Positions 1 to 64,000 of a stretch of DNA of 64,000 nt are shown here, piece after piece. How positions within the stretch are numbered: position 1 is the first letter of the stretch; every line of letters begins with the position of its first letter. The translations under genes were made by a program, and so were the position numbers. Under the pieces are notes generated by a model. The model saw only the letters and a program-made list of their open reading frames with translations, was not told the DNA's origin and did not search any database. Location of the stretch: positions 120,672-184,671 of IMG/VR virus record IMGVR_UViG_3300028805_000046, one strand, 5' to 3'. Origin of the DNA: a virus (taxonomy: Duplodnaviria > Caudoviricetes).

Positions 1-1110
1 AATATCTTCGTTGAAGAGCTTACTGACCGAAATTCATTGACTTGTTCAGTGTTAAGAAAGCTTGGCGTACTCGATGAGACAAAGATTGATTTTCTTAACA
101 GCGTCATTCAAGATTACGAACAGTTCCAGTCAACTATCTGTAACTTCGGATTTACTTTCAATTTTGGTCTTTCTGCATTGAAGAAAATCTTGATGACATA
201 CGTCGAGACGATTTCAGGATTTATCAAGATTCTTGAAAGCAAGAAGAAAGGCATGAAACGCCTTTTGCAGTCATACATTGACCGCTTGATGGACTTGGGA
301 ATATTTGACTTGCTTCTAAAGCTCAGAAAGTTCTTTAGCTGCGTGCTTTCAAATTCTGATACTTGCGCTAACATCGCAACAGCAGCGAACTACTATGCAG
401 ATGTTCTTGGTAAGTTGCATATTCAAGAAAACGGCCTTGGCGGCTACATGCTTAATAGCGATGACTTGAACAAGTACAACAATGTATTTGACTCTCGTCT
501 TAATAAGATAGGCGAAGCAAAGCAAGAACTGCTTGGTATCATTGACTCGCTTGTAAACCCGTCAGAAGTAGTCGCTGCTAACAAGGCGTTCAATCTTTCA
601 ACGAATATCTTCCCAGGTGGAATGAGCTGGTCTGACATTAAGAATGGCGACTGGCGAAATAACAGAATGACGAAGTACTTGAAAGTTAAAGCAGATGCAT
701 TTTTGAACGCATTTGTCACAAAGCACGAAAAAGATCTTGGCGAAAGCTATGAAAGTGTCTCGACTGAGTACTTGATTTCTGGAATGACTATCAATGACCA
801 TACTGGCGAAATCCGAATGCAAGTCAATAAGATTGATGAAACGATAAATCCAGAAACTGGTTTAAATATGGATGGGTATGATTACAATCTGTTTGAAGTT
901 GTAAACTGCGACATCGAGTACAACATCGCAGCAGATGAAAACCCAGATGCTCCTGAACCAATCCTTTGGAACGGTGAACTTATTTCCGGACTACGTGCAG
1001 CAATCATGGCTAGCGTAGAAAACGATAAGAAGATGCAGGAGTACATAACAAGTGTTCATACGAAAACCGCTGATATGTTCAGCGAAGGTGAATTAGTGAC
1101 AGAATGGTAA
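1..1110 (+). CDS. Hypothetical phage protein, 5'-truncated by the window edge
   Basis: The frame is open from base 1, in frame with the ORF-track start at 37; no recognisable motif. Confidence 0.6.
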   Translation, partial: NIFVEELTDRNSLTCSVLRKLGVLDETKIDFLNSVIQDYEQFQSTICNFGFTFNFGLSALKKILMTYVETISGFIKILESKKKGMKRLLQSYIDRLMDLGIFDLLLKLRKFFSCVLSNSDTCANIATAANYYADVLGKLHIQENGLGGYMLNSDDLNKYNNVFDSRLNKIGEAKQELLGIIDSLVNPSEVVAANKAFNLSTNIFPGGMSWSDIKNGDWRNNRMTKYLKVKADAFLNAFVTKHEKDLGESYESVSTEYLISGMTINDHTGEIRMQVNKIDETINPETGLNMDGYDYNLFEVVNCDIEYNIAADENPDAPEPILWNGELISGLRAAIMASVENDKKMQEYITSVHTKTADMFSEGELVTEW

Positions 1111-1119
1111 GGTGAATTT

Positions 1120-1521
1120 ATGAGTATAGAAAAAGAACAAAGAGACATTCTATTTGAGGCTTGCAGACAGATAGCGACAAACAAGAGAACTCCGCCCTGG
1201 ATTCAAGGCTATTTGACTCAAGCAGTAATCAAGGCAAAATCAGTAGCTGAAAACGGCGGCGCATTTCCTGAGTCGCTTGATGCCGGAACGAAAAACAATA
1301 TTGAAGAAAAGCCTGCTGCAGAACCTCTTGCTGTCGGCGATGATGTCTCGACGAAAATGTTTGATAAGACAACTTACTTAGCAAAGATAGTAAGAGATGA
1401 TGGAATTTGCGATGGCGTTCAACTATTCAGCATTGGAGAATTGAGAGGAAACGGTCCTCGTGGAGAAATTGCTGGATATGTCATTCCAAACGTTCCAGCG
1501 CATTGGCTAAAGAAGGAATAA
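1120..1521 (+). CDS. Hypothetical protein
   Basis: 133-aa ORF with AAGGTG RBS in a tightly packed operon. Confidence 0.6.
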   Translation: MSIEKEQRDILFEACRQIATNKRTPPWIQGYLTQAVIKAKSVAENGGAFPESLDAGTKNNIEEKPAAEPLAVGDDVSTKMFDKTTYLAKIVRDDGICDGVQLFSIGELRGNGPRGEIAGYVIPNVPAHWLKKE

Positions 1522-1523
1522 AG

Positions 1524-1940
1524 ATGTTTAGATTAGACCAGAATCCAGATTTTAAGAATCAAGGCGAACTCTATAAGCCAAGTAACTATCTTGACCTTAA
1601 TGGAGACGATCTTTCACAACAGGTCGTTATTCATGGTACTGATGCGATTGACCAAGCCATTGAAGCAGTAATCGTAACTGAACCTTGGGAACGCCTTTTC
1701 AACATTGATTTTTGGTCTCCATTCTATAAGCTTCTTTTCAGTACAGCAAATAACGTAGATAGCATAGTAAGTGAAACTTTTGACATGATTGAGCGTTGGA
1801 CAGGCGTCATCATTGAACGCAGCAAGGCCAATGTAGTCGTTGACTCCGACAATCATGAAGTAGCGCTTAGCATTCCGTATCTTTATGTAGACAACGGCAC
1901 TACTTATTCACATACTTTCTCACGTGTTATTAGCAAATAA
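1524..1940 (+). CDS. Baseplate wedge subunit, gp25-like
   Basis: DAIDQAIEAVIVTEPWERLFNIDFWS matches the gp25/GPW pattern (I.T.pGER.F.p.FG); start moved to ATG 1524 after AAGGA. Confidence 0.75.
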   Translation: MFRLDQNPDFKNQGELYKPSNYLDLNGDDLSQQVVIHGTDAIDQAIEAVIVTEPWERLFNIDFWSPFYKLLFSTANNVDSIVSETFDMIERWTGVIIERSKANVVVDSDNHEVALSIPYLYVDNGTTYSHTFSRVISK

Positions 1941-1966
1941 AGCAAATAAATATACTGAAGGTAAAC

Positions 1967-2407
1967 ATGGACTCAAAATTTACATTTAGCGATTACGTAG
2001 CGATGGTGATGAATAAGGCGTATAACCGTGAGGACATCAACGACACGCCTGCGGTTAGCGATGATTCGGGTCCAAGTCGTGAAATGTTCAATGCAGATCC
2101 AAAGAAATGGACTGCTAAGATCATTGACGGCGAAAAGATGCTTTTCTTCAATAATCGTTTCTTGAACATAACGAAATTGAAAGATGCACTTCAGAAAGTC
2201 TATAATGACAACGGATATCCACACTACGGATTCAGCAAACTTGGCGAATCTGAGCTTGTACGATACAAGACGCTTCGTGATATCTTGATGAACGAATTTT
2301 TGGACGATATGGGTGAAGATGAACTTGACCCTGAAGAAACTGCCCAGACAATTTTTGATAATGAGGCAAAGGACTTTAACTGGAAGCCAGAACAGTTGAC
2401 AATGTAG
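1967..2407 (+). CDS. Hypothetical late protein
   Basis: 146-aa ORF after an ATAAATA element and AAGG RBS. Confidence 0.6.
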   Translation: MDSKFTFSDYVAMVMNKAYNREDINDTPAVSDDSGPSREMFNADPKKWTAKIIDGEKMLFFNNRFLNITKLKDALQKVYNDNGYPHYGFSKLGESELVRYKTLRDILMNEFLDDMGEDELDPEETAQTIFDNEAKDFNWKPEQLTM

Positions 2408-2414
2408 GTAGAAA

Positions 2415-2822
2415 ATGGCGCAGATTACAAATAAGTTACTTGAAGTAAGATTGAAAGTAGATGCTTGGATCATTGAAGAGACTTTGACACGAATGGGTAT
2501 TCCCGACATCAAGAACAAAGTCTTATATCAGTCTTGTCATCTTTTGAAGCAGTTTGGTTCATACTATATTGCTCACTTCAAGCAGCTGTTTGTACTTAGC
2601 CGTGGTAAAGACGGCTACCCAGGTTTTGGCAACGTTTCGCTAGAAGACATTGAGCGTAGAAATTCCATTGCTTACTGTCTTATCAAATGGAATATGATTG
2701 AAGTAGTCAATCCCGAAGAAATTTCTGAACATGCTACTCGCATATTCGTTTTGCCACATGCTGAAAAACATAAATGGCAGCTTATTAAGAAATTTAATGT
2801 CAAGAACATTAGCGAAGAATAG
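2415..2822 (+). CDS. regA: Translational repressor RegA
   Basis: ETLTRMGI..LYQSCHLL..YYIAHFKQLF..DIERRNSIA..W, the T4 RegA signature. Confidence 0.92.
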   Translation: MAQITNKLLEVRLKVDAWIIEETLTRMGIPDIKNKVLYQSCHLLKQFGSYYIAHFKQLFVLSRGKDGYPGFGNVSLEDIERRNSIAYCLIKWNMIEVVNPEEISEHATRIFVLPHAEKHKWQLIKKFNVKNISEE

Positions 2823-2830
2823 AGGTTTAA

Positions 2831-4300
2831 ATGGCTGAACCACAGAAACAACAGAAAACAAAGACAGTAACTGGCAGAAAGAAGAATGCATTTGTCGCCA
2901 ATGATTTTGCCAAGAATCTTGGTACTTGCGCTGCCATTCGTGCTACATTCAATTTAGGAAATTTCGTTGGAAAGGGAAATTCCGCAAAGGAACTTGCTGC
3001 AAATACGAAAATTCCTAACATGGAAGACGTTTATGAAATTGCTTGTGTAAATTTGCCTGAAGAAGCTTGGAAAGGCAAATCTGTTGATGCTATTTTCAGT
3101 TATCTTGCAGCAAAGAAGGTATTGAACGTTTATAAGGAAGCAGAGAAAAAAGTAGTCACTCAGAAAGGTGAAGAAATCACTGATGAAGCAGTTCTTAAAA
3201 ACCCAGCTGTAATGAAAGACAGTAGCGGAAAGGCTTACTATCAAAAATTTAAGCGTGAAATGTTTGCTGAATTTGAATCTGGCATTGATGCAGCACGTAC
3301 TGAACTTATGCAGGGCAAGCCTATTACAGATCCTTACACCAAAGAAAAAGTTGACGCATCTAAAGCATCAAAGATTCTTAATGGCGTTGGAAAGGCTGTA
3401 AATGCTGCTGGTTCACAGATTGGCTATATTCTTGGTTTAGACAAGTCAAATAAAGACATCTATTCAAAGATGCTGTTTTCAGTAATTGGTGGTGGTTCTA
3501 AACTTTGGGCTGCTGCAAAGAAGGCCGCTGCAACTGCAAAAGCAAAGAATCAGGAGCAAGGCAAAGAAAAGCCTGATGAAACAAAGCCTGAAGAACCGAA
3601 GAAAGAAATACCTGCGGAAGAACCGAAGAAAGAACCTGAAGGACAGGCAAACAATCCTGAGGGTGAAGAAGCACAGAAACCACAGCAGAAAGCAAATCCT
3701 GAACATCAGAAAATGGCTAATGAAATCAAAGATGATATTAGTGCATTAGCAGACAATCCAAACCCAGGTAGTTTGAAGACATTAGCTGGTAAAATCAAAA
3801 AATTTATAGCTACAAGTGGCAAAAAAGAAAATGTAAAAGCAACAATTCCACAATATAGAAATGCAGTTAAAGCATTACATGTAGAATCATTCACGGGTAA
3901 GTCTAAGTCTGAAACCTATTTTGAGATGATACTTGCTGAAGATATGATTGACATGCTTGAAGATGAACAACCATCGCAAGCTACGCAGCAACAGCAGCCG
4001 TCAGTCAAATCGGAAATTGCTGCACTTATAAATAAAATTAAAGAACTTGTTTTGATTAAAGACGATAATGAATTCAAGACAGAGTACGATAGATGGATAA
4101 AATCAGCAAAAGCATTGGTTGATAAAGCCATAAAAGACAAAGAACTTAAAAAGAAACTGATAAATGAAACAAATCCATTAGATGCTCTTTGTCAGCTACC
4201 TGGATATATTCAACAGCAGAAACTTAATGCTAGTTTTGATGCAGAAATTGCAGATGTCGCTAACAAGTTCTTGAACATGCTTCGCGAAAAGTATAAGTAA
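2831..4300 (+). CDS. Hypothetical protein with E/P/K-rich linker, possibly an internal head protein
   Basis: 489-aa ORF with GAGG RBS, followed by a terminator. Confidence 0.6.
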   Translation: MAEPQKQQKTKTVTGRKKNAFVANDFAKNLGTCAAIRATFNLGNFVGKGNSAKELAANTKIPNMEDVYEIACVNLPEEAWKGKSVDAIFSYLAAKKVLNVYKEAEKKVVTQKGEEITDEAVLKNPAVMKDSSGKAYYQKFKREMFAEFESGIDAARTELMQGKPITDPYTKEKVDASKASKILNGVGKAVNAAGSQIGYILGLDKSNKDIYSKMLFSVIGGGSKLWAAAKKAAATAKAKNQEQGKEKPDETKPEEPKKEIPAEEPKKEPEGQANNPEGEEAQKPQQKANPEHQKMANEIKDDISALADNPNPGSLKTLAGKIKKFIATSGKKENVKATIPQYRNAVKALHVESFTGKSKSETYFEMILAEDMIDMLEDEQPSQATQQQQPSVKSEIAALINKIKELVLIKDDNEFKTEYDRWIKSAKALVDKAIKDKELKKKLINETNPLDALCQLPGYIQQQKLNASFDAEIADVANKFLNMLREKYK

Positions 4301-4321
4301 TACAAGAAACCACATTCACTC

Positions 4322-4356
4322 AATGCACGGAAATAAAATCCGTGCATTTCTTTTTT
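4322..4356 (+). terminator. Intrinsic terminator
   Basis: AATGCACGGA/TCCGTGCATT stem followed by a T-run. Confidence 0.8.
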
Positions 4357-4393
4357 CTTCTAAAAATAGTTATATTTTAACTAGAGGTAGAAT

Positions 4394-4723
4394 ATGAAAA
4401 AGCGAGAATTAAAGCAATCAATTACAGAGATGATAGCGCTGTTTAACTCAAAAGATCCTGACGCAATAATGAATAACCTTCACATGACATGGTCACAGTT
4501 ATTTTCAGTCAATGTCAACAAGCAAGTGCTTTCGTGCTTGTTTTACTGGAACATCGTCAAAAAGCGAGATGATTTGCTGGAGTTGATTGTTGATGTAAAA
4601 GAAGACGAAAATTTTGACTACATTTACGACAGAGTAGCAGACATTTGGGAGAAAAGGGCTAGAAAAGAGATAGACGAAGCAATCAAGGAGATTGAGTCCA
4701 TACCTATTGAAGATCTCAAATAA
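4394..4723 (+). CDS. Hypothetical protein
   Basis: 109-aa ORF with GAGG RBS. Confidence 0.6.
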   Translation: MKKRELKQSITEMIALFNSKDPDAIMNNLHMTWSQLFSVNVNKQVLSCLFYWNIVKKRDDLLELIVDVKEDENFDYIYDRVADIWEKRARKEIDEAIKEIESIPIEDLK

Positions 4724-4742
4724 ATAAAATAAACAATAGGTA

Positions 4743-5798
4743 TTGAGTATGGTTAACATGAGTCCAGAATATTTTGGTAAGCCGGGTTTGATTCCGCCAG
4801 GTGACTATTGTCACCCGCACCACCGTATACCCAATGATGTGGAACATGCTTTTGTCGTTCCACCTGGACATGAGTGCTGTCCAGATGATGAGCCTGAATG
4901 CGTTTGTGTTACTTCAGGCGATGTAGCTAACTGGAACCAAGCCTATGAAACAGTTTCAGGCATTTCTCCTGAAGACTGGGCTAAATTTGCGTCAGGCGCA
5001 AGTGCCTATGGAGAAATTGCTTCCAGTGCAGATAAGTGGAATGAAACATACGGATTAGTTCAGGAAGGCAAGCCTCAATGGGATCAGATTTCCGCCTTTG
5101 AAATGGCGCTTACTTCTGCATGTGACGAATTGACTTCTGCTATCAATAGAAAGGCCGACAGTTTTTACGTAGATGAAAATTCTATTGAAGGCGATGGCAC
5201 CAGCGCTAAGCCTTATGGCGTTCGTAACTATCAGCAGTTGTTCATGAGTCGTGAACTTCTTAATTCAATCATCAGACACTTTAAGCAAGTAAATGACGAG
5301 AATTATCCACAGGTTATTACACTTGCAGAAAGCAGTGCATATTCTGGATATAATGTTCCGTTCCCAGCAAAAGAAAAAGATCCTCCTTGGATTTCCGATG
5401 CGATGGCTTGGTGGGTAAATGCCTTTGATTATCGTTTTAATGACAATGATTTGACTGATGCTTCGCAGTGGGCAAGCATTGAGCATAACTGGTCAGCAAT
5501 TCAAGAGCTTTGGAAACGCATTGGAGGTTACGGTTCTGCGATAGCAGTTATTGAAGAACTCGTCAAGGAAAGCGTTAAGTATCAGAGCGGTGATTACATT
5601 AAAGTATCACAACTTTCAGATGATGTTTATCAGATTGACCTTGACCAAAGCGCCGTTGATAAAATGGACAAAGGCGTTTCTGCATATAATGAGGTCAACG
5701 CTCTTAAGAACAAGATTGTAGAATACAAGTGGTCAACATCAGGAGCAGATCCTGCTGCTTGTGTAGGCAATAACATTATTTGGTTTAATGAGGACTAA
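4743..5798 (+). CDS. Hypothetical virion-associated protein; start may be 4749 or 4758
   Basis: About 350-aa ORF after ATAAATA; Cys/His/Pro-rich N-terminus. Confidence 0.55.
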   Translation: MSMVNMSPEYFGKPGLIPPGDYCHPHHRIPNDVEHAFVVPPGHECCPDDEPECVCVTSGDVANWNQAYETVSGISPEDWAKFASGASAYGEIASSADKWNETYGLVQEGKPQWDQISAFEMALTSACDELTSAINRKADSFYVDENSIEGDGTSAKPYGVRNYQQLFMSRELLNSIIRHFKQVNDENYPQVITLAESSAYSGYNVPFPAKEKDPPWISDAMAWWVNAFDYRFNDNDLTDASQWASIEHNWSAIQELWKRIGGYGSAIAVIEELVKESVKYQSGDYIKVSQLSDDVYQIDLDQSAVDKMDKGVSAYNEVNALKNKIVEYKWSTSGADPAACVGNNIIWFNED

Positions 5799-6122
5799 AT
5801 GGAAGCTATCTTGACGACAATTTTGAATAGTGGTAATGTTGTGGCAATCGTTTGCTTTATCATTTGCTATCTTGTGATATACTTTCAGCGTAAGAATACC
5901 GCTGCAGCTCGAGACGCGGCGATTATGGCGCTGGAGCAAGAAATTGCCAAACTTAAGACGGAGAAAGAGCTCATGAAAAAAGATATAGAAAATCTAAAGA
6001 ACGAACACTCCGATATTAAAGAAGACGTTAAGGAGATTAAGACAACACTTCAAACTATGGCTTTGGCACTTGAGCGTCTCGCTACTACGTCTGAATTGTC
6101 TAATAAGAAAGGAGCTAAATAA
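5799..6122 (+). CDS. Membrane-anchored coiled-coil protein (holin-like)
   Basis: One N-terminal TM helix (VVAIVCFIICYLVIYF) followed by a heptad coiled coil. Confidence 0.5.
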   Translation: MEAILTTILNSGNVVAIVCFIICYLVIYFQRKNTAAARDAAIMALEQEIAKLKTEKELMKKDIENLKNEHSDIKEDVKEIKTTLQTMALALERLATTSELSNKKGAK

Positions 6123-6517
6123 TGTTTAGAGATTTTGTGAATGAAAGCAAAGAGTTCAGTAAGTTAGAGGACAATCCTCTCATCTACACGCTTGTTATCG
6201 CAAAGCTTGCGAATAACTGCCCTGATGAAACAAAGAAGGACGAAGTTCTTAAGAAGGTGATTGAAAAGGCTGAAACTGTCGCAAAGCAGTTTGACACAAA
6301 GGCACTTAAATCAATCTACTCACCGATTGGTCTGTTCGGCGTATTTGAAAAGGCAAACAAAGCAGATCTTAAGACGTACATTTCACAGTACTATGAATCA
6401 TTTGAAACTGAAATCGCAAATGCAGAAAAATCGTTTGCGGAGGCTTTTAAGATTCATCAAGCCTTCAAAGAGTTAAAAGACAGTGATGAATTTAAAGATT
6501 TTCTAAAGAGTTTATAA
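6122..6517 (+). CDS. Hypothetical head-associated protein
   Basis: N-terminus MFRDFVNES resembles T4 capsid-targeting/protease-site peptides. Confidence 0.5.
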   Translation: MFRDFVNESKEFSKLEDNPLIYTLVIAKLANNCPDETKKDEVLKKVIEKAETVAKQFDTKALKSIYSPIGLFGVFEKANKADLKTYISQYYESFETEIANAEKSFAEAFKIHQAFKELKDSDEFKDFLKSL

Positions 6518-6520
6518 ATA
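6513..6520 (+). promoter_or_regulatory. T4-type late promoter TATAAATA
   Basis: Exact consensus upstream of ORF 6550; gp55 is present in the window. Confidence 0.75.
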
Positions 6521-6549
6521 ATTTAGAAAAAGGTTTTAGGAGATAGAAC

Positions 6550-7341
6550 ATGGGAAAAACAGTAACAAAGAAGAATCGTAAAAAGTTGAGCCTTTCTGAA
6601 GGATTCCTTGACGGAGAGGAAGCGCCAATCCAGTCACCAGAAAACACTGAGCCGGAACTTCCAGAAGAAGGCGTTCCTGCTAATGACGATCCTGATAATG
6701 ATCCCGCTGAAGAACCAGTAGAAGGTGGCGAGCCTGCTCCGGAAGAAGGCACACCGGAAGAGTCACATGCAGAAGAAACCGGTGTTGAAGGCGCAAGCGA
6801 TGATGACGTTCAACGTGACCAGCTTGACGCATTGCAGACATTGACTACTGCAGTTCAGGAACTTACCCAACAGATTAAGGATATGCAAGCAAATCAGGAA
6901 CAGTCTGCAGAACCTGCTGCTGAACCTGCACCAGCTGAGCCTGCATTGGAAGAACCTGCCGCTGAACCTGAAGGAGAGCCTGAAGGTGGTGAACCTGAGG
7001 GAGAACCAGAAGGCGAACCTGAATCAGAAGACGGAGAAGAAAAGCCAGCTAAGTCACACGACGATTTTGATGGCGAAGAAGAAAATTCCGAAGAAGATGA
7101 AAATGAATTGCCGCCAGAAAGTGCAACAGTTGAATCTGTAATGAAGGAACTTTGCGAACCAGGAAAGATCTTGAATGAAAACAGCAAATACATGACTGGA
7201 AAGATTTATCAGCATCGTTTTGATAAACTCGAACCAATTATCATGGCACTTGTTAAAGCCAAGATTAAGAACCGCGTTGATGGAGCACGTAAAGAATTCC
7301 GTGCTCAAGTATTCAAGCAGCAGTACGGCGACGGCGAATAA
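6550..7341 (+). CDS. Acidic E/P-rich protein, possible prohead core protein
   Basis: Highly acidic EPEG repeats with LSE/LNE sites; late promoter upstream and terminator downstream. Confidence 0.5.
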   Translation: MGKTVTKKNRKKLSLSEGFLDGEEAPIQSPENTEPELPEEGVPANDDPDNDPAEEPVEGGEPAPEEGTPEESHAEETGVEGASDDDVQRDQLDALQTLTTAVQELTQQIKDMQANQEQSAEPAAEPAPAEPALEEPAAEPEGEPEGGEPEGEPEGEPESEDGEEKPAKSHDDFDGEEENSEEDENELPPESATVESVMKELCEPGKILNENSKYMTGKIYQHRFDKLEPIIMALVKAKIKNRVDGARKEFRAQVFKQQYGDGE

Positions 7342-7364
7342 TTCATAAAGTTCTAAAACCTGAG

Positions 7365-7391
7365 AGCGGTAGCGTTTTGCTACCGCTTTTT
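7365..7391 (+). terminator. Intrinsic terminator
   Basis: AGCGGTAGC/GCTACCGCT stem followed by a T-run. Confidence 0.8.
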
Positions 7392-7411
7392 CCAGCCTAA
7401 TAAATATTTTT

Positions 7412-8008
7412 ATGGAAGAACAGTTCAAAACATTGTGCGATACATTTAACATCAAGCCTACCTCTGAAGAGAAGGTTAAAGAAGAACTTACCCCGCAAGT
7501 AGTTCAAGATTTGCGTGCTGAACGAGAACAAGAAGAAAACGATGACGAAAAGAAAATCGTTACTTGGAAAGGTCAGAAGTATACGCTAAAGCATCTGAAA
7601 CTACTTGAGACAATGTGGCAAGAGAAGATACACGCCGACGGCGATGTTCTTGAGACTCTTCGCCAGATGTGTAAAGTTGGCGCTGCCCCTCGTTACTTTG
7701 AAGTCTATTCTTCATTGTCTAGCACACAGGCATCGCACTTGAAGGAACTGGAACAGTTAAACAAGATCATCACTGATTATCAGGTTCAAGAAACACGTGA
7801 AGAACTGCAGCGTGCTAACATGGAACAGAAAGAACGCCTTATGCAGCTTAGAGCTGACCAAGGCGCTAACGGCGAAGGCGGTGGCGATACTTACATTCAG
7901 AACAATATGATCTTCACTTCATCGCAGCTCCTTGACATGGCTGAAAAGGCAGAGAAGGAAGCGATTGAAATTGAAAGTCAAATAGAACCAAAATTTAACT
8001 TAGAGTAG
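7412..8008 (+). CDS. Terminase small subunit, gp16-like
   Basis: PRYFEVYSSL and C-terminal NNMIFTSSQLLDM resemble T4-like gp16 motifs (PR.yEV..L; NN.f..st.eL). Confidence 0.75.
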   Translation: MEEQFKTLCDTFNIKPTSEEKVKEELTPQVVQDLRAEREQEENDDEKKIVTWKGQKYTLKHLKLLETMWQEKIHADGDVLETLRQMCKVGAAPRYFEVYSSLSSTQASHLKELEQLNKIITDYQVQETREELQRANMEQKERLMQLRADQGANGEGGGDTYIQNNMIFTSSQLLDMAEKAEKEAIEIESQIEPKFNLE

Positions 8009-8011
8009 GTA

Positions 8012-9049
8012 ATGCTTTATTCAGTTTTTTATAAGATAGAAAATCGTGATAAGTTCTTTTCGCGTTTCTGTAAGAGATATATAAAAACAACAGATGAGTC
8101 GCTTTACGAAAGTATAGTAGACACAAATGAAGAACTTATGGAATTGATTGTCAAGATGATTCTTGACGAAGACGAAGAAAATTTAATGTGTCTACTGGCA
8201 AAGCAAAACTCAAAGAATGCACGAATTTTCTTTGACTACTTTACTGGTTCTAAAACAAAGCACTTGAAGAAATTGGATATTGTAAAGGCAGTAGCTGCCT
8301 ATTTTAAAAAGGAGAAACGAATGAAAGACATTTCTGAATTTATGTGTGAAAGGGTCAAGCCTATTAAGCTCACAGAATTTAAGTATGTTCCATTCAAGTT
8401 GACAGAAGCTGATGATGAACCGGATTTCGGCGAAACAGACACTGGAGACGCTGCATTCGGTGATGATGCACCAGCCGATGACGCCGCATTCGGTGATGAT
8501 GGCGGATTTGGAGGCGATGACGGCGGTTTCGGAGGCGACGGCGGAGATCCGTTCGCTGAAGAAGGTGATGAAAACATTGATGGCAGCCAGAATAACGATG
8601 AACCGAATGAAGACGATCCTTATGATCTAGCAAATCATGAAGACGATCCTGACTTCGCTAACAACCAGAAGAAAGGCGAACTTGGCGAACCCGAGCCAAA
8701 TGGCGCATGCGTCCTTGACGTAGACGGAATCATGAAGTCGCTTAACGCTGTCATTGAAGCACTTCCTGACATTGAACTTGCTGAGATTGATGCAGTTAAG
8801 AAGGTCATCACAATCGTTTTCAACGGTAAGTTGCTTAAGGACGAAGATGTAATCTTCCAGAATCCGAAGAACGCTACTTATTTGCTTAAGAAAGTCGGTG
8901 AAAATGTTGATGAACGTACTTATCGTTACTTGGTATTGAAGATCAAGCAAGCACTTACTAAGCTCCGTGATGCTCGCAAGGAAGAACTTGCCAAGATGAA
9001 GAACGATACTCAGAACGTTCGCAATACTCTTGCTGATATGGATAAATAA
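8012..9049 (+). CDS. Hypothetical protein with D/G/F-rich linker; possible internal start at 8321
   Basis: 345-aa ORF; in-frame ATG 8321 has an AAGGAG RBS. Confidence 0.6.
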   Translation: MLYSVFYKIENRDKFFSRFCKRYIKTTDESLYESIVDTNEELMELIVKMILDEDEENLMCLLAKQNSKNARIFFDYFTGSKTKHLKKLDIVKAVAAYFKKEKRMKDISEFMCERVKPIKLTEFKYVPFKLTEADDEPDFGETDTGDAAFGDDAPADDAAFGDDGGFGGDDGGFGGDGGDPFAEEGDENIDGSQNNDEPNEDDPYDLANHEDDPDFANNQKKGELGEPEPNGACVLDVDGIMKSLNAVIEALPDIELAEIDAVKKVITIVFNGKLLKDEDVIFQNPKNATYLLKKVGENVDERTYRYLVLKIKQALTKLRDARKEELAKMKNDTQNVRNTLADMDK

Positions 9050-9078
9050 GTTAGAATTTGAGTTGATGTGAGGTTATT

Positions 9079-10236
9079 ATGCTAAGTGCCAGAACGAACG
9101 ATGGCAAAGACTTAGTTCTTATCATTGCGGCTGACAGATCAGGATGCAGTCATTATCGCCTTAGATGGAACTCTTTGTTCTTGGGCGCTTATGAGCATCT
9201 TGGCTTCACGCCTATCGTATTGCCTTATCCGATGTTTGACGCATTCTACTTGTCAAGGGCTAAGGCAATTATTTTTCAGCGACCTGTTCATGATGACAAG
9301 ATAGAATTTGTTCGCCGTTACAAGACTATTCAGCCTAAGTACGGCTATAAGATGATCTTTGAAACAGATGACCAGGTTTTCTCTATTGATGGCGAAGTTC
9401 TGCCAGAATACAACACAGCAAGCCGTGGTTTCAATAAAGATGAAGTAGACAAGAACTGTGCTACTATTCTTCCGTGGTTTGATGAAATCGTTGTCTCGAC
9501 AGAATATCTTAAAGAACAGATTGAAAAGAAGTTTGATGTTCATAACGTCACCGTGATTAAGAATGTAATTCCACGCTTCATGTGGAGTTTCCCTCGTAAA
9601 AAGGACATCACTGAGGATCTTAAGAAACCGACGATTCTTTATTCTGGTTCTCCTTGCCATTACCAGAACCCAGTCCCAAAATGCCAGATGTTCCCAAATG
9701 GTCTGCCTCCTCTTAAAGGCGACTTTGACAACGTCTGGCTCGACTGGGTAATTAAGAATGTCAGAGAACACAAAATCAACTTTGTCGTAATGGGTGGTTT
9801 GCCTTGGTTCTTTGAACCTATCAAGGATGAAATCTATATCTGTCCTTGGGTAGATACGAACTCGTTCCCACGTCAGGTGATGGACTTGAACGCTGACTTC
9901 TGTATTGCCCCTCTTGTAGAGAATTCATTCAACAAGTGCAAGTCAAGCCTTCGTTTCTATGAATCTTGCGCTTCTGGAATGGTCTTTATGGGAACGGTCT
10001 TCAAGGACTCGCCATATCGTGATGCACATCCAGATTCTCAAGTAAAGTTGAACTGTACATACACTGAGCTTGACGAACAGTTCTGGAAACTTTGCAAGAA
10101 GGAGAACTATAACAAGGTTCTTAACTGGCAGTATTCATTTATCAACACAAGCGGAACTTGGCTTGAAAGTGACAAGCATGTCAATCAGTGGCTAAATATG
10201 ATTGACAATCAGTCAACAAGAAAAGATCTGATTTAA
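9079..10236 (+). CDS. Glycosyltransferase (GT-B/family 1-like)
   Basis: ADRSGCSHYRL, IFETDD and IAPLVENSFNKCKSSLRFYE motifs typical of phage GT-B proteins. Confidence 0.8.
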   Translation: MLSARTNDGKDLVLIIAADRSGCSHYRLRWNSLFLGAYEHLGFTPIVLPYPMFDAFYLSRAKAIIFQRPVHDDKIEFVRRYKTIQPKYGYKMIFETDDQVFSIDGEVLPEYNTASRGFNKDEVDKNCATILPWFDEIVVSTEYLKEQIEKKFDVHNVTVIKNVIPRFMWSFPRKKDITEDLKKPTILYSGSPCHYQNPVPKCQMFPNGLPPLKGDFDNVWLDWVIKNVREHKINFVVMGGLPWFFEPIKDEIYICPWVDTNSFPRQVMDLNADFCIAPLVENSFNKCKSSLRFYESCASGMVFMGTVFKDSPYRDAHPDSQVKLNCTYTELDEQFWKLCKKENYNKVLNWQYSFINTSGTWLESDKHVNQWLNMIDNQSTRKDLI

Positions 10237-10248
10237 GATAAATAATAC

Positions 10249-11022
10249 ATGGAGAATTTAGAAGACTACGCATTGAATGAAGCACTACGTGTCAAGTGGG
10301 TAGTGCGTAACGGCAAACGAGTAAAGAAGTGGGTCACTACTAAGAAAGGTCGTTATCGTGTTGCTTTTGATAAAGACGGTAACCCTAAGGAAGTAAGAAT
10401 CACTGCTACTGAAAGACGTAAACGCAAAATTGGTCAGCGCCGTGGTAAACTCAAGAGAAAGTCAAGAATCGGTCTTATTGAGTTGAAACGTCGCAGATCT
10501 TTTATTGCTCGTCGTAATGTTGGTCTTCAGCACTATAACAAGAAATTGCCGGACATCGTTTTTTCTCGTGGTCCAGATGGACATCTTCCAAAGTTACAAG
10601 GACCAGATGAAGAAAGAACGATTCATCCAAATATGAAGGAGAGCCTTTTACTCGAGGCTCCTCATTCGTATCTTTTCACTGATGAAAATGGTAATGACTG
10701 GTGTTTTGATTTCTTCTCAGAATTAGTGAACGATTCATCTTGGCTTGAACAGGTCATTGACATCTACACAAAGAATGAACTTGTTTCAATCAATCCAGAC
10801 TACAGAGAGCAGGGCGGCGAGATTTACGAAATTGATGATGACATCAAAGCCCAGATAACTGACAATCTTATGGACAACATTGAGTTCATCAACATGGCAG
10901 CGCATGACTTTGTGCTTGCTGATGACGCATTGAAGATAAGATTCAGAAATTCAGTTCCTGCTAAGCTTTATGCAAAAATGTTGCCAATGATAAACGTCTT
11001 CACTGCAAAATTGAATAAATAA
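10249..11022 (+). CDS. Hypothetical protein with very basic N-terminal half (possible head/nucleic-acid-binding protein)
   Basis: LNE propeptide-like site followed by an R/K-rich segment. Confidence 0.55.
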   Translation: MENLEDYALNEALRVKWVVRNGKRVKKWVTTKKGRYRVAFDKDGNPKEVRITATERRKRKIGQRRGKLKRKSRIGLIELKRRRSFIARRNVGLQHYNKKLPDIVFSRGPDGHLPKLQGPDEERTIHPNMKESLLLEAPHSYLFTDENGNDWCFDFFSELVNDSSWLEQVIDIYTKNELVSINPDYREQGGEIYEIDDDIKAQITDNLMDNIEFINMAAHDFVLADDALKIRFRNSVPAKLYAKMLPMINVFTAKLNK

Positions 11023-11036
11023 GGTAGAGGCAATAA

Positions 11037-12641
11037 ATGAATTTCAGTCTTTTTAACCCGCTATCACCAAAGTTCTTACAGGTACTTCCTGACAAAGTAC
11101 AGACTCGTGAGATGACCGCCAAGCTGAACTCTTACGGCGTTGGCGAAGACACACTTGATTTAAGCAAGTACATTAGAGGCATTACGGGTCAGGCGGCTCC
11201 GGCCTACCCTTTCGAGCAAAACAACATAATCTTTGATACTGTCTTTTCTTCTAAGAGACAGCGTATCAACTTCTATCGTAACATGGCTTTGTACGCCTTC
11301 GTTAAGAAGATGTTGAATATCATTGTTGGCGAATGCTGCTCAAGAACAGTGACTGGCGAAGTCGCTAAGTTTGACATTGTAGAGTCACAGAAGAAGTATT
11401 TTACGAACTCCGAATTTGACTCATTGAAGAAAGAATTTGACTGGGTTATCAACAGTGTAATTAAGAAGTCAGAAGTAAAGTCACTTTTCCGCAAGTGGCT
11501 TATTGACGGTGAAATCTTCCTTGAAATCTGTCTTAATGATGAAAAGAACTGTGTCGCTGGCATTAAGGTACTTCCACCATACTGCACATTGTGTGTATAT
11601 GAAGAAGGAGTTCTTACTGGCTTCGTTCAGGATCCATCACTTGTTGACCCGAGCTTCGCAAAGAAGGAACTTAAAACGTTCACCCGTAATGAGATTGCGT
11701 ACGCAAATTACGGTAAATATTATGGCAACAACCTTAACGATGTTAGAGGACATCTAGAGGCTGCTATTAAGCCTATAAACCAGCTTCGCGCTATTCAAGA
11801 TGCACAGACTGTGTATTTCATTGTTCGTGCTCCTGAAAAGAGAATCTGGAAGATCTACGGTGGTCAGATGGCAACCTCTCGCCAGCCTGAATACTTGCAG
11901 CAGATTATCAGCCAGTATCGTAGAGACTTGAATCTTGACCCGACAACTGGTCTTGTAGTTGGTTCTGCTAATACACAAGCAATGACTCAGGATATCTGGT
12001 TCATGCAAGACAGAAACGGACAAGGTTCTTCTGTTGAAACATTGAAAGGATCTACCGAGTTCAATGGCGCTCAGGACGCTATCAGCAGTTTCAAAGAAGA
12101 TGTCGCTGACGCTCTTGAAGTTCCGGGTACTCGCTGGAAAGGAGAAGCTGGTTCTTCTCAGTACGTTCAAGGCTTAGATGGTTTGAGCCTTGATGAAAGC
12201 CAGTTCCAGAAACGTTGTCAAGAATTCTCTGAACGTTTCGCTGATGTTATCATGCAGATTTTCATGGTTCAGTTGCAAGTCGCTGGCTATGAAGAAAAGT
12301 ACCTTGACTCCGCTCTTTATGAAATTTCCCTTATCCCTGCTACTGACACTGTTCAGTTCAGAGCTTTGGCTATGGCAGAAAAGAGAACAGGTATTCTTGG
12401 AACTGTTTCTACTATGCTTCCAACCCGTGCTAACATTAAGGACGATTCAGATGAAGCACCTCCGATCTTCGCAAAGCAGTTCGTATTTGAAAACATGCTT
12501 GGTTATAAGACTGATGAATGGAAGAAGAACGAAGAAATGCTCGCAAGAGAAATTGCCGAACTGAAGAAGAAAGTTGAGGCTGCTAAGGCAGAAGGTGGTG
12601 ATGAAAGCGAGGAAGTGGAAGAGGGAGACATGGATTATTAA
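11037..12641 (+). CDS. Portal protein gp20
   Basis: FRKWLIDGEIF, HLEAAIKPINQLR..QDA..YFIVRAPEKRIW, DIWF..R..G..VETLKG. Confidence 0.95.
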   Translation: MNFSLFNPLSPKFLQVLPDKVQTREMTAKLNSYGVGEDTLDLSKYIRGITGQAAPAYPFEQNNIIFDTVFSSKRQRINFYRNMALYAFVKKMLNIIVGECCSRTVTGEVAKFDIVESQKKYFTNSEFDSLKKEFDWVINSVIKKSEVKSLFRKWLIDGEIFLEICLNDEKNCVAGIKVLPPYCTLCVYEEGVLTGFVQDPSLVDPSFAKKELKTFTRNEIAYANYGKYYGNNLNDVRGHLEAAIKPINQLRAIQDAQTVYFIVRAPEKRIWKIYGGQMATSRQPEYLQQIISQYRRDLNLDPTTGLVVGSANTQAMTQDIWFMQDRNGQGSSVETLKGSTEFNGAQDAISSFKEDVADALEVPGTRWKGEAGSSQYVQGLDGLSLDESQFQKRCQEFSERFADVIMQIFMVQLQVAGYEEKYLDSALYEISLIPATDTVQFRALAMAEKRTGILGTVSTMLPTRANIKDDSDEAPPIFAKQFVFENMLGYKTDEWKKNEEMLAREIAELKKKVEAAKAEGGDESEEVEEGDMDY

Positions 12642-12648
12642 CTCCATG

Positions 12649-12656
12649 TATAAATA
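12649..12656 (+). promoter_or_regulatory. T4-type late promoter TATAAATA
   Basis: Exact consensus upstream of gp19. Confidence 0.8.
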
Positions 12657-12681
12657 ATAAAAAGTATAAGGAGAATTTTTC

Positions 12682-13263
12682 ATGGCTGTACAAAACATGT
12701 CGGTATTCACTACCAAGTTGAAGAATAAGCCAGACCTTGTCAAGTCTTGGCTATTCCTTGTGAATTTCAAATTTGACAATAAAGACCTTGAGGATGTTCT
12801 TGAACCAGAAGACATGCTTTTGCAGGCACGTACTGGATCTATTCCTGGTAAGACTTTTGGTGAACTTGCTACCGAGTTCATGGGCTCAAAGCTCGTCTAC
12901 CCAGGCAAGGCAACCGTTGATGGTACTTTGACTATTCGTTTTGATGAGTTCCAGGATATGAAGATTGGTAAGATTCTTCACAGATGGTCCAACCTTCTTT
13001 ATAACCACACTCAGGAAGATGACGTTGATGCAAACGGCTCAACTGGTGGTGCAGTTTCTAACTATATGCAAGACTATGCTGCTACAATCACCATTGACAT
13101 CTATGACTCGACTCTCGAGAACAAGCTCCCGATTTCTTACAAGTTCAAGTTCTGCTGGCCGAAGGAAATCTCTCCTGCTGAACTTGATATGGAATCTGAA
13201 ACCAAGCTTGCTCGTTCTGTCCAGTTTAGATATTCAACATTCAGCGTTATCGGTAATGACTAA
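12682..13263 (+). CDS. Tail tube protein gp19
   Basis: SIPG..G...FMG..YPG; YKFKFCWPKEISPAELDMES..VQFRY. Confidence 0.85.
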   Translation: MAVQNMSVFTTKLKNKPDLVKSWLFLVNFKFDNKDLEDVLEPEDMLLQARTGSIPGKTFGELATEFMGSKLVYPGKATVDGTLTIRFDEFQDMKIGKILHRWSNLLYNHTQEDDVDANGSTGGAVSNYMQDYAATITIDIYDSTLENKLPISYKFKFCWPKEISPAELDMESETKLARSVQFRYSTFSVIGND

Positions 13264-13273
13264 GAGGCAATAA

Positions 13274-13627
13274 ATGGCACAGAATCTAGATGAATTTCTT
13301 AAGAACACAGTGGAATCAGTGCACGATTTGAATGAAAGCACTGTTTCCATTGGACAGACTGATAGCATGAAAGGCAATCAGTGTTGCGGACCGCATCATC
13401 ACGATTACATTCTTTGGGATCCTGCACAGGGTTGGGGCAAGACTGGTCCTGCTCTCGATGAACCAAAGAAGGATTCTATTCATGCCGCAATGCATGAACA
13501 TATGATCGTTGATGGCAAGGTTCTTGAATCTTGCGGACATACTCATGAACTTCTTAAGCCTATCTACACAGGCGAGCATTCTGCATTTACTCCACAGGCG
13601 GTGCAGGTTAAAGAGGTTGAAGACTAA
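13274..13627 (+). CDS. His-rich hypothetical protein (HxH repeats)
   Basis: HHHDY, HEHMI and HTHEL repeats. Confidence 0.55.
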   Translation: MAQNLDEFLKNTVESVHDLNESTVSIGQTDSMKGNQCCGPHHHDYILWDPAQGWGKTGPALDEPKKDSIHAAMHEHMIVDGKVLESCGHTHELLKPIYTGEHSAFTPQAVQVKEVED

Positions 13628-14103
13628 TGGAAGGCGAAGCAATTTCACAACCAGTAGCACAGAATCCTGAGAATCAGAAGCTTGCTGATGATTTCCTCAG
13701 TTTTCTTGCGAGCACGATGGACAATGAGTGCGAAAAGCTCTATACTTTCGCACTTGATGCGCTTACATTCGCAAACAAAGTTCAGATCTGGCATTGGACT
13801 TGTGGAAGCGGATTCCATCATACGCACTTTGAAGAAATCTATGATGCAATCCGAGACTTCGCTGACAAGCTAGTTGAAACGGTCTTGTCTATGGGATATG
13901 AATTTAAACTTCAGTCTAAGTCATATCTCATCAATGATGAAAAGTATGAATTGTCTGCTGCTCTTCGTAAGTTGCAGGCATTCCGTGATGAACTTGAACA
14001 GTATAAGAAACAGTATTCTTCAAAGATCTCGCTAGAAAATCTCTTTGCAGACACTATCGAGAAACTTGATAGAGAACTTGGTCTTATTAAGAATTTCTCG
14101 TAA
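13627..14103 (+). CDS. Ferritin/Dps-like four-helix protein
   Basis: WHW..H..FEEIYD..D.LVE is the Dps/ferritin-like pattern. Confidence 0.7.
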   Translation: MEGEAISQPVAQNPENQKLADDFLSFLASTMDNECEKLYTFALDALTFANKVQIWHWTCGSGFHHTHFEEIYDAIRDFADKLVETVLSMGYEFKLQSKSYLINDEKYELSAALRKLQAFRDELEQYKKQYSSKISLENLFADTIEKLDRELGLIKNFS

Positions 14104-14124
14104 AGTTAGGTCTACGTCAATAAA

Positions 14125-14151
14125 ACCGGAGGTTCGTCCTCCGGTATTTTT
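14125..14151 (+). terminator. Intrinsic terminator
   Basis: ACCGGAGG/CCTCCGGT stem followed by a T-rich run. Confidence 0.75.
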
Positions 14152-14256
14152 ATGACTTTAAAAACAAGAATTTTTGCCTACCGCATTGAGATAAATAAAA
14201 TAAGAGAAGGATTTTAAACGCCTCTCGTTGTTGAAAAGTAAATTGGAGGAAATAGA

Positions 14257-15222
14257 ATGGAAAAGATTTATGAAAAACTTTCTGGTGTCCTTTCTCCAGA
14301 GGACTTGAATGAAGTAAAGGAATCATTCGAGAAAGCTGTGGACGAAAGAGTACAAGTAAAACTTACAGAAGAAACAAAGAATCTTGCCAAGAAAGCTGAC
14401 GAATTCTGTCAGAAGAAAATCCAAGAAGCAGTTGATAAGAAAACCGCTGAGTTGGAAGCTCTAGCCAATAAGTACTGTGAAATGCGTTGCACCAGTATCG
14501 CTGAAAAGGCACAGAAGAAGATTGATGCCCAACAGAAGAAACTTGAGGAAGCAGCAAAGCAGTATATCTTCGAGAAGTCTGAAGAAAACTTCAAGGCTCG
14601 TGTTGGCGAAGAGATTGAAAACTTCGAGCAGGAAATGCTTGAATGCTTGGATCTTTGGCTTGAAAAGACTATTTCCGAAAAGATCAGTCCAGATCTTATC
14701 AAGAAACAAGCTGTTAACGAAACCTACGAACCGATCATCAACGTTATCAAGAACGCATTCCAAGATCAGTTCGTACCGCTTGACACTAGTGGATCTGCAA
14801 AGATTCGTGAAGCCAAGAAAGAGCTTGCTGAATTGAAGGAATCTCTCAGACTTCAGGTTGAGTCTGGTATGAGCCTTTCAAAGAGATTGGACGAAGCTGA
14901 AAAGAAGGCACTTATTGCTGAAAAGACTCGTGGACTTAATGACCAGCAGACTGCTCGCGTTAAGAACATGTTTGAAAGCAAGTCATACGCAAACACTAAG
15001 AAAGATATTGATTCCTACATCACTATTCTTAACGAACGTGCTCCTGCTATGAAGCGCCCTGCTGCACAGCGTCTTTCGGAAAATCACAGACTTAATTCTC
15101 ATGCATTGCATGTAGAAGATGAAACACAGGACATTTTGACCGAAAAGTTCCATCCGAAGCAGCAAATGAGCGCAAATGATTTCTTGTTGAAGTCAGCTGC
15201 CGCTTTTACAAGAGAAAATTAA
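14257..15222 (+). CDS. Prohead scaffold protein gp22
   Basis: Coiled-coil protein (FEKAV..V) directly upstream of the major capsid gene. Confidence 0.8.
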   Translation: MEKIYEKLSGVLSPEDLNEVKESFEKAVDERVQVKLTEETKNLAKKADEFCQKKIQEAVDKKTAELEALANKYCEMRCTSIAEKAQKKIDAQQKKLEEAAKQYIFEKSEENFKARVGEEIENFEQEMLECLDLWLEKTISEKISPDLIKKQAVNETYEPIINVIKNAFQDQFVPLDTSGSAKIREAKKELAELKESLRLQVESGMSLSKRLDEAEKKALIAEKTRGLNDQQTARVKNMFESKSYANTKKDIDSYITILNERAPAMKRPAAQRLSENHRLNSHALHVEDETQDILTEKFHPKQQMSANDFLLKSAAAFTREN

Positions 15223-15304
15223 AAAAGAAACAAATAAATAAAATAAAATGATAAAGCAATTTATCAGTTTTGATTTTTAACACTCATTTGGAGGAAATCA
15301 GAAA

Positions 15305-16594
15305 ATGGCAAAGATCAGAAAAGAAGTTGTTGACTACTGGTCTCAAGTAGACGAAGGTCTATCAGTAGCTGACATCAAGAACCGTTATATTAAGGAAAAC
15401 GTTGCACAGTTGATGGAAAACCAGTGCACACAGGATATCTATTCTGGCGCATTGCTAGAAGACTTTGGTATCGGTGTTGGCGCTCCAACTGGTGCTGACC
15501 AGGGTATCCCACATGGCGGTGACGCTAAGGCAGTTTTTGCTCCAGTTTCACTTGCACTCGTTCGCCGTGTTTATCCGCAGTTGTTTGCTAACGTTCTTGT
15601 TGGCGTTCAGGCAATGCAGGGACCTGTAGGCTTGGCATACGCAATGCGTACTGTTTACAAGGACGAACTCGATAAGGGCCGCGTCGTTGAAGCAGCATGG
15701 AAGGACGTGCCGGAATATTCTGGCTTCACTGGTTCTCAGCATGGTACTCATGGTCCAGCTGACAGCGGCCTCGGTGTAGAAACTCAGGAAGCTGAAAAGT
15801 GGTCAGTTAACAACCACGACGGATACGGCAAGATTCCAGAATTGGCAATCATGTTCAGCCGTCAGCCAATCGTAGCCCGCACTCGTAAGATTGCATCAAG
15901 CTTCTCTCTTGAATCTATTGACGATATCAAGAAGATGCAGGGCGTTGACATGGTGAACGACATGGTTAACACTCTCCAGTATGAACTTACTGCAGAAATT
16001 GACCGTGAAACCATCGCACGTTGTAAGGCATTGACTAAGGTCAAGACTCTCCGTCCGAAGGAAGAAAACAAGGACGTACAGGATGATTGGTCTGGCCGTT
16101 GGTCTCAGGAAAGAATCTCTAACATCATCACCCACATCATCGCAGCATCTAACGATATTGCTATCGCAACTCGTAAGGCTCCGGGTAACATTGCTGTTGT
16201 ATCTCCGGCTGTTGCTACTGCATTGCAGTCTTCAACCCAGTTCTTCAACAAGATTGCCACTGATGTAACTGGTTCTACCGCAACTGCTGAAGTTGGTACT
16301 TTGAACGGCGGTTCAATCAAGGTATACCGCGATGCTTACGCAGTCAACCACGGTGTTGATAACTGTGAAGTTCTTATCGCATACAAGGGCGCATCTAACG
16401 ATGATGCTGGCGTGGTATTCTGCCCGTACGTAACCGGTGTAGTTAACCAGGCTATTGACCCGAACACCTTCTCACCAAGAATCGGTATCATGACCCGTTA
16501 CGCATTTGCGAATAACCTTTTGGGCGCAGATAACTACTATCGCACCTTGAAGTTCGAAGGTCTTGACAGAAAGATTGCTGGTGACGTATACTAA
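15305..16594 (+). CDS. Major capsid protein gp23
   Basis: LMENQ, LVRRVYPQLFA..GVQAMQGPVGL, ARTRK, EIDRE, FCPY, DPNTFSPRIGIMTRY. Confidence 0.97.
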   Translation: MAKIRKEVVDYWSQVDEGLSVADIKNRYIKENVAQLMENQCTQDIYSGALLEDFGIGVGAPTGADQGIPHGGDAKAVFAPVSLALVRRVYPQLFANVLVGVQAMQGPVGLAYAMRTVYKDELDKGRVVEAAWKDVPEYSGFTGSQHGTHGPADSGLGVETQEAEKWSVNNHDGYGKIPELAIMFSRQPIVARTRKIASSFSLESIDDIKKMQGVDMVNDMVNTLQYELTAEIDRETIARCKALTKVKTLRPKEENKDVQDDWSGRWSQERISNIITHIIAASNDIAIATRKAPGNIAVVSPAVATALQSSTQFFNKIATDVTGSTATAEVGTLNGGSIKVYRDAYAVNHGVDNCEVLIAYKGASNDDAGVVFCPYVTGVVNQAIDPNTFSPRIGIMTRYAFANNLLGADNYYRTLKFEGLDRKIAGDVY

Positions 16595-16623
16595 TCTTTA
16601 ACCGATAAAGGAGAAAATTAGAA

Positions 16624-16998
16624 ATGAAACCTACAGTTCAAGCACCAGAATTTTATCAGGTTGGTAACGATTACGTTCAGGCACCTCTCGACAAGTTCTA
16701 TTCTTCTGCATTCAGCGGAATTGGACCTGACGGAAAGGCCTACGTAACCGATTCCTACCAGGACGGCATTTACCGTCAGTTGTCAGATGAGTTGGTTAAC
16801 GGCGCATACTCAGCAGATCCGTTCAAGGATCCGTCTGGCTTCAACAAGCGCACCGTCCTTGTTGACCCAATGGCTCCGATCCCAACTTACACTTCTGGGG
16901 ACACTGCATACTCTGTCGCAGACGTTGTCTACGGCATTGGACCAGCCGATGAAGCTGGCTCTGCAGTTAAGCCGAACAAGAAGGAATTTGACGCTTAA
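16624..16998 (+). CDS. Small late protein co-transcribed with gp23 (possible capsid decoration protein)
   Basis: Strong AAGGAG RBS; lies between gp23 and a terminator. Confidence 0.5.
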   Translation: MKPTVQAPEFYQVGNDYVQAPLDKFYSSAFSGIGPDGKAYVTDSYQDGIYRQLSDELVNGAYSADPFKDPSGFNKRTVLVDPMAPIPTYTSGDTAYSVADVVYGIGPADEAGSAVKPNKKEFDA

Positions 16999-17018
16999 TC
17001 TGGCGAGTTAAAATTCCC

Positions 17019-17049
17019 AAGCCGTGAGGTTCTGCCTCACGGCTTTTTT
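17019..17049 (+). terminator. Intrinsic terminator
   Basis: AAGCCGTGAGG/CCTCACGGCTT stem followed by a T-run. Confidence 0.85.
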
Positions 17050-17086
17050 GTGTAATAAATATAGAAAATCAATTTGAGGTGAATTT

Positions 17087-17938
17087 ATGCAAAGTACAAA
17101 ACTTCCTGCTGGTGGCGATCTTAACGCAATGACCGCACAGCTTTTAGCACAAGAAGAAGCAATTAAGAATGAAGCAGCTGCAGAACTTGGAACTCCAAAA
17201 CAGGCAGTAATTCCAAAGAATGCAGTAATGGTGAACACTGACATGCTTCCTTCAAAGGGCCGTGAGTACAAGTGTCCGATGTACGTATCTCCGCTTGACC
17301 CAATTGACCTTAAGAATCTTAACACCATGAAACCTGAAAACGCACAAGCCAGAATCAATGGCGTGCTTTTTAACAGAGTACATGGCGTGCCTTATAAGGA
17401 CATTCTGCAGGGCGATAAACTTTGGCTGTTGTTTTATATCAGATCCGTCACGTATGACGATTTTCCGATCTTTATTAAGTACAAATGCAAGGACTGCGGC
17501 AAGGCAGGCATTTATAAAGCAACTATCAATAAGTTGAATGTCGCGTACTTGAACGATGACTTCAACAAGACTCTTGAACTTCCACATTCAAAAGACGTAT
17601 TGACTTTGCGTCTTCCAACTATCCGTTCTGAAGACCGTGCTAATTCAGTTAAGAACAATCAGCAGATTAAGATTCCGCTTGACCCAGATATGATTGACTT
17701 GACTGTCTATCTTGAAGAAATCAATGGCGAACGAGTCAATACTTTGGACGCATACAACTATCTAAAGAAACTTGACGCCTATGACTTCTCAGTCTATACG
17801 AACTATCTCCTTGAAAACAACTTCGGTATTTTGCCTAACATCAAGATTCCTTGTGATTGCGGCAATACCGTTGTTGAAGAAATTGGATTTACTCCTGATT
17901 TCTTCCTTCCAAACTTCAGCAAGTACAAAGACTTGTAA
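17087..17938 (+). CDS. Baseplate hub assembly protein, gp26-like
   Basis: LPSKGREY, DKLWLLFYIRSVTY, CxxC and CxC motifs. Confidence 0.7.
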   Translation: MQSTKLPAGGDLNAMTAQLLAQEEAIKNEAAAELGTPKQAVIPKNAVMVNTDMLPSKGREYKCPMYVSPLDPIDLKNLNTMKPENAQARINGVLFNRVHGVPYKDILQGDKLWLLFYIRSVTYDDFPIFIKYKCKDCGKAGIYKATINKLNVAYLNDDFNKTLELPHSKDVLTLRLPTIRSEDRANSVKNNQQIKIPLDPDMIDLTVYLEEINGERVNTLDAYNYLKKLDAYDFSVYTNYLLENNFGILPNIKIPCDCGNTVVEEIGFTPDFFLPNFSKYKDL

Positions 17939-17946
17939 TAGCGACT

Positions 17947-17973
17947 GCCGGTGGTTCTCCCACCGGCCTTTTT
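17947..17973 (+). terminator. Intrinsic terminator, followed by late promoter TATAAATA at 17977-17984
   Basis: GCCGGTGG/CCACCGGC stem followed by a T-run. Confidence 0.75.
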
Positions 17974-18005
17974 GTGTATAAATATAAAAAGATAAAGGAA
18001 TCTTT

Positions 18006-20735
18006 ATGGCTTTTAATACACATTACACACGCTTTACATATCAGCAGATGATTGAGGACTTTACCAATCGTCTTCGTTCTGATGAGAAATTTAAGAAGTT
18101 GTCAGCAGCATCTATCTACCAAATGTTTATGGAGATGCTTACTGGCACTATTGACATGACGAACTTCTACATGCAGCGCGTGGCAGAAGAAAGTTTCATG
18201 CATACCGCAAAGCTAGATTCTAGCATTATCAAGCATGCAGCTACTTTGGGCTATTCACCAAAGAAACCTACTCCTGCAGAAGTTGAAGTAGCAATCGTTC
18301 TTAGAGGACCTCTCCCTGCAGAACTTCAAGCAGGTGCTACTGTTTATTTCTCTCAAGAAGACGTTAAGTTGTCTTTCAACGGCAACCCTTACATTCTAGC
18401 GACTGACTATTCATATACGTTCACTGCTGAGGACATTAATGATGGACGCGATAATTCATCGTGGTCAAAGACTATCGTTATGTCTAAGAAAGCAGAAAAC
18501 ATGAAGTGGTTGCCGCTTGCAGGAATCAAGTATTACAAAGCCGGAGATGTCCAACCAATCAAGGCTTACCAAGCTGAATTTGCTGATGTAGAAATTAAAG
18601 GCGTTTCAAATCTTCGTAAGCTCGGAAAGAATTATCAGTTCTATGACATTAACGATCTTGAGTTCTCAAACTGGTTTGGTAGACGAGATCCTAGCTCATA
18701 CAACTATGGACGTTATGTAAAGCATTCTGGCTATACCAAGATTGGCATTGGTAAGACTAAGGACGAAGCGTTCAATTCAGATGGTTCTAATCTTTATGAC
18801 ATTGAAGACTATTCTATCTTCTTGAACCCAGATGTTCTTGCTCAAGATATGCCTAAGAGCCCATTGAAGGTCTGTGCTGTAACGACTAACAGCGACAAGA
18901 CTACTCGCATTCAGTTCGGCGACGGCATTCTTGTTGATAACGGTCTAAGTGTCAATTCAGACAACATCTACGTTCGTTACTTGAAGACTCGTGGCGCTAC
19001 TGCAAATACTGTCGGTACCACAGGCAGCATGTTCCAGTGTTCAACTGATTTCTTCGCTACCCAAGCTGGATCTATCGTTGACATTTCTTCAAACGTCCAG
19101 ATCCTTTTGAACAGCGACATTACTGCTGGCGCTGATTTTGAATCTGCTTTGAGCATCAAGAATCATGCACCGCTTTACTATGCTGCTGCAGGTCGTCTAA
19201 TCACCAAGAACGACTTTGAGTCATACTTCACTTCTTTGACTACTCCGATTAAGGTAAAGAACGCATCTGCTTGGGGTCAAGATGAAGTTGAAGCTCTTGG
19301 CACAAATGGCACAGTTACATACAAGTATCTTCAGAACGTCGTTCTTTACTGCTTAGCTGCAAGTACTTACAACATCAACGGAAAGTTGAACTCTGTCCGT
19401 AATGTTCTTGATGACGAAGACGAAACCTTTGGCGCATTCACTGTTTATGGCTCTGGAACGAAATATCTTGAGCATTTGACTGACTACATCAAGTTGCTTC
19501 TTAGCACTAAGTCTTTTGACACACAGCAGTATGCAAAGAACCCGTCACAACAATGGCAGAAGAACGTAAAGAAGATCCGTGATAACGTTCAAGACAAGAT
19601 GCTCATCGGAACTAAGCTTTACTCTATGCCGCCATTTGTACAGTACTTTGATGTAGTTGGAACTGTAGAGGTTGACTCGCTTTCTAAGTTGCAGCAGTAC
19701 AAGATTGATGTTGAAAACAAGATTTATGAATGGCTTGACGAAAACACTACCTTTAGAAAATCAATCTATAAGGCAGACATTATCAAGTTCTTCAATGAAC
19801 GCCCTGAGACTAAGTCAGTGAACCTTGACATTAAGGTTTCAGAACTTATCATGAGCGACAAGTCTACGTTCTCATTTGCAGTTGGACCAAATTCTGGTCT
19901 TTACTCAATCAACCGTAACTTGCCGGGTGCTCCTGACAGAGATTACATTGATAAAGATGAAGTTCATTATCAGAACTATAACACAATCACCATCCCGAAG
20001 ACTGACGCCAACAATGCGTCTATCAGCGTTGATGCGTTTAAGAATAAGAACATCATCGTTTCATTGAATAATGGTGGTACTGAAGTAAACAAGTTCCAAT
20101 TCACTCCTTATGAAGTGTCTGAAACTTCAACTAACTTCATTCTTTCAATGTACGGATATCAGACAAGTCAAGTTCAACAGATCGCTGATAATGCAGTATT
20201 CTACATCAGTGTTGCTGGTAGTGCAGATTTTGCTTCTACTTCAAACTTGTCAGTTTCTAATGCTACTGCTTATGGACTTGACGCTACACAAACCAGAGCA
20301 GTTATTGCTGATGTAAAAGAATGGATGAATGCATGCAAGCCTGCACTTACGCAAGCAGATCGCCCAATTCATTTGCCTTACACAATTGAGACAATGGACG
20401 AAGTAACCCGTGATGAAACAATCTATCGTCTTGGTTCTGTTCAGCAAGGCGACCTTGAAAAGGAATTGACTGAAAAGTCATTCTGGCAGCATTTCGTTCC
20501 ATATCTTATCAACAAGTACTATGGACATGACAGCCTTAAGGGAGAACTTCTTGAGCAGTCAGTCAATGGTGACCTTTGGAATGGAATCACAAATCTTGTG
20601 CTTGACATTTACAGACAGATGAAGGTTGTTTTCTGTGACTCAATCCTTGATGACAATAACAACATCATTGACTACTCAATGGATAATGAACTTCCAGTGG
20701 TTCGTCTAAACATAACCTATAAGTACAGAGCATAA
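18006..20735 (+). CDS. Baseplate wedge protein gp6
   Basis: EESFMHTAKLDSSIIKHAATLGYSP, IQFGDG, GADFES..SIK..AP..Y..GRLITKNDF, AWG. Confidence 0.9.
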   Translation: MAFNTHYTRFTYQQMIEDFTNRLRSDEKFKKLSAASIYQMFMEMLTGTIDMTNFYMQRVAEESFMHTAKLDSSIIKHAATLGYSPKKPTPAEVEVAIVLRGPLPAELQAGATVYFSQEDVKLSFNGNPYILATDYSYTFTAEDINDGRDNSSWSKTIVMSKKAENMKWLPLAGIKYYKAGDVQPIKAYQAEFADVEIKGVSNLRKLGKNYQFYDINDLEFSNWFGRRDPSSYNYGRYVKHSGYTKIGIGKTKDEAFNSDGSNLYDIEDYSIFLNPDVLAQDMPKSPLKVCAVTTNSDKTTRIQFGDGILVDNGLSVNSDNIYVRYLKTRGATANTVGTTGSMFQCSTDFFATQAGSIVDISSNVQILLNSDITAGADFESALSIKNHAPLYYAAAGRLITKNDFESYFTSLTTPIKVKNASAWGQDEVEALGTNGTVTYKYLQNVVLYCLAASTYNINGKLNSVRNVLDDEDETFGAFTVYGSGTKYLEHLTDYIKLLLSTKSFDTQQYAKNPSQQWQKNVKKIRDNVQDKMLIGTKLYSMPPFVQYFDVVGTVEVDSLSKLQQYKIDVENKIYEWLDENTTFRKSIYKADIIKFFNERPETKSVNLDIKVSELIMSDKSTFSFAVGPNSGLYSINRNLPGAPDRDYIDKDEVHYQNYNTITIPKTDANNASISVDAFKNKNIIVSLNNGGTEVNKFQFTPYEVSETSTNFILSMYGYQTSQVQQIADNAVFYISVAGSADFASTSNLSVSNATAYGLDATQTRAVIADVKEWMNACKPALTQADRPIHLPYTIETMDEVTRDETIYRLGSVQQGDLEKELTEKSFWQHFVPYLINKYYGHDSLKGELLEQSVNGDLWNGITNLVLDIYRQMKVVFCDSILDDNNNIIDYSMDNELPVVRLNITYKYRA

Positions 20736-20736
20736 T

Positions 20737-21594
20737 ATGTTGCAAGTAAAAACAGACTATACTGAATACATCGTAAAGGTCACCGTCACGTCTGAGGACA
20801 AGGCGATTGACCTTACGTCGCCTGAGTTCAGAATAGACATCGGCGACTATCTTTATTCATATCTTCATAGAGGCGAAATCAGAAATAAGAATGAAGCAGT
20901 CATTACTGAGGCGTCTGAGCCACTCGCCTTTGTTACGAAGGACAATGTCGCTACTTACTGCAACACTGATGAAGAAAGTCTTATCAGAAACGGTTTTCAG
21001 TTCTGGGTCAGCGAAGATCATAAGACAATGGAAATGCGTTTCGTTCCGAAGAATAGTGTAGAGGACAAGCCGGATCATCACTGGTACGTCTTGCTTGTCG
21101 TCGTTGCGTTTGATTTCGAGAATACCGCTCGTTTTGACCTTTGCTTAATGCCAAGACTTATGCCTGGTGAAATCAAGAAAAAGTACCCAAATGAACTGGA
21201 TAAGGTTTTGCCTACTTCTGCCTATCGTCCTGATTACATCTTCAGCGATGAAAATGATAATGATAAGTTGTTCATCAACAACTACAGCAGTAGAACTGAG
21301 GATGGAACTGCTACATACGCTGCAACTTATTCAGCATTCATACCAAATGATCTTGCAACTGATTTAGGAATTGATGTTTCTAGTCCAAGTGATTGGACTC
21401 ATAAGTCAGCATTCTGTCAGCCAGGAACCAACGAAGGCCTTGAACTTGATGGGTATGAAACAGTAGGCAGCCAGACAACAGAAGACATTATGGGATGTTC
21501 TGGCATAAATGTTGTGACTATAACTCAAGATATAAATCCAGTAGACAAAGTTGATTACTACAAAGACCATGTGATGGTCGAGTATGAATTTTAG
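20737..21594 (+). CDS. Hypothetical structural protein
   Basis: 285-aa ORF abutting gp6. Confidence 0.55.
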   Translation: MLQVKTDYTEYIVKVTVTSEDKAIDLTSPEFRIDIGDYLYSYLHRGEIRNKNEAVITEASEPLAFVTKDNVATYCNTDEESLIRNGFQFWVSEDHKTMEMRFVPKNSVEDKPDHHWYVLLVVVAFDFENTARFDLCLMPRLMPGEIKKKYPNELDKVLPTSAYRPDYIFSDENDNDKLFINNYSSRTEDGTATYAATYSAFIPNDLATDLGIDVSSPSDWTHKSAFCQPGTNEGLELDGYETVGSQTTEDIMGCSGINVVTITQDINPVDKVDYYKDHVMVEYEF

Positions 21595-21602
21595 GAGATC
21601 TT

Positions 21603-22175
21603 ATGTCAGGAATTAACCGTGAGATAAATGATTATAACACCAACCATTGGGAGATGCACTTCAGCAACTTCCCAAATTTTACTGGACGAAAGGATCTTCC
21701 ATTGGAGATTTTCAGCGGTAAGGTAAAGGACTTTAACGTTCCTGACTGTTCTATTCCAATGCTTTCAACTGTTCTTGGACATGCTATCGCATACCATCCA
21801 GCTACTACTGGTGATAGACATTATGGAACTATTAACATCGAGTTCTCGATTGATGAAAGAGCTTTCAACTGGTACGCTCTTTATACATGGATGTACCACA
21901 CTTTGCATGGAGATGCTGAAAGAACAAACATTTATGGCGAAAAGTGCGTGCATGAAAACTGCATTGATGCGATTGAACTTCACATGCTTAATAACGAACA
22001 TGAGCCTGTCTCGAAGATTCTTTTCAAGCGCTGCCATCTGAATAACCTTTCTGGCTTGCGCCTTACCTATACTGCTTCTGAAATTGGAACTATCATTGCG
22101 ACATTCCAAGTAGAAGAACTTGACTTTAAATTGATGGATGAAGAAGATGAAATTGAAAATCAAGACGCAATGTAA
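21603..22175 (+). CDS. Tail tube terminator/sheath stabiliser, gp3-like
   Basis: FNVPDCSIP..GD..I.F.IDE..NW..LY.WM resembles T4 gp3. Confidence 0.7.
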   Translation: MSGINREINDYNTNHWEMHFSNFPNFTGRKDLPLEIFSGKVKDFNVPDCSIPMLSTVLGHAIAYHPATTGDRHYGTINIEFSIDERAFNWYALYTWMYHTLHGDAERTNIYGEKCVHENCIDAIELHMLNNEHEPVSKILFKRCHLNNLSGLRLTYTASEIGTIIATFQVEELDFKLMDEEDEIENQDAM

Positions 22176-22878
22176 AGAATGTGGAAAGATGTTTGAAGAC
22201 AGTATGGAGTTTACCTCCCATCTGTCTGGCGAACACGATATGAATGCCCGTGAGTACTATGATAAGTACTTACGTGATGAAAGCACAGGAAAGTGCCTTA
22301 ACTGTGGAAGCACAGATATCAAGTGGCGAAATATTGTCGTTGGCTATGATAGATTCTGTTCTGCAAAATGCTCAAGACAGTTCCAAGAAAAGAACGCCAC
22401 TGGCGCTACTATCAAGTGCCCTATCTGTCAGACGGAAGTAACAGGCGCTAACAACAACCGTGCATCGCAAGCATTCACCAAGCACTTAAAAGATGTTCAC
22501 GAATTGACTCCGCAGGAGTACTACGACGAATACTTGAAACGTGACGATGAAGGTATCTGCGCTGAATGTGGAAAACCAACGCCGTTCTTGAAGATTTCAG
22601 CTGGTTATCAGAAGTTCTGCTGCAAGAGCTGTTGCGTTACTTTTACTCAACGCTTAAAGAGACAGCAGTACGAAGACGCAAAAGACATCAAAGATGAAAA
22701 GAAATTAAGGGAAGAAGCAAAGGCGAAGGAACAGGAAGAATGGCAGGAAGAAATGAAACGTCGTCTTGCTGAATTTGAAGGCGATAGATATTCCTTGACT
22801 TACACAGACTTTGCTTTTGAGAGAACCTTCTCGCCTCAGATTGACTTCTATGAAGCCTTGACTTGTGGAATGGAATAA
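22138..22878 (+). CDS. Tandem zinc-finger protein
   Basis: Two repeats of CxxC..H...H..EYYD.YL..CxxCG..Y.xFCs.xC. Confidence 0.65.
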   Translation: MKKMKLKIKTQCKECGKMFEDSMEFTSHLSGEHDMNAREYYDKYLRDESTGKCLNCGSTDIKWRNIVVGYDRFCSAKCSRQFQEKNATGATIKCPICQTEVTGANNNRASQAFTKHLKDVHELTPQEYYDEYLKRDDEGICAECGKPTPFLKISAGYQKFCCKSCCVTFTQRLKRQQYEDAKDIKDEKKLREEAKAKEQEEWQEEMKRRLAEFEGDRYSLTYTDFAFERTFSPQIDFYEALTCGME

Positions 22879-22898
22879 ATACTATTGGAGAATAGTAT

Positions 22899-24386
22899 AT
22901 GGCAGATGCAATGCAAAATTATCTTGATAGAATGGCGAACGGCGTTCAAGCAGCGAACACCGTAAAGCAGGTTGCGGAGAAACTTAATCCGCTTAACCTT
23001 TTCTTCAGGAACACCAGAAAAAACATTGACGAGATGGCTGCCAATATTCATTACATTACTGGCACGATTGAATCTATGCTGAAGCTTGGTACAGATACTG
23101 CCAATGATACACGAGATAATTTGCTTGGTCTCAATAAGCTAGTTTCAAACATCTATAAGTTATTGCTTGAAGACAAGAAGAAGGTCGAGACAAACGTCAT
23201 TAAGAACGATGGCGTTGCTCAGCTTGTAAACGGCCCTGCAGCAAAAGAACCAGCACTTGACTCTGCGATGATTGCTGCAAAGATGGCGGATAGCCTTACG
23301 AAAGTGCTTAATCCTGTCGCTCTTGTATCTGCATTCTTTGACAAGTTCTTGCCTATTATCATTGTCGGCGGTCTTCTTCTTTATGGATTTGTCGTTGGAT
23401 GGTTGAACGGTTCAGTAATGGACTTCGTGGTCGCATTGGGCGCTGCCGTCATAGGACTCTTTGTGGCATTCGTGGCTTTCCAGATAAGTAAGACAATGAT
23501 CTTACTCGGAATACAGATAGCTTGTGAATGGTTAAAGGTGGCTATCGCTTCACAACCTGCTGCTGTCGCTTTGATAGGAATAGGCGTTATCGTCGCTGCA
23601 TTCCTTGTTGTCGCTGCTGTTATTGCGGTAGCCGTTGTAGGTGCAGTTCTTGTTACTTTGGCAGCCACTTACTTAATTACGAAAGCGATGAAAGGAATGG
23701 TGGACAACATGGTGCAGAACATCACTGACGCCTTCGCTGCCCAGCTTTCAAAGACTGAAGAAATGGTCAAAGATACGATTACTGTCATTGGAAATGTAAT
23801 TCCGATGATGACTTCTAGCATGCTTGCGATGTCAGAGACTTTGAGTCATGGACTTGATGCAGTTATCAGCCATCTTGGCGATTCGTTCTTGAGAATGGAA
23901 CATACTATGGACGGTCTTGCTAGCGAGATGTCAAAGATCTTCAACGGCCTTGCTGCTTCAATCGTTTCATCTGCTTTGTTCAAGTCAGTTGAAAAGGCTA
24001 AAGAAGAAGGCATTGACTTGAAGACCAGACTCCAGCCTATTCACGACACTTTGCATCATATTGACACAATGATTACTCAGATGGCAAGCAACCGTGTACA
24101 GCAACAGGCAAGAATTGCAAGATCTTCATATCAGAACGAAGAATACCTTAACAGTTACTCTAATACATATAACAGTTTTGACGCAAAGGATGGCAATAAG
24201 TTCTTGCACGATACTGCTGTCATTGGAGCTCCTGAAGACAAGGTTACCGGTGAGACTCTTGCTGCTATGCAGAACGCTATCATCACTGAGCTTCGTGCTT
24301 TGACTGCTGCACTTCAAGGATTGAATCTTCAAGTCACTGTTCGTGAACCATCAAGACCGTACAGCATTTTTGATAATGAAGGCTAG
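22899..24386 (+). CDS. Membrane-spanning helical protein, possible tape-measure/gp29-like
   Basis: Several long hydrophobic helices; located in the tail module. Confidence 0.45.
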   Translation: MADAMQNYLDRMANGVQAANTVKQVAEKLNPLNLFFRNTRKNIDEMAANIHYITGTIESMLKLGTDTANDTRDNLLGLNKLVSNIYKLLLEDKKKVETNVIKNDGVAQLVNGPAAKEPALDSAMIAAKMADSLTKVLNPVALVSAFFDKFLPIIIVGGLLLYGFVVGWLNGSVMDFVVALGAAVIGLFVAFVAFQISKTMILLGIQIACEWLKVAIASQPAAVALIGIGVIVAAFLVVAAVIAVAVVGAVLVTLAATYLITKAMKGMVDNMVQNITDAFAAQLSKTEEMVKDTITVIGNVIPMMTSSMLAMSETLSHGLDAVISHLGDSFLRMEHTMDGLASEMSKIFNGLAASIVSSALFKSVEKAKEEGIDLKTRLQPIHDTLHHIDTMITQMASNRVQQQARIARSSYQNEEYLNSYSNTYNSFDAKDGNKFLHDTAVIGAPEDKVTGETLAAMQNAIITELRALTAALQGLNLQVTVREPSRPYSIFDNEG

Positions 24387-24389
24387 TAA

Positions 24390-25355
24390 ATGGCATTAAA
24401 GATTAGAAGACCGGATAAACGCCCTGATGTAGAAACACAAATGACTCCATACCAAAAGTCTATGGAGGTCATTTTTCATCTTGCCAAGCAGGGACTTCCT
24501 CCAGGTGAAAACAGCTATGACATCAATCTTAGCGGTACTAAATATGATCTTAACTATGCCATTACTTTGATGGAGCCTGTCTCATTCAACATCTCCACTA
24601 AATGGAAAGCAAGTGGTGGCGCATCAATAGCAAATAAAGTAAATGAAGTCTTTAACTCGAACTTGCTTAAGATGCTTTCTGGCAACATGGCTAAAAACGG
24701 TACGCCTACTGATGCGTGGACTCAGAAGTTGACTGAAGTTGGCAGCCCAATTGGAATGAAGTTGAAGTTCCGAATCTACCATAGAAACGCAAAGGAAATG
24801 AACAACTATGCTCACGTCGTTGATAAGGACGATATCGTAACTTCTCAAGACGAGATCATTGACTATAACCGTTTGATTAAGTTCTTTACTATCGTCTGTG
24901 CTCCTTCGCAGAAATTCTCAATTTCGTCAAATACGATTGGCGCAGCTGCAGACGCTGCAAGAGCTGTCGCTGGCGACATAAGAGAAGCAAAAGAGGCTTA
25001 TGACAATTCAAGAAAAAGCGGTAGCAATATGATTACTGCTGGCGCTGCTTCATTGGGTGTTCTTTGGGATAAGATAAAGGAAAATTCTGGACTTGTTGAC
25101 ATTGCAGCTGGTCCTCGTCTTAACTATACTTTGGCATTCTCAAAAGTTGGTTCATTTACTTTTCCTGAAGAAATAGACTGGATTGTCAATTCATTTGAGT
25201 GGAGACCAAGTCAGCAGATGACTATCAACGCGAAGACTGGACTTCCAGAACCTTTGTGGGTAGATTTTGATGTATCGGTAGAAACGAACTTCTCACCGTC
25301 AAACGTCTTTATTTCGAGAATGTTCTGTTCAGAAGTTTCAAAGATAAGCTTCTAA
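24390..25355 (+). CDS. Baseplate-tail tube junction protein (gp48-like)
   Basis: Similar to the convergent paralog (FN.STKW..A.SI..K..E; KFRIY; PS). Confidence 0.45.
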   Translation: MALKIRRPDKRPDVETQMTPYQKSMEVIFHLAKQGLPPGENSYDINLSGTKYDLNYAITLMEPVSFNISTKWKASGGASIANKVNEVFNSNLLKMLSGNMAKNGTPTDAWTQKLTEVGSPIGMKLKFRIYHRNAKEMNNYAHVVDKDDIVTSQDEIIDYNRLIKFFTIVCAPSQKFSISSNTIGAAADAARAVAGDIREAKEAYDNSRKSGSNMITAGAASLGVLWDKIKENSGLVDIAAGPRLNYTLAFSKVGSFTFPEEIDWIVNSFEWRPSQQMTINAKTGLPEPLWVDFDVSVETNFSPSNVFISRMFCSEVSKISF

Positions 25356-26728
25356 AATCCAGTATCCTTAAGTATTTCCTTAGCCCAGGTGTTCGCACTG
25401 GGCTTTTGGTCTAATTCGCAGTTAAGTGTGAAATCATAGAAGTAATGATCATTGACAGTCTCATTCCATTCCTTTGATGGTTCTACTGACCAGTCGCTGA
25501 TATAGACAGTCAACGCCTGCTTGAAAATCCAAGGATAGATTCGTAATCCAAATACACAGGCGCCGAATACGTTTGCGTTCGCAATTCTTGCTGCTGCATT
25601 CTGGAATGAATAAAGCGAGTCAACAGTCGTGCTTGAACCAAGCTGTGCTTTAAGAACAGTAGCTACATTAGGGTCAACATCATCATTACTTTTGTCGCCG
25701 CTGATATAGTCCTTAAGTTCTGCAAAGGCGTTGGCAATACCGTCAGCAGTCTTAATGATGTTGCCAAATGTATTGCTTACTGAAAATGAACAGGCAGCGT
25801 TGATTGGAGTAGTAAGGCTCAAGAACAAGAGCCATTCTTTTACGTTTGTCATTTGACGGTTACCAATCTTCTGTCCTGGGTAAATTCTGAACTTCACTTG
25901 GAACTTCATTTCACCAGCATCTTTATAGACACGGGTAGTCAATGCATCTTTTCTACGCATAACAGGAGTGCTTGCATCAGCAGCTCTCATTCCAAGAAAT
26001 TCAATGAAGTCATTATTCAATGTTTCGTCTAGCTTTTCACCAACAGACGCTGCAGGAGAGTTTGCCCATTCAGTAGAGAATGAGACAGGAGGCAATTCAG
26101 TCATTACGCCGTCAGCAACGAATGGGATCTTTTCATCTTGACCTGGAATGTAAGTGAAAAGGCTGAAGTAGTTGTTTCCGTACTCCATGAATTTTCTGAT
26201 TTCAAGTTCATCGTATGTTTCGCCGTGGAATGATCCTTGAACGCCTTCTTTCATTGCGTCAAAGTAGTGCTGGTCAGTAGTGACAATTCCGTCAGGACCA
26301 AAGATATGAGCACTATATCCAAGGTCAGCCATGTCTTGTGCGATAGTGTACATGTTTTCAGATGTACCTTCATTTTCTATTCTATCACGTGCTCTAGATA
26401 TGCCAAGGTCTACATAATCAGTTTTATTGTCTTCTTGCTGTTGCTTTTGAGCAATATTTGCTCTTGCATAACGAAGAACATAATCATCAGACAATTTGCC
26501 TTCAGTAAGAAGTTGTTCATCTTGCTGCAAACTTGCATAAGTTTCATTTTGACTAAGAATCTTATTTACACGATTTGCATTTGACTGACCGCCATTCGCA
26601 GCAGCGTCATTCATAGTAGCACGTTGCTCAGCTTCACGCATCTTGTTCTTGATGTATTGACGCGCTTGTTCTCTTTCGTAATCGCCTTTAGCGTTTTCTG
26701 CTGTCTGTAAAATTGTTCTTTCTGCCAT
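25352..26728 (-). CDS. gp48-like paralog
   Basis: FSTEWANSPAASVGEK, KFRIY, VEPSKE shared with 24390; start moved to ATG 26728 after a late promoter. Confidence 0.45.
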   Translation of the reverse strand: MAERTILQTAENAKGDYEREQARQYIKNKMREAEQRATMNDAAANGGQSNANRVNKILSQNETYASLQQDEQLLTEGKLSDDYVLRYARANIAQKQQQEDNKTDYVDLGISRARDRIENEGTSENMYTIAQDMADLGYSAHIFGPDGIVTTDQHYFDAMKEGVQGSFHGETYDELEIRKFMEYGNNYFSLFTYIPGQDEKIPFVADGVMTELPPVSFSTEWANSPAASVGEKLDETLNNDFIEFLGMRAADASTPVMRRKDALTTRVYKDAGEMKFQVKFRIYPGQKIGNRQMTNVKEWLLFLSLTTPINAACSFSVSNTFGNIIKTADGIANAFAELKDYISGDKSNDDVDPNVATVLKAQLGSSTTVDSLYSFQNAAARIANANVFGACVFGLRIYPWIFKQALTVYISDWSVEPSKEWNETVNDHYFYDFTLNCELDQKPSANTWAKEILKDTGF

Positions 26729-26769
26729 GTTATATTTATCCCAAATAAATAAAATAAAGAGTTTAGAGT

Positions 26770-27564
26770 ATGTTAAATTACCGTGACATTTTTGATATTT
26801 CCAAGACAACGATGCCGTTGAGCAAACAAGATCTTTCAAAGATACTTGCTAAGAAGTCATTCATGGGCTTTGTTCAGTGCCCTTACAGCAGACTTATTCA
26901 GACGTTGAAGGAAATCTGCGAAGCAGAACAGTATCAAGTTTCAGTCAACCCAAACCAGCTGTATCAAGATGGCAGCAATCCGTTTACTCACGCTGACTGC
27001 GTCATTCAAGTTGAAGGCTTGAGATCATTTGATGAATTTACGAACAAGATCATTTCTTCTGAAGATGGAAAAGAATGGTCTGATTTCATGACTTATTCTG
27101 AAACCTTCAAGGACGAAGTAAGAAACTACAAGTTGGCGACTATCAAGAAGTATCTTTGGAACGCTCATAACATTAACAACTGGTTTTCTGAAGGCGGCAT
27201 TTCTTTGCCGCCAAATCGTAAGTCTGAAATCATTGATGACTTTGAAGAGTTCAAACGAATCATTCTTCAATCTGACGACTTGCATCGTTTCATTGACGCT
27301 TGTGATGAAGGAACATTGCAGCAAGCAACTCAAGTGTTGACCGCGTCATTGGTAAAGATGCTAGACAAGTATCGTCCAGAACTTAATCATCACGTAGACA
27401 ACAACACTAGGCGTGAACCGCAAATTATCGTTAAGAACCCAGTCGTCAATCGTATCTTTGTCATTTCCAATTACGCAAGACAGTGTGAAAAGGACTGGCC
27501 GAAATTGAAATTTACAGCTCTTGACAGAAGAAGCTTTGAAAGCATAAGCTTGTGGAGTGCATAA
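26770..27564 (+). CDS. Hypothetical protein
   Basis: 264-aa ORF after ATAAATA. Confidence 0.55.
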   Translation: MLNYRDIFDISKTTMPLSKQDLSKILAKKSFMGFVQCPYSRLIQTLKEICEAEQYQVSVNPNQLYQDGSNPFTHADCVIQVEGLRSFDEFTNKIISSEDGKEWSDFMTYSETFKDEVRNYKLATIKKYLWNAHNINNWFSEGGISLPPNRKSEIIDDFEEFKRIILQSDDLHRFIDACDEGTLQQATQVLTASLVKMLDKYRPELNHHVDNNTRREPQIIVKNPVVNRIFVISNYARQCEKDWPKLKFTALDRRSFESISLWSA

Positions 27565-29777
27565 TGATTAAACACAGCGATGTTGAGTTTAATTACCAAG
27601 ACCTTAGATTTGATACCACTTGGAAGTTTGAGTGGGACGTTGGACAAGACAACGGTGTAAAGTTCTATCCTATCACGAAGGATGTTTCAGGTTCTGGACC
27701 TGTTGAAGACTGGTGGACTCTCTGTGCTTCTGGTAGTGGAACTCCAGACCCAGATAGATGGGAACCTGACAATCCGTTCTTGCAGTATTCTGGTGGTGAC
27801 TGGAATACCCAACATCCTGAAAACCCAATGCGTTATCTTGGACCAACAATAGTCCCAGGTGAAACAAGCGGATCATTCGTCAAGTTAAGAAGCTCTTTTG
27901 AAACGGTCGTAATGGACACGAAACCGCCAGAACTTGTTTCTGACGCTGGCACTGAATACATTTTAATAAATGATGGCTCTGTTTCTGCTCGTCATTGTGA
28001 ATTTGTCTTTCGTGACGACTGCGGCCTTGACTATAAGAACTTTACTATCACACGCGGCGAAGAAACACTTTATGATTATAGCAGAAAGACAGGCGCTGAA
28101 GTAAATGAACTTCAGAATCTTCGTGTCTTTTCAAATGGCGCTGATACTTATAAAGTTGAGTTTGACATACCCGATAGTTTTGATAGTCCTACTTGTTCAG
28201 GAAAGACACTATCTCTGACTGTTTATGACAAGGCAACTAATTCGTCTGGGTTCAATTCTCAAGAATTTAAGTATGTAAACATTAAACAAGACGAGTTGTT
28301 ACCATTGGAGATTACGTTTGACGTTCCAAACCCGCCAAATATGACTTTAGATGCCGGAATTGAGGGTGAGGTATATTGTACCATATTCAACCCAAATAAA
28401 GGCTTGTGGGTCCTTGGCGCTGACTCCATCATAGAGCAACTTTCCGCGGATTCCGTAGGTTGGATTGACCCAAGTACGATTTCTGACAAGGTTGACAATT
28501 CATGCTATGAAGAGAACGGACTTATAAGATTCAAGATCACAAACATCAACTCAGCAGGTTCTGTAATAGTTCAGGCATGGGTAAAGATTGGAAGTGCCCA
28601 GCTTGATGATTATGTTAAGAACGCAACTTATGCCGAAGCAGAACTTGGACCTTGGATTGTGATGGATCCTGATGGCAGACGTTACAACTTGAAACAGTTT
28701 GTGCCAAAGTATTTGAGACAGACTGACTATTACGATTTCGTAAAGTTCTTTGAACTGTTCTTGAACACCATGTACACCAATGTCACTAGAGGAACTAACA
28801 TTTCTGGTCTTGAAAAGATTGCTGAAATTTCAGACTTCCTTGACATTGATAAGATCGAGAATTATCTTGTCGCTGACTATGCAAAGCACAGAGGAATGGA
28901 GTGGAACGTTGACCTTGAAACTTTGGTCAAGATGAACAGCGGTTTCTTCAATCCTGACGCATTCACCAATTATTCTGAAACAGAAGTGATGAACATGGTG
29001 AAATACGCCTTGAAGAACCTTCCACTTTACAACCAGCTTAAAGGCACTGAAAAGGGAATTACTCTTGCTTTGAAGATGTTCTCATTCAGCGCAAAGTTGA
29101 TTCCGCTTTGGGTAAAGATGGAAAATCCTATTGAGGAAAATCCAACATTCATTGAAGAAGACACTCTTCGTGATTTTACGAACATGTTCATGACTTCACG
29201 CTTCAATGTAAAGATTACTTCAAAGGCAGACTTTGAGACATTCAACGAAAACATTGAAGGACTCATTCGTCTAATCAGAAGCATTAAGCCTATCACCAAG
29301 ATCCTGAACTTGATTAAGTACAACACTGTTCCTGATGAAGAAAGTGTCACTACTGTCAAGATCTCAAGCGGTTATAAGGAAAATTCTGAAACTGTTGTGC
29401 CTTACAAAATTGAATATGATGATGACATCAATAAAAAGATTCGTGAGAAGACTGTGAAAGATCGTTCAATACGTCATATCACTAAGCTTTGGATAAACTA
29501 TTACGGAAGCAACGGCAATTGGTATACAGTACTTTCAAATCTCGCTATCAAATGTAAGTCAAACATTACATTGGCGCAAGATGATACGTCAATCACTGTT
29601 GACTGCAGTAAGGTAAAGTTTGAACTTCTTGACAGCGGTATGTATCTTATTCCTACTGATGGTAAGACAAAGACTGACCTGTTCAATTTCGTTCATAACG
29701 GAGACATTGAAAAAACATCGTACATTAAAAAGATAACATTCACACATGTTCCAGGGACAAGTATCTATTCCGAATAA
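27564..29777 (+). CDS. Baseplate wedge protein (gp7-like)
   Basis: LKQFVPKYL..FVKFFELF and YNQLKGTEKGITLALKMF (the KGT motif of gp7/P2-I-like proteins). Confidence 0.6.
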   Translation: MIKHSDVEFNYQDLRFDTTWKFEWDVGQDNGVKFYPITKDVSGSGPVEDWWTLCASGSGTPDPDRWEPDNPFLQYSGGDWNTQHPENPMRYLGPTIVPGETSGSFVKLRSSFETVVMDTKPPELVSDAGTEYILINDGSVSARHCEFVFRDDCGLDYKNFTITRGEETLYDYSRKTGAEVNELQNLRVFSNGADTYKVEFDIPDSFDSPTCSGKTLSLTVYDKATNSSGFNSQEFKYVNIKQDELLPLEITFDVPNPPNMTLDAGIEGEVYCTIFNPNKGLWVLGADSIIEQLSADSVGWIDPSTISDKVDNSCYEENGLIRFKITNINSAGSVIVQAWVKIGSAQLDDYVKNATYAEAELGPWIVMDPDGRRYNLKQFVPKYLRQTDYYDFVKFFELFLNTMYTNVTRGTNISGLEKIAEISDFLDIDKIENYLVADYAKHRGMEWNVDLETLVKMNSGFFNPDAFTNYSETEVMNMVKYALKNLPLYNQLKGTEKGITLALKMFSFSAKLIPLWVKMENPIEENPTFIEEDTLRDFTNMFMTSRFNVKITSKADFETFNENIEGLIRLIRSIKPITKILNLIKYNTVPDEESVTTVKISSGYKENSETVVPYKIEYDDDINKKIREKTVKDRSIRHITKLWINYYGSNGNWYTVLSNLAIKCKSNITLAQDDTSITVDCSKVKFELLDSGMYLIPTDGKTKTDLFNFVHNGDIEKTSYIKKITFTHVPGTSIYSE

Positions 29778-29798
29778 ATATAGAAAGGAATAGATGAA

Positions 29799-30515
29799 AT
29801 GGATCCGAACAAGTTTGAATTAACAGTAACCGATGAAGGCAAAGCAACCATTTTCAAACAAGGAACTGGTTTTAAGTTTGCCAACATCGGTTTTGCTTTA
29901 GTGAAAGATTCTAGAGACCACCTTGCCAGCGCCCGTTATGCTGGCAAGCTTTCAAAGCTATCTACCGAATGGATTTTGAATAACTGTACTATCATTCTTA
30001 AGAATACAGTTTACAAGTATACAAATGGCGCTATCGTTCCTACTGATAGCCGCTATACATACAATTTGACAAAGAAGCTAGATGAACATCTTTATCCGCT
30101 TGACTTTTCGTTGAGCAAAGATGATGAAGAAACTGACATTCTTTACGCTTCATATAATGCTCTGATTAAGCCAGATATGTTCAACATTACGAACGTGACT
30201 GGCGATATGCAATTTGATGCAATCTTGTTCTTCGCATTACCGTTTAAGCCAGAATACAAGAATAGACTTGAAGGAGATCCGCAAAAGCCGTTAGTCTTCG
30301 CTATCGCTTACTATCCTAACAAGTTGAAGGTATTGAAGAAACAATCAGAAAATCTTGTATTCAATGCTGAGATCAGATATGAAATGGAAACAGATGGAGA
30401 AGTAACGATAGATGATAATCTTGACCACATTCATATCGTCAATGATGGCACAGCAAGTAAAGAAATGCCAAATGTGATTACGCTTGGTACAACTGACAAT
30501 CTTTTAATCGTATAG
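29799..30515 (+). CDS. Putative tail fibre/baseplate attachment protein
   Basis: N-terminus (LTVTDEG..FKF..FAL) resembles the N-terminus of 31890. Confidence 0.5.
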   Translation: MDPNKFELTVTDEGKATIFKQGTGFKFANIGFALVKDSRDHLASARYAGKLSKLSTEWILNNCTIILKNTVYKYTNGAIVPTDSRYTYNLTKKLDEHLYPLDFSLSKDDEETDILYASYNALIKPDMFNITNVTGDMQFDAILFFALPFKPEYKNRLEGDPQKPLVFAIAYYPNKLKVLKKQSENLVFNAEIRYEMETDGEVTIDDNLDHIHIVNDGTASKEMPNVITLGTTDNLLIV

Positions 30516-30523
30516 GTGATGAA

Positions 30524-31885
30524 ATGGCAAATACATACGAAACATTAGCAAAAGTGAATATTATGTCACCTGTCGCTGACAACTATTCAGATACTCAGCC
30601 GCAGTTGATGCTCTCTATCTTGAACAACGATGCTGCAAAGACATGGGCTGGTCAGCGTGCTTTCTTCAGTTACAATAAAGACGGAAAAGGCACTCCGCTT
30701 TTCAGACTTGCTGAACGTAAGTCAAGCACCAATCGTTCTAACTTTGACTTGTTTGGCAAGGACAACATTTACAGAAATGTCAAAGGCGCTTACGGCAACG
30801 CATTCATCTTTTCACAGGAAAACGAAATTGGACAAGGAAGTGAAGACAATGCGTTCTTGTTCTCTGACCAAAACGAAGTGAACGGAAATACGAATGCTTT
30901 GTTCATTGCTTCTAACAAGAACAAAATTAGAAAAGGCGTTAACCACGATGTGTCTAACGCTTTGTTCATGCATACTGATAGTGCTGATGTTAACGGTGTG
31001 AAAGGTACCATTCATAATCCTACTTTGATTGGTTCTTCATACACGCAAGTAGAAGGCGTTACGCCAAAGTCATTCAGAGGTACTTGGATTTCATCGCCTT
31101 GCGGCTATCATAACATGGTTAAAGACACTGCCTATGACATTGAAATAGGCAACTACCTTGGTTACACAAGTAACATCAAGGGCGGTATCATAATGCTTGG
31201 TACTGGCTTGCTTCACACTGGCTTCCCAGGAGATTCAAGCAGAACTATCATTGGTGCATGGAACAAAGACGATTCTGACCCAGATAACGTCTTTATCGTT
31301 GGTGATGGTTTTATGCACAACGACGTAATTCCAGAAGGTCATAACATCAATGAACATACTAAATACTATGGAGAAGGCGGAATAAATGAAGAATGGTACC
31401 GTCATAACTTGTTCGTTGTCAACCGTCAAGGATGGGCAGGACTTTATAGCTACGACAATCCTACTGCTAACAATGTAAGATACAGCTATGATGGCATTTA
31501 CGCTACTGTCAATGGACAGGAAATCAACATCAACTTTTATGAATTGAAGTCAAAGATGGCTACTTCTGACTTCGTCAACCAATGCGAAGCAAAAGTCAAT
31601 CAACTTCAAGAAGATGTTCAGCGTGTTCATGCTACTACTCCAGGCGCAGCGCAGTTTATTCTCAAGGACAATTATACTGAAATTGACCTTGACGCAGAAA
31701 ATATTCCTACTGGCACCGTAGTAACTGTTATGAACATTGCTTCAGAATCTGGATATGTATCATTTACTGAGATTAACGGTACACGCGTATTTAGAGACAA
31801 TATCAGTCCAGTAGAATCCCATTCATACATTCGTATTGATGACGCTGATACAGGCGTTCATGGTTTTGCTCAGATAAATAATTAA
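30524..31885 (+). CDS. Putative tail fibre protein
   Basis: N/G/S-rich beta repeats and IGAWN..FIVGDG motif. Confidence 0.55.
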   Translation: MANTYETLAKVNIMSPVADNYSDTQPQLMLSILNNDAAKTWAGQRAFFSYNKDGKGTPLFRLAERKSSTNRSNFDLFGKDNIYRNVKGAYGNAFIFSQENEIGQGSEDNAFLFSDQNEVNGNTNALFIASNKNKIRKGVNHDVSNALFMHTDSADVNGVKGTIHNPTLIGSSYTQVEGVTPKSFRGTWISSPCGYHNMVKDTAYDIEIGNYLGYTSNIKGGIIMLGTGLLHTGFPGDSSRTIIGAWNKDDSDPDNVFIVGDGFMHNDVIPEGHNINEHTKYYGEGGINEEWYRHNLFVVNRQGWAGLYSYDNPTANNVRYSYDGIYATVNGQEININFYELKSKMATSDFVNQCEAKVNQLQEDVQRVHATTPGAAQFILKDNYTEIDLDAENIPTGTVVTVMNIASESGYVSFTEINGTRVFRDNISPVESHSYIRIDDADTGVHGFAQINN

Positions 31886-31889
31886 GAAT

Positions 31890-34061
31890 ATGAAAATAGA
31901 GTTCACACAAGATTTTAAAGACAAAGTACTTAGAGCTGAGGGCGGCGTAAAGTTTGTCCTCAAAGGCTTTGTACTTGCGTCTTCTGCAGATAGCGTAGAA
32001 ACGCTTGATGATGTTCGTAAGTTGAACTTGATTACAAACGGCAATGATCCTGACAAGGATTTTATTGAGCAGCTCTTCAATGTTGCATATACGCCTGCAC
32101 TTGAAATAGGAAAGTTTGGCACATACAAGTTGTTCTTGCCAAAACTTACACATGACGTAACCGCTATTCTTATTGGTGAGTGCTATAATGAAAGTAAGAT
32201 TGCTGTTACATCAACCGGTGAATATTTCGTTGCTGGAACTGTTGCTATTTCAGCTGGTACTACAGACGTCAACGTTGCGTTGACCATTACATTTAACGAT
32301 GAAGAAGTTTCTTATACTGCTCGGAACAGTGACCGTCATGATGCTGGCACTGTTGAGTATAATACTGATAATGCACTTTGGCTTATTCCTTCCATGAGTG
32401 ACCAGCAGAAGTTTGGTCTTGAAGAAGAAATTAAAGACACTATTGGCGCGGAAGTTCCTACATCCGCAAATGCAATCAACGTTCTGCCAATAACCGAACG
32501 CAATGACGCTCCTTGGAATGAGCCTGTTCAGTTCAGCGTCTGGGACGAAAACATCCCAGGCAAACCGCAGATGCTCCTTTCTTATGGAGATAGAACAAGT
32601 GCCTGTTCAGAATTTGGATTTGAACGTGGCACTGATTATTTCGCAATGAACGCTAAGACAGATGAACCTGTCAACTATTCATTGCTTGATAATGACGCTA
32701 CTTTTACCTCTGGAGGCATTGACGGATCATGCCGTATTCTTGGTGAAAACGATGAACTTATCGTTGGTTCAAATGACATGCTTTTAAAGACCAAGAATGT
32801 TACTGTTGGCGGCGTGTCTTCCTCTGGTTCTTGCAACGATTTCTTGATGAAAGCAAACGATGTCCATGTAGTAGACAGCTCATTGCTTAACTTCTATGGA
32901 GTCAGTCTCGGAAATCTTAATCACATTGCTAATAGCAGCGACGTTTCAGTTGTCAACTCGCAAGACATTAATGTTAATGCTTCTGAAAATGGTCTTATCA
33001 TCAATAGTACAGGAATTGATGCCGAAGCAAAGAACTTCATCGCTTTAGGTGCGAATGATTCTGTTGTTAAAGATGACAATACGTTCGTTGCGGGTGGTCC
33101 TGGATTGAAAGCAAATTATGGCACAAAGGATAATTCATTCTATTTTGGTCAGCACAATGCAGTCAATGAAAATGTAGATTCACACTTCCGTTGGACAGTA
33201 TCTGACGGCTATTACATTCCTGAAGCACATCCGATTAACCCGTCAACTGGTCAGCCTATTGATGTTTCAACAGTAACGCCTACTGACAATGCAAAGACTG
33301 AATATGCCCGTTTCATGAAGCGCATTGATACATTCTCTGTGGAAAGAGGAAGTCTTCCAGGTGGTTCCGGCTATACTGAATACTTTGCTATTCGTAAGGC
33401 ATTTGCTGGTGGAGAAATTAAAGGTCAAGGTGTTAAGCCAGGACAGTTGTGGAACGTAAGCGACACGCTTTTCTTGACAGATAAAATCTTGTTCACTAAG
33501 CCTAATGACAACAGCTCTGATGGTCTTGCAGAAATAAAGATTGCTGACATGCGTCGTTTCATCAATGGCGAGTTTGATAATGTGCCTGCTGTTCAAGTTG
33601 ATACATCAGTCGCAGAATCAGAAGTTTACGCTACTTATGGCGCTCGCACTTCAGAGATCATTCTTAGAGAACCAATCTATACTTTAACTAATGAAAACGG
33701 CCAAATTGTTTCTGTCACGAATGGACACCTTGGTGATTTGAGAAAGGCACAAGAAGAACATCCTGACTCTGTCATCGCTAATGTGAACACCGTCATTCCG
33801 TATGAACTTGTACAATGGGAAATGGCACAGTTATTCCCTCAGGGAGTAAGTTCTTGGGACTACTCAAAGCCGTTCACGTTCTACGTTGTCAATGCATCTA
33901 ACGTTGATATGCAGTATCAGGCGTATCTTGAAAAGCTTGGTCCATTCCACGCTTTGTACTCAAAGATGATTCCTGTTCGTGCAGGCGAATGCGTAATGTT
34001 ACGATTTGCTTCAACTTCAGAAGTAAGAGGCGTAATAAATGTAAGTTATGACGCCCAATAA
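31890..34061 (+). CDS. Putative tail fibre protein
   Basis: Beta-helix-like S/N repeats and FGQHN..TVSDG motif. Confidence 0.55.
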   Translation: MKIEFTQDFKDKVLRAEGGVKFVLKGFVLASSADSVETLDDVRKLNLITNGNDPDKDFIEQLFNVAYTPALEIGKFGTYKLFLPKLTHDVTAILIGECYNESKIAVTSTGEYFVAGTVAISAGTTDVNVALTITFNDEEVSYTARNSDRHDAGTVEYNTDNALWLIPSMSDQQKFGLEEEIKDTIGAEVPTSANAINVLPITERNDAPWNEPVQFSVWDENIPGKPQMLLSYGDRTSACSEFGFERGTDYFAMNAKTDEPVNYSLLDNDATFTSGGIDGSCRILGENDELIVGSNDMLLKTKNVTVGGVSSSGSCNDFLMKANDVHVVDSSLLNFYGVSLGNLNHIANSSDVSVVNSQDINVNASENGLIINSTGIDAEAKNFIALGANDSVVKDDNTFVAGGPGLKANYGTKDNSFYFGQHNAVNENVDSHFRWTVSDGYYIPEAHPINPSTGQPIDVSTVTPTDNAKTEYARFMKRIDTFSVERGSLPGGSGYTEYFAIRKAFAGGEIKGQGVKPGQLWNVSDTLFLTDKILFTKPNDNSSDGLAEIKIADMRRFINGEFDNVPAVQVDTSVAESEVYATYGARTSEIILREPIYTLTNENGQIVSVTNGHLGDLRKAQEEHPDSVIANVNTVIPYELVQWEMAQLFPQGVSSWDYSKPFTFYVVNASNVDMQYQAYLEKLGPFHALYSKMIPVRAGECVMLRFASTSEVRGVINVSYDAQ

Positions 34062-34068
34062 ATAAAAC

Positions 34069-34665
34069 ATGAGTTTTAAGGCGTACATGCATAAGTATCT
34101 AAATCCGGCTGGCGAAGTAAAGCCGGATTTTTACATAACCGCTACATTGAATGCACTGAATAAGTACATGCAGGAAATTGAGCGTATGCATTCAGCTCCG
34201 CAGTATCAAGTAAGCGGAACTATCACTTACCCAGGTACGCCGCCTGTCGTTGTTTCTTATTCAGGACCAACAGGCTATTGGGTACCAAAGAAAAAACGTT
34301 TTACATACAGTGAAGTGAAGAATGCACTGTGGTGCGGAGATCCAAAACAGTGCTTTATAAATCTGTTCAATCTTATAGGTAAAAAACTTGCTGATAATTT
34401 CTGCGTCATGAAAGGCGGAGCGGTTATCGGACAAGCAAGAGTAAACCTCAGTGTATCTCATTTTGCTGCAGTCGCTGCAATGTTCTATGCCAAGCTTAAA
34501 GTCATTGGAAAGGCGATGACACCTGAGTTATTTCTGGACACTGAAAGCGAGTACATCACAAAAGCAATAAAGATGATTCCTCCTGCATTTGGATCGTTGG
34601 CAGGTCCTATGACTGGTGGAATCTTCACAGGTACAGTTGGAGGAAACCTTGGAAACACTCTTTAA
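34069..34665 (+). CDS. Hypothetical late protein
   Basis: 198-aa ORF directly after ATAAATA. Confidence 0.55.
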   Translation: MSFKAYMHKYLNPAGEVKPDFYITATLNALNKYMQEIERMHSAPQYQVSGTITYPGTPPVVVSYSGPTGYWVPKKKRFTYSEVKNALWCGDPKQCFINLFNLIGKKLADNFCVMKGGAVIGQARVNLSVSHFAAVAAMFYAKLKVIGKAMTPELFLDTESEYITKAIKMIPPAFGSLAGPMTGGIFTGTVGGNLGNTL

Positions 34666-35548
34666 TTATCTCGAAATTCCGTTAAAGGATTTGCCATCAC
34701 AAGGCAAGTTCTATTCAAGTCAAGCAAAGATTGAAGGACGATTCCTTACAGTCGGCGATGTAAAGTTCTTATCTTTGCTTATGCCTGAAAATGCTGAAGA
34801 AATCATCAACTCAATTCTCAAGAACTGTTTCAGATTCACGTTCTTGGCATTTGATGGTCTGCTTCTTTGCGACCGTGAGTATCTTATCTTCTGGCTCCGT
34901 GCTAACTCTTATACGAATGAAAGCGGTTACAGCCTTAAGGTTGGTAAGTGTCATTCTTGCGGCAATTCGTACACGCATGCAGTTGACCTTGAAGAAGTCC
35001 AGACTAATCAGCTTGATGACTTTGACCCCGTCGTTATTCTTCCACAATCACAGCGAGCAGTTCGCATTAAACTGCCTAACGTCGCATCAATGAAAATCAA
35101 AGATGATGATAAAGACTTCCAGCTAGTTGCTAGAATGATTGACTGTGGGACTGTTGACCCGAAGCAGTACTTGTCTGAATTTTCAACATACGACTTGGCT
35201 TTCTTGATTGACCATTGCAAGTCCATCAAGGTTGGATTTGATACGCACTTTAATACAGTCTGTCCGAAGTGTCATGCTACTAATGAAATTGAAGCAGAGC
35301 TTTCAGACGAGAATATGTTCACTATTCATGAAATGCACGACATTATCCGAATGACAACTCTCATCACGCATAACGTTGGCGTTCAGATTCCAGACACATA
35401 TTCATGGCCTGAACTTGAAACCTTGCAGCAAGTCGCAAGTGAAATCATTAAGAACGAGAACGATGAAAACTCAAAGGCAGAAGCCAAGGCTAAAGCACAA
35501 GCAGCAAGCATGGCTGCTAAGCATAATGTCAAGAACGTTCACGTCTAA
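34616..35548 (+). CDS. Second gp26-like baseplate hub assembly protein
   Basis: LPSQGKFY, DREYLIFWLRANSY and two CxxC motifs; paralog of 17087. Confidence 0.65.
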   Translation: MESSQVQLEETLETLFNYLEIPLKDLPSQGKFYSSQAKIEGRFLTVGDVKFLSLLMPENAEEIINSILKNCFRFTFLAFDGLLLCDREYLIFWLRANSYTNESGYSLKVGKCHSCGNSYTHAVDLEEVQTNQLDDFDPVVILPQSQRAVRIKLPNVASMKIKDDDKDFQLVARMIDCGTVDPKQYLSEFSTYDLAFLIDHCKSIKVGFDTHFNTVCPKCHATNEIEAELSDENMFTIHEMHDIIRMTTLITHNVGVQIPDTYSWPELETLQQVASEIIKNENDENSKAEAKAKAQAASMAAKHNVKNVHV

Positions 35549-35638
35549 TTCCTACTTCTTAGAGAAAAAAATTAGGGTCTTTCAATGATCCTAATTTTTT
35601 ATTATATTTTCTAATGGAAAAATTATAAAGAGGAGAAT

Positions 35639-36241
35639 ATGGGAAAATATGTAGACAACAAAAGACTAAAGGAAGTGGTATCACTTTACAATTCACTTAA
35701 TGCTTATGATACTGGTGATTGGTGCCCGAAGTACCTTGAGAACCAAGAAAAACGTCTAAAGTCTGGCAAGATCACGAAAGATGACTATATGAAGTGTAAG
35801 GAATTCATTCATAGAAAGGTCAAGCAGATTGAAGATCTTCAAGACAAGTATCAGAAATTGACGCTTGAAGAACGCCGAAAGTATGATTACGAATTTGACA
35901 AGTTGAAGGATGAGTTCTGTGATATGATCATCAAGATTGCGAATGGCCGAGTCAATTCGTTCAAGCTCAGATCTCAGCCAAATCTCGTCAACCACATTGA
36001 TGACATTATGCAAGACGCAGTCATTCAAGTATTTCGTTACATCAACCGATTTGACGAATCACGAGGCACAAGTGCTTTTTCTTACGTCACTGAACAGTGC
36101 TCAAACGCCATTAAGCAGGATCTTAAGAAGATTCAGGAACACGATAAGACATACGTCAGCGGCATTGATTTCTTTGACAACATCAACACTATTGACAACC
36201 CGCATGACGGCGTTAGCGGTCTTGCTAATTTCATGGAGTAA
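35639..36241 (+). CDS. Late-transcription sigma factor gp55
   Basis: YVDNKRL, IIKIANG, DDIMQDA..RYINRFD..AFSYVT..NA. Confidence 0.85.
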   Translation: MGKYVDNKRLKEVVSLYNSLNAYDTGDWCPKYLENQEKRLKSGKITKDDYMKCKEFIHRKVKQIEDLQDKYQKLTLEERRKYDYEFDKLKDEFCDMIIKIANGRVNSFKLRSQPNLVNHIDDIMQDAVIQVFRYINRFDESRGTSAFSYVTEQCSNAIKQDLKKIQEHDKTYVSGIDFFDNINTIDNPHDGVSGLANFME

Positions 36242-36243
36242 AT

Positions 36244-36747
36244 ATGATTACAAAAGTAACTAGAGAAATCCAGCGTTTTGAAATAAAGAACGTTTACGAA
36301 TGGATGCAGAACAATATTTCTAATGCTGAGTTCTTTACAGAAGTAGCATTGCTCATCTATAACAACATTACACAGATGGCTCCTTATTACAAGGAGATCA
36401 TTACTGGCTGCTATGATGAAAATCAGGACAAGGAGTATCACGAATATGTTTCTGCTGTTCGTAAGCTTTACATGCAGTATGTTGACCGCAACGAGCAAGG
36501 CGAACCGAAACTTGATGAGCGTGGCAATCCTGTCGTAACTGAACAGATTGTCGAGTTCACTGAAGCTAAGAAGAAGCTAGACTCTGAACATACTGACTTG
36601 ATTAAGCGAGTACAGAACAAAGATGCAACAAACGCAAAGTTCCTTCAGGAAAAAATGAATGTGGAGTACTTTACGCTTGAATACGAAGAAGCCAAGTATG
36701 ATAAGCTCTCGCTTCCGCCGTTTGTAGTTGGATTCTTGTTTAGATAA
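36244..36747 (+). CDS. Hypothetical protein
   Basis: 167-aa ORF. Confidence 0.55.
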   Translation: MITKVTREIQRFEIKNVYEWMQNNISNAEFFTEVALLIYNNITQMAPYYKEIITGCYDENQDKEYHEYVSAVRKLYMQYVDRNEQGEPKLDERGNPVVTEQIVEFTEAKKKLDSEHTDLIKRVQNKDATNAKFLQEKMNVEYFTLEYEEAKYDKLSLPPFVVGFLFR

Positions 36748-36749
36748 GA

Positions 36750-38018
36750 TTAACGAATTTGTTCATGCTGATGGGTGGCGCTGTTATAGTAGCCACCTTT
36801 CTTTGTCCATCGAGTCATTTCCTGGTCAGCGATGTACTGACCAGTCTTACTAATGCTGCTTGCTTTCTTCAATGAGAAGTCGCCCCATGTTGAAGTAGAT
36901 GGGTCACCATTTGCTTCCCAGTTAGAAACAAGTCCAGACTTATTAGCAGCGTCTTCAATGGTCTTGCGCTGTTCGTCACTCATGTTCTGCAATGTAATCT
37001 TATTGTGTCTTGCGTCATAGAACGTCAAGTCAATCTTTTGACCAAGAGTATGCGAACCACTCTTAGTTCCAAGACCAACTTCGTGACCAGTGTCATTATA
37101 GGCGTTTACTTCAACAGTGACACCTTTCTTTCTGAGTTCATTTCTCAAGTTGAATAAGCTGACGTCCATTTTCTCAGCATTGTCTTTAAGAACTTTGTCA
37201 AGAACTTGGCGATTTACGTTTACATGAGTAGCTGTCAATATTTTATGATGAAGAGCTTCTGATTCTTCTTCAGTGACATTAAAGTCCTTAGTTCCTTCTG
37301 CAACGCCGTGTCTTGTATTGACGCCTTTAGTTCCATAAATGTCGGCATTCACAAGACCTTCAAGATGCATCTCGCCATCATATTGAACTTTATTTGCAAG
37401 ATTGATAAGTTTTTCCATCTGGTCAGTACGTTCTTGTTCTGGTGTATTGATGACATTAAGTCCAGATGCGATAGCACCAGCTGTTCTGGAAAGAACTGCG
37501 TCATCAACATCAAAGTTCTCACTGATTGTTCTTACAACGAACTGCATTGAAAGCTGGACAGGTGAAACACCACCAGTTCTTGAAAACTGTCCATCGTCAT
37601 AATCTTGCAGCATGCACCAGAAGCAGCGTCCACGAAGTACCTTATACATCATGTTGTCGTATTCTCTGACAATGATAGCGATAACCTTCGGCGTGCCTGA
37701 ATAACTGTACTGGTGCATTCCTTTGTTGACTACGCCTGCAAGTTTGTCAATGTACTTCGTCACATCCATGTTATCAGTTTCTTCAAAGCTGATATTCAAT
37801 CCACGAGCAGACAAGTCCCAGATAGGAATAGTGAAGTAACCGCCTCCACCGTAAAACACTGCACCCGCTGAAGTATCGCCGTCTGCGTCTGTAAACTTCA
37901 CAGAACGGATTGCATACTTTAACTTTTCTTGGATTCCGTTTTCATCAATAATATCCACAACGAAACGAAAAGGAAGTTGCGGCATAGTTTGAAAGAATTT
38001 CTTTACTGCTAACGGCAT
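36750..38018 (-). CDS. Tail-tube-like (gp54-like) domain fused to a possible M15 peptidase domain
   Basis: N-terminal RF.V..ISFEET pattern; C-terminal GSHTLGQKID resembles the M15 SxHxxGxAxD motif. Confidence 0.45.
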   Translation of the reverse strand: MPLAVKKFFQTMPQLPFRFVVDIIDENGIQEKLKYAIRSVKFTDADGDTSAGAVFYGGGGYFTIPIWDLSARGLNISFEETDNMDVTKYIDKLAGVVNKGMHQYSYSGTPKVIAIIVREYDNMMYKVLRGRCFWCMLQDYDDGQFSRTGGVSPVQLSMQFVVRTISENFDVDDAVLSRTAGAIASGLNVINTPEQERTDQMEKLINLANKVQYDGEMHLEGLVNADIYGTKGVNTRHGVAEGTKDFNVTEEESEALHHKILTATHVNVNRQVLDKVLKDNAEKMDVSLFNLRNELRKKGVTVEVNAYNDTGHEVGLGTKSGSHTLGQKIDLTFYDARHNKITLQNMSDEQRKTIEDAANKSGLVSNWEANGDPSTSTWGDFSLKKASSISKTGQYIADQEMTRWTKKGGYYNSATHQHEQIR

Positions 38019-38019
38019 C

Positions 38020-38640
38020 TTATCCTCTCTTGTATTCGTTGAAGGTGAATGTTACTGTCCATTTGCAGAGCGACTCGCCTTGATAGTCAAATTCATAAGG
38101 CACGACTTTCGCTATTCTGCATTGTGTAAATGAATGCGTGTAAACGACTCGATTTAACTTATTGTTTAGAATGTCAATCTGAATCTTGTCAAAGTCAATG
38201 TCATCTGGAGCAATATGATAGTCAGCGGCTGCTGCGCCACCAGTATGTCCATCATAATTCTCGACGATCTCAAAGCCTTTGCCGTATCGTCCATGTCTTG
38301 TAAGCCAGCTATGAATGCCAAGTCTAAAGGCAGTATTACCAGTATGTCCATGAACATTGACAGTCGCATTGCTATCAGCAGCTGCGCGGCCGGTATCAAG
38401 CGACTCGAAGAAATCAATCGTAAATTCTCTAACGCTGTCTGATTTCGGGATAAGGAACTTCTGTGCCATGTTTCCGTACTTATAGACAGCGGTCTCATAT
38501 TGGAGAATCTTAGGAGGAGTAAATCCGATACACTGAACGACTTCAATAGGCTCATTTGCTCCATCAGCAAAGATAGAACAAGTGTAGCTGTCGCTTAGCT
38601 TAACGGTCTTCTCTCTAAAATAATTTCCAATCCTTAACAT
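38020..38640 (-). CDS. Tail-tube-like protein (gp54/gp19 family)
   Basis: FTIDFFE..VYTHSF..PYEFDY..WTVTFTF; start moved to ATG 38640. Confidence 0.55.
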   Translation of the reverse strand: MLRIGNYFREKTVKLSDSYTCSIFADGANEPIEVVQCIGFTPPKILQYETAVYKYGNMAQKFLIPKSDSVREFTIDFFESLDTGRAAADSNATVNVHGHTGNTAFRLGIHSWLTRHGRYGKGFEIVENYDGHTGGAAAADYHIAPDDIDFDKIQIDILNNKLNRVVYTHSFTQCRIAKVVPYEFDYQGESLCKWTVTFTFNEYKRG

Positions 38641-38651
38641 ATAATATTTAT

Positions 38652-39419
38652 CTATGCACGGACATTTGTGTTGCCGACATGAAGCATAGCGCCGCAGATA
38701 TAGCACTGCTCAACATTAGCGACCAAGTGCTTTAGCTGATTGCTTCCGAGGTCAACATAGCCTGCTGCGTCTATCTTAGCATCACCACCTGCAAAGATCT
38801 CGCAGTTACCATCTGTGCTAATCTTTGAATTGCCGTAAACCTTGACATTCAAGTTGCCTTTTGGGTTCATCTGATTGCCAGTATAGATTTCAATGTCGCC
38901 GTTCTTATTAATGCAAGTCATAGCACCAGTTCTGTGAGTAAATACAAGTTCACCAGACTTTCTATTCAATGTCAAGAAGTCGCCTTGGTCAGTTTCCATC
39001 AAGACCATCTTGTGCGGATATTCAGACTTATTCTGTCTGCCAGTAAGACCCATTCGTGAGTAGCTGTTATACTGGTTAAATGCAATTCCGTTGAATACTG
39101 GACGCTGAACGTCGCCTTTCTCAAAATAGCCACGGACCATCGTTCCTACTTCTGGAATGACTTGAGAACCGCATTTACCACCGATAAATGACATATCAGG
39201 AATTGCCCACGGAAGCCATTCATCTTCCAGGTTTTCATAATAGCCAATGACACGAATCTTTACTCGGCCCAATCTTTCGGGGTCATCGTTATCAACCACT
39301 TTACCAGTCCACTTTTCGTAATTTGGAGTTCCTGGCACATAAGTGTTCATATCTGACATTACTTGCTTTGTCTGTTCTCCACCACCAAGCAATGCTCTGT
39401 ACTGTTCAATGTCGGTCAT
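38652..39419 (-). CDS. Baseplate hub/spike gp5 (OB-fold plus beta-helix, no lysozyme domain)
   Basis: GKVVDNDDPERLGRVKIRVIG..LPWA..PEVG..V.G.F. Confidence 0.85.
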   Translation of the reverse strand: MTDIEQYRALLGGGEQTKQVMSDMNTYVPGTPNYEKWTGKVVDNDDPERLGRVKIRVIGYYENLEDEWLPWAIPDMSFIGGKCGSQVIPEVGTMVRGYFEKGDVQRPVFNGIAFNQYNSYSRMGLTGRQNKSEYPHKMVLMETDQGDFLTLNRKSGELVFTHRTGAMTCINKNGDIEIYTGNQMNPKGNLNVKVYGNSKISTDGNCEIFAGGDAKIDAAGYVDLGSNQLKHLVANVEQCYICGAMLHVGNTNVRA

Positions 39420-40915
39420 TATTGTCCTCTCGTTCCATAAAGTCCATCGTTCGCTGCGACGATCTCGATGTTGTAGGGCTGCTTAGCTGAATAAGAGTGC
39501 TTAATCTGAACGATACAGAATCTTCCAGAATGAATCGGGTCAATCTTTTCAGAAGTTGAGAAATCAACATCAATGACATCGCCTAATCTTGGTACAGAAA
39601 AGCTCTTTGCGAAACTTTCCTGTTGTCTACCTGTATCTATAACAAGCTTAGCGAACTGCTGGAAGAACGATCTTCTAACTTGTTCGTTCTGTGCTTCAGC
39701 GATAGTGTAATAGTTATGCATGCTGTCAAAGTGCATACCGCCATTGACTGCTTTTGAGACAGTCTCTTTCATTGATGGGTTTGCGTTCTTGACGGTCGCA
39801 AGTCTATCACTGTTGTTCTGCCAAGTGACCATTCTATAGCCTTCGCCTCTGTCTTTGTCAAAGCTCTGAAGACCATTCGTAAATGCGTTCTTAATAGCGC
39901 CAACAGCAGCCTTTGCTTGTGAAAGTGCAGAGCCTGTGAAGATCGGTAAGTAAGGCTTGTCGTTGCCCATCATCTTTCCGATGAAGTTTGACTCCTTATA
40001 AGGAATCTTCGCAGTATTGTAAGGATTGTACATCGCCATTGACAATGAATAGCCGCCTTTATTCAAGATTGGGCCACCGGCATTGACTATCGCTTCATCA
40101 GTGTACCACACAGAAGTCTTATCGCCTTTCTGCATGCCAGTCTTTGGTGAAGTATAAGCAAACTCCTGTCTAATCTTTTCGCCAGCCTTCTGACAAAGAT
40201 CTTTAATAGTCACGTAATGAGCAATTCCTTTTGCGTCAGCGTATAAGATCGGCGCATTTCCTTGACCAACCCAGGCGTGCTTAACGACACGGTCACAGAA
40301 CGCTGCTCTTGTTTCATTACAACTAATCCAGTATGACTTATCATCAACTTCGCCATCTTCCGTATCATCGCTGAAGCCTAAGCCAGACTGTTCGATGACA
40401 GCTCTCAACGCCTGCGTGCTAGTTGTCTTTTCATACTTGCCGCCGCTCTTCAATGCGTTCACTGCACCAGCGACTGAAAGAAGCTGTGCAGGAAATACTG
40501 CAACTTCATTGATGTACTTCTGTGCTGCGTAAGTACAGCTGTAACGATGCATGTAAGTGTTTGGAGTAATGCCTGGAAGTTCAGTGATTGTCTGAATTAC
40601 GAATGAACCATTGACGATAGGTTCTCGAACTGCGTCGGGATCCTGCGTATCTCTAGGCTTAAGTCTGATATTGAGAAGATCGCCGATCTTTACTGAATAC
40701 GTTCCGAAAAGGCGTCCAACATCAACAACCTGCACAGTCATCGTAGGCAACAATGTAAACATGCTTTCCGTAATGCAGATCTTATCAATGCAGCTAGACT
40801 CGATAGTCAAGCCTTCTTCTGGCTTCTCGGGGTCGCCAATCCACATCTGGAGTTCAACATAGCTGCCACCAGATTCTGTACTTCCGCCTAATGTCTTTCC
40901 ATCATATCCCGGCAT
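39419..40915 (-). CDS. Putative baseplate hub protein (gp27-like)
   Basis: I.ESMF N-terminus and SGRFCIVQIKH C-terminus; adjacent to gp5. Confidence 0.55.
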   Translation of the reverse strand: MPGYDGKTLGGSTESGGSYVELQMWIGDPEKPEEGLTIESSCIDKICITESMFTLLPTMTVQVVDVGRLFGTYSVKIGDLLNIRLKPRDTQDPDAVREPIVNGSFVIQTITELPGITPNTYMHRYSCTYAAQKYINEVAVFPAQLLSVAGAVNALKSGGKYEKTTSTQALRAVIEQSGLGFSDDTEDGEVDDKSYWISCNETRAAFCDRVVKHAWVGQGNAPILYADAKGIAHYVTIKDLCQKAGEKIRQEFAYTSPKTGMQKGDKTSVWYTDEAIVNAGGPILNKGGYSLSMAMYNPYNTAKIPYKESNFIGKMMGNDKPYLPIFTGSALSQAKAAVGAIKNAFTNGLQSFDKDRGEGYRMVTWQNNSDRLATVKNANPSMKETVSKAVNGGMHFDSMHNYYTIAEAQNEQVRRSFFQQFAKLVIDTGRQQESFAKSFSVPRLGDVIDVDFSTSEKIDPIHSGRFCIVQIKHSYSAKQPYNIEIVAANDGLYGTRGQ

Positions 40916-41835
40916 TATTTGTTACCATTCTTTAATGTGATTGAAATTCCTTTATTGCCAGTGACCCATCCAGTCACATTGAAGTGCTTAACGATTTCAA
41001 AAGCCTCCTTAATGTTCTTCGGAGCCTTAAATCCTCTAAATACGTTGTCATTCAAAGCAAACAAGTAGTTAGCGTTCTGCAATTTCATATAGTTGCGTAG
41101 ATGCGCAGAAGCGATTACGAGCTTTAAATCCTGTTCGTTGTTAAATAACTCGCACATTGCTTTAGCAAGGATTCTAGAGGGCTTTCTGCGGTTCTGCAGG
41201 ATCATCATAAGTGGCAACATCTTTGACTTGTTCTTCAACAAGAATCCTTGAATTTCGTCAATCATTTCAAGAGTAAAGTTCTTTTCTTTAGTTCCTGTTC
41301 CAAACAGTCCATAAATGTCAAACAGAACAGAGCCGTTCATTGGCTTGAACATTTCATTTGAACCGCCCAGATTTGCAGACTTACCCTTGACTTCAATTCT
41401 GTTGCCTTTGTCATCTATCAAGTCACCAGAACCTTCATTGAAGTTGATGTTCGCAAAGTTTGCTGCGAGTAAGAACTCGCCACGTCCAACTGCCGGCTGT
41501 GGAGTATTTACTGCAAGGCAGTCATCAAGGTATTCCGGCTTAACATACTGGTCAAGTCGTGCTTTCTTCAAAAAATCTTTCAATGAATAAGGACCAAATT
41601 CTTGGAAAATGAAATGATTCTTGTTTACTTGCTCGAAGAAGTCTGCTGGAGATACAATCAAGTCCTTAGAAAGAATTGCTTCATGTTTTGCTGCAAGTCC
41701 TTCATGCTTGCCACTTTTCTTATCTGTCCAGTACTTGTTGACTTCGCTTTTAAGATTCTCTAATCTAACTGGCGTGTTCTGAACATCACCAAGTTTCTGC
41801 ATTTTGCCATCATTATCTTTTGTGTACAATTCCAT
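40915..41835 (-). CDS. Putative PD-(D/E)xK nuclease-like protein
   Basis: VGRGEFLL..GDL..IEVK; TATAAATA at 41843-41850 (-) implies a start at 41835. Confidence 0.45.
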   Translation of the reverse strand: MELYTKDNDGKMQKLGDVQNTPVRLENLKSEVNKYWTDKKSGKHEGLAAKHEAILSKDLIVSPADFFEQVNKNHFIFQEFGPYSLKDFLKKARLDQYVKPEYLDDCLAVNTPQPAVGRGEFLLAANFANINFNEGSGDLIDDKGNRIEVKGKSANLGGSNEMFKPMNGSVLFDIYGLFGTGTKEKNFTLEMIDEIQGFLLKNKSKMLPLMMILQNRRKPSRILAKAMCELFNNEQDLKLVIASAHLRNYMKLQNANYLFALNDNVFRGFKAPKNIKEAFEIVKHFNVTGWVTGNKGISITLKNGNK

Positions 41836-41853
41836 ACTGAAATATTTATACAC

Positions 41854-41880
41854 AAAAAGACGGGTCTAAGTGACCCGTCT
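41854..41880 (-). terminator. Intrinsic terminator
   Basis: AGACGGGTC/GACCCGTCT stem followed by a T-run on the minus strand. Confidence 0.75.
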
Positions 41881-41901
41881 CATTGATTTCGTCTGACGAT
41901 A

Positions 41902-42426
41902 TTACTTAACGTTGTATTCTTCGCCGTCAAGTTGAACCATGATTTCCACCAATGCGTTGATTACAGCGTCATCATCTGCTTCAGTTGTTTCAGGTCCATC
42001 AATTTCATCGCCATCATCATTAACATATTTAGTGTTTATCTTATACCCGTCTTCTAGAGTTCTTATTTCTGCAGTTGCTTCACTAGCACCAGGCGAGTTA
42101 ATGTAAAGCGTAAAGTCATCAATAGATGTTGGCGTATCTGAACCCGAGTAGCATTCATAATAGAAATTGCTTTGCGATTCATCGTGGATGTTGAAAACAT
42201 CATTGAGTCTAGCAACAATCTTTTCACCAAGTCCTTCTAGCTTTTCAGACGCGGCAGCGATGATTGCTTTAGCACGATTTCTTTTTTCTTTAGCAGCAGC
42301 GCGTTTTGCTCGCATAGCGTTAAGTTCATCAGGAGTAAAGCCATCATATACGGTAGCAGCACGACCTTCTACCAAAAATCCAGCTCCTTGCAGTCTTTTA
42401 ACTGCTTCATTCAATTCCATTTTCAT
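41902..42426 (-). CDS. Putative internal head protein
   Basis: N-terminus MKMELNEAV.xLQ.AG shared with the neighbouring gene. Confidence 0.5.
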   Translation of the reverse strand: MKMELNEAVKRLQGAGFLVEGRAATVYDGFTPDELNAMRAKRAAAKEKRNRAKAIIAAASEKLEGLGEKIVARLNDVFNIHDESQSNFYYECYSGSDTPTSIDDFTLYINSPGASEATAEIRTLEDGYKINTKYVNDDGDEIDGPETTEADDDAVINALVEIMVQLDGEEYNVK

Positions 42427-42438
42427 TGCGGATTCTCC

Positions 42439-42720
42439 TTAAAAGTCATGATAGATCTGAACAAGGAATTTTCCAAGTTCGTTAGCGCTTTGGCCTTCTT
42501 CAAACATCTTGAAGATTTCTTGGAACGCTGCCTTGATAGCGCCATTCATGTATTCAGGCTGGTAGCCTTCATCTTCAAAGTATTTCTTGATTTCTTCAAC
42601 AGCCTTCTTATAGCCAACTGAAAGCCAAGGCACGAATGATTCATACGCTCCGCCTTCCTTTAGCAGCTTGGCGCCAGCTTCCTGCAGCTTATTGACTGCT
42701 TCATTCAATTCCATTTTCAT
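42439..42720 (-). CDS. Putative internal head protein
   Basis: Same MKMELNEAV N-terminus. Confidence 0.5.
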   Translation of the reverse strand: MKMELNEAVNKLQEAGAKLLKEGGAYESFVPWLSVGYKKAVEEIKKYFEDEGYQPEYMNGAIKAAFQEIFKMFEEGQSANELGKFLVQIYHDF

Positions 42721-43313
42721 TTTCCAAACTCCTTATATGTCACGCCATTGTCAAGCGAGATAAGATACTTTTTCCTTGTTTTATTTATACATTCCCTGAC
42801 TGTTTCCGAAGCGAAGATCTCATTCCAGCTGTTGCCAAGATGAATCCATTCAGCGCCAGTCGCCGGGTTCTTTTCATAAATGATCTGTCCAAAGGTGAGT
42901 CCGCCGTTGATGTCAAGTTCAACCAGCTTCTCGAACACTTGTCTCAAAGTCAAAGTACAGTTCTTCACTCTGATGTCTGCAGCTCCCAAAGTCGGCTTGC
43001 CGTCTATCTGGACTCCACAGAAATGGTCAGAAGTCTTTGATGGATGGTAGCCTTTAGCCAAGAGCCTCTGGTAGTCCTCCATTGTTCTAACTCCTGATGT
43101 AATCTGGATAGAGACCATCTTGCCTCTCTTCGCGTATCCCATGTTAAGAACGTCTCGCAAGTACTGCAGCTTCTTCGCAAGCATCTCGACAAGACATTCC
43201 TGGTAAGGAGTCAAGTCATTCTTACTAAACTCCTTCAATCTAAAATTTGCTGTCAACTGTCTATCTTTCATCTTTTCTCTCCTAGTTGAGTCCTTTCCAG
43301 AAGTCAGACCCAA
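42717..43313 (-). CDS. Peptidase M15A endolysin-like protein; real start probably the downstream MKDRQ
   Basis: LTANF.L.EF, ITSG.R, SDH..G..AADI, WIH. Confidence 0.8.
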   Translation of the reverse strand: MGLTSGKDSTRREKMKDRQLTANFRLKEFSKNDLTPYQECLVEMLAKKLQYLRDVLNMGYAKRGKMVSIQITSGVRTMEDYQRLLAKGYHPSKTSDHFCGVQIDGKPTLGAADIRVKNCTLTLRQVFEKLVELDINGGLTFGQIIYEKNPATGAEWIHLGNSWNEIFASETVRECINKTRKKYLISLDNGVTYKEFGK

Positions 43314-44418
43314 GCTGCGCCGACACGCCCATCACATCCATGTAGATAGGAGGCGGAAGCTCAGTGTCTTCGCCGGCGCTCATTGCAAGTCCCTTAGTTC
43401 CACCACCTGGCGTCATTCCTTCCAAGTCCACTTCCGGCTGAGTCAAGCAGTAGCAAGCCCAGTACAAAGCAGACACCAAGTCATCGTGCTTTCCCGATGC
43501 TCCTCTAAATACTTCCGGAGTCACTGCTTCAAATCTTGAAAGTTCGTCAATCGTGTCTGAATCAACGATAGTCAAATGACCTTTCTCGACCATGTTCTTC
43601 AGTATTCGGCATGCGTCAAGCTTAGTGTCTTTGCTTGCTTTCGTTCCAAGTTCTCCGTGCTTGTCAGTAGAAATCATGCTACCATTTCCAATGTCATAGA
43701 TCAGCGCTTCTGCCACGCTTCTGCCAATTCCGTTATTCTCAATAATGTACTGTGCATCGTTATACATCTTGCTGATGTCATCAACGACGTACGCAAAGTC
43801 TTCCGCTTTAATCGTATTGCAGTGGTACGCTGCCACTTGACGATATCGTTTCTTTCCTTCAACTTTCAGCACTTGCACTGCAGAATAGTCGCCTGCGTTA
43901 CCCATAGCGCTATCCACTCCCATGACGTACAAAGCGCCCCTCTTCGGCTCCTCATACACTGTCATACAGTATCCATACTTCCAGTCTATCGGCTCCACGC
44001 TCGTCATCTTATCTAGCCACTTACCATCAATCAAAGTCTCTGCAGATCCAAGGAATGAACAGTTATGATGGTCAAAAGACCCGCTCATGTACTCTCCGCC
44101 ACCAACTGCGACTGGGGTAAACACGAACTTTTCACCAATACAGTCAATCTTAGTGACAGCCCAGTCCCCCGTTTTCCCATCTTTTTTTCCGGCGTACAAC
44201 TTGTCTCCAACTACCAACTTGTCTAGCCTCTTCCATTCCAATTCCCCGTCTATATTCCAGACCTTCACTCGATGATCCTCACTTCCTGAGACCATCGTCT
44301 TCCCCCTTTTCTCACTTTTCGCCCCTATCGTATATTCCAATTCTATACGATAACAATTACTTTTCTTTCTCAGAACTCCTTCAAATTCCTTGAAACCACC
44401 TCTAGTCAATATTTTCAT
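43282..44418 (-). CDS. Terminase large subunit gp17, C-terminal (nuclease) half, preceded by a split intein C-fragment
   Basis: CSFLGS..LI, YVMGVDSAMG..DYS, IENNGIG, HDDLV (RNase H-like terminase nuclease); no ATPase domain. Confidence 0.9.
   Translation of the reverse strand: MKILTRGGFKEFEGVLRKKSNCYRIELEYTIGAKSEKRGKTMVSGSEDHRVKVWNIDGELEWKRLDKLVVGDKLYAGKKDGKTGDWAVTKIDCIGEKFVFTPVAVGGGEYMSGSFDHHNCSFLGSAETLIDGKWLDKMTSVEPIDWKYGYCMTVYEEPKRGALYVMGVDSAMGNAGDYSAVQVLKVEGKKRYRQVAAYHCNTIKAEDFAYVVDDISKMYNDAQYIIENNGIGRSVAEALIYDIGNGSMISTDKHGELGTKASKDTKLDACRILKNMVEKGHLTIVDSDTIDELSRFEAVTPEVFRGASGKHDDLVSALYWACYCLTQPEVDLEGMTPGGGTKGLAMSAGEDTELPPPIYMDVMGVSAQLGSDFWKGLN
44062..44418 (-). mobile_element. Atypically split intein, C-fragment (119 aa)
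   Basis: KILTRGGF..F.G start, block B SEDH, L.VGD, terminal HHN followed by Cys+1; lacks block A Cys1; resembles the AceL-TerL IntC. Confidence 0.88.
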
Positions 44419-44825
44419 ATCAATTTTCCTTTTTACTTTTTATATACTATCTATATCCAATTTATTAACTATTTGTCAACATTCCTTATTTCTATCTATT
44501 TCAATATATCTACTAATCGTCTCCTTCATACTTTCTCAATTTCTTTCTACTACCCCAAATAATCAATGGTAGTCAAACAGATGAGTCTGCAGACGTTTCA
44601 TTTGATTATACGGGAAATCCGGCTATTTGCTCGAGGCTCTCGAGCTTTCCTCACTTCCATCATACCTACTGCCGAGCTTTCTTGCCGTATCCTTTCTATT
44701 CTTATTGGTCTGTCCTGAAGTCAGCAGAGAATTTTCTCCTCAAGTCCTCAAGAAAAATCTTTGCGAAACTGACACTTCAGTGACAAAAGATAAAGAAACG
44801 CATAATTTTACATATTAACTTGTTT

Positions 44826-45020
44826 ATACCTATTCCATCCCTAGGGGAAATTGCATAAATTTCATCAAAAAACGTCATTTTATAGTATATAAGTTAAAAA
44901 ATCGTCATAAATGTCACAAAATGACTTGCAAAATGTAAAAAATACGTAGAAATGTAAAATATTTCTATTCCACCCCTATAGAATAGTACATAAATTTCGT
45001 CAAAAAACGTCATTTCTTAT
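44826..45020. repeat. Imperfect direct repeat of about 55 bp at the strand-switch junction
   Basis: CTATTCCA.CCCTA..CATAAATTTC.TCAAAAAACGTCATTT occurs at about 44830 and about 44965. Confidence 0.7.
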
Positions 45021-45067
45021 AGAACTTGTTTTGAATGTAAACTTTTAGGTATTTTCATGACTACCAA

Positions 45068-45104
45068 TTGCCAGCATAGTAGAAATTTGTTATATTTACT
45101 ACGT
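45068..45104 (+). promoter_or_regulatory. Early promoter, TTGCCA-N17-TATATT-(t)aCTACGT family (copy 1 of 8)
   Basis: Sigma70-like -35/-10 with TGn extension and a conserved CTACGT. Confidence 0.8.
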
Positions 45105-45119
45105 AATTGAAATTGGAGA

Positions 45120-45557
45120 TTGAATATGGACGAAAAGAAACTGAAACTCTGCGCTGCTTCCTACGACGTGCTTACCCCCATCACTCTCATGACTAACTAC
45201 TATGGTCCCGTAGACTTTGAGATGGTGACTTGCGCTAACCCCTATGACGGGTTTGACACTATCAGGCTGCATAACGAGTTTGCGTCTGTGTTAGTAATCG
45301 TCCAGCGTGACTACATCGTTAAGAATGAAGAAGAAACGCCGAATCCGCGTGCTGGAAAGGTCACTGCTCAGGCTAAGCTCTTGAACGTCCCTGGCGTCTT
45401 TGACAAGCAAGACTCGAAGTACTTGAAAGGCACTCTTGAATGGAATAGCGCAAAGGATGTCAGCGGCGGAAAGCTTGTCGCTATGCTGCAGAAAGCCACG
45501 GAAATGCATAAGCGCATTTGGGAAATCTTCAATGAAACGATAACGGAAGGTTTGTAA
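45120..45557 (+). CDS. Early hypothetical protein
   Basis: ORF downstream of an early promoter with GGAG RBS. Confidence 0.6.
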   Translation: MNMDEKKLKLCAASYDVLTPITLMTNYYGPVDFEMVTCANPYDGFDTIRLHNEFASVLVIVQRDYIVKNEEETPNPRAGKVTAQAKLLNVPGVFDKQDSKYLKGTLEWNSAKDVSGGKLVAMLQKATEMHKRIWEIFNETITEGL

Positions 45558-45791
45558 ATGTTTGCTGTAGTAACAAGACTTAAACGAAAGGATGGTCAAG
45601 ACTGCTATCTTGTCTATGAAGAAGGCTTTGAGACTGAGGAAGCAGCAGACCAATGGATTGAAGAGAACTGTGGCGTTGGGAGCTATCAGTTTACTTCTAT
45701 TGATCTTGACTTATACAGAACTTGGACTGAAAAGAACTCGTTTGGCGATGACGTAAAGTACGCTAGCATTTTCCGAGATGGAGCTGACTGA
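45558..45791 (+). CDS. Early hypothetical protein
   Basis: 77-aa ORF, translationally coupled. Confidence 0.55.
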   Translation: MFAVVTRLKRKDGQDCYLVYEEGFETEEAADQWIEENCGVGSYQFTSIDLDLYRTWTEKNSFGDDVKYASIFRDGAD

Positions 45792-46237
45792 TGAAATTGA
45801 CGCGCAGAATGCTTAGTATGCTCAGCGCTATCAAGCTGGTAGTGACGCCGAAGCATGGAACTGAATGGATGACGAAAGAAGCGTTACAGGAGTTCTGTGA
45901 CTCCCGTGGATGGATCGTTGACTTTATGGACGGGGAGATGTACCAGACGCCGTATGGAACTATCAGGCTCCAGCACCCGGCGATCATTGAAGGAAGTGCG
46001 ATTGTGTGCTTCTTGAGCAGGGCGAAGTGCGGAAAATGGTTTATCAGTGAACGATTCCTCAGAGTTGACTGTGCTGATGGAAAGTGTAAGATCGCGTCAG
46101 ACGTAATTGAAGTACAGGACAGATCTTTTGAAGGTCTTGAACAGATAGTTAAAGAAATGTTTGCTCGCATCAACAGCTACGTGAACTCCTTTAAGGCTGA
46201 AAAGATCAAGGAAGCCGCTCAAGGTTTTGTATGCTAG
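45791..46237 (+). CDS. Early hypothetical protein
   Basis: 148 aa; C-terminal KIKEAA motif. Confidence 0.55.
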   Translation: MKLTRRMLSMLSAIKLVVTPKHGTEWMTKEALQEFCDSRGWIVDFMDGEMYQTPYGTIRLQHPAIIEGSAIVCFLSRAKCGKWFISERFLRVDCADGKCKIASDVIEVQDRSFEGLEQIVKEMFARINSYVNSFKAEKIKEAAQGFVC

Positions 46238-46743
46238 TGAATGTAAAGAAAGAAGACTTCTATTACTCCGAAGACGAGATCAAGCAGCTCGCATTGAATT
46301 TTGGTCTGAATGCAGTATTAGAGAAAACGGCGCTGAAGTATTACGCCTTCATGCTTTTCACCCAGAATGAGCATTTCTATGCTGGACTTACAGACAGGCT
46401 AGTGATGTCTTTCATCCGTCACTCAAAGTACAAAAGCATCTATCTGGCGAATGAAGCGTTTCCTAACTTCTATGCTTATAATGTGAACATGCCATATCAC
46501 CTGCTGTACACAAAAGAAGCAGGCGATATTGAGGCCCCCTGTTATGTAGAAAAAGTACTTCCAAAGTGGACGCTTGCCAATACAGATCCTTTCTTAAAGA
46601 AGATGTTTGATAACCAGGAGCAGATTCTGCGGAAAACTGAGGTAACCCGGGTTTTAGGCGAATTTACGAGAAATGTAAACTTGCATTTACAGAAAGGAAA
46701 AATCGCCAAAATTAAGGAGGCCGCAGAACAATACAGCACGTAG
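46231..46743 (+). CDS. Early hypothetical protein
   Basis: 170 aa; C-terminal KIKEAA motif. Confidence 0.55.
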   Translation: MLVNVKKEDFYYSEDEIKQLALNFGLNAVLEKTALKYYAFMLFTQNEHFYAGLTDRLVMSFIRHSKYKSIYLANEAFPNFYAYNVNMPYHLLYTKEAGDIEAPCYVEKVLPKWTLANTDPFLKKMFDNQEQILRKTEVTRVLGEFTRNVNLHLQKGKIAKIKEAAEQYST

Positions 46744-46812
46744 CGTACGTGGGAATCTCAGACGACTTCGTCAAAAAGTGTAATATTTCTTAAATTTTGC
46801 CCCCAAATGGGG

Positions 46813-46849
46813 TTGCCAACTATAGGAAAAATTGTTAAATTATCTACGT
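46813..46849 (+). promoter_or_regulatory. Early promoter, copy 2
   Basis: TTGCCA-N17-TAAATT..CTACGT. Confidence 0.8.
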
Positions 46850-46873
46850 TGGAAATTGATTTAAGGAGTTACT

Positions 46874-47254
46874 ATGGAAAAGATCGCTGCTGCTATTACC
46901 CGCGCCATTCGCGCAGAAAACGCTTCTCTCATGACTAACGCTTGCTGGCAGGACTACGCCATTGACGCGGATATTGACCCGCAGGAAACTCCGATCATTT
47001 GGTTTGACGTGATTAAGTGCAAAGACAATGATGGCTCTATGCATGCCTATCAGAATCTTTCGCTTCGTGTCGCCATTCAGATCAAAGGAAGCGCTTGGCG
47101 CATGCTTATCAATAACTTCCAGTCTGGATCTTTTGACCATCGCTTCATGCTTGCAAACAGCGATGACAAGGACAGCGGAATCACCGTTGTTGACTACACG
47201 AAGAAAATCGCTTCCAAGATTGTCAAAGAATTTGGCGAACACTTCGCTGCTTAA
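46874..47254 (+). CDS. Early hypothetical protein
   Basis: AAGGAG RBS. Confidence 0.6.
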   Translation: MEKIAAAITRAIRAENASLMTNACWQDYAIDADIDPQETPIIWFDVIKCKDNDGSMHAYQNLSLRVAIQIKGSAWRMLINNFQSGSFDHRFMLANSDDKDSGITVVDYTKKIASKIVKEFGEHFAA

Positions 47255-47266
47255 GGAGATTTTACA

Positions 47267-47752
47267 ATGAACTACGAATGCGTCTCTACTACTGGTACTA
47301 TTTCTGCTACTGCTTACGGCGAATGCCACTCCACGAACGAATGGTACCACATTATCCGCGACATCAGCTCCGGCGATGCGAAGCAGTGGAAGAACGTCGT
47401 CACTACTTTCAAGCAGTACATCGCTTCCGGCGAACTGGTGAAGTCCAAGAAGGCCGTCACTGGATCTGTTCCTGCTGAAAAGAAGACGAAGGCTGCTTGC
47501 GCTGAAAAGATCAAGGAAGCGGTGACGCCGAAGGCAAAGCCTTCTGTCGCTACTCCGATTAAGTATCAAGTCGCTGACATGGAAGACACTCGTATCTGGG
47601 GTCTCAAGCGTAAGACTTTCCTTTCTGAAAAGGAACGCGAAGAGTTTATTGCAGAAATCAAGGCTGACAAGAATATGTCCTTTGTTTCTAAGGGCTGGGA
47701 CATCGGTGGAAAATTGACTGTCACTTTTTGGGAAGTCAGCGATGGAGAATGA
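47267..47752 (+). CDS. Early hypothetical protein
   Basis: AAGGAG RBS. Confidence 0.6.
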   Translation: MNYECVSTTGTISATAYGECHSTNEWYHIIRDISSGDAKQWKNVVTTFKQYIASGELVKSKKAVTGSVPAEKKTKAACAEKIKEAVTPKAKPSVATPIKYQVADMEDTRIWGLKRKTFLSEKEREEFIAEIKADKNMSFVSKGWDIGGKLTVTFWEVSDGE

Positions 47753-48368
47753 GTTTGATTATTATCCTAGAACGATTGAGGAAAGTATGTCTTGGCTAGC
47801 TGCACTTGATGGTATCGCAACAATAATGAAAGAAACGACGTCAAACGTCGCCTGGGGTTTTACGCCTGATTATTGGTTTCGTTTTGAACATGTGTCCAAT
47901 AATGCTTTAGACCAATGGAATCTGTTGCCGTTTCATAAGACGAAACAGTCAACGCTTTTAGACTTCTATGGCGTTAAATGCAACACGGATAAGTTCTGGA
48001 AGGAAGAGTTTGCGCCGCTGTATGAAAAGTACGTCGGACAGAGTTTCTTTGATGGCTATGCAGATGATTTGTCGGTATTGATTGACAACTACCTGAATAT
48101 AGCGATCTTAAAGCCGAGAATCAGTCAGAAGCGGGAAGACACGCTTTTTCCCTGGGGTTGCGAGTTAAAATGGTTTTCTTACAGAGAAAAGAAAAAGGAG
48201 CTCGGACGTACAGGCGATTATGAACCAATGGTGTTCAACGCTTTGATGGCTGATGTAACCGCGGAAAGAGACTATGCACTGAACGCTTTCAGACAGTACA
48301 AGAATGCTCTTAACAACTACTTCAAGACCCTTGAAACCGTAAAATCTGGTTTTGAGTTCAGGACATAA
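47742..48368 (+). CDS. Early hypothetical protein
   Basis: 208-aa ORF. Confidence 0.55.
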   Translation: MENEFDYYPRTIEESMSWLAALDGIATIMKETTSNVAWGFTPDYWFRFEHVSNNALDQWNLLPFHKTKQSTLLDFYGVKCNTDKFWKEEFAPLYEKYVGQSFFDGYADDLSVLIDNYLNIAILKPRISQKREDTLFPWGCELKWFSYREKKKELGRTGDYEPMVFNALMADVTAERDYALNAFRQYKNALNNYFKTLETVKSGFEFRT

Positions 48369-48427
48369 GAATCTCAGACGACTTCGTCAATTGTGTAATA
48401 TTTCTTAAAAAAATCTCAATTTACCAA

Positions 48428-48464
48428 TTGCCAGTTTGTTTGAAAATTGTTAAATTTACTACGT
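48428..48464 (+). promoter_or_regulatory. Early promoter, copy 3
   Basis: TTGCCA-N17-TAAATT..CTACGT. Confidence 0.8.
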
Positions 48465-48512
48465 TGAAATTGATGGCGCTGCGGCGCCGATGGCAAAAAC
48501 TTTTAAAGGAGA

Positions 48513-49706
48513 TTGAACATGCCTAACTTTGCTCACACCCGTGAAACCCTCGTTGATATGTGCCCGGAACATACTCCGATGATTAGAGGTAAGCACGGTA
48601 TTGGTAAGACCGAATTGGTCAGACAGATTTGTAAGGAAGACTGGGGTGGACTTCGCTGCTGCGAACTTCAGGGCTCTCAGCTTTCAGACGTTGGTGACTT
48701 GATTGGCTTGATGGAAATTGTCACCATCCGTGATGAAAACGGCATTGAACATAAGGAATCTGCATGGGTTCCGCCTTACTGGTTCCCGAAGGACGGAAAG
48801 CCTTTCTGCCTCTTCTTGGACGAAATCAACCGTGCTGCTCCGCCTATCAAGCGTGCAATGATGCAGATCGGTAACGACCACCGTCTTTTGAACTTCGCAC
48901 TCCCGGAAGGCTCTCGCGTGATCTGCGCAGTGAACCCGAATGATGAGGGTGACTATGACGTTGAAGAATTTGACGAAGCAGAACAGGACCGCTTCTTCGA
49001 GATTGAACTTTCTCCGGACCATTCGGAAACGATGGACTTCTGGCGTAAGTCTCACGTGCTCTCGGTGATTATCGCTTATAACGAAGCAAACAAGGGCGAT
49101 ACTTATCCGAACGCTGCTAAGGAAGCAGCTAAGATTTCTACCAAGCGTAACGCTAACGGTAAGAAACAGCGTGGTCCGTCTCCGCGTTCTTGGTTCAAGC
49201 TTAACAAGGACATGCAGCGTGCTCTCGCTCGTAACCCACATGTTTATGATGGCCAGGAAGGCCGCAACCGCCTTGAAAACCTTGCTAAGGGTTGGGTTGG
49301 TCCGAACATCGCTGGACGCTTTGTGGAATTTTACAAGCAGCACGGCCTCGGATTGTCTCCGAAGGATATTCTTACTGCTCCGAAGTGGACCGCAGAACTC
49401 GACCACGAAATTGCGGAACTCTCCAAGTCTATCGCAGACACTATCCGCTTTGGCGAATCTGTCTGTGGTTGGATTATGGAACATGAAGACGAAATGCACA
49501 GCGGCAAAAAGATCACCGATTTCGGTAAGCTTCTTTCTCGCAACTTGAACGACTTCATGCACAAGATTCCGCCTGAATGCGCAGTTCAGCTCTCGTCCAC
49601 GCAGTTTGACAAGTACCGCAACACCCACGCTTGGGTCGGTATTGTTTCTGCTGCTTCGCCGGACTTGATGCAGTACCTCATCGAGTGCTCCAACACGAAC
49701 ACTTAA
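48513..49706 (+). CDS. MoxR-like AAA+ ATPase
   Basis: Walker A GKHGIGKT, Walker B LFLDEINRA, PPYWFP, A.NP, DRF, SPRSW. Confidence 0.88.
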   Translation: MNMPNFAHTRETLVDMCPEHTPMIRGKHGIGKTELVRQICKEDWGGLRCCELQGSQLSDVGDLIGLMEIVTIRDENGIEHKESAWVPPYWFPKDGKPFCLFLDEINRAAPPIKRAMMQIGNDHRLLNFALPEGSRVICAVNPNDEGDYDVEEFDEAEQDRFFEIELSPDHSETMDFWRKSHVLSVIIAYNEANKGDTYPNAAKEAAKISTKRNANGKKQRGPSPRSWFKLNKDMQRALARNPHVYDGQEGRNRLENLAKGWVGPNIAGRFVEFYKQHGLGLSPKDILTAPKWTAELDHEIAELSKSIADTIRFGESVCGWIMEHEDEMHSGKKITDFGKLLSRNLNDFMHKIPPECAVQLSSTQFDKYRNTHAWVGIVSAASPDLMQYLIECSNTNT

Positions 49707-49740
49707 TCAGTTTCAACCTCCGTTATAGATAGATAGAAAC

Positions 49741-49771
49741 AAAGCCTCCGGTGAAATATCCGGAGGCTTTT
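49741..49771 (+). terminator. Intrinsic terminator
   Basis: AAAGCCTCCGG/CCGGAGGCTTT stem. Confidence 0.8.
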
Positions 49772-49837
49772 CCGTCTTATTCTCAGACGACTTCGTCAAA
49801 AATGTGTAATATTTTTGATTTTTTCTTGATTTTTTAG

Positions 49838-49874
49838 TTGCCAGTTTAGTTGAAAATTGTTAAATTTACTACGT
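49838..49874 (+). promoter_or_regulatory. Early promoter, copy 4
   Basis: TTGCCA-N17-TAAATT..CTACGT. Confidence 0.8.
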
Positions 49875-49895
49875 ATTTGAAATTGAGGTTTACTT

Positions 49896-51653
49896 ATGGC
49901 TTTTAATCCACTTGCTATGCTTTCTCCGAAATCCGCTGCTCCTAAGAAGTCTTGGGACGAAGCTTGCGCTGACGCTTCCGTCATGGTCACTGAAGCTCTT
50001 AAGTTTTTGACAAATGAACCGGCCATCATGGCCTACTTCGGCCTGCTTGACTTGCGTCCAGTGAAGGACGAACAGGTCACTGTCCGACTCTCAACTAAGG
50101 GCGGCAACTCTGTCGCTGGCTTGGAGTACAACCCGTACTTCATCAACACTCTTGACGACCCGTCTGAGCTCGCACAGATTTTCTACGGCGAGTCGCTTCG
50201 TCTCGCTTTGCATCACTGCACGACTCGTTACATGAACCCGTGCGGCGTCAACATGCTTTCTTCAGATTTGATCTGCTTTGAAGACTTGCATATCCTTTCT
50301 CGCTGGAAAGATCCAGTCAAGCTCGCTGCTCCGCAGTTCCCGACGTACGCTCAGGTTAAGCCGGTGCTCGACAAGTACGGCTTTGACAAGTCCAAGCAGT
50401 GGATTCACGAACAGATTTTCAACTGCCTCTGCAAGGAAGCAAATGCGCAAAACCAACAGCGCAAAGAAAAGCTTGAAAAGATGTTGAAGGACGCTATGCA
50501 GCAAATGCAGAAGCAGCGCCAGCAACAGCAGCAGAAGAACGGTCAAGGCCAGAAAGATCAAAATCAGAATGGTCAAGGACAACAAGGCCAGGATGGTCAG
50601 CAACAAGACGGAAATCAACAGCAAGGCCAGGATGGTCAAGATCAGCAAGATCAACAAAACGGTCAAGGCCAGCAACAGCAACAGCAAGGTCAGGGTCAAG
50701 GACAAGATCAAAATCAATCCCAGGGCCAAGGCCAAGGTGACGGCAACGGCCAGTCTCAGGGTGACGGAAACGGACAGCAGGGTCAAGATCAGCAAGGTCA
50801 AGGCTCCGGCAACGGTGGTTCTCCTTCTGACGGATTGACTGACGAACAAGTCAAGGACTTGATGAACCAGATTGAAAACATCAAGCGTGACACGCCGGAC
50901 CTCCGTCAAAAGCCAAAGAGCCAGTCTCAAGCTGGTTCTGCGCTCGATCGTTACTTTGACAACAGCGAAGAGAACGGCCGCACGAAGTCTGAAAAGTGGG
51001 GAGAAAACGACTCGCTTGACGACAAGATTCAGGAAATCACCGAACACATCGCGGCTGACTCCTCTCGTTGGGGAAACGTCTCCGGTATGTTGAAGCAGAT
51101 GATTCTTGAAGCAAATGCGCCACGCTTTGACCCGACAACTGTTGTGAAGCACTTCAAGCAGGAAATTCAATCTGAACAGATGGAAAGCACTCGTTCTCGT
51201 CGTAACCGCCGTACTCCGTATCTTCCGGGCTGGCGTCACAAGATGAAGTCTTCTATCCTGTTCGCTATTGACTGTTCTGGTTCTATGAGCGATGATGATG
51301 TCGCTCTCGGCGAAGCATTCGTCAACAAGTTCATCAAGCACGCTCAAGTTTCTTACTGCTTCTGGGACGGTGTCTGTGGTGACATCACTGACCTCAAGCG
51401 CAAGGAAAAGGAATTTGAACTTATCGGCCGTGGCTGCACTAACCCGCAGTGCGTGCTTGACAAGTTGGAAGAAGAAGGACTCGACTACGGTGGAATCATC
51501 TTCTTCACTGACAACGGATTTAGCTGGGACCGTCCGAAGTCCAAGTGGGCCCGCAAGGTGTTCATCATCAGCACACACAATGCAGACGCTTGTCCGCCTT
51601 GGGTTCGCTACCACCTCTCTATGGACGACATCGAAGACTACAACAAGAGATAA
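49896..51653 (+). CDS. DUF2201-like peptidase-like/vWA protein with Q/G-rich linker
   Basis: YNP.F N-domain, MIDAS AIDCSGSMS, G.GCT and FFTD; partner of the MoxR ATPase. Confidence 0.82.
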   Translation: MAFNPLAMLSPKSAAPKKSWDEACADASVMVTEALKFLTNEPAIMAYFGLLDLRPVKDEQVTVRLSTKGGNSVAGLEYNPYFINTLDDPSELAQIFYGESLRLALHHCTTRYMNPCGVNMLSSDLICFEDLHILSRWKDPVKLAAPQFPTYAQVKPVLDKYGFDKSKQWIHEQIFNCLCKEANAQNQQRKEKLEKMLKDAMQQMQKQRQQQQQKNGQGQKDQNQNGQGQQGQDGQQQDGNQQQGQDGQDQQDQQNGQGQQQQQQGQGQGQDQNQSQGQGQGDGNGQSQGDGNGQQGQDQQGQGSGNGGSPSDGLTDEQVKDLMNQIENIKRDTPDLRQKPKSQSQAGSALDRYFDNSEENGRTKSEKWGENDSLDDKIQEITEHIAADSSRWGNVSGMLKQMILEANAPRFDPTTVVKHFKQEIQSEQMESTRSRRNRRTPYLPGWRHKMKSSILFAIDCSGSMSDDDVALGEAFVNKFIKHAQVSYCFWDGVCGDITDLKRKEKEFELIGRGCTNPQCVLDKLEEEGLDYGGIIFFTDNGFSWDRPKSKWARKVFIISTHNADACPPWVRYHLSMDDIEDYNKR

Positions 51654-51656
51654 GAT

Positions 51657-52412
51657 ATGGAAAAGACAACTGACATCATACTCGTCATCGGCGAAGACTT
51701 GAAAAAGTGCCATCTCGTTACTGAAAATGAAAATGCTCAGAAGTTCTGGCATTTCGCTATGGACACTATGGCGGAAGTTCCTGGAGCTTATCTCAAGCTA
51801 AATCTTGATGAAACGAACCACATGCATGTGAAGATGGCCTCTATGCCTGGTGAAGGCCAGCTCGGAGGTTTTCTTCACAAGCAGCATTTCGGCATTTCCA
51901 TCAACTTGCTCAAACGTGATGTTGAAGCAGTCAAAGATCAAAACGGCGTCCTCGTCCGTTTTCTCAATGACAAGGCTTTCGCTACGTTCTTGCATGAGTT
52001 TGGACATTTCGTCCACTTTGAAGTTGACAAGGGAGTATGCCGTTCATTACCTTACTTTGGTCAGTCTTGGCCGAAGGAAGCAGCCGAAGATGAATATGAC
52101 GACGCCATGTTCATTCATGAATATGAAGCAGGCTATCGTGCTATCTTCTGGGCTTCATTCTATAAGATCATTGATCCTAAGCTCGCTAAAATTGACAACA
52201 TTGGTAACCTCTGGAAATTCTGGAATCACAATGATACTTCTAACGAAACAGACAAGAAGATCTATGATTACTTGAAGAAGAAAGGCGTAAACGGAAACAT
52301 TGAAGCTGAAGTCAAGTTGATGGACGAAACCATCTTTCCGCAGTTTACCAAGAAGTACAGTGAGTATGGCGACCCGCGGCTTGATCTTTCTTTTATCAAC
52401 TACGACATCTAA
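51657..52412 (+). CDS. Putative zinc metalloprotease
   Basis: FLHEFGH plus downstream E..A. Confidence 0.55.
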   Translation: MEKTTDIILVIGEDLKKCHLVTENENAQKFWHFAMDTMAEVPGAYLKLNLDETNHMHVKMASMPGEGQLGGFLHKQHFGISINLLKRDVEAVKDQNGVLVRFLNDKAFATFLHEFGHFVHFEVDKGVCRSLPYFGQSWPKEAAEDEYDDAMFIHEYEAGYRAIFWASFYKIIDPKLAKIDNIGNLWKFWNHNDTSNETDKKIYDYLKKKGVNGNIEAEVKLMDETIFPQFTKKYSEYGDPRLDLSFINYDI

Positions 52413-52421
52413 GGAGTTATC

Positions 52422-52676
52422 ATGCAGTTATACGACCAGTATCAAGAAGACACAATCGCAATCATCAATCAGATCAAGTCAAGCACAGGCGTTGAACGTC
52501 TAAAAGCGCGGCACCGCCTTGCTGACAAGAAAGTGAAGTACTACGCCCACGCCCTGCCGATTCGTCCGTATCAGAAAAAGATCGCCGAATTTTACAGAGC
52601 CCAGCTTTCTAACGCTATCGGCGAACGCCTCCTGATTGAGCAACAACTTGCTGAAGCGGGAATTTCGGTCGCTTAA
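52422..52676 (+). CDS. Hypothetical protein
   Basis: AAGGAG RBS; 84 aa. Confidence 0.55.
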   Translation: MQLYDQYQEDTIAIINQIKSSTGVERLKARHRLADKKVKYYAHALPIRPYQKKIAEFYRAQLSNAIGERLLIEQQLAEAGISVA

Positions 52677-52829
52677 ATTGCTTCAATTTGGGCTAGTTTA
52701 TTACACAAAATTGTGTTATTCGTCTGAGAATCAGATTTACTGGCGCCCCACGAATTGCTAATAATTTCGTCAAAAAAAGGAAAAATAAGAAAAAGTGTAA
52801 TATTTCTCTTAAAATTTGGAATTTCAATA

Positions 52830-52866
52830 TTGCCAAGATCCAGAATAGTTGTTATATTTACTACGT
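52830..52866 (+). promoter_or_regulatory. Early promoter, copy 5
   Basis: TTGCCA-N17-TATATT..CTACGT. Confidence 0.8.
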
Positions 52867-52902
52867 TGATTGGAAATAAACAATTTTTCAAAGGATTTTG
52901 CT

Positions 52903-53397
52903 ATGCGTCTTGAAATCTCTTTCTCTCGTCCGACTTACCGCCACACTGTCGCTGGCATCAAAACTACGAGCCTCACCAATTGGTTCCGTATCGCTCGCTG
53001 CCTTTTGACTTCTGGCATTGACAGCCGTTTCACTCGCGCTTCTATTCAGGACCGCGATCCTGAGATCACTCGTTCTCCGGATATCTGGACGACTTGCATT
53101 CATGGCTACCGCGGTCCGGGCATTCTCGAAATGTTAAAGCCTGCTCGTGGTACCAAGCGTCCGACTTACCGCCTGAATGACTATGGTCTGTCTTCTTTCA
53201 TTGACGCCTGCTTCAGCGGCTTGCTCCGTGACCGCATGGCGCTCGTCTCCGAGTTCGCTTGCGCTCTGCGTGAAGCAAAGGCCCGCGGTCTCGCTGACTA
53301 TGCCCATCGCATGGGCGAAAAGTATCTCAAAGCTGCCGAAGAGTTCGGCGTTCTTCTTGCGAGCTCTGAAAAGGAGCTCATCAGAGACTGTATGTAG
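52903..53397 (+). CDS. Early hypothetical protein
   Basis: ATG 52903 after AAGGA. Confidence 0.55.
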   Translation: MRLEISFSRPTYRHTVAGIKTTSLTNWFRIARCLLTSGIDSRFTRASIQDRDPEITRSPDIWTTCIHGYRGPGILEMLKPARGTKRPTYRLNDYGLSSFIDACFSGLLRDRMALVSEFACALREAKARGLADYAHRMGEKYLKAAEEFGVLLASSEKELIRDCM

Positions 53398-53405
53398 GAT
53401 TGATT

Positions 53406-53555
53406 ATGAAAGCGAAAGAATCAAAGCGCCAGCGCTCTGAACGCATCGCCGATAGCAATAACGGCGCTACGCTTCGCACTCGAGTGGTTGGCGACAAGAA
53501 GAAAAGAAAGCGCATCAAGCGCGTTGATCTTGACAAAGAACTAGAAGAGGAATAG
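53406..53555 (+). CDS. Small basic protein (49 aa; not in the ORF track)
   Basis: MKAKESKRQRSERIADSNNGATLRTRVVGDKKKRKRIKRVDLDKELEEE; AGGA RBS; fills the gap between ORFs. Confidence 0.55.
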   Translation: MKAKESKRQRSERIADSNNGATLRTRVVGDKKKRKRIKRVDLDKELEEE

Positions 53556-53557
53556 TT

Positions 53558-54229
53558 ATGCCGTCTTTTTTCAGCTATCTTACTAAGGAACAGCAAAAGG
53601 TCTTCCGTGGCATTCCGTTCTGGACTGCAGGCAGTTTCAATGCCTTCATGAAGGATAACGCTGACGCCATCAGCAATGCTGAGTCTAATACTGATTGGTT
53701 TGACCAAGTCATCACTAAGCTGGCTGAAAAGACGTACAACACTGCGCATCTTTGTGTTACCAAGCCAAAGGGCTGGTCGCTTCAAGGCGGTTATCCTCGT
53801 GCCTTCAGTAGAGAACTCTGTGAAGACTTACTGCACTTAATGCTTGCAGTGAAGAAAGCTATCGCTCACGAGGCGAAGGTCCAAATGATCCAAGCAGCCG
53901 CTAAGGGACTGGTGAAGTATGAAGATGTGAAGACGAGATTTCCGTTCATCCGCACGTGGGAACCGAAAGGCTATCACGTCAAGTTACAGCTCTGGCGTGA
54001 CGTTGATCTTGAGACTCTTACGCCGGTCCGCACCGATGGCGGCGATCTTTACTATCTCAAGACCTACGTCTGGCTTGACAAGAAGGAATGGTACTCCGAA
54101 GACGAGATCAAGGCTGCCTGCAACGAAATCGTCGAGAAGCAAAGAGCTTACGCTAAGAAGCAGCTTGAATACGCTGAGAAGCTCGCTGCTGTCGTTGACA
54201 AAGCAATCACCGGCGGATTCGTTCTATAA
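53558..54229 (+). CDS. Early hypothetical protein
   Basis: GAGG RBS; 223 aa. Confidence 0.6.
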   Translation: MPSFFSYLTKEQQKVFRGIPFWTAGSFNAFMKDNADAISNAESNTDWFDQVITKLAEKTYNTAHLCVTKPKGWSLQGGYPRAFSRELCEDLLHLMLAVKKAIAHEAKVQMIQAAAKGLVKYEDVKTRFPFIRTWEPKGYHVKLQLWRDVDLETLTPVRTDGGDLYYLKTYVWLDKKEWYSEDEIKAACNEIVEKQRAYAKKQLEYAEKLAAVVDKAITGGFVL

Positions 54230-54252
54230 TGAAGATTTAGAAAATTCTTTGT

Positions 54253-54300
54253 TATAAATACATTAAAACAGTTGACAGATTGAATAAAAGTTATTATATT
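54253..54300 (+). promoter_or_regulatory. Late promoter TATAAATA plus TTGACA-N17-TATATT promoter for the tRNA array
   Basis: Consensus elements in tandem. Confidence 0.7.
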
Positions 54301-54357
54301 TTATCTGTAACAAAAACAACAATACTTTTTAAAAGCAACTAACAACAAGAGGCAAAA

Positions 54358-54510
54358 ATGAAAAAGAATCATGAAAGACACATTGAAACACGCGAAGAAA
54401 AAGAACAGCGTTGGGCCAAGAATTTGAAGACGGCCAGGTCTTTTGCCTCTCAAGCGGGTATAAAGATCAAAACCCGAAAACGTTCCCAATCAGAATTATA
54501 CGACTACTAA
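54358..54510 (+). CDS. Small basic protein (50 aa; not in the ORF track)
   Basis: MKKNHERHIETREEKEQRWAKNLKTARSF...; GAGG RBS. Confidence 0.45.
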   Translation: MKKNHERHIETREEKEQRWAKNLKTARSFASQAGIKIKTRKRSQSELYDY

Positions 54511-54515
54511 TCTCA

Positions 54516-54599
54516 CGGCTTGTGGTGAAATTGGTAGACACAGGGGACTTAAAATCCCCCGGCGGTAACGCCGTATCGGTTCGAGTCCGTTCAGGCCGA
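54516..54599 (+). tRNA. tRNA-Leu(TAA)
   Basis: Cloverleaf with long variable arm; GGGGA-CTTAAAA-TCCCC. Confidence 0.9.
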
Positions 54600-54616
54600 T
54601 AATTTTAGAATCCCTT

Positions 54617-54689
54617 GGGGATATAGTAAAACTGGTTATTACTGCGCACTTTTAATGCGCGATTTAGGGTTCGAGTCCCTATGTCCCCA
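54617..54689 (+). tRNA. tRNA-Lys(TTT)
   Basis: GCGCA-CTTTTAA-TGCGC. Confidence 0.9.
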
Positions 54690-54712
54690 TAAGTTTTGAG
54701 TTTAAATAAATC

Positions 54713-55402
54713 ATGAAGAGGTGCAATGAAAATTGGAAATGTCCGTACTGTAAAGATTTATTTCCTAGAAAAATAGATCTTATAGAACATAAAAGAGTCT
54801 GTGAAAAAGGTCCGAAAGTTCATATTCAATACGTAATCTTAGATGGAAAAAGAAAATATGCTCCTGGATGTAAAGCTTGGAATGCTGGACGAACCGGTGA
54901 AGACGATGTAAGATTAAAAGCAGCGGCAGAAAAATTAAAGAAAAGGTATGAAACGGAAGAATTGATGCCAGCTTATTTAGGTAAGAAGCATTCAGAAGAG
55001 ACTAAGAAAAGAATCTCTGAAAGTAGAAAACATTATTTAGCTGAACATCCAGAAAAAGTACCTTATGTATTGAATCACCATTCTAAAGGAGATAGCTATC
55101 CAGAGCAATACTTCAAAACGGTGTTCGAGAATAATAGGATCACTTACGAACAGAATTACAAAATACTCGGATATTATCTTGATTTTGCTTGGCCTGATAA
55201 AAAGACTTATTTAGAAATTGATGGAGAACAACATTATTTAGATAAAAGAATATTAGAACATGACATTCTTAGAACTGAAAGATTAAAGTCTGATGGATGG
55301 AAATGCCTAGATAGAATTAGATGGAGTAAATATAAGAAGCTTTCTAAAGAAAAGCAAGAGAAATTCGTTTTAGACTTAGTTTCAAAGATCAACAATCTTT
55401 AA
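54713..55402 (+). CDS. Zn-finger/NUMOD3/DUF559 (Vsr-like) putative homing endonuclease 1
   Basis: CPYC..H...C; HSEETKKRISES; LDFAW..EIDGEQH..D..R..L..GW. Confidence 0.8.
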   Translation: MKRCNENWKCPYCKDLFPRKIDLIEHKRVCEKGPKVHIQYVILDGKRKYAPGCKAWNAGRTGEDDVRLKAAAEKLKKRYETEELMPAYLGKKHSEETKKRISESRKHYLAEHPEKVPYVLNHHSKGDSYPEQYFKTVFENNRITYEQNYKILGYYLDFAWPDKKTYLEIDGEQHYLDKRILEHDILRTERLKSDGWKCLDRIRWSKYKKLSKEKQEKFVLDLVSKINNL

Positions 55403-55415
55403 CTATTGACATTAC

Positions 55416-55495
55416 ACGCTGGTAACCGGTTCGGACTTCTAATCCGTTATCCGTAACTGGAGTTGAAAATGCGGGTTCGATCCCCGCCCAGCGTA
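55416..55495 (+). tRNA. Atypical tRNA-Arg(TCT)-like RNA, D-armless with long variable region
   Basis: ACGCTGG/CCAGCGT acceptor, CGGA-CTTCTAA-TCCG, canonical T arm, CTA trailer. Confidence 0.65.
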
Positions 55496-55503
55496 CTACA
55501 TTT

Positions 55504-55576
55504 GGTGCATTAGAATAGTTGGTTAGTTCGCTAGCCTCTCAAGCTGGAGACTCGGGTCCGAATCCCGAATGCACTA
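55504..55576 (+). tRNA. tRNA-Glu(CTC)
   Basis: CTAGC-CTCTCAA-GCTGG. Confidence 0.85.
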
Positions 55577-55585
55577 CTAAATCTG

Positions 55586-55658
55586 CGTGCCTTAGTTTAT
55601 CGGTTGGCAAAACGCCTCCTTGACGGGGGAGTGTCCGGTTCGAGCCCGGAAGGACAGG
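55586..55658 (+). pseudogene. Degenerate tRNA-Val(GAC)
   Basis: D and T arms are present; acceptor and anticodon stems are mispaired. Confidence 0.45.
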
Positions 55659-55757
55659 TGGGAATCAACCCAGCGCAGACTAGAGGAACAAGAGTCTATT
55701 CGCGGTAAACTTGCGTTCCTCGGCGTCTTTCGCATTAGCCGGTAGCCCGGCACTTTT

Positions 55758-55828
55758 TGCCCGCTCGTATAGAAGTAGTATAGGAGACTTTGAATCTCTT
55801 GGAGGTGGGGCGGTACCACCGCGGGCAA
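55758..55828 (+). tRNA. tRNA-Gln(TTG) with non-canonical T loop
   Basis: GGAGA-CTTTGAA-TCTCT; T loop GGCGGTA. Confidence 0.75.
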
Positions 55829-55894
55829 CTAAAATTGGCGAGAGTGAAATTCTCTCAAAGCAGAACGCTACTGCGGTAACAAGTTAAACGAAAT

Positions 55895-55981
55895 AGGCGT
55901 ACTACCTTGGGCCGGACTCATAACCCGGGCTGCATAAACAATCCAGGGCGGTGCAGAGAGGTCCGACTCCTCGTATGCCTA
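55895..55981 (+). tRNA. Atypical tRNA(CAT)-like RNA, D-armless, 8/4 acceptor/T fold
   Basis: AGGCGTAC/GTATGCCT; CCGG.-CTCATAA-.CCGG; GAGG-TCCGACT-CCTC; CTA trailer. Confidence 0.55.
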
Positions 55982-56212
55982 CTATGTTGATAAAGTGTTG
56001 ATAAAACATTTTGTCAGGCGGCAATTTAGAGGATACGTCCTAAAAACTGTTGCTTAAAATTACATGGAAAACGTCGGTTTATTACACAAAAACCTGATAA
56101 ACCTGCGAGATTCCTGTGGTTCGCTAACAGTTGATAAATTGCCAATATAACACGGATTTTTGACTATTTTGAAGAAAGTGTAATATTTCGGAAAAAATTT
56201 TCAAATTTCCAA

Positions 56213-56249
56213 TTGCCAAGTAGCAATAAAGTTGTTATATTTACTACGT
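56213..56249 (+). promoter_or_regulatory. Early promoter, copy 6
   Basis: TTGCCA-N17-TATATT..CTACGT; no ORF downstream. Confidence 0.8.
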
Positions 56250-56457
56250 AATCAAAATCAACAACGGTTTGATTACAGAAAATCCTAGGCTAAAGCCTTG
56301 CTCGTTGAAAAAGCCCTCTGGCGCTGACAAGGGAAGCGCGGTTGATCTGGCTCACGACAAAACCCTAACGAGCGGGTCTATGCAGAATCGCTTGCGAATC
56401 TGCGCCGCAACCCTCAAAATTTTTCAGTTGAAATTTTGAAAAATTTTGAAAAATCGG

Positions 56458-56499
56458 TTGACAGAATCAAAAATAATTTTTATATTTGATCTGTCAATC
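56458..56499 (+). promoter_or_regulatory. TTGACA-N17-TATATT promoter enclosed in an inverted repeat
   Basis: TTGACAGAATCAAA..TTTGATCTGTCAA. Confidence 0.7.
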
Positions 56500-56559
56500 A
56501 AAACGCCTCGCTCGTGAAGCGAAGTGGAAAATTGAAAATTTGGAAATCCGTTTATCTAT

Positions 56560-56633
56560 GGTCCCATCGTCTACGATGGATAGGACGCTAGGTTTTCAAC
56601 CTGGAAAATTTGGTTCGACGCCAAATGGGACTA
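56560..56633 (+). tRNA. tRNA-Glu(TTC)
   Basis: CTAGG-TTTTCAA-CCTGG. Confidence 0.85.
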
Positions 56634-56635
56634 CT

Positions 56636-56960
56636 AGCGGAAACAACGAGATACTACTGTTTAGAGCGTGCGACTAATGCCTACCGGGGTTAAAGGTAGG
56701 TTGAGTTGCTTAGTTTTGGAGCCCCGCTTCTTTAACGGCGCGGCTGACGCGGTGCGAGTCCGGTCCGTACTCCTCACGTTCCCTGAAAGTTGTATCAGTG
56801 ATTGCCCAATGCTAACCGCTCCTAACCGAGTAAGGCAATAGCAAAGGTAAGTCAATCCTGACAGGTAGCAAACAGTCCTCGTGCCTTTATTCTGGAGCCG
56901 ATTACGCGTTCACGCTTCAGATTGGCCAAGAGCATCACCGATGCTCACAGTGTTTCTGCT
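56636..56960 (+). ncRNA. Unknown structured RNA of about 325 nt
   Basis: Terminal stem AGCGGAAACA/TGTTTCTGCT; inner ACGAG/CTCGT and ACTGTTT/AAACAGT stems. Confidence 0.55.
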
Positions 56961-56967
56961 CCCTTTT

Positions 56968-57040
56968 GCCCGTATAGCTCAGCTGGTAGAGCAGATGTTT
57001 AGTAATCATCAGGTCGGGGGTTCGGATCCCTCTGCGGGCG
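56968..57040 (+). tRNA. tRNA-Thr(AGT)
   Basis: GATGT-TTAGTAA-TCATC; A34. Confidence 0.8.
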
Positions 57041-57045
57041 CTAAT

Positions 57046-57140
57046 CTCAACAGCCATTTAGCGATAGCGATACTAACGTAATCAGCCGAGCCGCTAATTG
57101 AGGGAGGTCTCACCTGACGAGACGCTTTATGGGTGTTGAG
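57046..57140 (+). ncRNA. Unknown stem-closed RNA
   Basis: CTCAACAGCCAT/ATGGGTGTTGAG stem. Confidence 0.4.
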
Positions 57141-57270
57141 GGAGATCGCCTTTAAGGTGCACGATTGGCGGTCTCACCGGTATTGAGCGAAGAGATGTTA
57201 GGCGAACATCATTTGAAACAAAGTACAAGTTTCATTTCGGGCCGTAGCCGTTAGGGTCGCGCTCCCTTTT

Positions 57271-57343
57271 TGGGTTGTAGTTCAGTCGGTAGAACGGGTG
57301 GCTGTTAACCACCATGTCACAGGTTCGAGTCCTGTCTTCCCAG
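57271..57343 (+). tRNA. tRNA-Asn(GTT)
   Basis: GGTGG-CTGTTAA-CCACC. Confidence 0.88.
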
Positions 57344-57422
57344 CTAAAATTGCGATAGGAGCGGATTGAACTGCAGACAACTCGAGTAATGCTGCTAACT
57401 TTCAGCTCCAGCGCTTTTATTT

Positions 57423-57494
57423 GCCTTTATACGTTAATCGGTAAACGAGCTGATTTGTAATCAGCTATTCCTGGTTCGAGTCCGGGTGAAGGCG
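57423..57494 (+). tRNA. tRNA-Thr(TGT)
   Basis: GCTGA-TTTGTAA-TCAGC. Confidence 0.88.
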
Positions 57495-57505
57495 CTAAGA
57501 TATTC

Positions 57506-57879
57506 GGGGACCCTCCGCCAATGGCGAGTAAGACAAAGATGATACGACAAGCCGAAAGTAGTTGCATTGGTTGCTCTTTGTAGCTGCGATCTTGGTCCTT
57601 CCTAATGAAAGTCCCATATAAAGGAGTAAGTAGAACCGTGAATGGCTAGCTCTTAGCTAGAGCAGATAGGATCGGAACTCGCTGAAACGACAGAAGTCTC
57701 GAAGTTGCAAGTAGAAGACTGGGTAGCTCCCATAATCGGGCTGAAGTTACTTCTTGATGGAAGGATGGATAAGGAGAGGCGGTGCATCACACGAGTTGAG
57801 GTAAGCTCTCAATAGATAGGTGCATGGAACTAATAACGCAGGTGAAGTTCCTGTGGAGGTTCAACTCCTCCGGTCCCCA
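57506..57879 (+). ncRNA. 374-nt RNA with tRNA-like ends (tmRNA-like architecture)
   Basis: GGGGACC/GGTCCCC acceptor, GGAGG-TTCAACT-CCTCC T arm, A73 and CTA trailer. Confidence 0.6.
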
Positions 57880-57973
57880 CTAAATTGACAGTTATCAACA
57901 ATCTATCAACTGTATCAACTGTTTCTGTTTACAAAAGTTTACAGAAAAAATTGAAAAAATTTGAAAAAATTGG

Positions 57974-58010
57974 TTGACGGATTGGAAACTAATTGTTATA
58001 TTTACTACGT
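57974..58010 (+). promoter_or_regulatory. Early promoter, copy 7
   Basis: TTGACG-N17-TATATT..CTACGT. Confidence 0.8.
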
Positions 58011-58085
58011 TGAAATTGATTGCTCGATCTCAACAAGAAAAATTGAAAATTTTTGAAAAAAATGAAAAAATTTCAATTTTTACCC

Positions 58086-58125
58086 TTGACAAAATCAAAA
58101 TAATTTTTTATATTTGATACGTCAA
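58086..58125 (+). promoter_or_regulatory. TTGACA-N17-TATATT promoter; duplicate of the 56458 region
   Basis: Consensus elements, inverted repeat and shared downstream GCCTC.CTCG.GAAG. Confidence 0.7.
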
Positions 58126-58230
58126 AATAAAATGCCTCTCTCGCGAAGATTGGCAGAAAATTGAAAAAATGGCAGTTTTTGAAAAGTTCTTGTAATAAAT
58201 AGAACATATTGATTACAAGATCAATTCCAT

Positions 58231-58263
58231 GCCCCAGTGGCGCAATTGGTAGCGCAGCGGACT
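58231..58263 (+). tRNA. 5' half (positions 1-33) of an interrupted tRNA
   Basis: GCCCCAG TG GCGC AATTGGTA GCGC A GCGGA CT; pairs with 59003-59042. Confidence 0.88.
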
Positions 58264-58266
58264 GAA

Positions 58267-58274
58267 TATAAATA
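58267..58274 (+). promoter_or_regulatory. Late promoter TATAAATA at the 5' end of the tRNA insert
   Basis: Exact consensus 4 nt before ATG 58279. Confidence 0.75.
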
Positions 58275-58278
58275 CAAT

Positions 58279-58932
58279 ATGGAAACGTCTTGTATTTGTA
58301 AATTCTGTGGCAGAACTTGTAAAAATCCAAATGCTCACCGAAATCATGAGCGACTTTGTCCTGAAAATCCAGATAGAGTTTATGTCAATCACATGAAAGG
58401 CAAAGAACCCTGGAATAAAGGAAAAAACAAAGAAACAAATGATATTCTGAGAATTAAAGGAGAAAGACTAAGTGAACGCTACAGAAATGGCGAAATAATT
58501 CCTTCATGGAAGGACAAAAAACATTCTGCGAAGACGAAATCTAAAATTTTTGAATCAATGAAGTTAGCACATTCTGAAGGCAGAGCCTATAACATAGGGC
58601 AATGCCGTTGGAATAATGAACATAGTTGGCCAGAAAAATGGTTGATAAAAGTTCTAGCTGATGAATTTGATCTTAGAGAAAATGAAGATTACAAAACTGA
58701 ATTTTCCTTTGGTAGATTTTCTTTAGATTTTGCTTGGCCGACCAAGAAACTGTGCATAGAAGTTGATGGGAAGCAACATCAAACAGACAATACTCAAAAA
58801 CTGAGAGATGCTGCAAAAGATAAGCTTCTAACAGAAAACGGCTGGAAAGAACTTAGGATTCCTTGGCAAGAATGCTATAAAAATCCAAAAGAATGGATTG
58901 AAATTGTCCGTAAATTCCTAATGGGAGTATAA
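58279..58932 (+). CDS. Zn-finger/NUMOD3/DUF559 putative homing endonuclease 2, inside the split tRNA
   Basis: CKFC..HERLC; PWNKG; HSAKTKSKI; LDFAWP..IEVDGKQH..D..KD..L..GW..LRI.W. Confidence 0.82.
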   Translation: METSCICKFCGRTCKNPNAHRNHERLCPENPDRVYVNHMKGKEPWNKGKNKETNDILRIKGERLSERYRNGEIIPSWKDKKHSAKTKSKIFESMKLAHSEGRAYNIGQCRWNNEHSWPEKWLIKVLADEFDLRENEDYKTEFSFGRFSLDFAWPTKKLCIEVDGKQHQTDNTQKLRDAAKDKLLTENGWKELRIPWQECYKNPKEWIEIVRKFLMGV

Positions 58933-58995
58933 TACAATTGGCTAGTATAGGCGACTCTTAATCGTCGAATCCGAGTTCGAGTCTCGGTACTCCCA
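58923..58995 (+). tRNA. tRNA-Lys(CTT), nested in the insert and overlapping the endonuclease stop codon
   Basis: GGGAGTA/TACTCCC; GGCGA-CTCTTAA-TCGTC; canonical T arm. Confidence 0.88.
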
Positions 58996-59002
58996 TAAAA
59001 GC

Positions 59003-59042
59003 CATAATCCGTGGGTTGAAGGTTCGAGTCCTTCCTGGGGCA
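59003..59042 (+). tRNA. 3' half (positions 34-73) of the interrupted tRNA (CAT if joined after U33)
   Basis: CAT AA TCCGT GGGTT GAAGG TTCGAGT CCTTC CTGGGGC A followed by CTA. Confidence 0.88.
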
Positions 59043-59197
59043 CTAACGGCTTACAATAGAAACTATCAAAAAGGTCTTCAGGATAAGACGCTGTCAATCG
59101 TGGCAGAAAAATCAGTTCGAGTCTGGTTGAGATAGGGACAACGATAGGCAAGTCCTAGAACAGACTTTTCTAGAGGGTTTAAGTACAGGGCGAATAA

Positions 59198-59272
59198 CGG
59201 GCTGTAGCTCAGTCTGGCTAGAGCGCTTGATTTGGGATCAAGAGGTCGTCGGTTCGAATCCGACTAGCCCGA
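59198..59272 (+). tRNA. tRNA-Pro(TGG)
   Basis: CTTGA-TTTGGGA-TCAAG. Confidence 0.9.
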
Positions 59273-59455
59273 TACTGTTCAAAAATAGCAGTAATCTGAA
59301 AACGATTGATTTTGGCTTGATGCGCAGAGCAGGAATTGGTTGCAAGTATGGTTACGGCACAGGCGAGCACTTCAGTGGATTGTTTCAATACGATTTGGTG
59401 AAGAACAGCGAATGGTGCAGGTTGCGGGGTCGCTGCACTGAGAACAGTTTCTTAT

Positions 59456-59542
59456 GGGTGGCCGCTGACGGCTGGTGAGTCAGGGCGGACTGTAACTCCG
59501 CCGCCCTAACGGGCTTTGGGGGTCCGAATCCCTCGCCACCCA
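59456..59542 (+). tRNA. tRNA-Tyr(GTA)
   Basis: GCGGA-CTGTAAC-TCCGC; long variable arm. Confidence 0.85.
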
Positions 59543-59680
59543 CTAATGGTCAATGACTGTCCAATGACGGTAGTTGGACCGGACGCTAAAACGGACGGAC
59601 ACGGTGGTTCAAGTCCACCCGGGAATTGACAAGTCCACGAAAAGCTAACTGCAGGTAGTTGAGTAAGGGGCGAAACTTAT

Positions 59681-59753
59681 GGGCTTTTAGTTCAGTTGGA
59701 AGAACGCCTGATTTGCACTCAGGAGGTCAAGGGTTCGAGTCCCTTATTGTCCA
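59681..59753 (+). tRNA. tRNA-Ala(TGC)
   Basis: CCTGA-TTTGCAC-TCAGG; G3:U70. Confidence 0.88.
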
Positions 59754-59762
59754 CTATTACAT

Positions 59763-59835
59763 TGGGTTGTAGTTCTAATGGCAGAACGGGTGGCTGTTAA
59801 CCACTATGTTGGGGGTTCGAGTCCCTCCTTCCCAG
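59763..59835 (+). tRNA. tRNA-Asn(GTT)
   Basis: GGTGG-CTGTTAA-CCACT. Confidence 0.88.
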
Positions 59836-59849
59836 CTAACGCTTTTTAT

Positions 59850-59921
59850 TGCGGGGTAGAGCAGTGGTAGCTCGCCAGGCCCATAACCTGGAAGTCGTCG
59901 GTTCGATCCCGACCCCCGCTA
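59850..59921 (+). tRNA. tRNA-fMet(CAT)
   Basis: Unpaired 1:72, GCGGGG 5' end, CCAGG-CCCATAA-CCTGG. Confidence 0.85.
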
Positions 59922-59925
59922 CTAT

Positions 59926-59999
59926 GGCGCTGTCGAATAACTGGTTCAGTTCGTCGGCCTTTCAAGTCGGAAATTCGGGTTCGAGTCCCGACAGCGCTA
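59926..59999 (+). tRNA. tRNA-Glu(TTC)
   Basis: TCGGC-CTTTCAA-GTCGG. Confidence 0.85.
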
Positions 60000-60009
60000 C
60001 TAACATTTT

Positions 60010-60080
60010 GGTCTCATCGTTTAATGGATGGATACCGGCTTGTCACGCCGGAGGTACGGGATCGTGACCCGTTGAGACCG
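60010..60080 (+). tRNA. tRNA-Asp(GTC)
   Basis: CCGGC-TTGTCAC-GCCGG. Confidence 0.85.
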
Positions 60081-60230
60081 CTTCAAAAACGGAACTCTGT
60101 GAGTGTTTAGCATTTTCTGCACAGAGAAGATGGAGATTCTAACGTCCAATGCTTGTATAAGTTAGATTTCATACATCAGTGAAGTTTGGATGAGTTCATG
60201 ACTTATCTACGCCCGTTCTTCACCTTTTAT

Positions 60231-60303
60231 GGGCTCGTGGCGCAACTGGTAGCGCAACTGCTTTGCAAGCAGAAGGTTAAGGGTTCGAGTCCCTTCCCGT
60301 CCA
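60231..60303 (+). tRNA. tRNA-Ala(TGC)
   Basis: CTGC-TTTGCAA-GCAG; G3:U70. Confidence 0.85.
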
Positions 60304-60366
60304 CGAAATACTGATATGCAACAGAGAACTGAAACAAACGAACTTGAGTATATCAGCAGTGCTTAT

Positions 60367-60441
60367 TCCCGGGTAGCTCAGTTGGTTTAGAGCCGCTGTT
60401 TTACACACAGAAGGTCGGGGGTTCGAATCCCTCCTCGGGAA
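60367..60441 (+). tRNA. tRNA-Val(TAC)
   Basis: CTGT-TTTACAC-ACAG. Confidence 0.85.
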
Positions 60442-60645
60442 CTAATCCAGTGAGAGTCCTTGGCTTACTGGGAGCGTGCCGTCGCGAGAGGACCACGTTA
60501 AATACGACTTCTCCATTCTACGCTTCTTGATGAAAAGAAACGAGGTTGGTAACATCTTCCCTTGGTTGGCCGCCGTTGAAAAGATGGTAACAGTGACAGC
60601 GATATAACTGTTTTTAACTGGACTTAAGGGGTCTTCGCTCTTTTT

Positions 60646-60719
60646 CCGCAGCTATAGCAATTGGTTAGATAGCCACTCTGATAAGGTGGAGGTTCCTGGT
60701 TCGAGTCCAGGGTTGCGGA
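60646..60719 (+). tRNA. tRNA-Ile(GAT)
   Basis: CCACT-CTGATAA-GGTGG. Confidence 0.85.
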
Positions 60720-60728
60720 CTAAATTTT

Positions 60729-60802
60729 CCGCAGGCATAACGATTGGTTCGTTTGTCAGTCTGATATACTGGAGGTTGTAGGTTCAAATCCTACCCTGCG
60801 GA
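60729..60802 (+). tRNA. tRNA-Ile(GAT)
   Basis: TCAGT-CTGATAT-ACTGG. Confidence 0.8.
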
Positions 60803-60805
60803 CTA

Positions 60806-60866
60806 AAGATACATGCAGCAACTTTAACCCAATTCAATTTTTAATCTTGAATCCAAATGTATCTTG
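60806..60866 (+). ncRNA. AAGATAC/CAGCA/GTATCTTG element, copy 1
   Basis: AAGATACAT-GCAGCAA...ATGTATCTTG. Confidence 0.6.
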
Positions 60867-60871
60867 CTTTT

Positions 60872-60944
60872 GCCTCTCTAGCAAAGATGGTCTATGCAAC
60901 GGACTGAAAATCCGAGGATTCCCGATCGTTACGGGAGGGAGGCA
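60872..60944 (+). tRNA. tRNA-Phe(GAA)
   Basis: CGGA-CTGAAAA-TCCG. Confidence 0.85.
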
Positions 60945-60951
60945 CTAATTT

Positions 60952-61035
60952 GGCCTAGTGGGGGAATTGGTAGACCCGCCTGACTTAGGATCAGATGCCC
61001 GCAAGGGCGTGGGGGTTCGAGTCCCTCTTAGGTCA
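60952..61035 (+). tRNA. tRNA-Leu(TAG)
   Basis: CTGA-CTTAGGA-TCAG; long variable arm. Confidence 0.88.
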
Positions 61036-61046
61036 CTAAAACATTT

Positions 61047-61129
61047 CGCTCGGTGGTGGAATTGGTAGACACGCGGGTCTAAGAAGCCCGTGCCGAAAGG
61101 CGTGAGGGGTTCGAGTCCCTCCTGAGCGA
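61047..61129 (+). tRNA. tRNA-Leu(AAG)
   Basis: CGGGT-CTAAGAA-GCCCG; A34; long variable arm. Confidence 0.85.
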
Positions 61130-61135
61130 CTATTT

Positions 61136-61208
61136 GCTCTCGTAGGCTAACTGGATAGACCATCGGACTACGAATCCGATAATGCAGGTTCGAGTCCTGC
61201 CGAGAGCA
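61136..61208 (+). tRNA. tRNA-Arg(ACG)
   Basis: TCGGA-CTACGAA-TCCGA. Confidence 0.9.
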
Positions 61209-61212
61209 CGAA

Positions 61213-61329
61213 ATTCTGGTGAGCCGATTAACTCCGGCTAAATCTGGTGGAAGTCCAGCGTAAACCAAAAACTCCTTCTCAGGAGAACGGTGAGAATAAG
61301 TTGAAGTTTAGGGATCTCACAGCCAGAAT
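61213..61329 (+). ncRNA. Unknown stem-closed RNA
   Basis: ATTCTGG-TGAG / CTCA..CCAGAAT terminal stem with internal hairpins. Confidence 0.4.
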
Positions 61330-61340
61330 AAATAAACTAT

Positions 61341-61424
61341 GCTGAGGTGAATCCGAGCGGCAAAGGACACAGTCTGCAAAACTGTGGTGGAAACACTTCG
61401 TGGGTTCGAGTCCCTCTCTCAGCT
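61341..61424 (+). tRNA. tRNA-Cys(GCA) with long variable arm
   Basis: ACAGT-CTGCAAA-ACTGT; U73; GGTG-GAAA-CACT variable arm. Confidence 0.8.
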
Positions 61425-61437
61425 CTAGAATTTTTTT

Positions 61438-61528
61438 GGAGATGTGCCAGAGCACGGCTTATCGGACTGGTCTTGAAAACCATGGGCGGTAACCATTCCG
61501 CACGGGGGTTCGAATCCCTCCATCTCCT
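61438..61528 (+). tRNA. tRNA-Ser(TGA)
   Basis: TGGT-CTTGAAA-ACCA; long variable arm. Confidence 0.85.
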
Positions 61529-61532
61529 CTAA

Positions 61533-61605
61533 GTCCCATTGATGCAATTGGTAGCATATCTCCTTGCCATGGAGAAAGTTGTCGGTTCGAGTCCGACATG
61601 GGGCT
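61533..61605 (+). tRNA. tRNA-Gly(GCC)
   Basis: TCTCC-TTGCCAT-GGAGA; U73. Confidence 0.88.
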
Positions 61606-61614
61606 CTAACATTT

Positions 61615-61686
61615 GCCCTATTGGTGTAGTGGTTAACATTTCTGCCTTCCAAGCAGGTGTCCCCGGTTCGAGTCCGGGATAGGGCT
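61615..61686 (+). tRNA. tRNA-Gly(TCC)
   Basis: TCTGC-CTTCCAA-GCAGG; U73. Confidence 0.88.
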
Positions 61687-61689
61687 CTA

Positions 61690-61796
61690 AAGATGCAAAC
61701 AGCAGATCTGAACGCTGGAGTAGCTCAATAGGCTAGAGCACGGGATTTCCCGAGATGCTGGTTCGAGACCGGCCGTCAGTCCAATGGAGCATCTTG
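61690..61796 (+). ncRNA. AAGATGC/CAGCA/GCATCTTG element, copy 2, enclosing an anticodon-less tRNA mimic
   Basis: Compensatory change in the terminal stem; internal D arm, 4-nt-loop anticodon-like arm and T arm. Confidence 0.65.
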
Positions 61797-61805
61797 AATT
61801 TTTAT

Positions 61806-61875
61806 TGCGAGGAGAATAAGTATTCCAGCCGGTCTCATAAGCCGGCCTCCGTGGGGGCGGTACCCACCTTCGCAA
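61806..61875 (+). tRNA. Atypical tRNA-Met/Ile2(CAT)
   Basis: CCGGT-CTCATAA-GCCGG; tiny D arm; T loop GGCGGTA. Confidence 0.7.
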
Positions 61876-61884
61876 CTATACATC

Positions 61885-61959
61885 CCCGCAGTGGTGTTAA
61901 TTGGTAAAGCACGCATGCTTGTGGCGCATGAGGTCCGGGTTCAAATCTCGGCTATGGGA
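61885..61959 (+). tRNA. tRNA-His(GTG)
   Basis: CATGC-TTGTGGC-GCATG; A73 and no encoded G-1. Confidence 0.82.
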
Positions 61960-61963
61960 CTAT

Positions 61964-62190
61964 AAGATACTTACAGCAAAATAAAACGCTTACTAACGAT
62001 GACACAATCAAAATGTGGAATTAGGGTAGGGTAATTGCCGGCGGTAGTAATATCGTTGCCTGCTCCCACGGCCTGTTCGTACAAGTGACGGAATATGTCA
62101 GTAGAAACTGAATGAACTTGCAGCAAGCTGTTGCCTACCAGGAGAGATATGGTGAGAGCACAGCGGCGACTCAACCGCGACAGTATCTTG
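61964..62190 (+). ncRNA. AAGATAC/CAGCA/GTATCTTG element, copy 3 (long insert)
   Basis: AAGATACT-TACAGCAA...AGTATCTTG. Confidence 0.6.
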
Positions 62191-62195
62191 TTTAT

Positions 62196-62266
62196 TGCCC
62201 GTTGGTGTAATGGTAACACGCATGACTCTGACTCATGAATTGGTGGTTCAAGTCCATCACGGGCAA
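62196..62266 (+). tRNA. tRNA-Gln(CTG)
   Basis: CATGA-CTCTGAC-TCATG. Confidence 0.9.
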
Positions 62267-62277
62267 CTAATTTATCT

Positions 62278-62349
62278 AGGGATATAGTTCAATGGCCAGA
62301 ATGGCGGTCTCCAAAACCGTGGATCTTGGTTCGAGTCCAGGTGTCCCTG
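62278..62349 (+). tRNA. tRNA-Trp(CCA)
   Basis: GCGGT-CTCCAAA-ACCGT; G73. Confidence 0.9.
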
Positions 62350-62353
62350 CTAC

Positions 62354-62566
62354 AAAATAATTCGTTACTTCACTGGACATATTGGCCTGCCAGGAATTGA
62401 AGTTCTTATTTGAGTCGTTAGCTTGCTAATGCGCATTTAAAGCGGCGATACTTGAGTGAGGTGATATAACGATACGCAATCCTATGTAAGAAGGGCCGGA
62501 AAGTCACCCGGGACACAGAGGAACATAGCATGAAACAATCTGTGCTAACTTGTAATGAATTATTTT
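62354..62566 (+). ncRNA. Unknown stem-closed RNA of about 210 nt
   Basis: 15-bp terminal stem AAAATAATTCGTTAC/GTAATGAATTATTTT. Confidence 0.5.
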
Positions 62567-62573
62567 TATTTTT

Positions 62574-62657
62574 GGCCAAGTGGCGGAATTGGTAGACGCC
62601 GGGGTCTCAAACACCCCTGCCCGCAAGGGCGTGAAGGTTCAAGTCCTTCCTTGGCTA
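62574..62657 (+). tRNA. tRNA-Leu(CAA)
   Basis: GGGGT-CTCAAAC-ACCCC; long variable arm. Confidence 0.88.
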
Positions 62658-62662
62658 CTTTA

Positions 62663-62765
62663 AAGATACTAACAGCAAGAATATTTCTTATTCCGCCTTG
62701 GGAACAATAGCTTAAGTATAGAGCGCCGGCAGCACATGCCGGAGGTGAAACAAAATGGTATCTTG
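62663..62765 (+). ncRNA. AAGATAC/CAGCA/GTATCTTG element, copy 4, with partial tRNA-like arms
   Basis: AAGATACT-AACAGCAA...GGTATCTTG; internal GCTT-AAGTATA-GAGC and CCGGC-N7-GCCGG. Confidence 0.6.
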
Positions 62766-62770
62766 CTTTT

Positions 62771-62855
62771 TGCGGGTTGGGTGAGTGGTCTAAACCAGTT
62801 CGGTGCTAACGAACCGCTCAGTAATGGGCCGCGGGTTCGAATCCTGCACCCGCAG
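62771..62855 (+). tRNA. tRNA-Ser(GCT)
   Basis: GTTCG-GTGCTAA-CGAAC; long variable arm; G73. Confidence 0.85.
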
Positions 62856-62910
62856 TAATACAGGACAACTGGTTCCCGCCAGCTGATGCTTTCTCCAAAG
62901 CATCTAACTG

Positions 62911-62918
62911 TATAAATA
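62911..62918 (+). promoter_or_regulatory. Late promoter TATAAATA
   Basis: Exact consensus upstream of endonuclease 3. Confidence 0.7.
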
Positions 62919-62962
62919 AAATGGTTACGGGAATAACCATAAAAAGCTAAAAAGGAGAAAAG

Positions 62963-63592
62963 ATGAAAATACATTTTAAATGGCCGTGTCCTTATTGTAC
63001 TGATGTTTTTGATTCTAAAGGACTAAAATATAAACATTTACATGAAGTTCATAAAATTAAATGTGGACAACAGCCAAAACGTTCATTAACATGTAAATTT
63101 TGTGGACATACGGTAATTACTACATTGTGCGGTATGCGTTTACATGAACGCAGATGTAAGAAAAATCCTAATCCTGCACCTTATAATGGTCACTCAGTTT
63201 CTGCTGAACAAAAACAAATTTTACGTGAACGCGCTTTAGAAGGATATAGATCAGGCAGATGGCATGGATGGATGAACTGCCATTCGAGCAAGAAAAGCTA
63301 TCCGGAAGAATTCTTCACAAAAGTAATAGAAAATGAGTTTAATGATAAAGATTATGAATACAATTATCAGTTCTTTCAATATAGATTAGATTTTGCTTGG
63401 GTTAAAAAGAAACGTTGCATAGAAATTGACGGTGCTCAACATCAACGAAATGAACAACAAGCTGAATCAGATCTCAGGAAAGATTCAAAACTTATTGAAA
63501 ATGGTTGGCAAGTTTTAAGAATAAAATGGAAAGAAATGTATGCAGAGCCAAAAAGATGGATTTCTATAGCTAGTAATTTCATCGGAGAATAA
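62963..63592 (+). CDS. Zn-finger/DUF559 putative homing endonuclease 3
   Basis: CPYC..H...H, CKFC..HERRC; SYPE; LDFAW..IEIDGAQH..D..KD..L..GW..LRI.W. Confidence 0.82.
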   Translation: MKIHFKWPCPYCTDVFDSKGLKYKHLHEVHKIKCGQQPKRSLTCKFCGHTVITTLCGMRLHERRCKKNPNPAPYNGHSVSAEQKQILRERALEGYRSGRWHGWMNCHSSKKSYPEEFFTKVIENEFNDKDYEYNYQFFQYRLDFAWVKKKRCIEIDGAQHQRNEQQAESDLRKDSKLIENGWQVLRIKWKEMYAEPKRWISIASNFIGE

Positions 63593-63615
63593 AGGTTCGA
63601 GTCCTGCACTCTCCG
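63584..63615 (+). pseudogene. tRNA 3' remnant (T arm plus acceptor strand, Ser-like)
   Basis: AGG-TTCGAGT-CCTGC-ACTCTCC-G immediately after the endonuclease stop codon. Confidence 0.6.
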
Positions 63616-63738
63616 CTCAGATCAAATTTTACCTATTTTTGTCATAAAATGACAATATGCCCAAATTGATGAAATTTGGGCGTTTTTCGTATGTAAACTT
63701 TGTTTTACATAATTTTTCATATTTTTATGATTTTTTAG

Positions 63739-63775
63739 TTGACGGACTCCAAGAAAGTTGTTATATTATCTACGT
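63739..63775 (+). promoter_or_regulatory. Early promoter, copy 8
   Basis: TTGACG-N17-TATATT..CTACGT. Confidence 0.8.
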
Positions 63776-63813
63776 TGGAAATTGATGGTAACAGTTTAAC
63801 AAGAGTTTGAATC

Positions 63814-64000
63814 ATGGCTAAGTCTAACTATATGATTGACACTTATCTGAACAAAGAAGTTCAAATTTATCCGGGCGATACATACTCCAAGTTTGGCATC
63901 GTCAAGGACATCAACGAGAACGGGGTTGTGTTTGAGATCACTCGTTCTAATACAAGCCTATACAAAGTCGGCGACATCGTATTCATTTCCTACAGCAACA
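63814..64000 (+). CDS. Early hypothetical protein, 3'-truncated by the window edge
   Basis: MAKSNYMIDTYLNKEVQIYPGDTYSKFG... is open to the window end. Confidence 0.6.
   Translation, partial: MAKSNYMIDTYLNKEVQIYPGDTYSKFGIVKDINENGVVFEITRSNTSLYKVGDIVFISYSN

Follow-up and report, generated by a model that had tools for sequence, protein, structure and literature searches.

Homing endonucleases in essential genes usually persist by means of self-splicing introns or inteins. Group I introns with homing endonucleases occur in the anticodon loops of tRNA genes (PMC3984707), and in T4-like phages free-standing endonucleases give rise to intronless homing and to genes-in-pieces (PMC2988022). The SegB protein of T4 is a free-standing GIY-YIG homing endonuclease encoded in the tRNA gene cluster of that phage (PMC2330249, PMC13096335). 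It cuts tRNA genes and drives the inheritance of the tRNA region (PMC2330249). Its preferred site is tRNA-Asn of T2L, and the segB gene and the flanking tRNAs are inherited at the expense of the recipient markers (PMC2330249, PMC13096335). The EDxHD (Vsr-like) family of homing endonucleases includes I-Bth0305I and phage Hef (PMC3239194).

The DNA analyzed here (the window) comprises 64,000 nt, positions 120,672–184,671, of the record IMGVR_UViG_3300028805_000046 of a giant phage (Duplodnaviria; Caudoviricetes). Its tRNA array harbors three genes, ORF1 to ORF3, which probably belong to intron-like homing cassettes. Such cassettes would not splice but carry a spare tRNA instead, and would enter and replace a resident tRNA gene of the same anticodon, presumably after cleavage of this gene. 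No published description of such cassettes of endonuclease and tRNA was found in the literature.

Like SegB, the cassettes contain a free-standing gene inside a phage tRNA cluster and differ in presence among related phages; empty alleles with an intact target were found (L178 compared with L096, L190 compared with L007). However, SegB has the GIY-YIG fold whereas the ORFs are Vsr-like, so that they are SegB-like in their presumed way of working and not members of the same family. SegB recognizes a shared T-loop motif and is not bound to one tRNA species, whereas each lineage described here appears to be tied to one. No systematic same-anticodon spare tRNA is described for SegB, nor is its gene seated in the anticodon of a disrupted isoacceptor. 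With I-Bth0305I and its family the ORFs share the catalytic fold, the conserved catalytic residues and a position of putative DNA-binding modules N-terminal to the nuclease domain, and free-standing members are likewise known in T4-like phages. I-Bth0305I resides in a recA group I intron and has NUMOD2/HTH modules, whereas the ORFs contain one CCHC zinc finger, or two in the case of ORF3, and match NUMOD3 weakly at best; they lack an intron and have putative targets in tRNA genes.

In group I introns of anticodon loops, as in the cassettes, the tRNA halves can act as homology arms and insertion abolishes the target site. The cassettes differ in that they have no ribozyme, their excision would not restore the tRNA and its function would be kept by the spare tRNA. 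Neither a ribozyme core nor exact restoration of the tRNA was found for the ORF2 insert. Intronless homing in T4-like phages resembles the cassettes in the free-standing endonuclease gene within or beside the host gene, in localized marker exclusion and in co-conversion of the flanks. A gene split by a free-standing endonuclease is exemplified by Aeh1 mobE/nrdA. The products of such genes-in-pieces still cooperate, whereas the split tRNA described here appears to be nonfunctional, with another gene in its stead.

Three endonuclease genes in a tRNA array

A six-frame search of the whole 184.7-kb record revealed three DUF559 genes, all within a 9-kb tRNA array: ORF1 (54713–55402, 229 aa), ORF2 (58279–58932, 217 aa) and ORF3 (62963–63592, 209 aa). 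These and all other features given below are on the + strand. ORF3 shares 39% identity with ORF2 and 35% with ORF1. The three ORFs are paralogs, as stated in a preliminary description, and score above the Pfam DUF559 (PF04480) cut-off of 20.6 bits (27.5, 36.2 and 39.5 bits for ORF1, ORF2 and ORF3). The motifs listed there (a CxxC...H...C finger, S(Y/W)PE, LDFAW..E(I/V)DG.QH and GW..RI.W) are all found in the ORFs, and each ORF is indeed preceded by a late-promoter-like element. The element of ORF1, TTTAAATA (54701–54708), deviates from the consensus by one base; TATAAATA is located at 58267–58274 before ORF2, starting 4 nt past the insertion junction, and at 62911–62918 before ORF3.

In an alignment of 13 diverse members, the conserved N-terminal module is a CCHC zinc finger in place of a clear NUMOD-type module. 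The C2H2 zinc-finger match of ORF2 is weak and slightly below the Pfam cut-off; the invariant Cys and His residues form the finger. Invariant residues are C7, C10, H23, C27, P118, E119, D150, E161, D163 and D177, and H167 is conserved in at least 90%. NUMOD3 scores just below its cut-off in ORF1 (20.0 versus 20.4 bits) and gives a weak match in ORF2. ORF1 is composed of a zinc finger, a NUMOD3-like stretch and a Vsr-like (DUF559) domain, ORF2 of a zinc finger and a Vsr-like domain, and ORF3 of two zinc fingers and a Vsr-like domain without the central NUMOD3-like stretch.

A profile search matches I-Bth0305I (3R3P) with E = 3.6e-7. The putative catalytic residues D150, E161, D163, H167 and D177 align with D196, E, N208, ~H213 and D222 of I-Bth0305I, the His column being one position off in the HMM alignment; the roles of these residues are described for that enzyme (PMC3239194). 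Foldseek with the AlphaFold model of ORF2 (pLDDT 85.7) returned chains A and B of 3R3P as best matches (TM 0.82–0.84, r.m.s. deviation 2.7–3.0 Å, 24% identity). The catalytic domain is Vsr-like, and neither the domain search nor Foldseek matched a GIY-YIG domain in the ORFs. By family and fold, the three ORFs are free-standing Vsr-like (EDxHD/DUF559) homing endonucleases, which would cleave DNA.

At least 130 distinct endonuclease genes of this family were found. They are abundant in uncultured large phages, and no close homolog is present in 50,697 GenBank phage records. Tabulation of the flanking tRNAs, as had been proposed, showed that 118 of 141 distinct relatives adjoin a tRNA. A tRNA starts between −45 and +30 nt from the stop codon in 67 relatives and ends at most 130 nt upstream in 83, while 23 have one on neither side. 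A tree of 130 endonucleases contains Pro, Lys-UUU, Lys-CUU, Asn, Met and Thr clades. The identity of the adjacent tRNA changes 34 times on this tree compared to 56–67 times in 200 shuffles, a clustering that is partly due to shared ancestry. ORF1 falls into the Lys-UUU clade and ORF2 into the Lys-CUU clade. Each ORF is likely to stem from a lineage tied to one tRNA, namely Lys-UUU for ORF1, Lys-CUU for ORF2 and Ser-GCU for ORF3.

Cassettes at the anticodon of tRNA genes

The ORF2 cassette interrupts a tRNA-Lys(CUU) gene within its anticodon. It is made up of a predicted late promoter, ORF2 and another tRNA-Lys(CUU) gene, which is complete. The resident gene retains positions 1–33 (58231–58263) and 36–73 (59005–59042, followed by the array-typical CTA at 59043–59045) around an insert of 741 nt and lacks the anticodon bases C34 and T35. 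The nested companion tRNA (58923–58995, 60.2 bits) belongs to a GGGAGTA lineage and overlaps the last three codons and the stop codon of ORF2. Every tRNA-Lys(CUU) of this type that was found lies immediately 3' of an endonuclease gene, both in the window and in the 9 distinct sequences from outside the record; the type is absent from the endonuclease-free arrays examined.

Intact host tRNA-Lys(CUU) genes are present in 15 viral contigs, with the anticodon CTT in all of them, and in three (L178, L189 and L190) they are identical to the halves in the window. The 33-nt 5' half is also identical in the occupied alleles of L007 and L096, whereas the ORFs are just 73% identical (DNA). L096 and the empty allele of L178 are 93.6% identical along 2432 nt as far as host position 33; beyond it, 726 nt replace 12 nt before the alignment resumes at 97%. 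The order of the array is the same in L007, with the cassette, and in L190, without it. The left junctions of the cassettes lie at host positions 33–36, whereas the right junctions vary between position 36/37 at some loci and 44–47 at others. The 3' anticodon strand is lost in L096, L095 and L011, and the entire 3' half in L007.

The strongest regularity, overlooked in the preliminary description, is that the anticodon of the carried tRNA is that of the tRNA gene destroyed by the cassette. This match was observed in eight distinct pairs of disrupted host and carried tRNA (two for Lys-CUU, three for Pro and one each for Asn, Lys-UUU and Ser-GCU). The Lys(CUU) pair was observed in six or more different array contexts, which speaks for mobility.

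ORF1 follows its companion tRNA-Lys(UUU) (54617–54689, 62.6 bits) at a distance of 23 nt. This tRNA shares an unusual lineage (body TAGTAAAACTGGTTATTAC...) with the tRNA-Lys(UUU) upstream of ORF1-type endonuclease genes in L156 and L035. A host tRNA remnant was not found at ORF1 in the window, and L098 contains a tRNA-Lys(UUU) of the companion lineage without an endonuclease gene, which counts against a cassette.

A tRNA-Ser(GCU) (62771–62855) is located 107 nt upstream of ORF3; relatives of the ORF3 type likewise follow tRNA-Ser(GCU) or tRNA-Ser(ACU) at 82–107 nt. Overlapping the stop codon of ORF3 is a collapsed tRNA remnant (63584–63615) with a GGAGAAT 5' acceptor-like stretch, a TTCGAGT T loop, an ACTCTCC 3' acceptor and the discriminator G. 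A tRNA-Ser(GCU) gene that has lost its middle would fit these traits, though the remnant is too short for a firm identification. Of the tRNA-Ser(GCU) types, the one found intact in the window is disrupted in L165, and this swap requires diverged specificities or another history.

Proposed mechanism and alternative explanations

That cassettes of endonuclease and tRNA remodel the array by cutting tRNA genes, as suggested earlier, is supported by comparative sequence, since the genes are strictly associated with tRNA arrays, certain tRNA lineages are linked to them, host tRNAs are disrupted and both empty and occupied alleles exist; the cutting itself is presumed. The mobile unit would combine the endonuclease gene with a late promoter of the T4 type and with a complete companion tRNA that immediately precedes or follows the gene, and it would reside at the anticodon of a resident tRNA gene of the same anticodon. 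In a co-infecting phage without the cassette, the enzyme would cut the anticodon region of this resident gene. The cassette-bearing genome would then serve as repair template, with the retained tRNA halves as homology arms, like the exons of a mobile intron. Finally, the companion would take over the function of the destroyed tRNA, and its differing stem sequences should render its own gene uncuttable.

Passive residence of the genes is improbable. The spacers of dispensable tRNA genes might simply tolerate insertions, with the tRNAs as bystanders and the enzymes directed at something else or at nothing. Phage tRNA regions often harbor homing endonuclease genes from several families (PMC13096335, PMC8421152), a high density of tRNA genes makes some adjacency expected and the missing host remnant at ORF1 fits as well. 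However, the clades follow one tRNA identity across arrays of the CTA and CCA type and on either side of the gene, ORFs overlap the 5' end of the tRNA, companion lineages are found only with endonuclease genes (except for the tRNA-Lys(UUU) of L098) and in eight distinct cases the cassette interrupts a tRNA gene of matching identity. Two adjacent tRNA-Lys(CUU) genes are frequent in endonuclease-free arrays, and the endonuclease gene may have invaded one copy of such a redundant pair, the other being an old neighbor and not cargo. This could yield loci like L013 (companion, 5' remnant, endonuclease gene, 3' remnant) and would suit the swapped Ser types of the window and L165. It is an unlikely origin nonetheless, as a single insertion into a tandem pair cannot yield the nested arrangement, in which the 5' half is followed by the endonuclease gene, the full tRNA and the 3' half. 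Furthermore, L096 compared with L178 shows endonuclease gene and companion arriving jointly in a background with a single host gene, and the partners in endonuclease-free arrays are never of companion types.

A working tRNA could also result if the cassette were removed from the RNA as a new kind of tRNA intron, or if the halves assembled and were ligated. In favor of this, the insertion point follows U33 of the anticodon loop, the two halves show perfect conservation and, when 58263 and 59003 are joined, the result is a canonical cloverleaf of 73 nt, called tRNA-Met(CAT) by ARAGORN. The CAT anticodon is accidental, given the two missing anticodon bases, since all intact homologs have CTT. No group I or other intron family was detected in 53500–64000 at E ≤ 1, only ~20 nt remain outside the ORF and the nested tRNA, and the 3' half is partly or wholly gone in the relatives named above, which makes a functional split tRNA highly improbable. 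Every relative stems from a metagenomic assembly of a repetitive array, but an assembly artefact is opposed by the recurrence of the cassette design across independent samples and assemblers.

Homing cassettes with a spare tRNA seem to meet the survival problem of endonucleases in essential genes by bringing a working substitute for the broken gene. If confirmed, they would account for the variability and the tRNA fragments of phage tRNA arrays as well as, in large phages, for some of the unusual diversity of tRNA sequences, and would provide a set of natural nucleases that have specific tRNA genes as their predictable targets. It is conceivable, if rather doubtful, that they form a distinct selfish class, a self-compensating gene drive of tRNA alleles that breaks the resident gene at its anticodon, installs an uncuttable divergent isoacceptor and may also spread tRNAs that escape tRNA-cleaving defences of the host. 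Lys, Asn, Pro, Met and Thr account for most of the carried species, and some of them are targets of bacterial anticodon nucleases; tRNA alleles are now recognized as counter-defence tools. Such a drive would link homing to counter-defence, and its confirmation would tie the spread of counter-defence tRNA alleles to a drive mechanism.

tRNA trailers and the leader of ORF3

In the window, the usual trailer of a tRNA is the discriminator followed by CTA. A TAA trailer is limited to tRNA-Leu(UAA) (54516–54599, TAA at 54600–54602), tRNA-Lys(UUU) (ending at 54689), the nested tRNA-Lys(CUU) (TAA at 58996–58998) and tRNA-Ser(GCU) (ending at 62855). All four lie around the endonuclease ORFs, as had been noted. 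TAA is present on three of the four tRNAs directly adjoining an ORF compared to one of the 31 others (Fisher p = 0.002), and this one is the tRNA-Leu, the first tRNA of the array and second neighbor of ORF1. The remaining non-CTA trailers are TAC after Pro, CGA (twice) and CTT (once).

The idea that TAA marks a foreign tRNA holds only in part. A TA-rich trailer is over-represented only on tRNAs immediately preceding an endonuclease gene (13 of 29 versus 29 of 348). Nested companions in relatives keep CTA in 12 of 15 cases. A TAA trailer is not a dependable sign of a foreign tRNA, and a TA-rich one upstream of an endonuclease gene may just be the start of an AT-rich cassette leader. The conserved leader of the ORF3 type (62859–62962), read by eye from aligned relatives, comprises two hairpins that appear to covary, followed by TAACT and the late-promoter-like TATAAATA; a third hairpin precedes the ribosome-binding site.

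The split tRNA gene around ORF2

ORF2 (58279-58932), one of three paralogous DUF559 endonuclease genes in the tRNA array, lies inside a disrupted tRNA gene. The first half of this gene (58231-58263) is located directly upstream of a TATAAATA element. ORF2 runs into a complete nested tRNA-Lys(CUU) (58923-58995), and a few bases after the nested tRNA follows the second half of the disrupted gene, which extends to 59042 with CTA next. A pattern search found the uninterrupted host gene in 15 viral contigs, three of which are identical to the halves in the window. The anticodon is CTT in all 15, and in an alignment the host tRNA of the window retains positions 1-33 and 36-73 while C34 and T35 are missing. 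Thus, host and nested tRNA have the same identity, Lys(CUU), but differ in sequence. For the joined halves, the tRNA-Met(CAT) assignment by ARAGORN was rejected because of the intact homologs and because its 'CA' is part of the insert. A group I intron, a tmRNA or another known RNA family within the cassette was likewise discarded, with no Rfam match at E ≤1.

Loci of relatives (numbered with the prefix L) include an occupied and an empty allele of this site. Up to host position 33, the occupied L096 and the empty L178 align over 2432 nt with 93.6% identity. Beyond this position, L096 has 726 nt comprising the promoter, the endonuclease gene and the companion tRNA, in place of the 12 nt CTTAATCCGTGG of L178. 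The two sequences then align again at 97% over T arm, acceptor and trailer. The array order Ser, Met, [Lys], Gly, His, Gln, Trp, Ser is common to L007, which carries the cassette, and L190, which has none. The window, L007 and L096 share the 33-nt 5' half without a single difference, although the DNA identity of their ORFs is just 73%. This is consistent with halves that each homing event renews from a functional target gene.

In the window, the Lys(CUU) cassette (58231-59045) fills the slot between Thr(UGU) and Pro(UGG); in L011 and L105 this slot is taken by an Asn(GUU) cassette with a split Asn host of its own. An orphan T arm with a 3' acceptor-like fragment (59111-59135) lies past the ORF2 cassette, ahead of tRNA-Pro, and may be the relic of an earlier event.

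Host and companion tRNAs

Eight distinct pairs of a disrupted host tRNA and a complete companion were found, with the host identity of the flanking halves assigned from the closest intact tRNA. The companion has the anticodon of its host in 8/8 pairs. The hosts are two different Lys(CUU) genes (one of the window and L096, the other of L095 and L098), one Asn(GUU) gene (L011, L105), three Pro(UGG) genes (L061, L062 and the second gene of L156), one Lys(UUU) gene (L156) and one Ser(GCU) gene (L165). The endonucleases at the last two hosts are 50% identical to ORF1 and 70% identical to ORF3, respectively. The Lys(UUU) companion of L156 belongs to the same lineage as Lys 54617-54689 of the window. 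In the host tRNAs, the left junction is found at positions 33-36 and the right one at 36/37 or 44-47.

The set of relatives consists of 87 homologs from a protein search and 159 further loci from scans of viral and metagenome contigs. The association with tRNAs claimed in the preliminary description holds for these homologs, since just 23 of 141 distinct endonuclease genes are without a tRNA on either side. In 67 of the 141, a tRNA starts at -45 to +30 nt relative to the stop codon, and in 83 one ends at most 130 nt upstream of the gene. TATAAATA is present within 80 nt upstream of 50/136 endonuclease genes, compared with 1.6% of random windows. On a tree of 130 proteins, the identity of the adjacent tRNA changes 34 times, against 56-67 times in shuffles, a clustering that is inflated by shared ancestry. 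ORF1 is placed with Lys(UUU) and ORF2 with Lys(CUU). The tree also contains a Pro(UGG) clade, a label that fits 6/6 of its members. The side on which the tRNA lies varies within the Lys(UUU) and Pro clades, upstream of the endonuclease gene in some proteins and downstream in others, and the arrays are of the CTA type or the CCA type.

A Lys(CUU) of the nested type, with acceptor GGGAGTA or a close variant, invariably follows an endonuclease gene directly on its 3' side, in 9/9 distinct sequences outside the record and in the window itself; the resident types do so in no case. In endonuclease-free arrays the host-type gene has other resident types as neighbors, never a companion type. The Lys(CUU) pair is seen in at least six different array contexts. 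The nested Lys(CUU) of L007 (4642-4714) is a chimera with the acceptor stem of the companion lineage and the body of a resident lineage (as in L105:4576), which points to gene conversion between genes of the two kinds.

ORF1 (54713-55402) has a Lys(UUU) of the companion lineage 23 nt upstream, and no remnant of a host tRNA was found for it in the window. ORF3 (62963-63592) is preceded by Ser(GCU), 107 nt upstream, and by a conserved leader rich in hairpins. Its stop codon is overlapped by a collapsed tRNA of which only acceptor and T arm are left, with discriminator G. It is similar to the Ser(GCU) of GGAGAGT type in relatives, but too short for formal identification by BLAST. No empty allele of the ORF3 site occurs among the loci of relatives examined. 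L165 has, in disrupted form, the Ser type found intact in the window, a swap that would call for diverged specificities or another history.

In the leader (62859-62962), as in L165, L170, L174 and L047, two hairpins are formed by stems that change in a compensatory way among relatives. They are followed by TAACT, the late promoter, a third hairpin and the ribosome-binding site. Hairpin leaders are found at ORF3-type genes and one ORF1-type gene. A possible role of the leader is translational control, as with such elements of T4 endonuclease genes.

A second endonuclease-linked Lys(CUU) lineage (L013, L018, L103, L104 and L108) is located 36-49 nt upstream of the endonuclease gene and has an aberrant T arm, CCGG ATCGTGG CCGG, without the GGTTCGA motif. 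The tRNA-Phe of the window (60872-60945) has a similarly odd T arm. Such loops would evade a SegB-like recognition of the T-loop motif.

The endonucleases and their proposed mode of spread

The ORFs were described as paralogs at the outset and indeed are, all scoring above the Pfam cut-off for DUF559. Just below the cut-offs there are weak matches, of ORF2 to a C2H2 zinc finger and of ORF1 to NUMOD3; the zinc finger of the ORFs is supported by invariant Cys and His residues. The profile of the family matches the catalytic domain of I-Bth0305I (3R3P, E = 3.6e-7), which is also the best structural match of the AlphaFold model of ORF2 (pLDDT 85.7, TM 0.82-0.84). The Asp/Glu/Asp/His/Asp catalytic set, whose roles are known from the I-Bth0305I family (PMC3239194), is kept across the family. 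Accordingly, the three ORFs are free-standing homing endonucleases of the Vsr-like (EDxHD-type) kind. They are the only DUF559 genes of the 184.7-kb record, and every one lies inside the tRNA array.

The same-anticodon pairs, the linked tRNA lineages and the L096/L178 alleles sustain, as sequence evidence, the idea of endonuclease-plus-tRNA cassettes. They support a model in which a cassette inserts at the anticodon of one particular tRNA gene and supplies a same-anticodon replacement. Judged from the protein family, the architecture of the target sites and the precedent of SegB (PMC2330249), the encoded enzyme would cleave the resident tRNA gene, the companion gene would be immune to it and the cassette would spread through repair.

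Were the endonuclease genes passive residents of tRNA arrays, the same-identity rule and the linkage of tRNA lineages would be left unexplained. Neither the nested order nor the L096/L178 pair is explained by insertion into one of two pre-existing tRNA copies. Splicing or reassembly of the interrupted tRNA is unlikely, as no intron family matches the region, two anticodon bases are missing from the host halves, and in relatives the 3' strand, or even all of the 3' half, is lost. Neither RNA ligase (PF09414) nor RtcB (PF01139) was found in the 184.7-kb record, which carries little weight at a completeness of only ~54%.

Free-standing endonucleases in phage tRNA clusters (PMC2330249, PMC13096335, PMC8421152) and the Vsr-like family (PMC3239194) are already known. 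No description of an endonuclease with a same-anticodon spare tRNA inside the disrupted gene was found in the full-text literature, with most subscription journals outside its scope. Among 50,697 GenBank phage records there is no close homolog at E ≤1e-8. Distant homologs (24% identity) are present in the cultured Rhizobium phage RHph_TM30, likewise within a tRNA array. There (L175, NC_070966.1 129286-134801), two genes are annotated as 'homing endonuclease protein'. The one distantly related to ORF2 ends one base before tRNA-Met(CAT), and a second Met(CAT) is found upstream.

Trailers and further features of the array

The record (IMG/VR) comprises 184,671 bp, with a completeness of ~54% (CheckV), and the window is its terminal 64 kb. 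Its portal, major head and baseplate genes are T4-like; the best match of the major head protein among cultured phages is only ~32% identical. ARAGORN identifies 33 tRNA genes in 54516-62856 and Rfam adds two.

Tabulation of the trailers in the window agrees with the preliminary description: the discriminator is followed by CTA as a rule, and by TAA only at Leu 54599, Lys 54689, Lys 58995 and Ser 62855, all beside the ORFs (Fisher p = 0.002). Arrays of relatives are of the CTA type (40) or the CCA type (37, with CCA encoded). Since CTA is the majority trailer in the 40 related arrays, it is a lineage-wide conserved signal (55495-62352 in the window; L004-L190). Within CTA-type arrays, where counts are phylogenetically non-independent, TA[A/T/G] follows 21/59 tRNAs adjacent to an endonuclease gene and 37/445 other tRNAs (OR 6.1). 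For distinct sequences only, the values are 13/29 for tRNAs directly upstream and 29/348 for others (OR 8.9, p = 1e-6); for nested downstream tRNAs the value is 2/14, which is not significant. In a separate tally with one tRNA per distinct endonuclease gene, CTA is found on 12/15 nested downstream tRNAs, and TAA was rejected as a marker travelling with the cassette for nested companions. The proposed TAA mark is therefore a real tendency; its behavior is that of a junction feature at upstream tRNAs, not that of a foreign-origin label.

Directly downstream of ORF1, a tRNA-like gene (55416-55495) with anticodon loop TCT has an Rfam score of 35.4 bits. Together with a second one (55895-55981, anticodon loop CAT) it has acceptor, anticodon and T arms without a normal D arm. 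A 374-nt non-coding stretch (57506-57879) is delimited by an acceptor stem of 7 perfectly paired bp together with a T arm, A73 and CTA. Neither ARAGORN nor Rfam calls it a tmRNA. Its homolog in L185 is located between Ala and Asn tRNAs and is 87% identical over 194 nt. Just upstream of the array, an ORF of 585 aa (49896-51653) has a weak HNH-endonuclease PHROG match and is located in a region of raised G+C content (0.50 compared with ~0.41); it may be another mobile element.

Follow-up and report, generated by a model that had tools for sequence, protein, structure and literature searches.

A tRNA-Lys(CTT) gene of a T4-like jumbo phage is split by a putative homing-endonuclease cassette that carries a replacement tRNA

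In the tRNA array of a T4-like jumbo phage, an insert of 739 nt (58264-59002) separates positions 33 and 34 of a tRNA-Lys(CTT) gene. We consider this insert, at a probability of about 0.85, to be a free-standing homing-endonuclease cassette of the EDxHD type that brings a replacement tRNA and contains no splicing element. The data support the loss and the gain of one and the same isoacceptor: the cassette would destroy a tRNA-Lys(CTT) and carry its own tRNA-Lys(CTT). The window, that is the whole stretch of DNA analysed here, comprises the final 64 kb of an IMG/VR virus record, which has a length of 184,671 bp and a completeness of about 54%. Its T4-like traits include a gp6-like baseplate protein, over-represented TATAAATA boxes (nine copies against 2.0 expected) and many mobile endonuclease genes. 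The array itself holds 33 tRNA genes at 54.5-62.9 kb of the window.

The split gene and its insert

Joined across the insert, the two halves (33 nt, and 40 nt at 59003-59042) fold into a canonical 73-nt cloverleaf, which ARAGORN calls tRNA-Met(cat). A preliminary description, made from the letters of the window, had already proposed that split halves form a full cloverleaf, and to the ARAGORN fold we can now add a match to an uninterrupted gene elsewhere. An exact 35-nt stretch from 59008 on is present in three other viral contigs, and an exact search with the 3' half identified the uninterrupted counterpart as tRNA-Lys(CTT) in viral contigs L008, L009 and L010. With 22 nt from the 5' half as the search word, about 30 uninterrupted copies were recovered from viral and metagenome contigs, and the exact allele of the window occurs uninterrupted in at least eight different flank contexts. 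Because both halves are so nearly identical to a gene found in many contigs (Table 1), the split cloverleaf does not arise by chance.

The sole difference between the window and the intact gene lies at the anticodon, CAT against CTT, with A at 59004 in place of T35 of the intact gene; the joined tRNA is thus not the original gene. Insertion after position 33 combined with a change of T35 to A, and loss of C34 and T35, fit this difference equally well, and the CAT anticodon is best regarded as arising from the junction itself. A true CAT identity of the gene, either Met or Ile2, was considered and rejected, as all uninterrupted copies read CTT. Removal of the insert does yield CAT, GAT or GAA, as first described, but the idea that a CAT-type tRNA had been split does not stand.

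All the components first reported for the insert, namely the TATAAATA box, the endonuclease ORF and an intact tRNA-Lys(CTT), were found again at their coordinates (Table 1), with exactly 22 nt (15 + 7) outside the ORF and the nested tRNA. The reported overlap is likewise real: the nested tRNA starts at 58923, and its first 10 nt double as the two final codons and stop codon of the ORF, which ends at 58932. With the nested tRNA fused to the ORF end in this way, endonuclease and tRNA would be inseparable by recombination.

Table 1. Positions in the window of the split tRNA gene, its insert and associated features
Feature	Position	Strand	Evidence or remarks
Two sigma-70-like promoters (putative)	57974-58002, 58086-58114	+	10/12 and 11/12 consensus matches, 17-nt spacer each
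5' half (tRNA positions 1-33) of resident tRNA-Lys(CTT); putative left homology arm	58231-58263	+	33/33 identical to uninterrupted gene
T4-late-promoter-like box TATAAATA	58267-58274	+	4 nt ahead of ATG
Putative homing-endonuclease ORF, 217 aa	58279 (ATG)-58932 (stop)	+	Pfam, AF2 model, Foldseek, conservation
Nested intact tRNA-Lys(CTT), putative replacement copy	58923-58995	+	Rfam tRNA 60.2 bits, E = 3.8e-12; ARAGORN
7-nt spacer between nested tRNA and 3' half; right cassette end	58996-59002	+	Sequence
3' half (positions 34-73 + CTA trailer) of resident tRNA-Lys(CTT); putative right homology arm	59003-59045	+	39/40 identical to intact gene
Paralogous endonuclease gene, 30% identical, directly 3' of tRNA-Lys(TTT) in array	54713-55402	+	E = 2e-24; Pfam DUF559 + NUMOD3
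Paralogous endonuclease gene, 35% identical, 3' of tRNA-Ser(GCT), close to record end	62963-63592	+	E = 1e-32; DUF559 39.5 bits; DNA match

The nested gene is the sole tRNA-Lys(CTT) in the 184.7-kb record, although at about 54% completeness another could lie elsewhere. Across seven cassettes, 9 of its 21 base pairs change on both sides while 99.3% of cells remain paired, a result that none of 500 shuffles reached. These compensatory changes indicate a functional nested tRNA.

The product of the ORF is predicted to combine an N-terminal CCHC zinc finger, a helical NUMOD-like linker and a C-terminal Vsr-like (EDxHD/DUF559) nuclease. Of the zinc-finger/NUMOD3/DUF559 organization originally proposed, the zinc finger and the DUF559 domain are borne out (DUF559 36.2 bits against a cut-off of 20.6, MTES_1575 38.0 bits, both Vsr-like), but NUMOD3 matches this copy only weakly (E = 0.44) and the paralogue at 54713 more clearly (E = 6e-4). 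Pfam gave no match to a GIY-YIG domain in the ORF. An AF2 model built from 31 homologues (mean pLDDT 86.6) contains the zinc finger as well as long helices at 55-112. Its best PDB match in Foldseek is 3R3P, the catalytic domain of I-Bth0305I (E = 9e-4; TM 0.82-0.83 by target over about 100 columns), followed by 3HRL, a DUF559 protein, and Vsr; a sequence search of the PDB returned 3HRL as a weak DUF559 match (E = 0.09) and nothing else. Residues C7, C10, H23, E119, D150, E161, D163, H167 and D177 are invariant in the 31 homologues, and C27 is nearly so. The spacing of 17 between D150 and H167 equals that between D196 and H213 of I-Bth0305I (PMC3239194), under a putative residue-by-residue equivalence. 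The predicted fold is that of a Vsr-like EDxHD homing endonuclease of the I-Bth0305I type, and the gene, with dN/dS values of 0.12-0.32, appears to be under purifying selection.

In the EDxHD family the DNA-binding modules are N-terminal and the cut adjoins the insertion site with 2-base overhangs (PMC3239194, PMC2677866); I-Bth0305I cuts in this manner next to its own insertion site (PMC3239194). From the position of the insertion alone, we infer that the cassette enzyme targets the uninterrupted tRNA gene. A dimeric EDxHD enzyme could read the inverted repeat that the anticodon stem forms in DNA, in which case compensatory stem changes in the nested tRNA would alter both half-sites together. 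Two observations count against the homing model: the 7-nt anticodon loop of the nested tRNA is the same as that of the target, and the nested anticodon stem of cassette L012 is close to the stem of the target of cassette L017.

Expression of the endonuclease may be unusual. The distance of 4 nt between box and ATG is shared by nearly all short-form cassettes; it is found in L011, L012, L017, L020/21, L023/24 and L025/26; in L022 the box at this distance is AATAAATA, and a similar box lies 4 nt ahead of the HNH ORF in the intron of L008. In ordinary late genes of the window (starts 6550, 12682 and 18006), by contrast, the gap between box and start is 20-30 nt, which suggests that the cassette is transcribed from TATAAATA as a near-leaderless late mRNA. 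The two sigma-70-like promoters, which lie 120-260 nt upstream and are recognized by consensus match, probably drive read-through of part of the array. RNase P processing of the nested tRNA would strip the stop codon from the endonuclease mRNA, and the same removal has been proposed as an expression brake for T4 segB/tRNA-Arg (PMC2330249).

Recurrence, decay and mobility of related cassettes

At E <= 1e-10 the window ORF matches 85 homologues, many of which lie on contigs 250-465 kb long, and the genomic contexts of 11 of these 85 were compared. In every compared cassette that is tabulated, the junction falls after tRNA position 33 (Table 2). A distant blastn search of GenBank phages gave tRNA-Pro matches only, and an exact-protein look-up of the window ORF returned no record.

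Table 2. State of the tRNA halves in cassettes related to that of the window
Cassette	Endonuclease amino-acid identity	5' half	3' half
L011	83%	Same 33 nt	Changed at 34, 38 and 41; one anticodon-stem pair broken
L022	72%	Same 33 nt	Starts in variable region, cut back to T arm
L012-L016	73%	Same 33 nt	Absent; tRNA-Gly gene after nested tRNA
L017	65%	Different tRNA-Lys allele, broken at same point	Truncated
L092/L093	About 51% (not recomputed)	Third Lys version	None apparent
L004, L019	56-59%, longer N terminus	Upstream 33 nt resemble Lys 5' half (p = 0.0002-0.003), no D stem possible	None

Alignment of the halves in relatives, one of the checks suggested at the outset, revealed decay that affects mostly the 3' halves and, in L004 and L019, the 5' halves as well. 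Relatives whose 3' half is broken, truncated or missing (L011, L022 and L012-L016) keep endonuclease and nested tRNA intact. The 5' half is perfect in four lineages, among them L012, despite the loss of its 3' half; this leaves room for selection on the 5' half in a different function. The stop codon of the ORF lies 8-10 nt into the nested tRNA-Lys(CTT) in the window, L004, L011, L017, L019 and L022, and the overlap amounts to 22 nt in L012-L016 and about 6 nt in L092/L093. The spacer between nested tRNA and 3' half differs, measuring 7 nt in the window, 8 nt in L011 and 10 nt in L022.

An independent analogue extends the arrangement to a second tRNA. In L020/L021, an endonuclease of 63% identity, whose ORF runs into a tRNA-Asn(GTT), is placed after position 33 of another tRNA, and this broken tRNA is found uninterrupted in L042 as tRNA-Asn(GTT). 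In L094 and L095 the same endonuclease family is likewise paired with tRNA-Asn(GTT). The rule that the carried isoacceptor matches the broken one holds for both Lys-CTT and Asn-GTT. Counting two alleles of Lys-CTT together with Asn-GTT, the break at 33/34 affects at least three distinct tRNA genes, with a tRNA of the same isoacceptor aboard each time. The first of two options in the preliminary description, a homing cassette that destroys its target and carries a tRNA along, is strengthened by this recurrence at position 33, with the same isoacceptor and also at Asn-GTT.

Movement of the cassette is suggested by an occupied/empty pair, L022 (occupied) and L008 (empty), with flanks that are 94-99% identical. 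For the window's own junction or flanks, neither empty nor filled relatives were found, so that the search for an empty site, also suggested at the outset, succeeded for this pair but not for the window itself. The arms provide further evidence. Between the window and L011, the endonuclease genes differ with dS = 0.63 and dN/dS = 0.14, whereas 65 nt of the tRNA arms are identical and all changes fall within 8 nt of the right junction. The arms therefore did not drift along with the cassette; neutral remnants of one ancient insertion would show far more drift, which argues that the arms have been renewed or selected. The pattern fits renewal from conserved recipient genes at each homing event: distal arm sequence would be supplied by the recipient, where functional constraint keeps the tRNA gene constant, and junction-proximal sequence would always travel together with the cassette. 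L020 and L021 differ at 5 of 3,672 nt, four of the five within 7 nt of the 5' half, and these differences turn the 5' half into the L042 allele, as a conversion-like patch might do. The common insertion point in three target genes, the occupied/empty pair and the arms that do not co-diverge with the ORF are indirect indications that the enzyme may make a site-specific double-strand cut in the empty allele next to the insertion site, with homing to follow.

Phage tRNA clusters commonly contain endonuclease genes that stand free (PMC2330249, PMC13096335), and the window's two paralogues of the cassette enzyme lie outside recognisable split tRNAs. The insert might on these grounds result from a one-off illegitimate rearrangement, by which a SegB-like free-standing endonuclease with some other target came to lie at an accidental position that was then inherited vertically. 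We judge this unlikely. A single accident is inadequate where at least three tRNA genes are broken at one position with the same isoacceptor aboard each, where the arms have not diverged together with the ORF, and where occupied and empty sites occur within near-identical flanks.

Ligation, self-splicing and misassembly as alternatives

As its second option, the preliminary description offered a protein-dependent 'Russian-doll' intron. On this model, the nested tRNA would be freed by RNase P and RNase Z and, after trimming of the remaining pieces, a phage RNA ligase would join the halves. Both halves of the window are intact, and the record encodes an Rnl1-type RNA ligase (PF09511, 72.8 bits, G000:7789-8397). 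Rnl1 is, however, standard in T4-like phages, and neither RtcB nor Rnl2 was found in the record; the suggested ligase search, although positive for the Rnl1 type, does not discriminate between the options. Moreover, the halves would join to CAT, GAT or GAA and never to the CTT of the intact gene. Some 660 nt of ORF RNA would be left on the 3' end of the 5' half, and no cut at position 33 is known that could remove it. The cassette has also been kept in those relatives in which the 3' half has decayed. Nor do the ends of the insert pair: the search for end pairing or a bulge-helix-bulge gave -6.4 kcal/mol against -6.9 +/- 2.4 in shuffles, with none beyond chance, and there is no target duplication at the insert, both absences agreeing with what had first been reported. 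Splicing by ligation is thus very improbable. The undecayed halves of the window had been taken to fit either such splicing or a recent insertion. The former falls away, and under the homing reading we attribute the intact halves to repeated homing into a highly conserved target gene, with the window copy, whose arms are intact except at the anticodon, presumably young or still active.

Still less favoured is a conventional intron of group I or group II with a ribozyme core overlapping the ORF, although bacterial group I introns in tRNA genes classically occupy the anticodon loop and related phages do carry such introns. An Rfam search of 57800-59400 gave no match to a group I/II core at E <= 10, whereas the same search finds group I introns in two sister genes, the tRNA-Leu(TAA) of L008, with its HNH ORF (30.9 bits), and the tRNA-Lys(TTT) of L068 (74.7 bits); with these positive controls, the original claim that no core is present is upheld. 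The 22 nt that are free of ORF and covarying tRNA, and the loss of the 3' 'exon' in relatives, also argue against such an intron. Finally, the record is a metagenome assembly, but a chimera that joins reads of two tRNA loci is excluded by the recurrence of the same architecture, in diverged sequence, in independent assemblies from ENA, Logan, JGI and NCBI (L011, L012-L016 and L022).

A proposed homing cycle and its relation to known elements

Under the homing reading, the enzyme would be made from its own TATAAATA box or by read-through of the array and, in a mixed infection, would cleave a related phage's uninterrupted tRNA-Lys(CTT) gene in or beside its anticodon loop. The break would be repaired from the cassette-bearing genome, with both halves of the tRNA gene, plus whatever homology the flanks offer, serving as arms. 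The recipient would swap its own tRNA-Lys(CTT) for the nested one, and the cost to it would be small because it gains that tRNA. Once the cassette is fixed, the halves would decay.

On balance, we lean towards the view that these cassettes represent a hitherto undescribed kind of mobile element, a 'spliceless intron', which would invade the tRNA anticodon loop, evade counter-selection by means of an ORF-fused tRNA of the same isoacceptor and keep the halves as homology arms, with at least two identities (Lys-CTT and Asn-GTT) in jumbo-phage arrays. In full-text searches of the literature, no account came to light of an endonuclease cassette that splits a tRNA gene and brings a spare tRNA; the papers retrieved dealt instead with SegB, the association of endonucleases with tRNAs, and the EDxHD family. 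Free-standing homing endonucleases and intronless homing are already known, and the apparent novelty lies in a split tRNA gene with a spare tRNA in the cassette.

T4 SegB, which homes the tRNA region and whose ORF ends at a tRNA processing site (PMC2330249), resembles the cassette in several respects. Its gene lies within a phage tRNA array, and the enzyme cuts tRNA genes in related phages and takes the neighbouring tRNA genes with it (PMC2330249; PMC13096335). In both cases the end of the ORF falls at the start of a tRNA gene, tRNA-Arg in the case of segB (PMC2330249). SegB, however, has a GIY-YIG fold, whereas the cassette enzyme is predicted to be Vsr-like EDxHD; SegB recognises T-arm sequence and sits between genes, whereas the cassette interrupts a tRNA gene in its anticodon loop. 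Unlike SegB, the cassette keeps both halves as arms and carries the isoacceptor that it destroys.

With I-Bth0305I and other EDxHD enzymes, the cassette enzyme shares the predicted catalytic fold, the conserved residues and a phage-borne gene, and it may also share the order of N-terminal DNA-binding and C-terminal nuclease parts (PMC3239194; PMC2677866). Members of this family occur inside group I introns of phages, within 'fractured genes' split by inteins, or as inserts that stand alone (PMC3239194, PMC2677866), and Vsr-like homing endonucleases fracture phage genes at times without intein or intron (PMC2677866). They too can therefore split genes and stand alone (PMC3239194; PMC2677866), but the known members interrupt protein genes, the function of which is restored by a group I intron, split inteins or two protein pieces (PMC3239194; PMC2677866). 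In the cassette, by contrast, the target is a tRNA gene and function would be restored by a spare gene copy.

The group I introns in cyanobacterial tRNA-Leu(UAA) and in tRNA-fMet with I-Ssp6803I, as cited in PMC2677866, have in common with the cassette the site in the anticodon loop, an endonuclease gene and the retention of both exon halves. The group I introns of L008 and L068 likewise share the anticodon-loop site, both exon halves and an endonuclease gene aboard. Unlike these tRNA introns, the cassette contains no ribozyme core and would not be spliced; a replacement tRNA pays the cost. A further parallel is offered by fungal mitochondria, where, as in the atp6 type of Allomyces, a mobile endonuclease ORF brings a replacement piece of its target gene and the displaced part is left as a remnant. 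There the target is a protein gene of which the displaced end alone is replaced in frame, whereas the cassette would replace a whole RNA gene.

To our knowledge, homing endonucleases have been thought to persist in conserved genes only by way of self-splicing introns or inteins, or else to settle between genes. The cassette suggests a third solution for RNA genes, in which the target is destroyed and its replacement delivered in the same package. If this reading is correct, it would explain part of the turnover, the duplication and the stray tRNA fragments in large phage tRNA arrays, and it would provide a route by which phages exchange tRNA alleles between otherwise unrelated array contexts. 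It would also show how an endonuclease and a tRNA become one inseparable unit, and the enzymes would be natural nucleases against tRNA anticodon-arm DNA.

Group I introns in sister tRNA genes and an RNA ligase in the record

Two of the comparison contigs, L008 and L009, are otherwise syntenic around a tRNA-Leu(TAA) gene that is uninterrupted in L009 and split in its anticodon loop in L008. The group I core of the L008 insert matches the Rfam Intron_gpI model over its full length (30.9 bits, E = 7e-6). A second sister gene, the tRNA-Lys(TTT) of contig L068, is interrupted after its anticodon; its D arm and anticodon stem are the same as those of the split tRNA-Lys(CTT) of the window. The 184.7-kb record encodes an Rnl1-type RNA ligase, and neither RtcB nor Rnl2 was found within it.

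Features of the tRNA array, the comparison contigs and the wider record
Feature	Location	Strand	Details
Uninterrupted tRNA-Leu(TAA)	L009:386-470		
Insert in L008 tRNA-Leu(TAA)	~650 bp, within L008:1024-1740	minus	TATAAATA, 4 nt, HNH ORF, group I core
tRNA-Lys(TTT) with ORF-less group I intron	L068:600-960	minus	Rfam 74.7 bits, above gathering score
Rnl1-type RNA ligase gene	G000:C1:7789-8397 (outside window; L091)		PF09511, 72.8 bits; 408-aa open frame
Sigma-70-like promoter match	window 58904-58933		TTGTCC, 18 nt, TATAAT; 10/12
tRNA-like gene, anticodon TCT	window 55416-55495		acceptor, anticodon and T arms normal; D arm absent; long variable region
Orphan T-arm-like hairpins, GGTTCGAGTCC-type loops	window 59105-59140, 59595-59625, 61725-61755		spacers between tRNA genes
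Chimaeric tRNA-Lys(CTT)	L012:3642-3714		fused to L012 cassette

Promoter-like boxes of the endonuclease genes

The T4-late-promoter-like box TATAAATA is followed after exactly 4 nt by ATG, without a Shine-Dalgarno sequence, at window 58267-58281 and at the same place in L011, L012, L017 and L020-L026. Nearly all short-form genes of the cassette endonuclease family share this arrangement, as does the HNH gene inside the L008 intron; in the ordinary late genes of the window, 20-30 nt separate TATAAATA from ATG. The short-form endonuclease genes and the L008 HNH gene are possibly transcribed as leaderless late mRNAs. The -10 box of a sigma-70-like promoter match falls just where the nested tRNA begins; the match probably arises by chance from the conserved sequence in which the ORF ends and the tRNA starts.

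Stray tRNA-like pieces and possible allele exchange around the cassettes

Directly after the paralogous endonuclease gene (54713-55402) lies a tRNA-like gene for which ARAGORN made no call. The orphan T-arm-like hairpins, also present in spacers of L008 and L010, could be 3'-half remnants of older cassette invasions or else processing signals.

Over 3,672 bases compared, L020 and L021, contigs of ~260 kb each, agree at 3,667. Four of the five differences are grouped at positions 1474-1480, within the 5' half of the interrupted tRNA-Asn(GTT) and beside an endonuclease cassette that is identical in both contigs. The cluster looks like a short gene-conversion patch with an intact L042-type allele as its source. 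The tRNA-Lys(CTT) of L012 combines the acceptor stem that nested copies usually have with the D, anticodon and T arms of the Lys allele split in L017, and this chimaeric make-up suggests that Lys-CTT alleles have recombined with one another.
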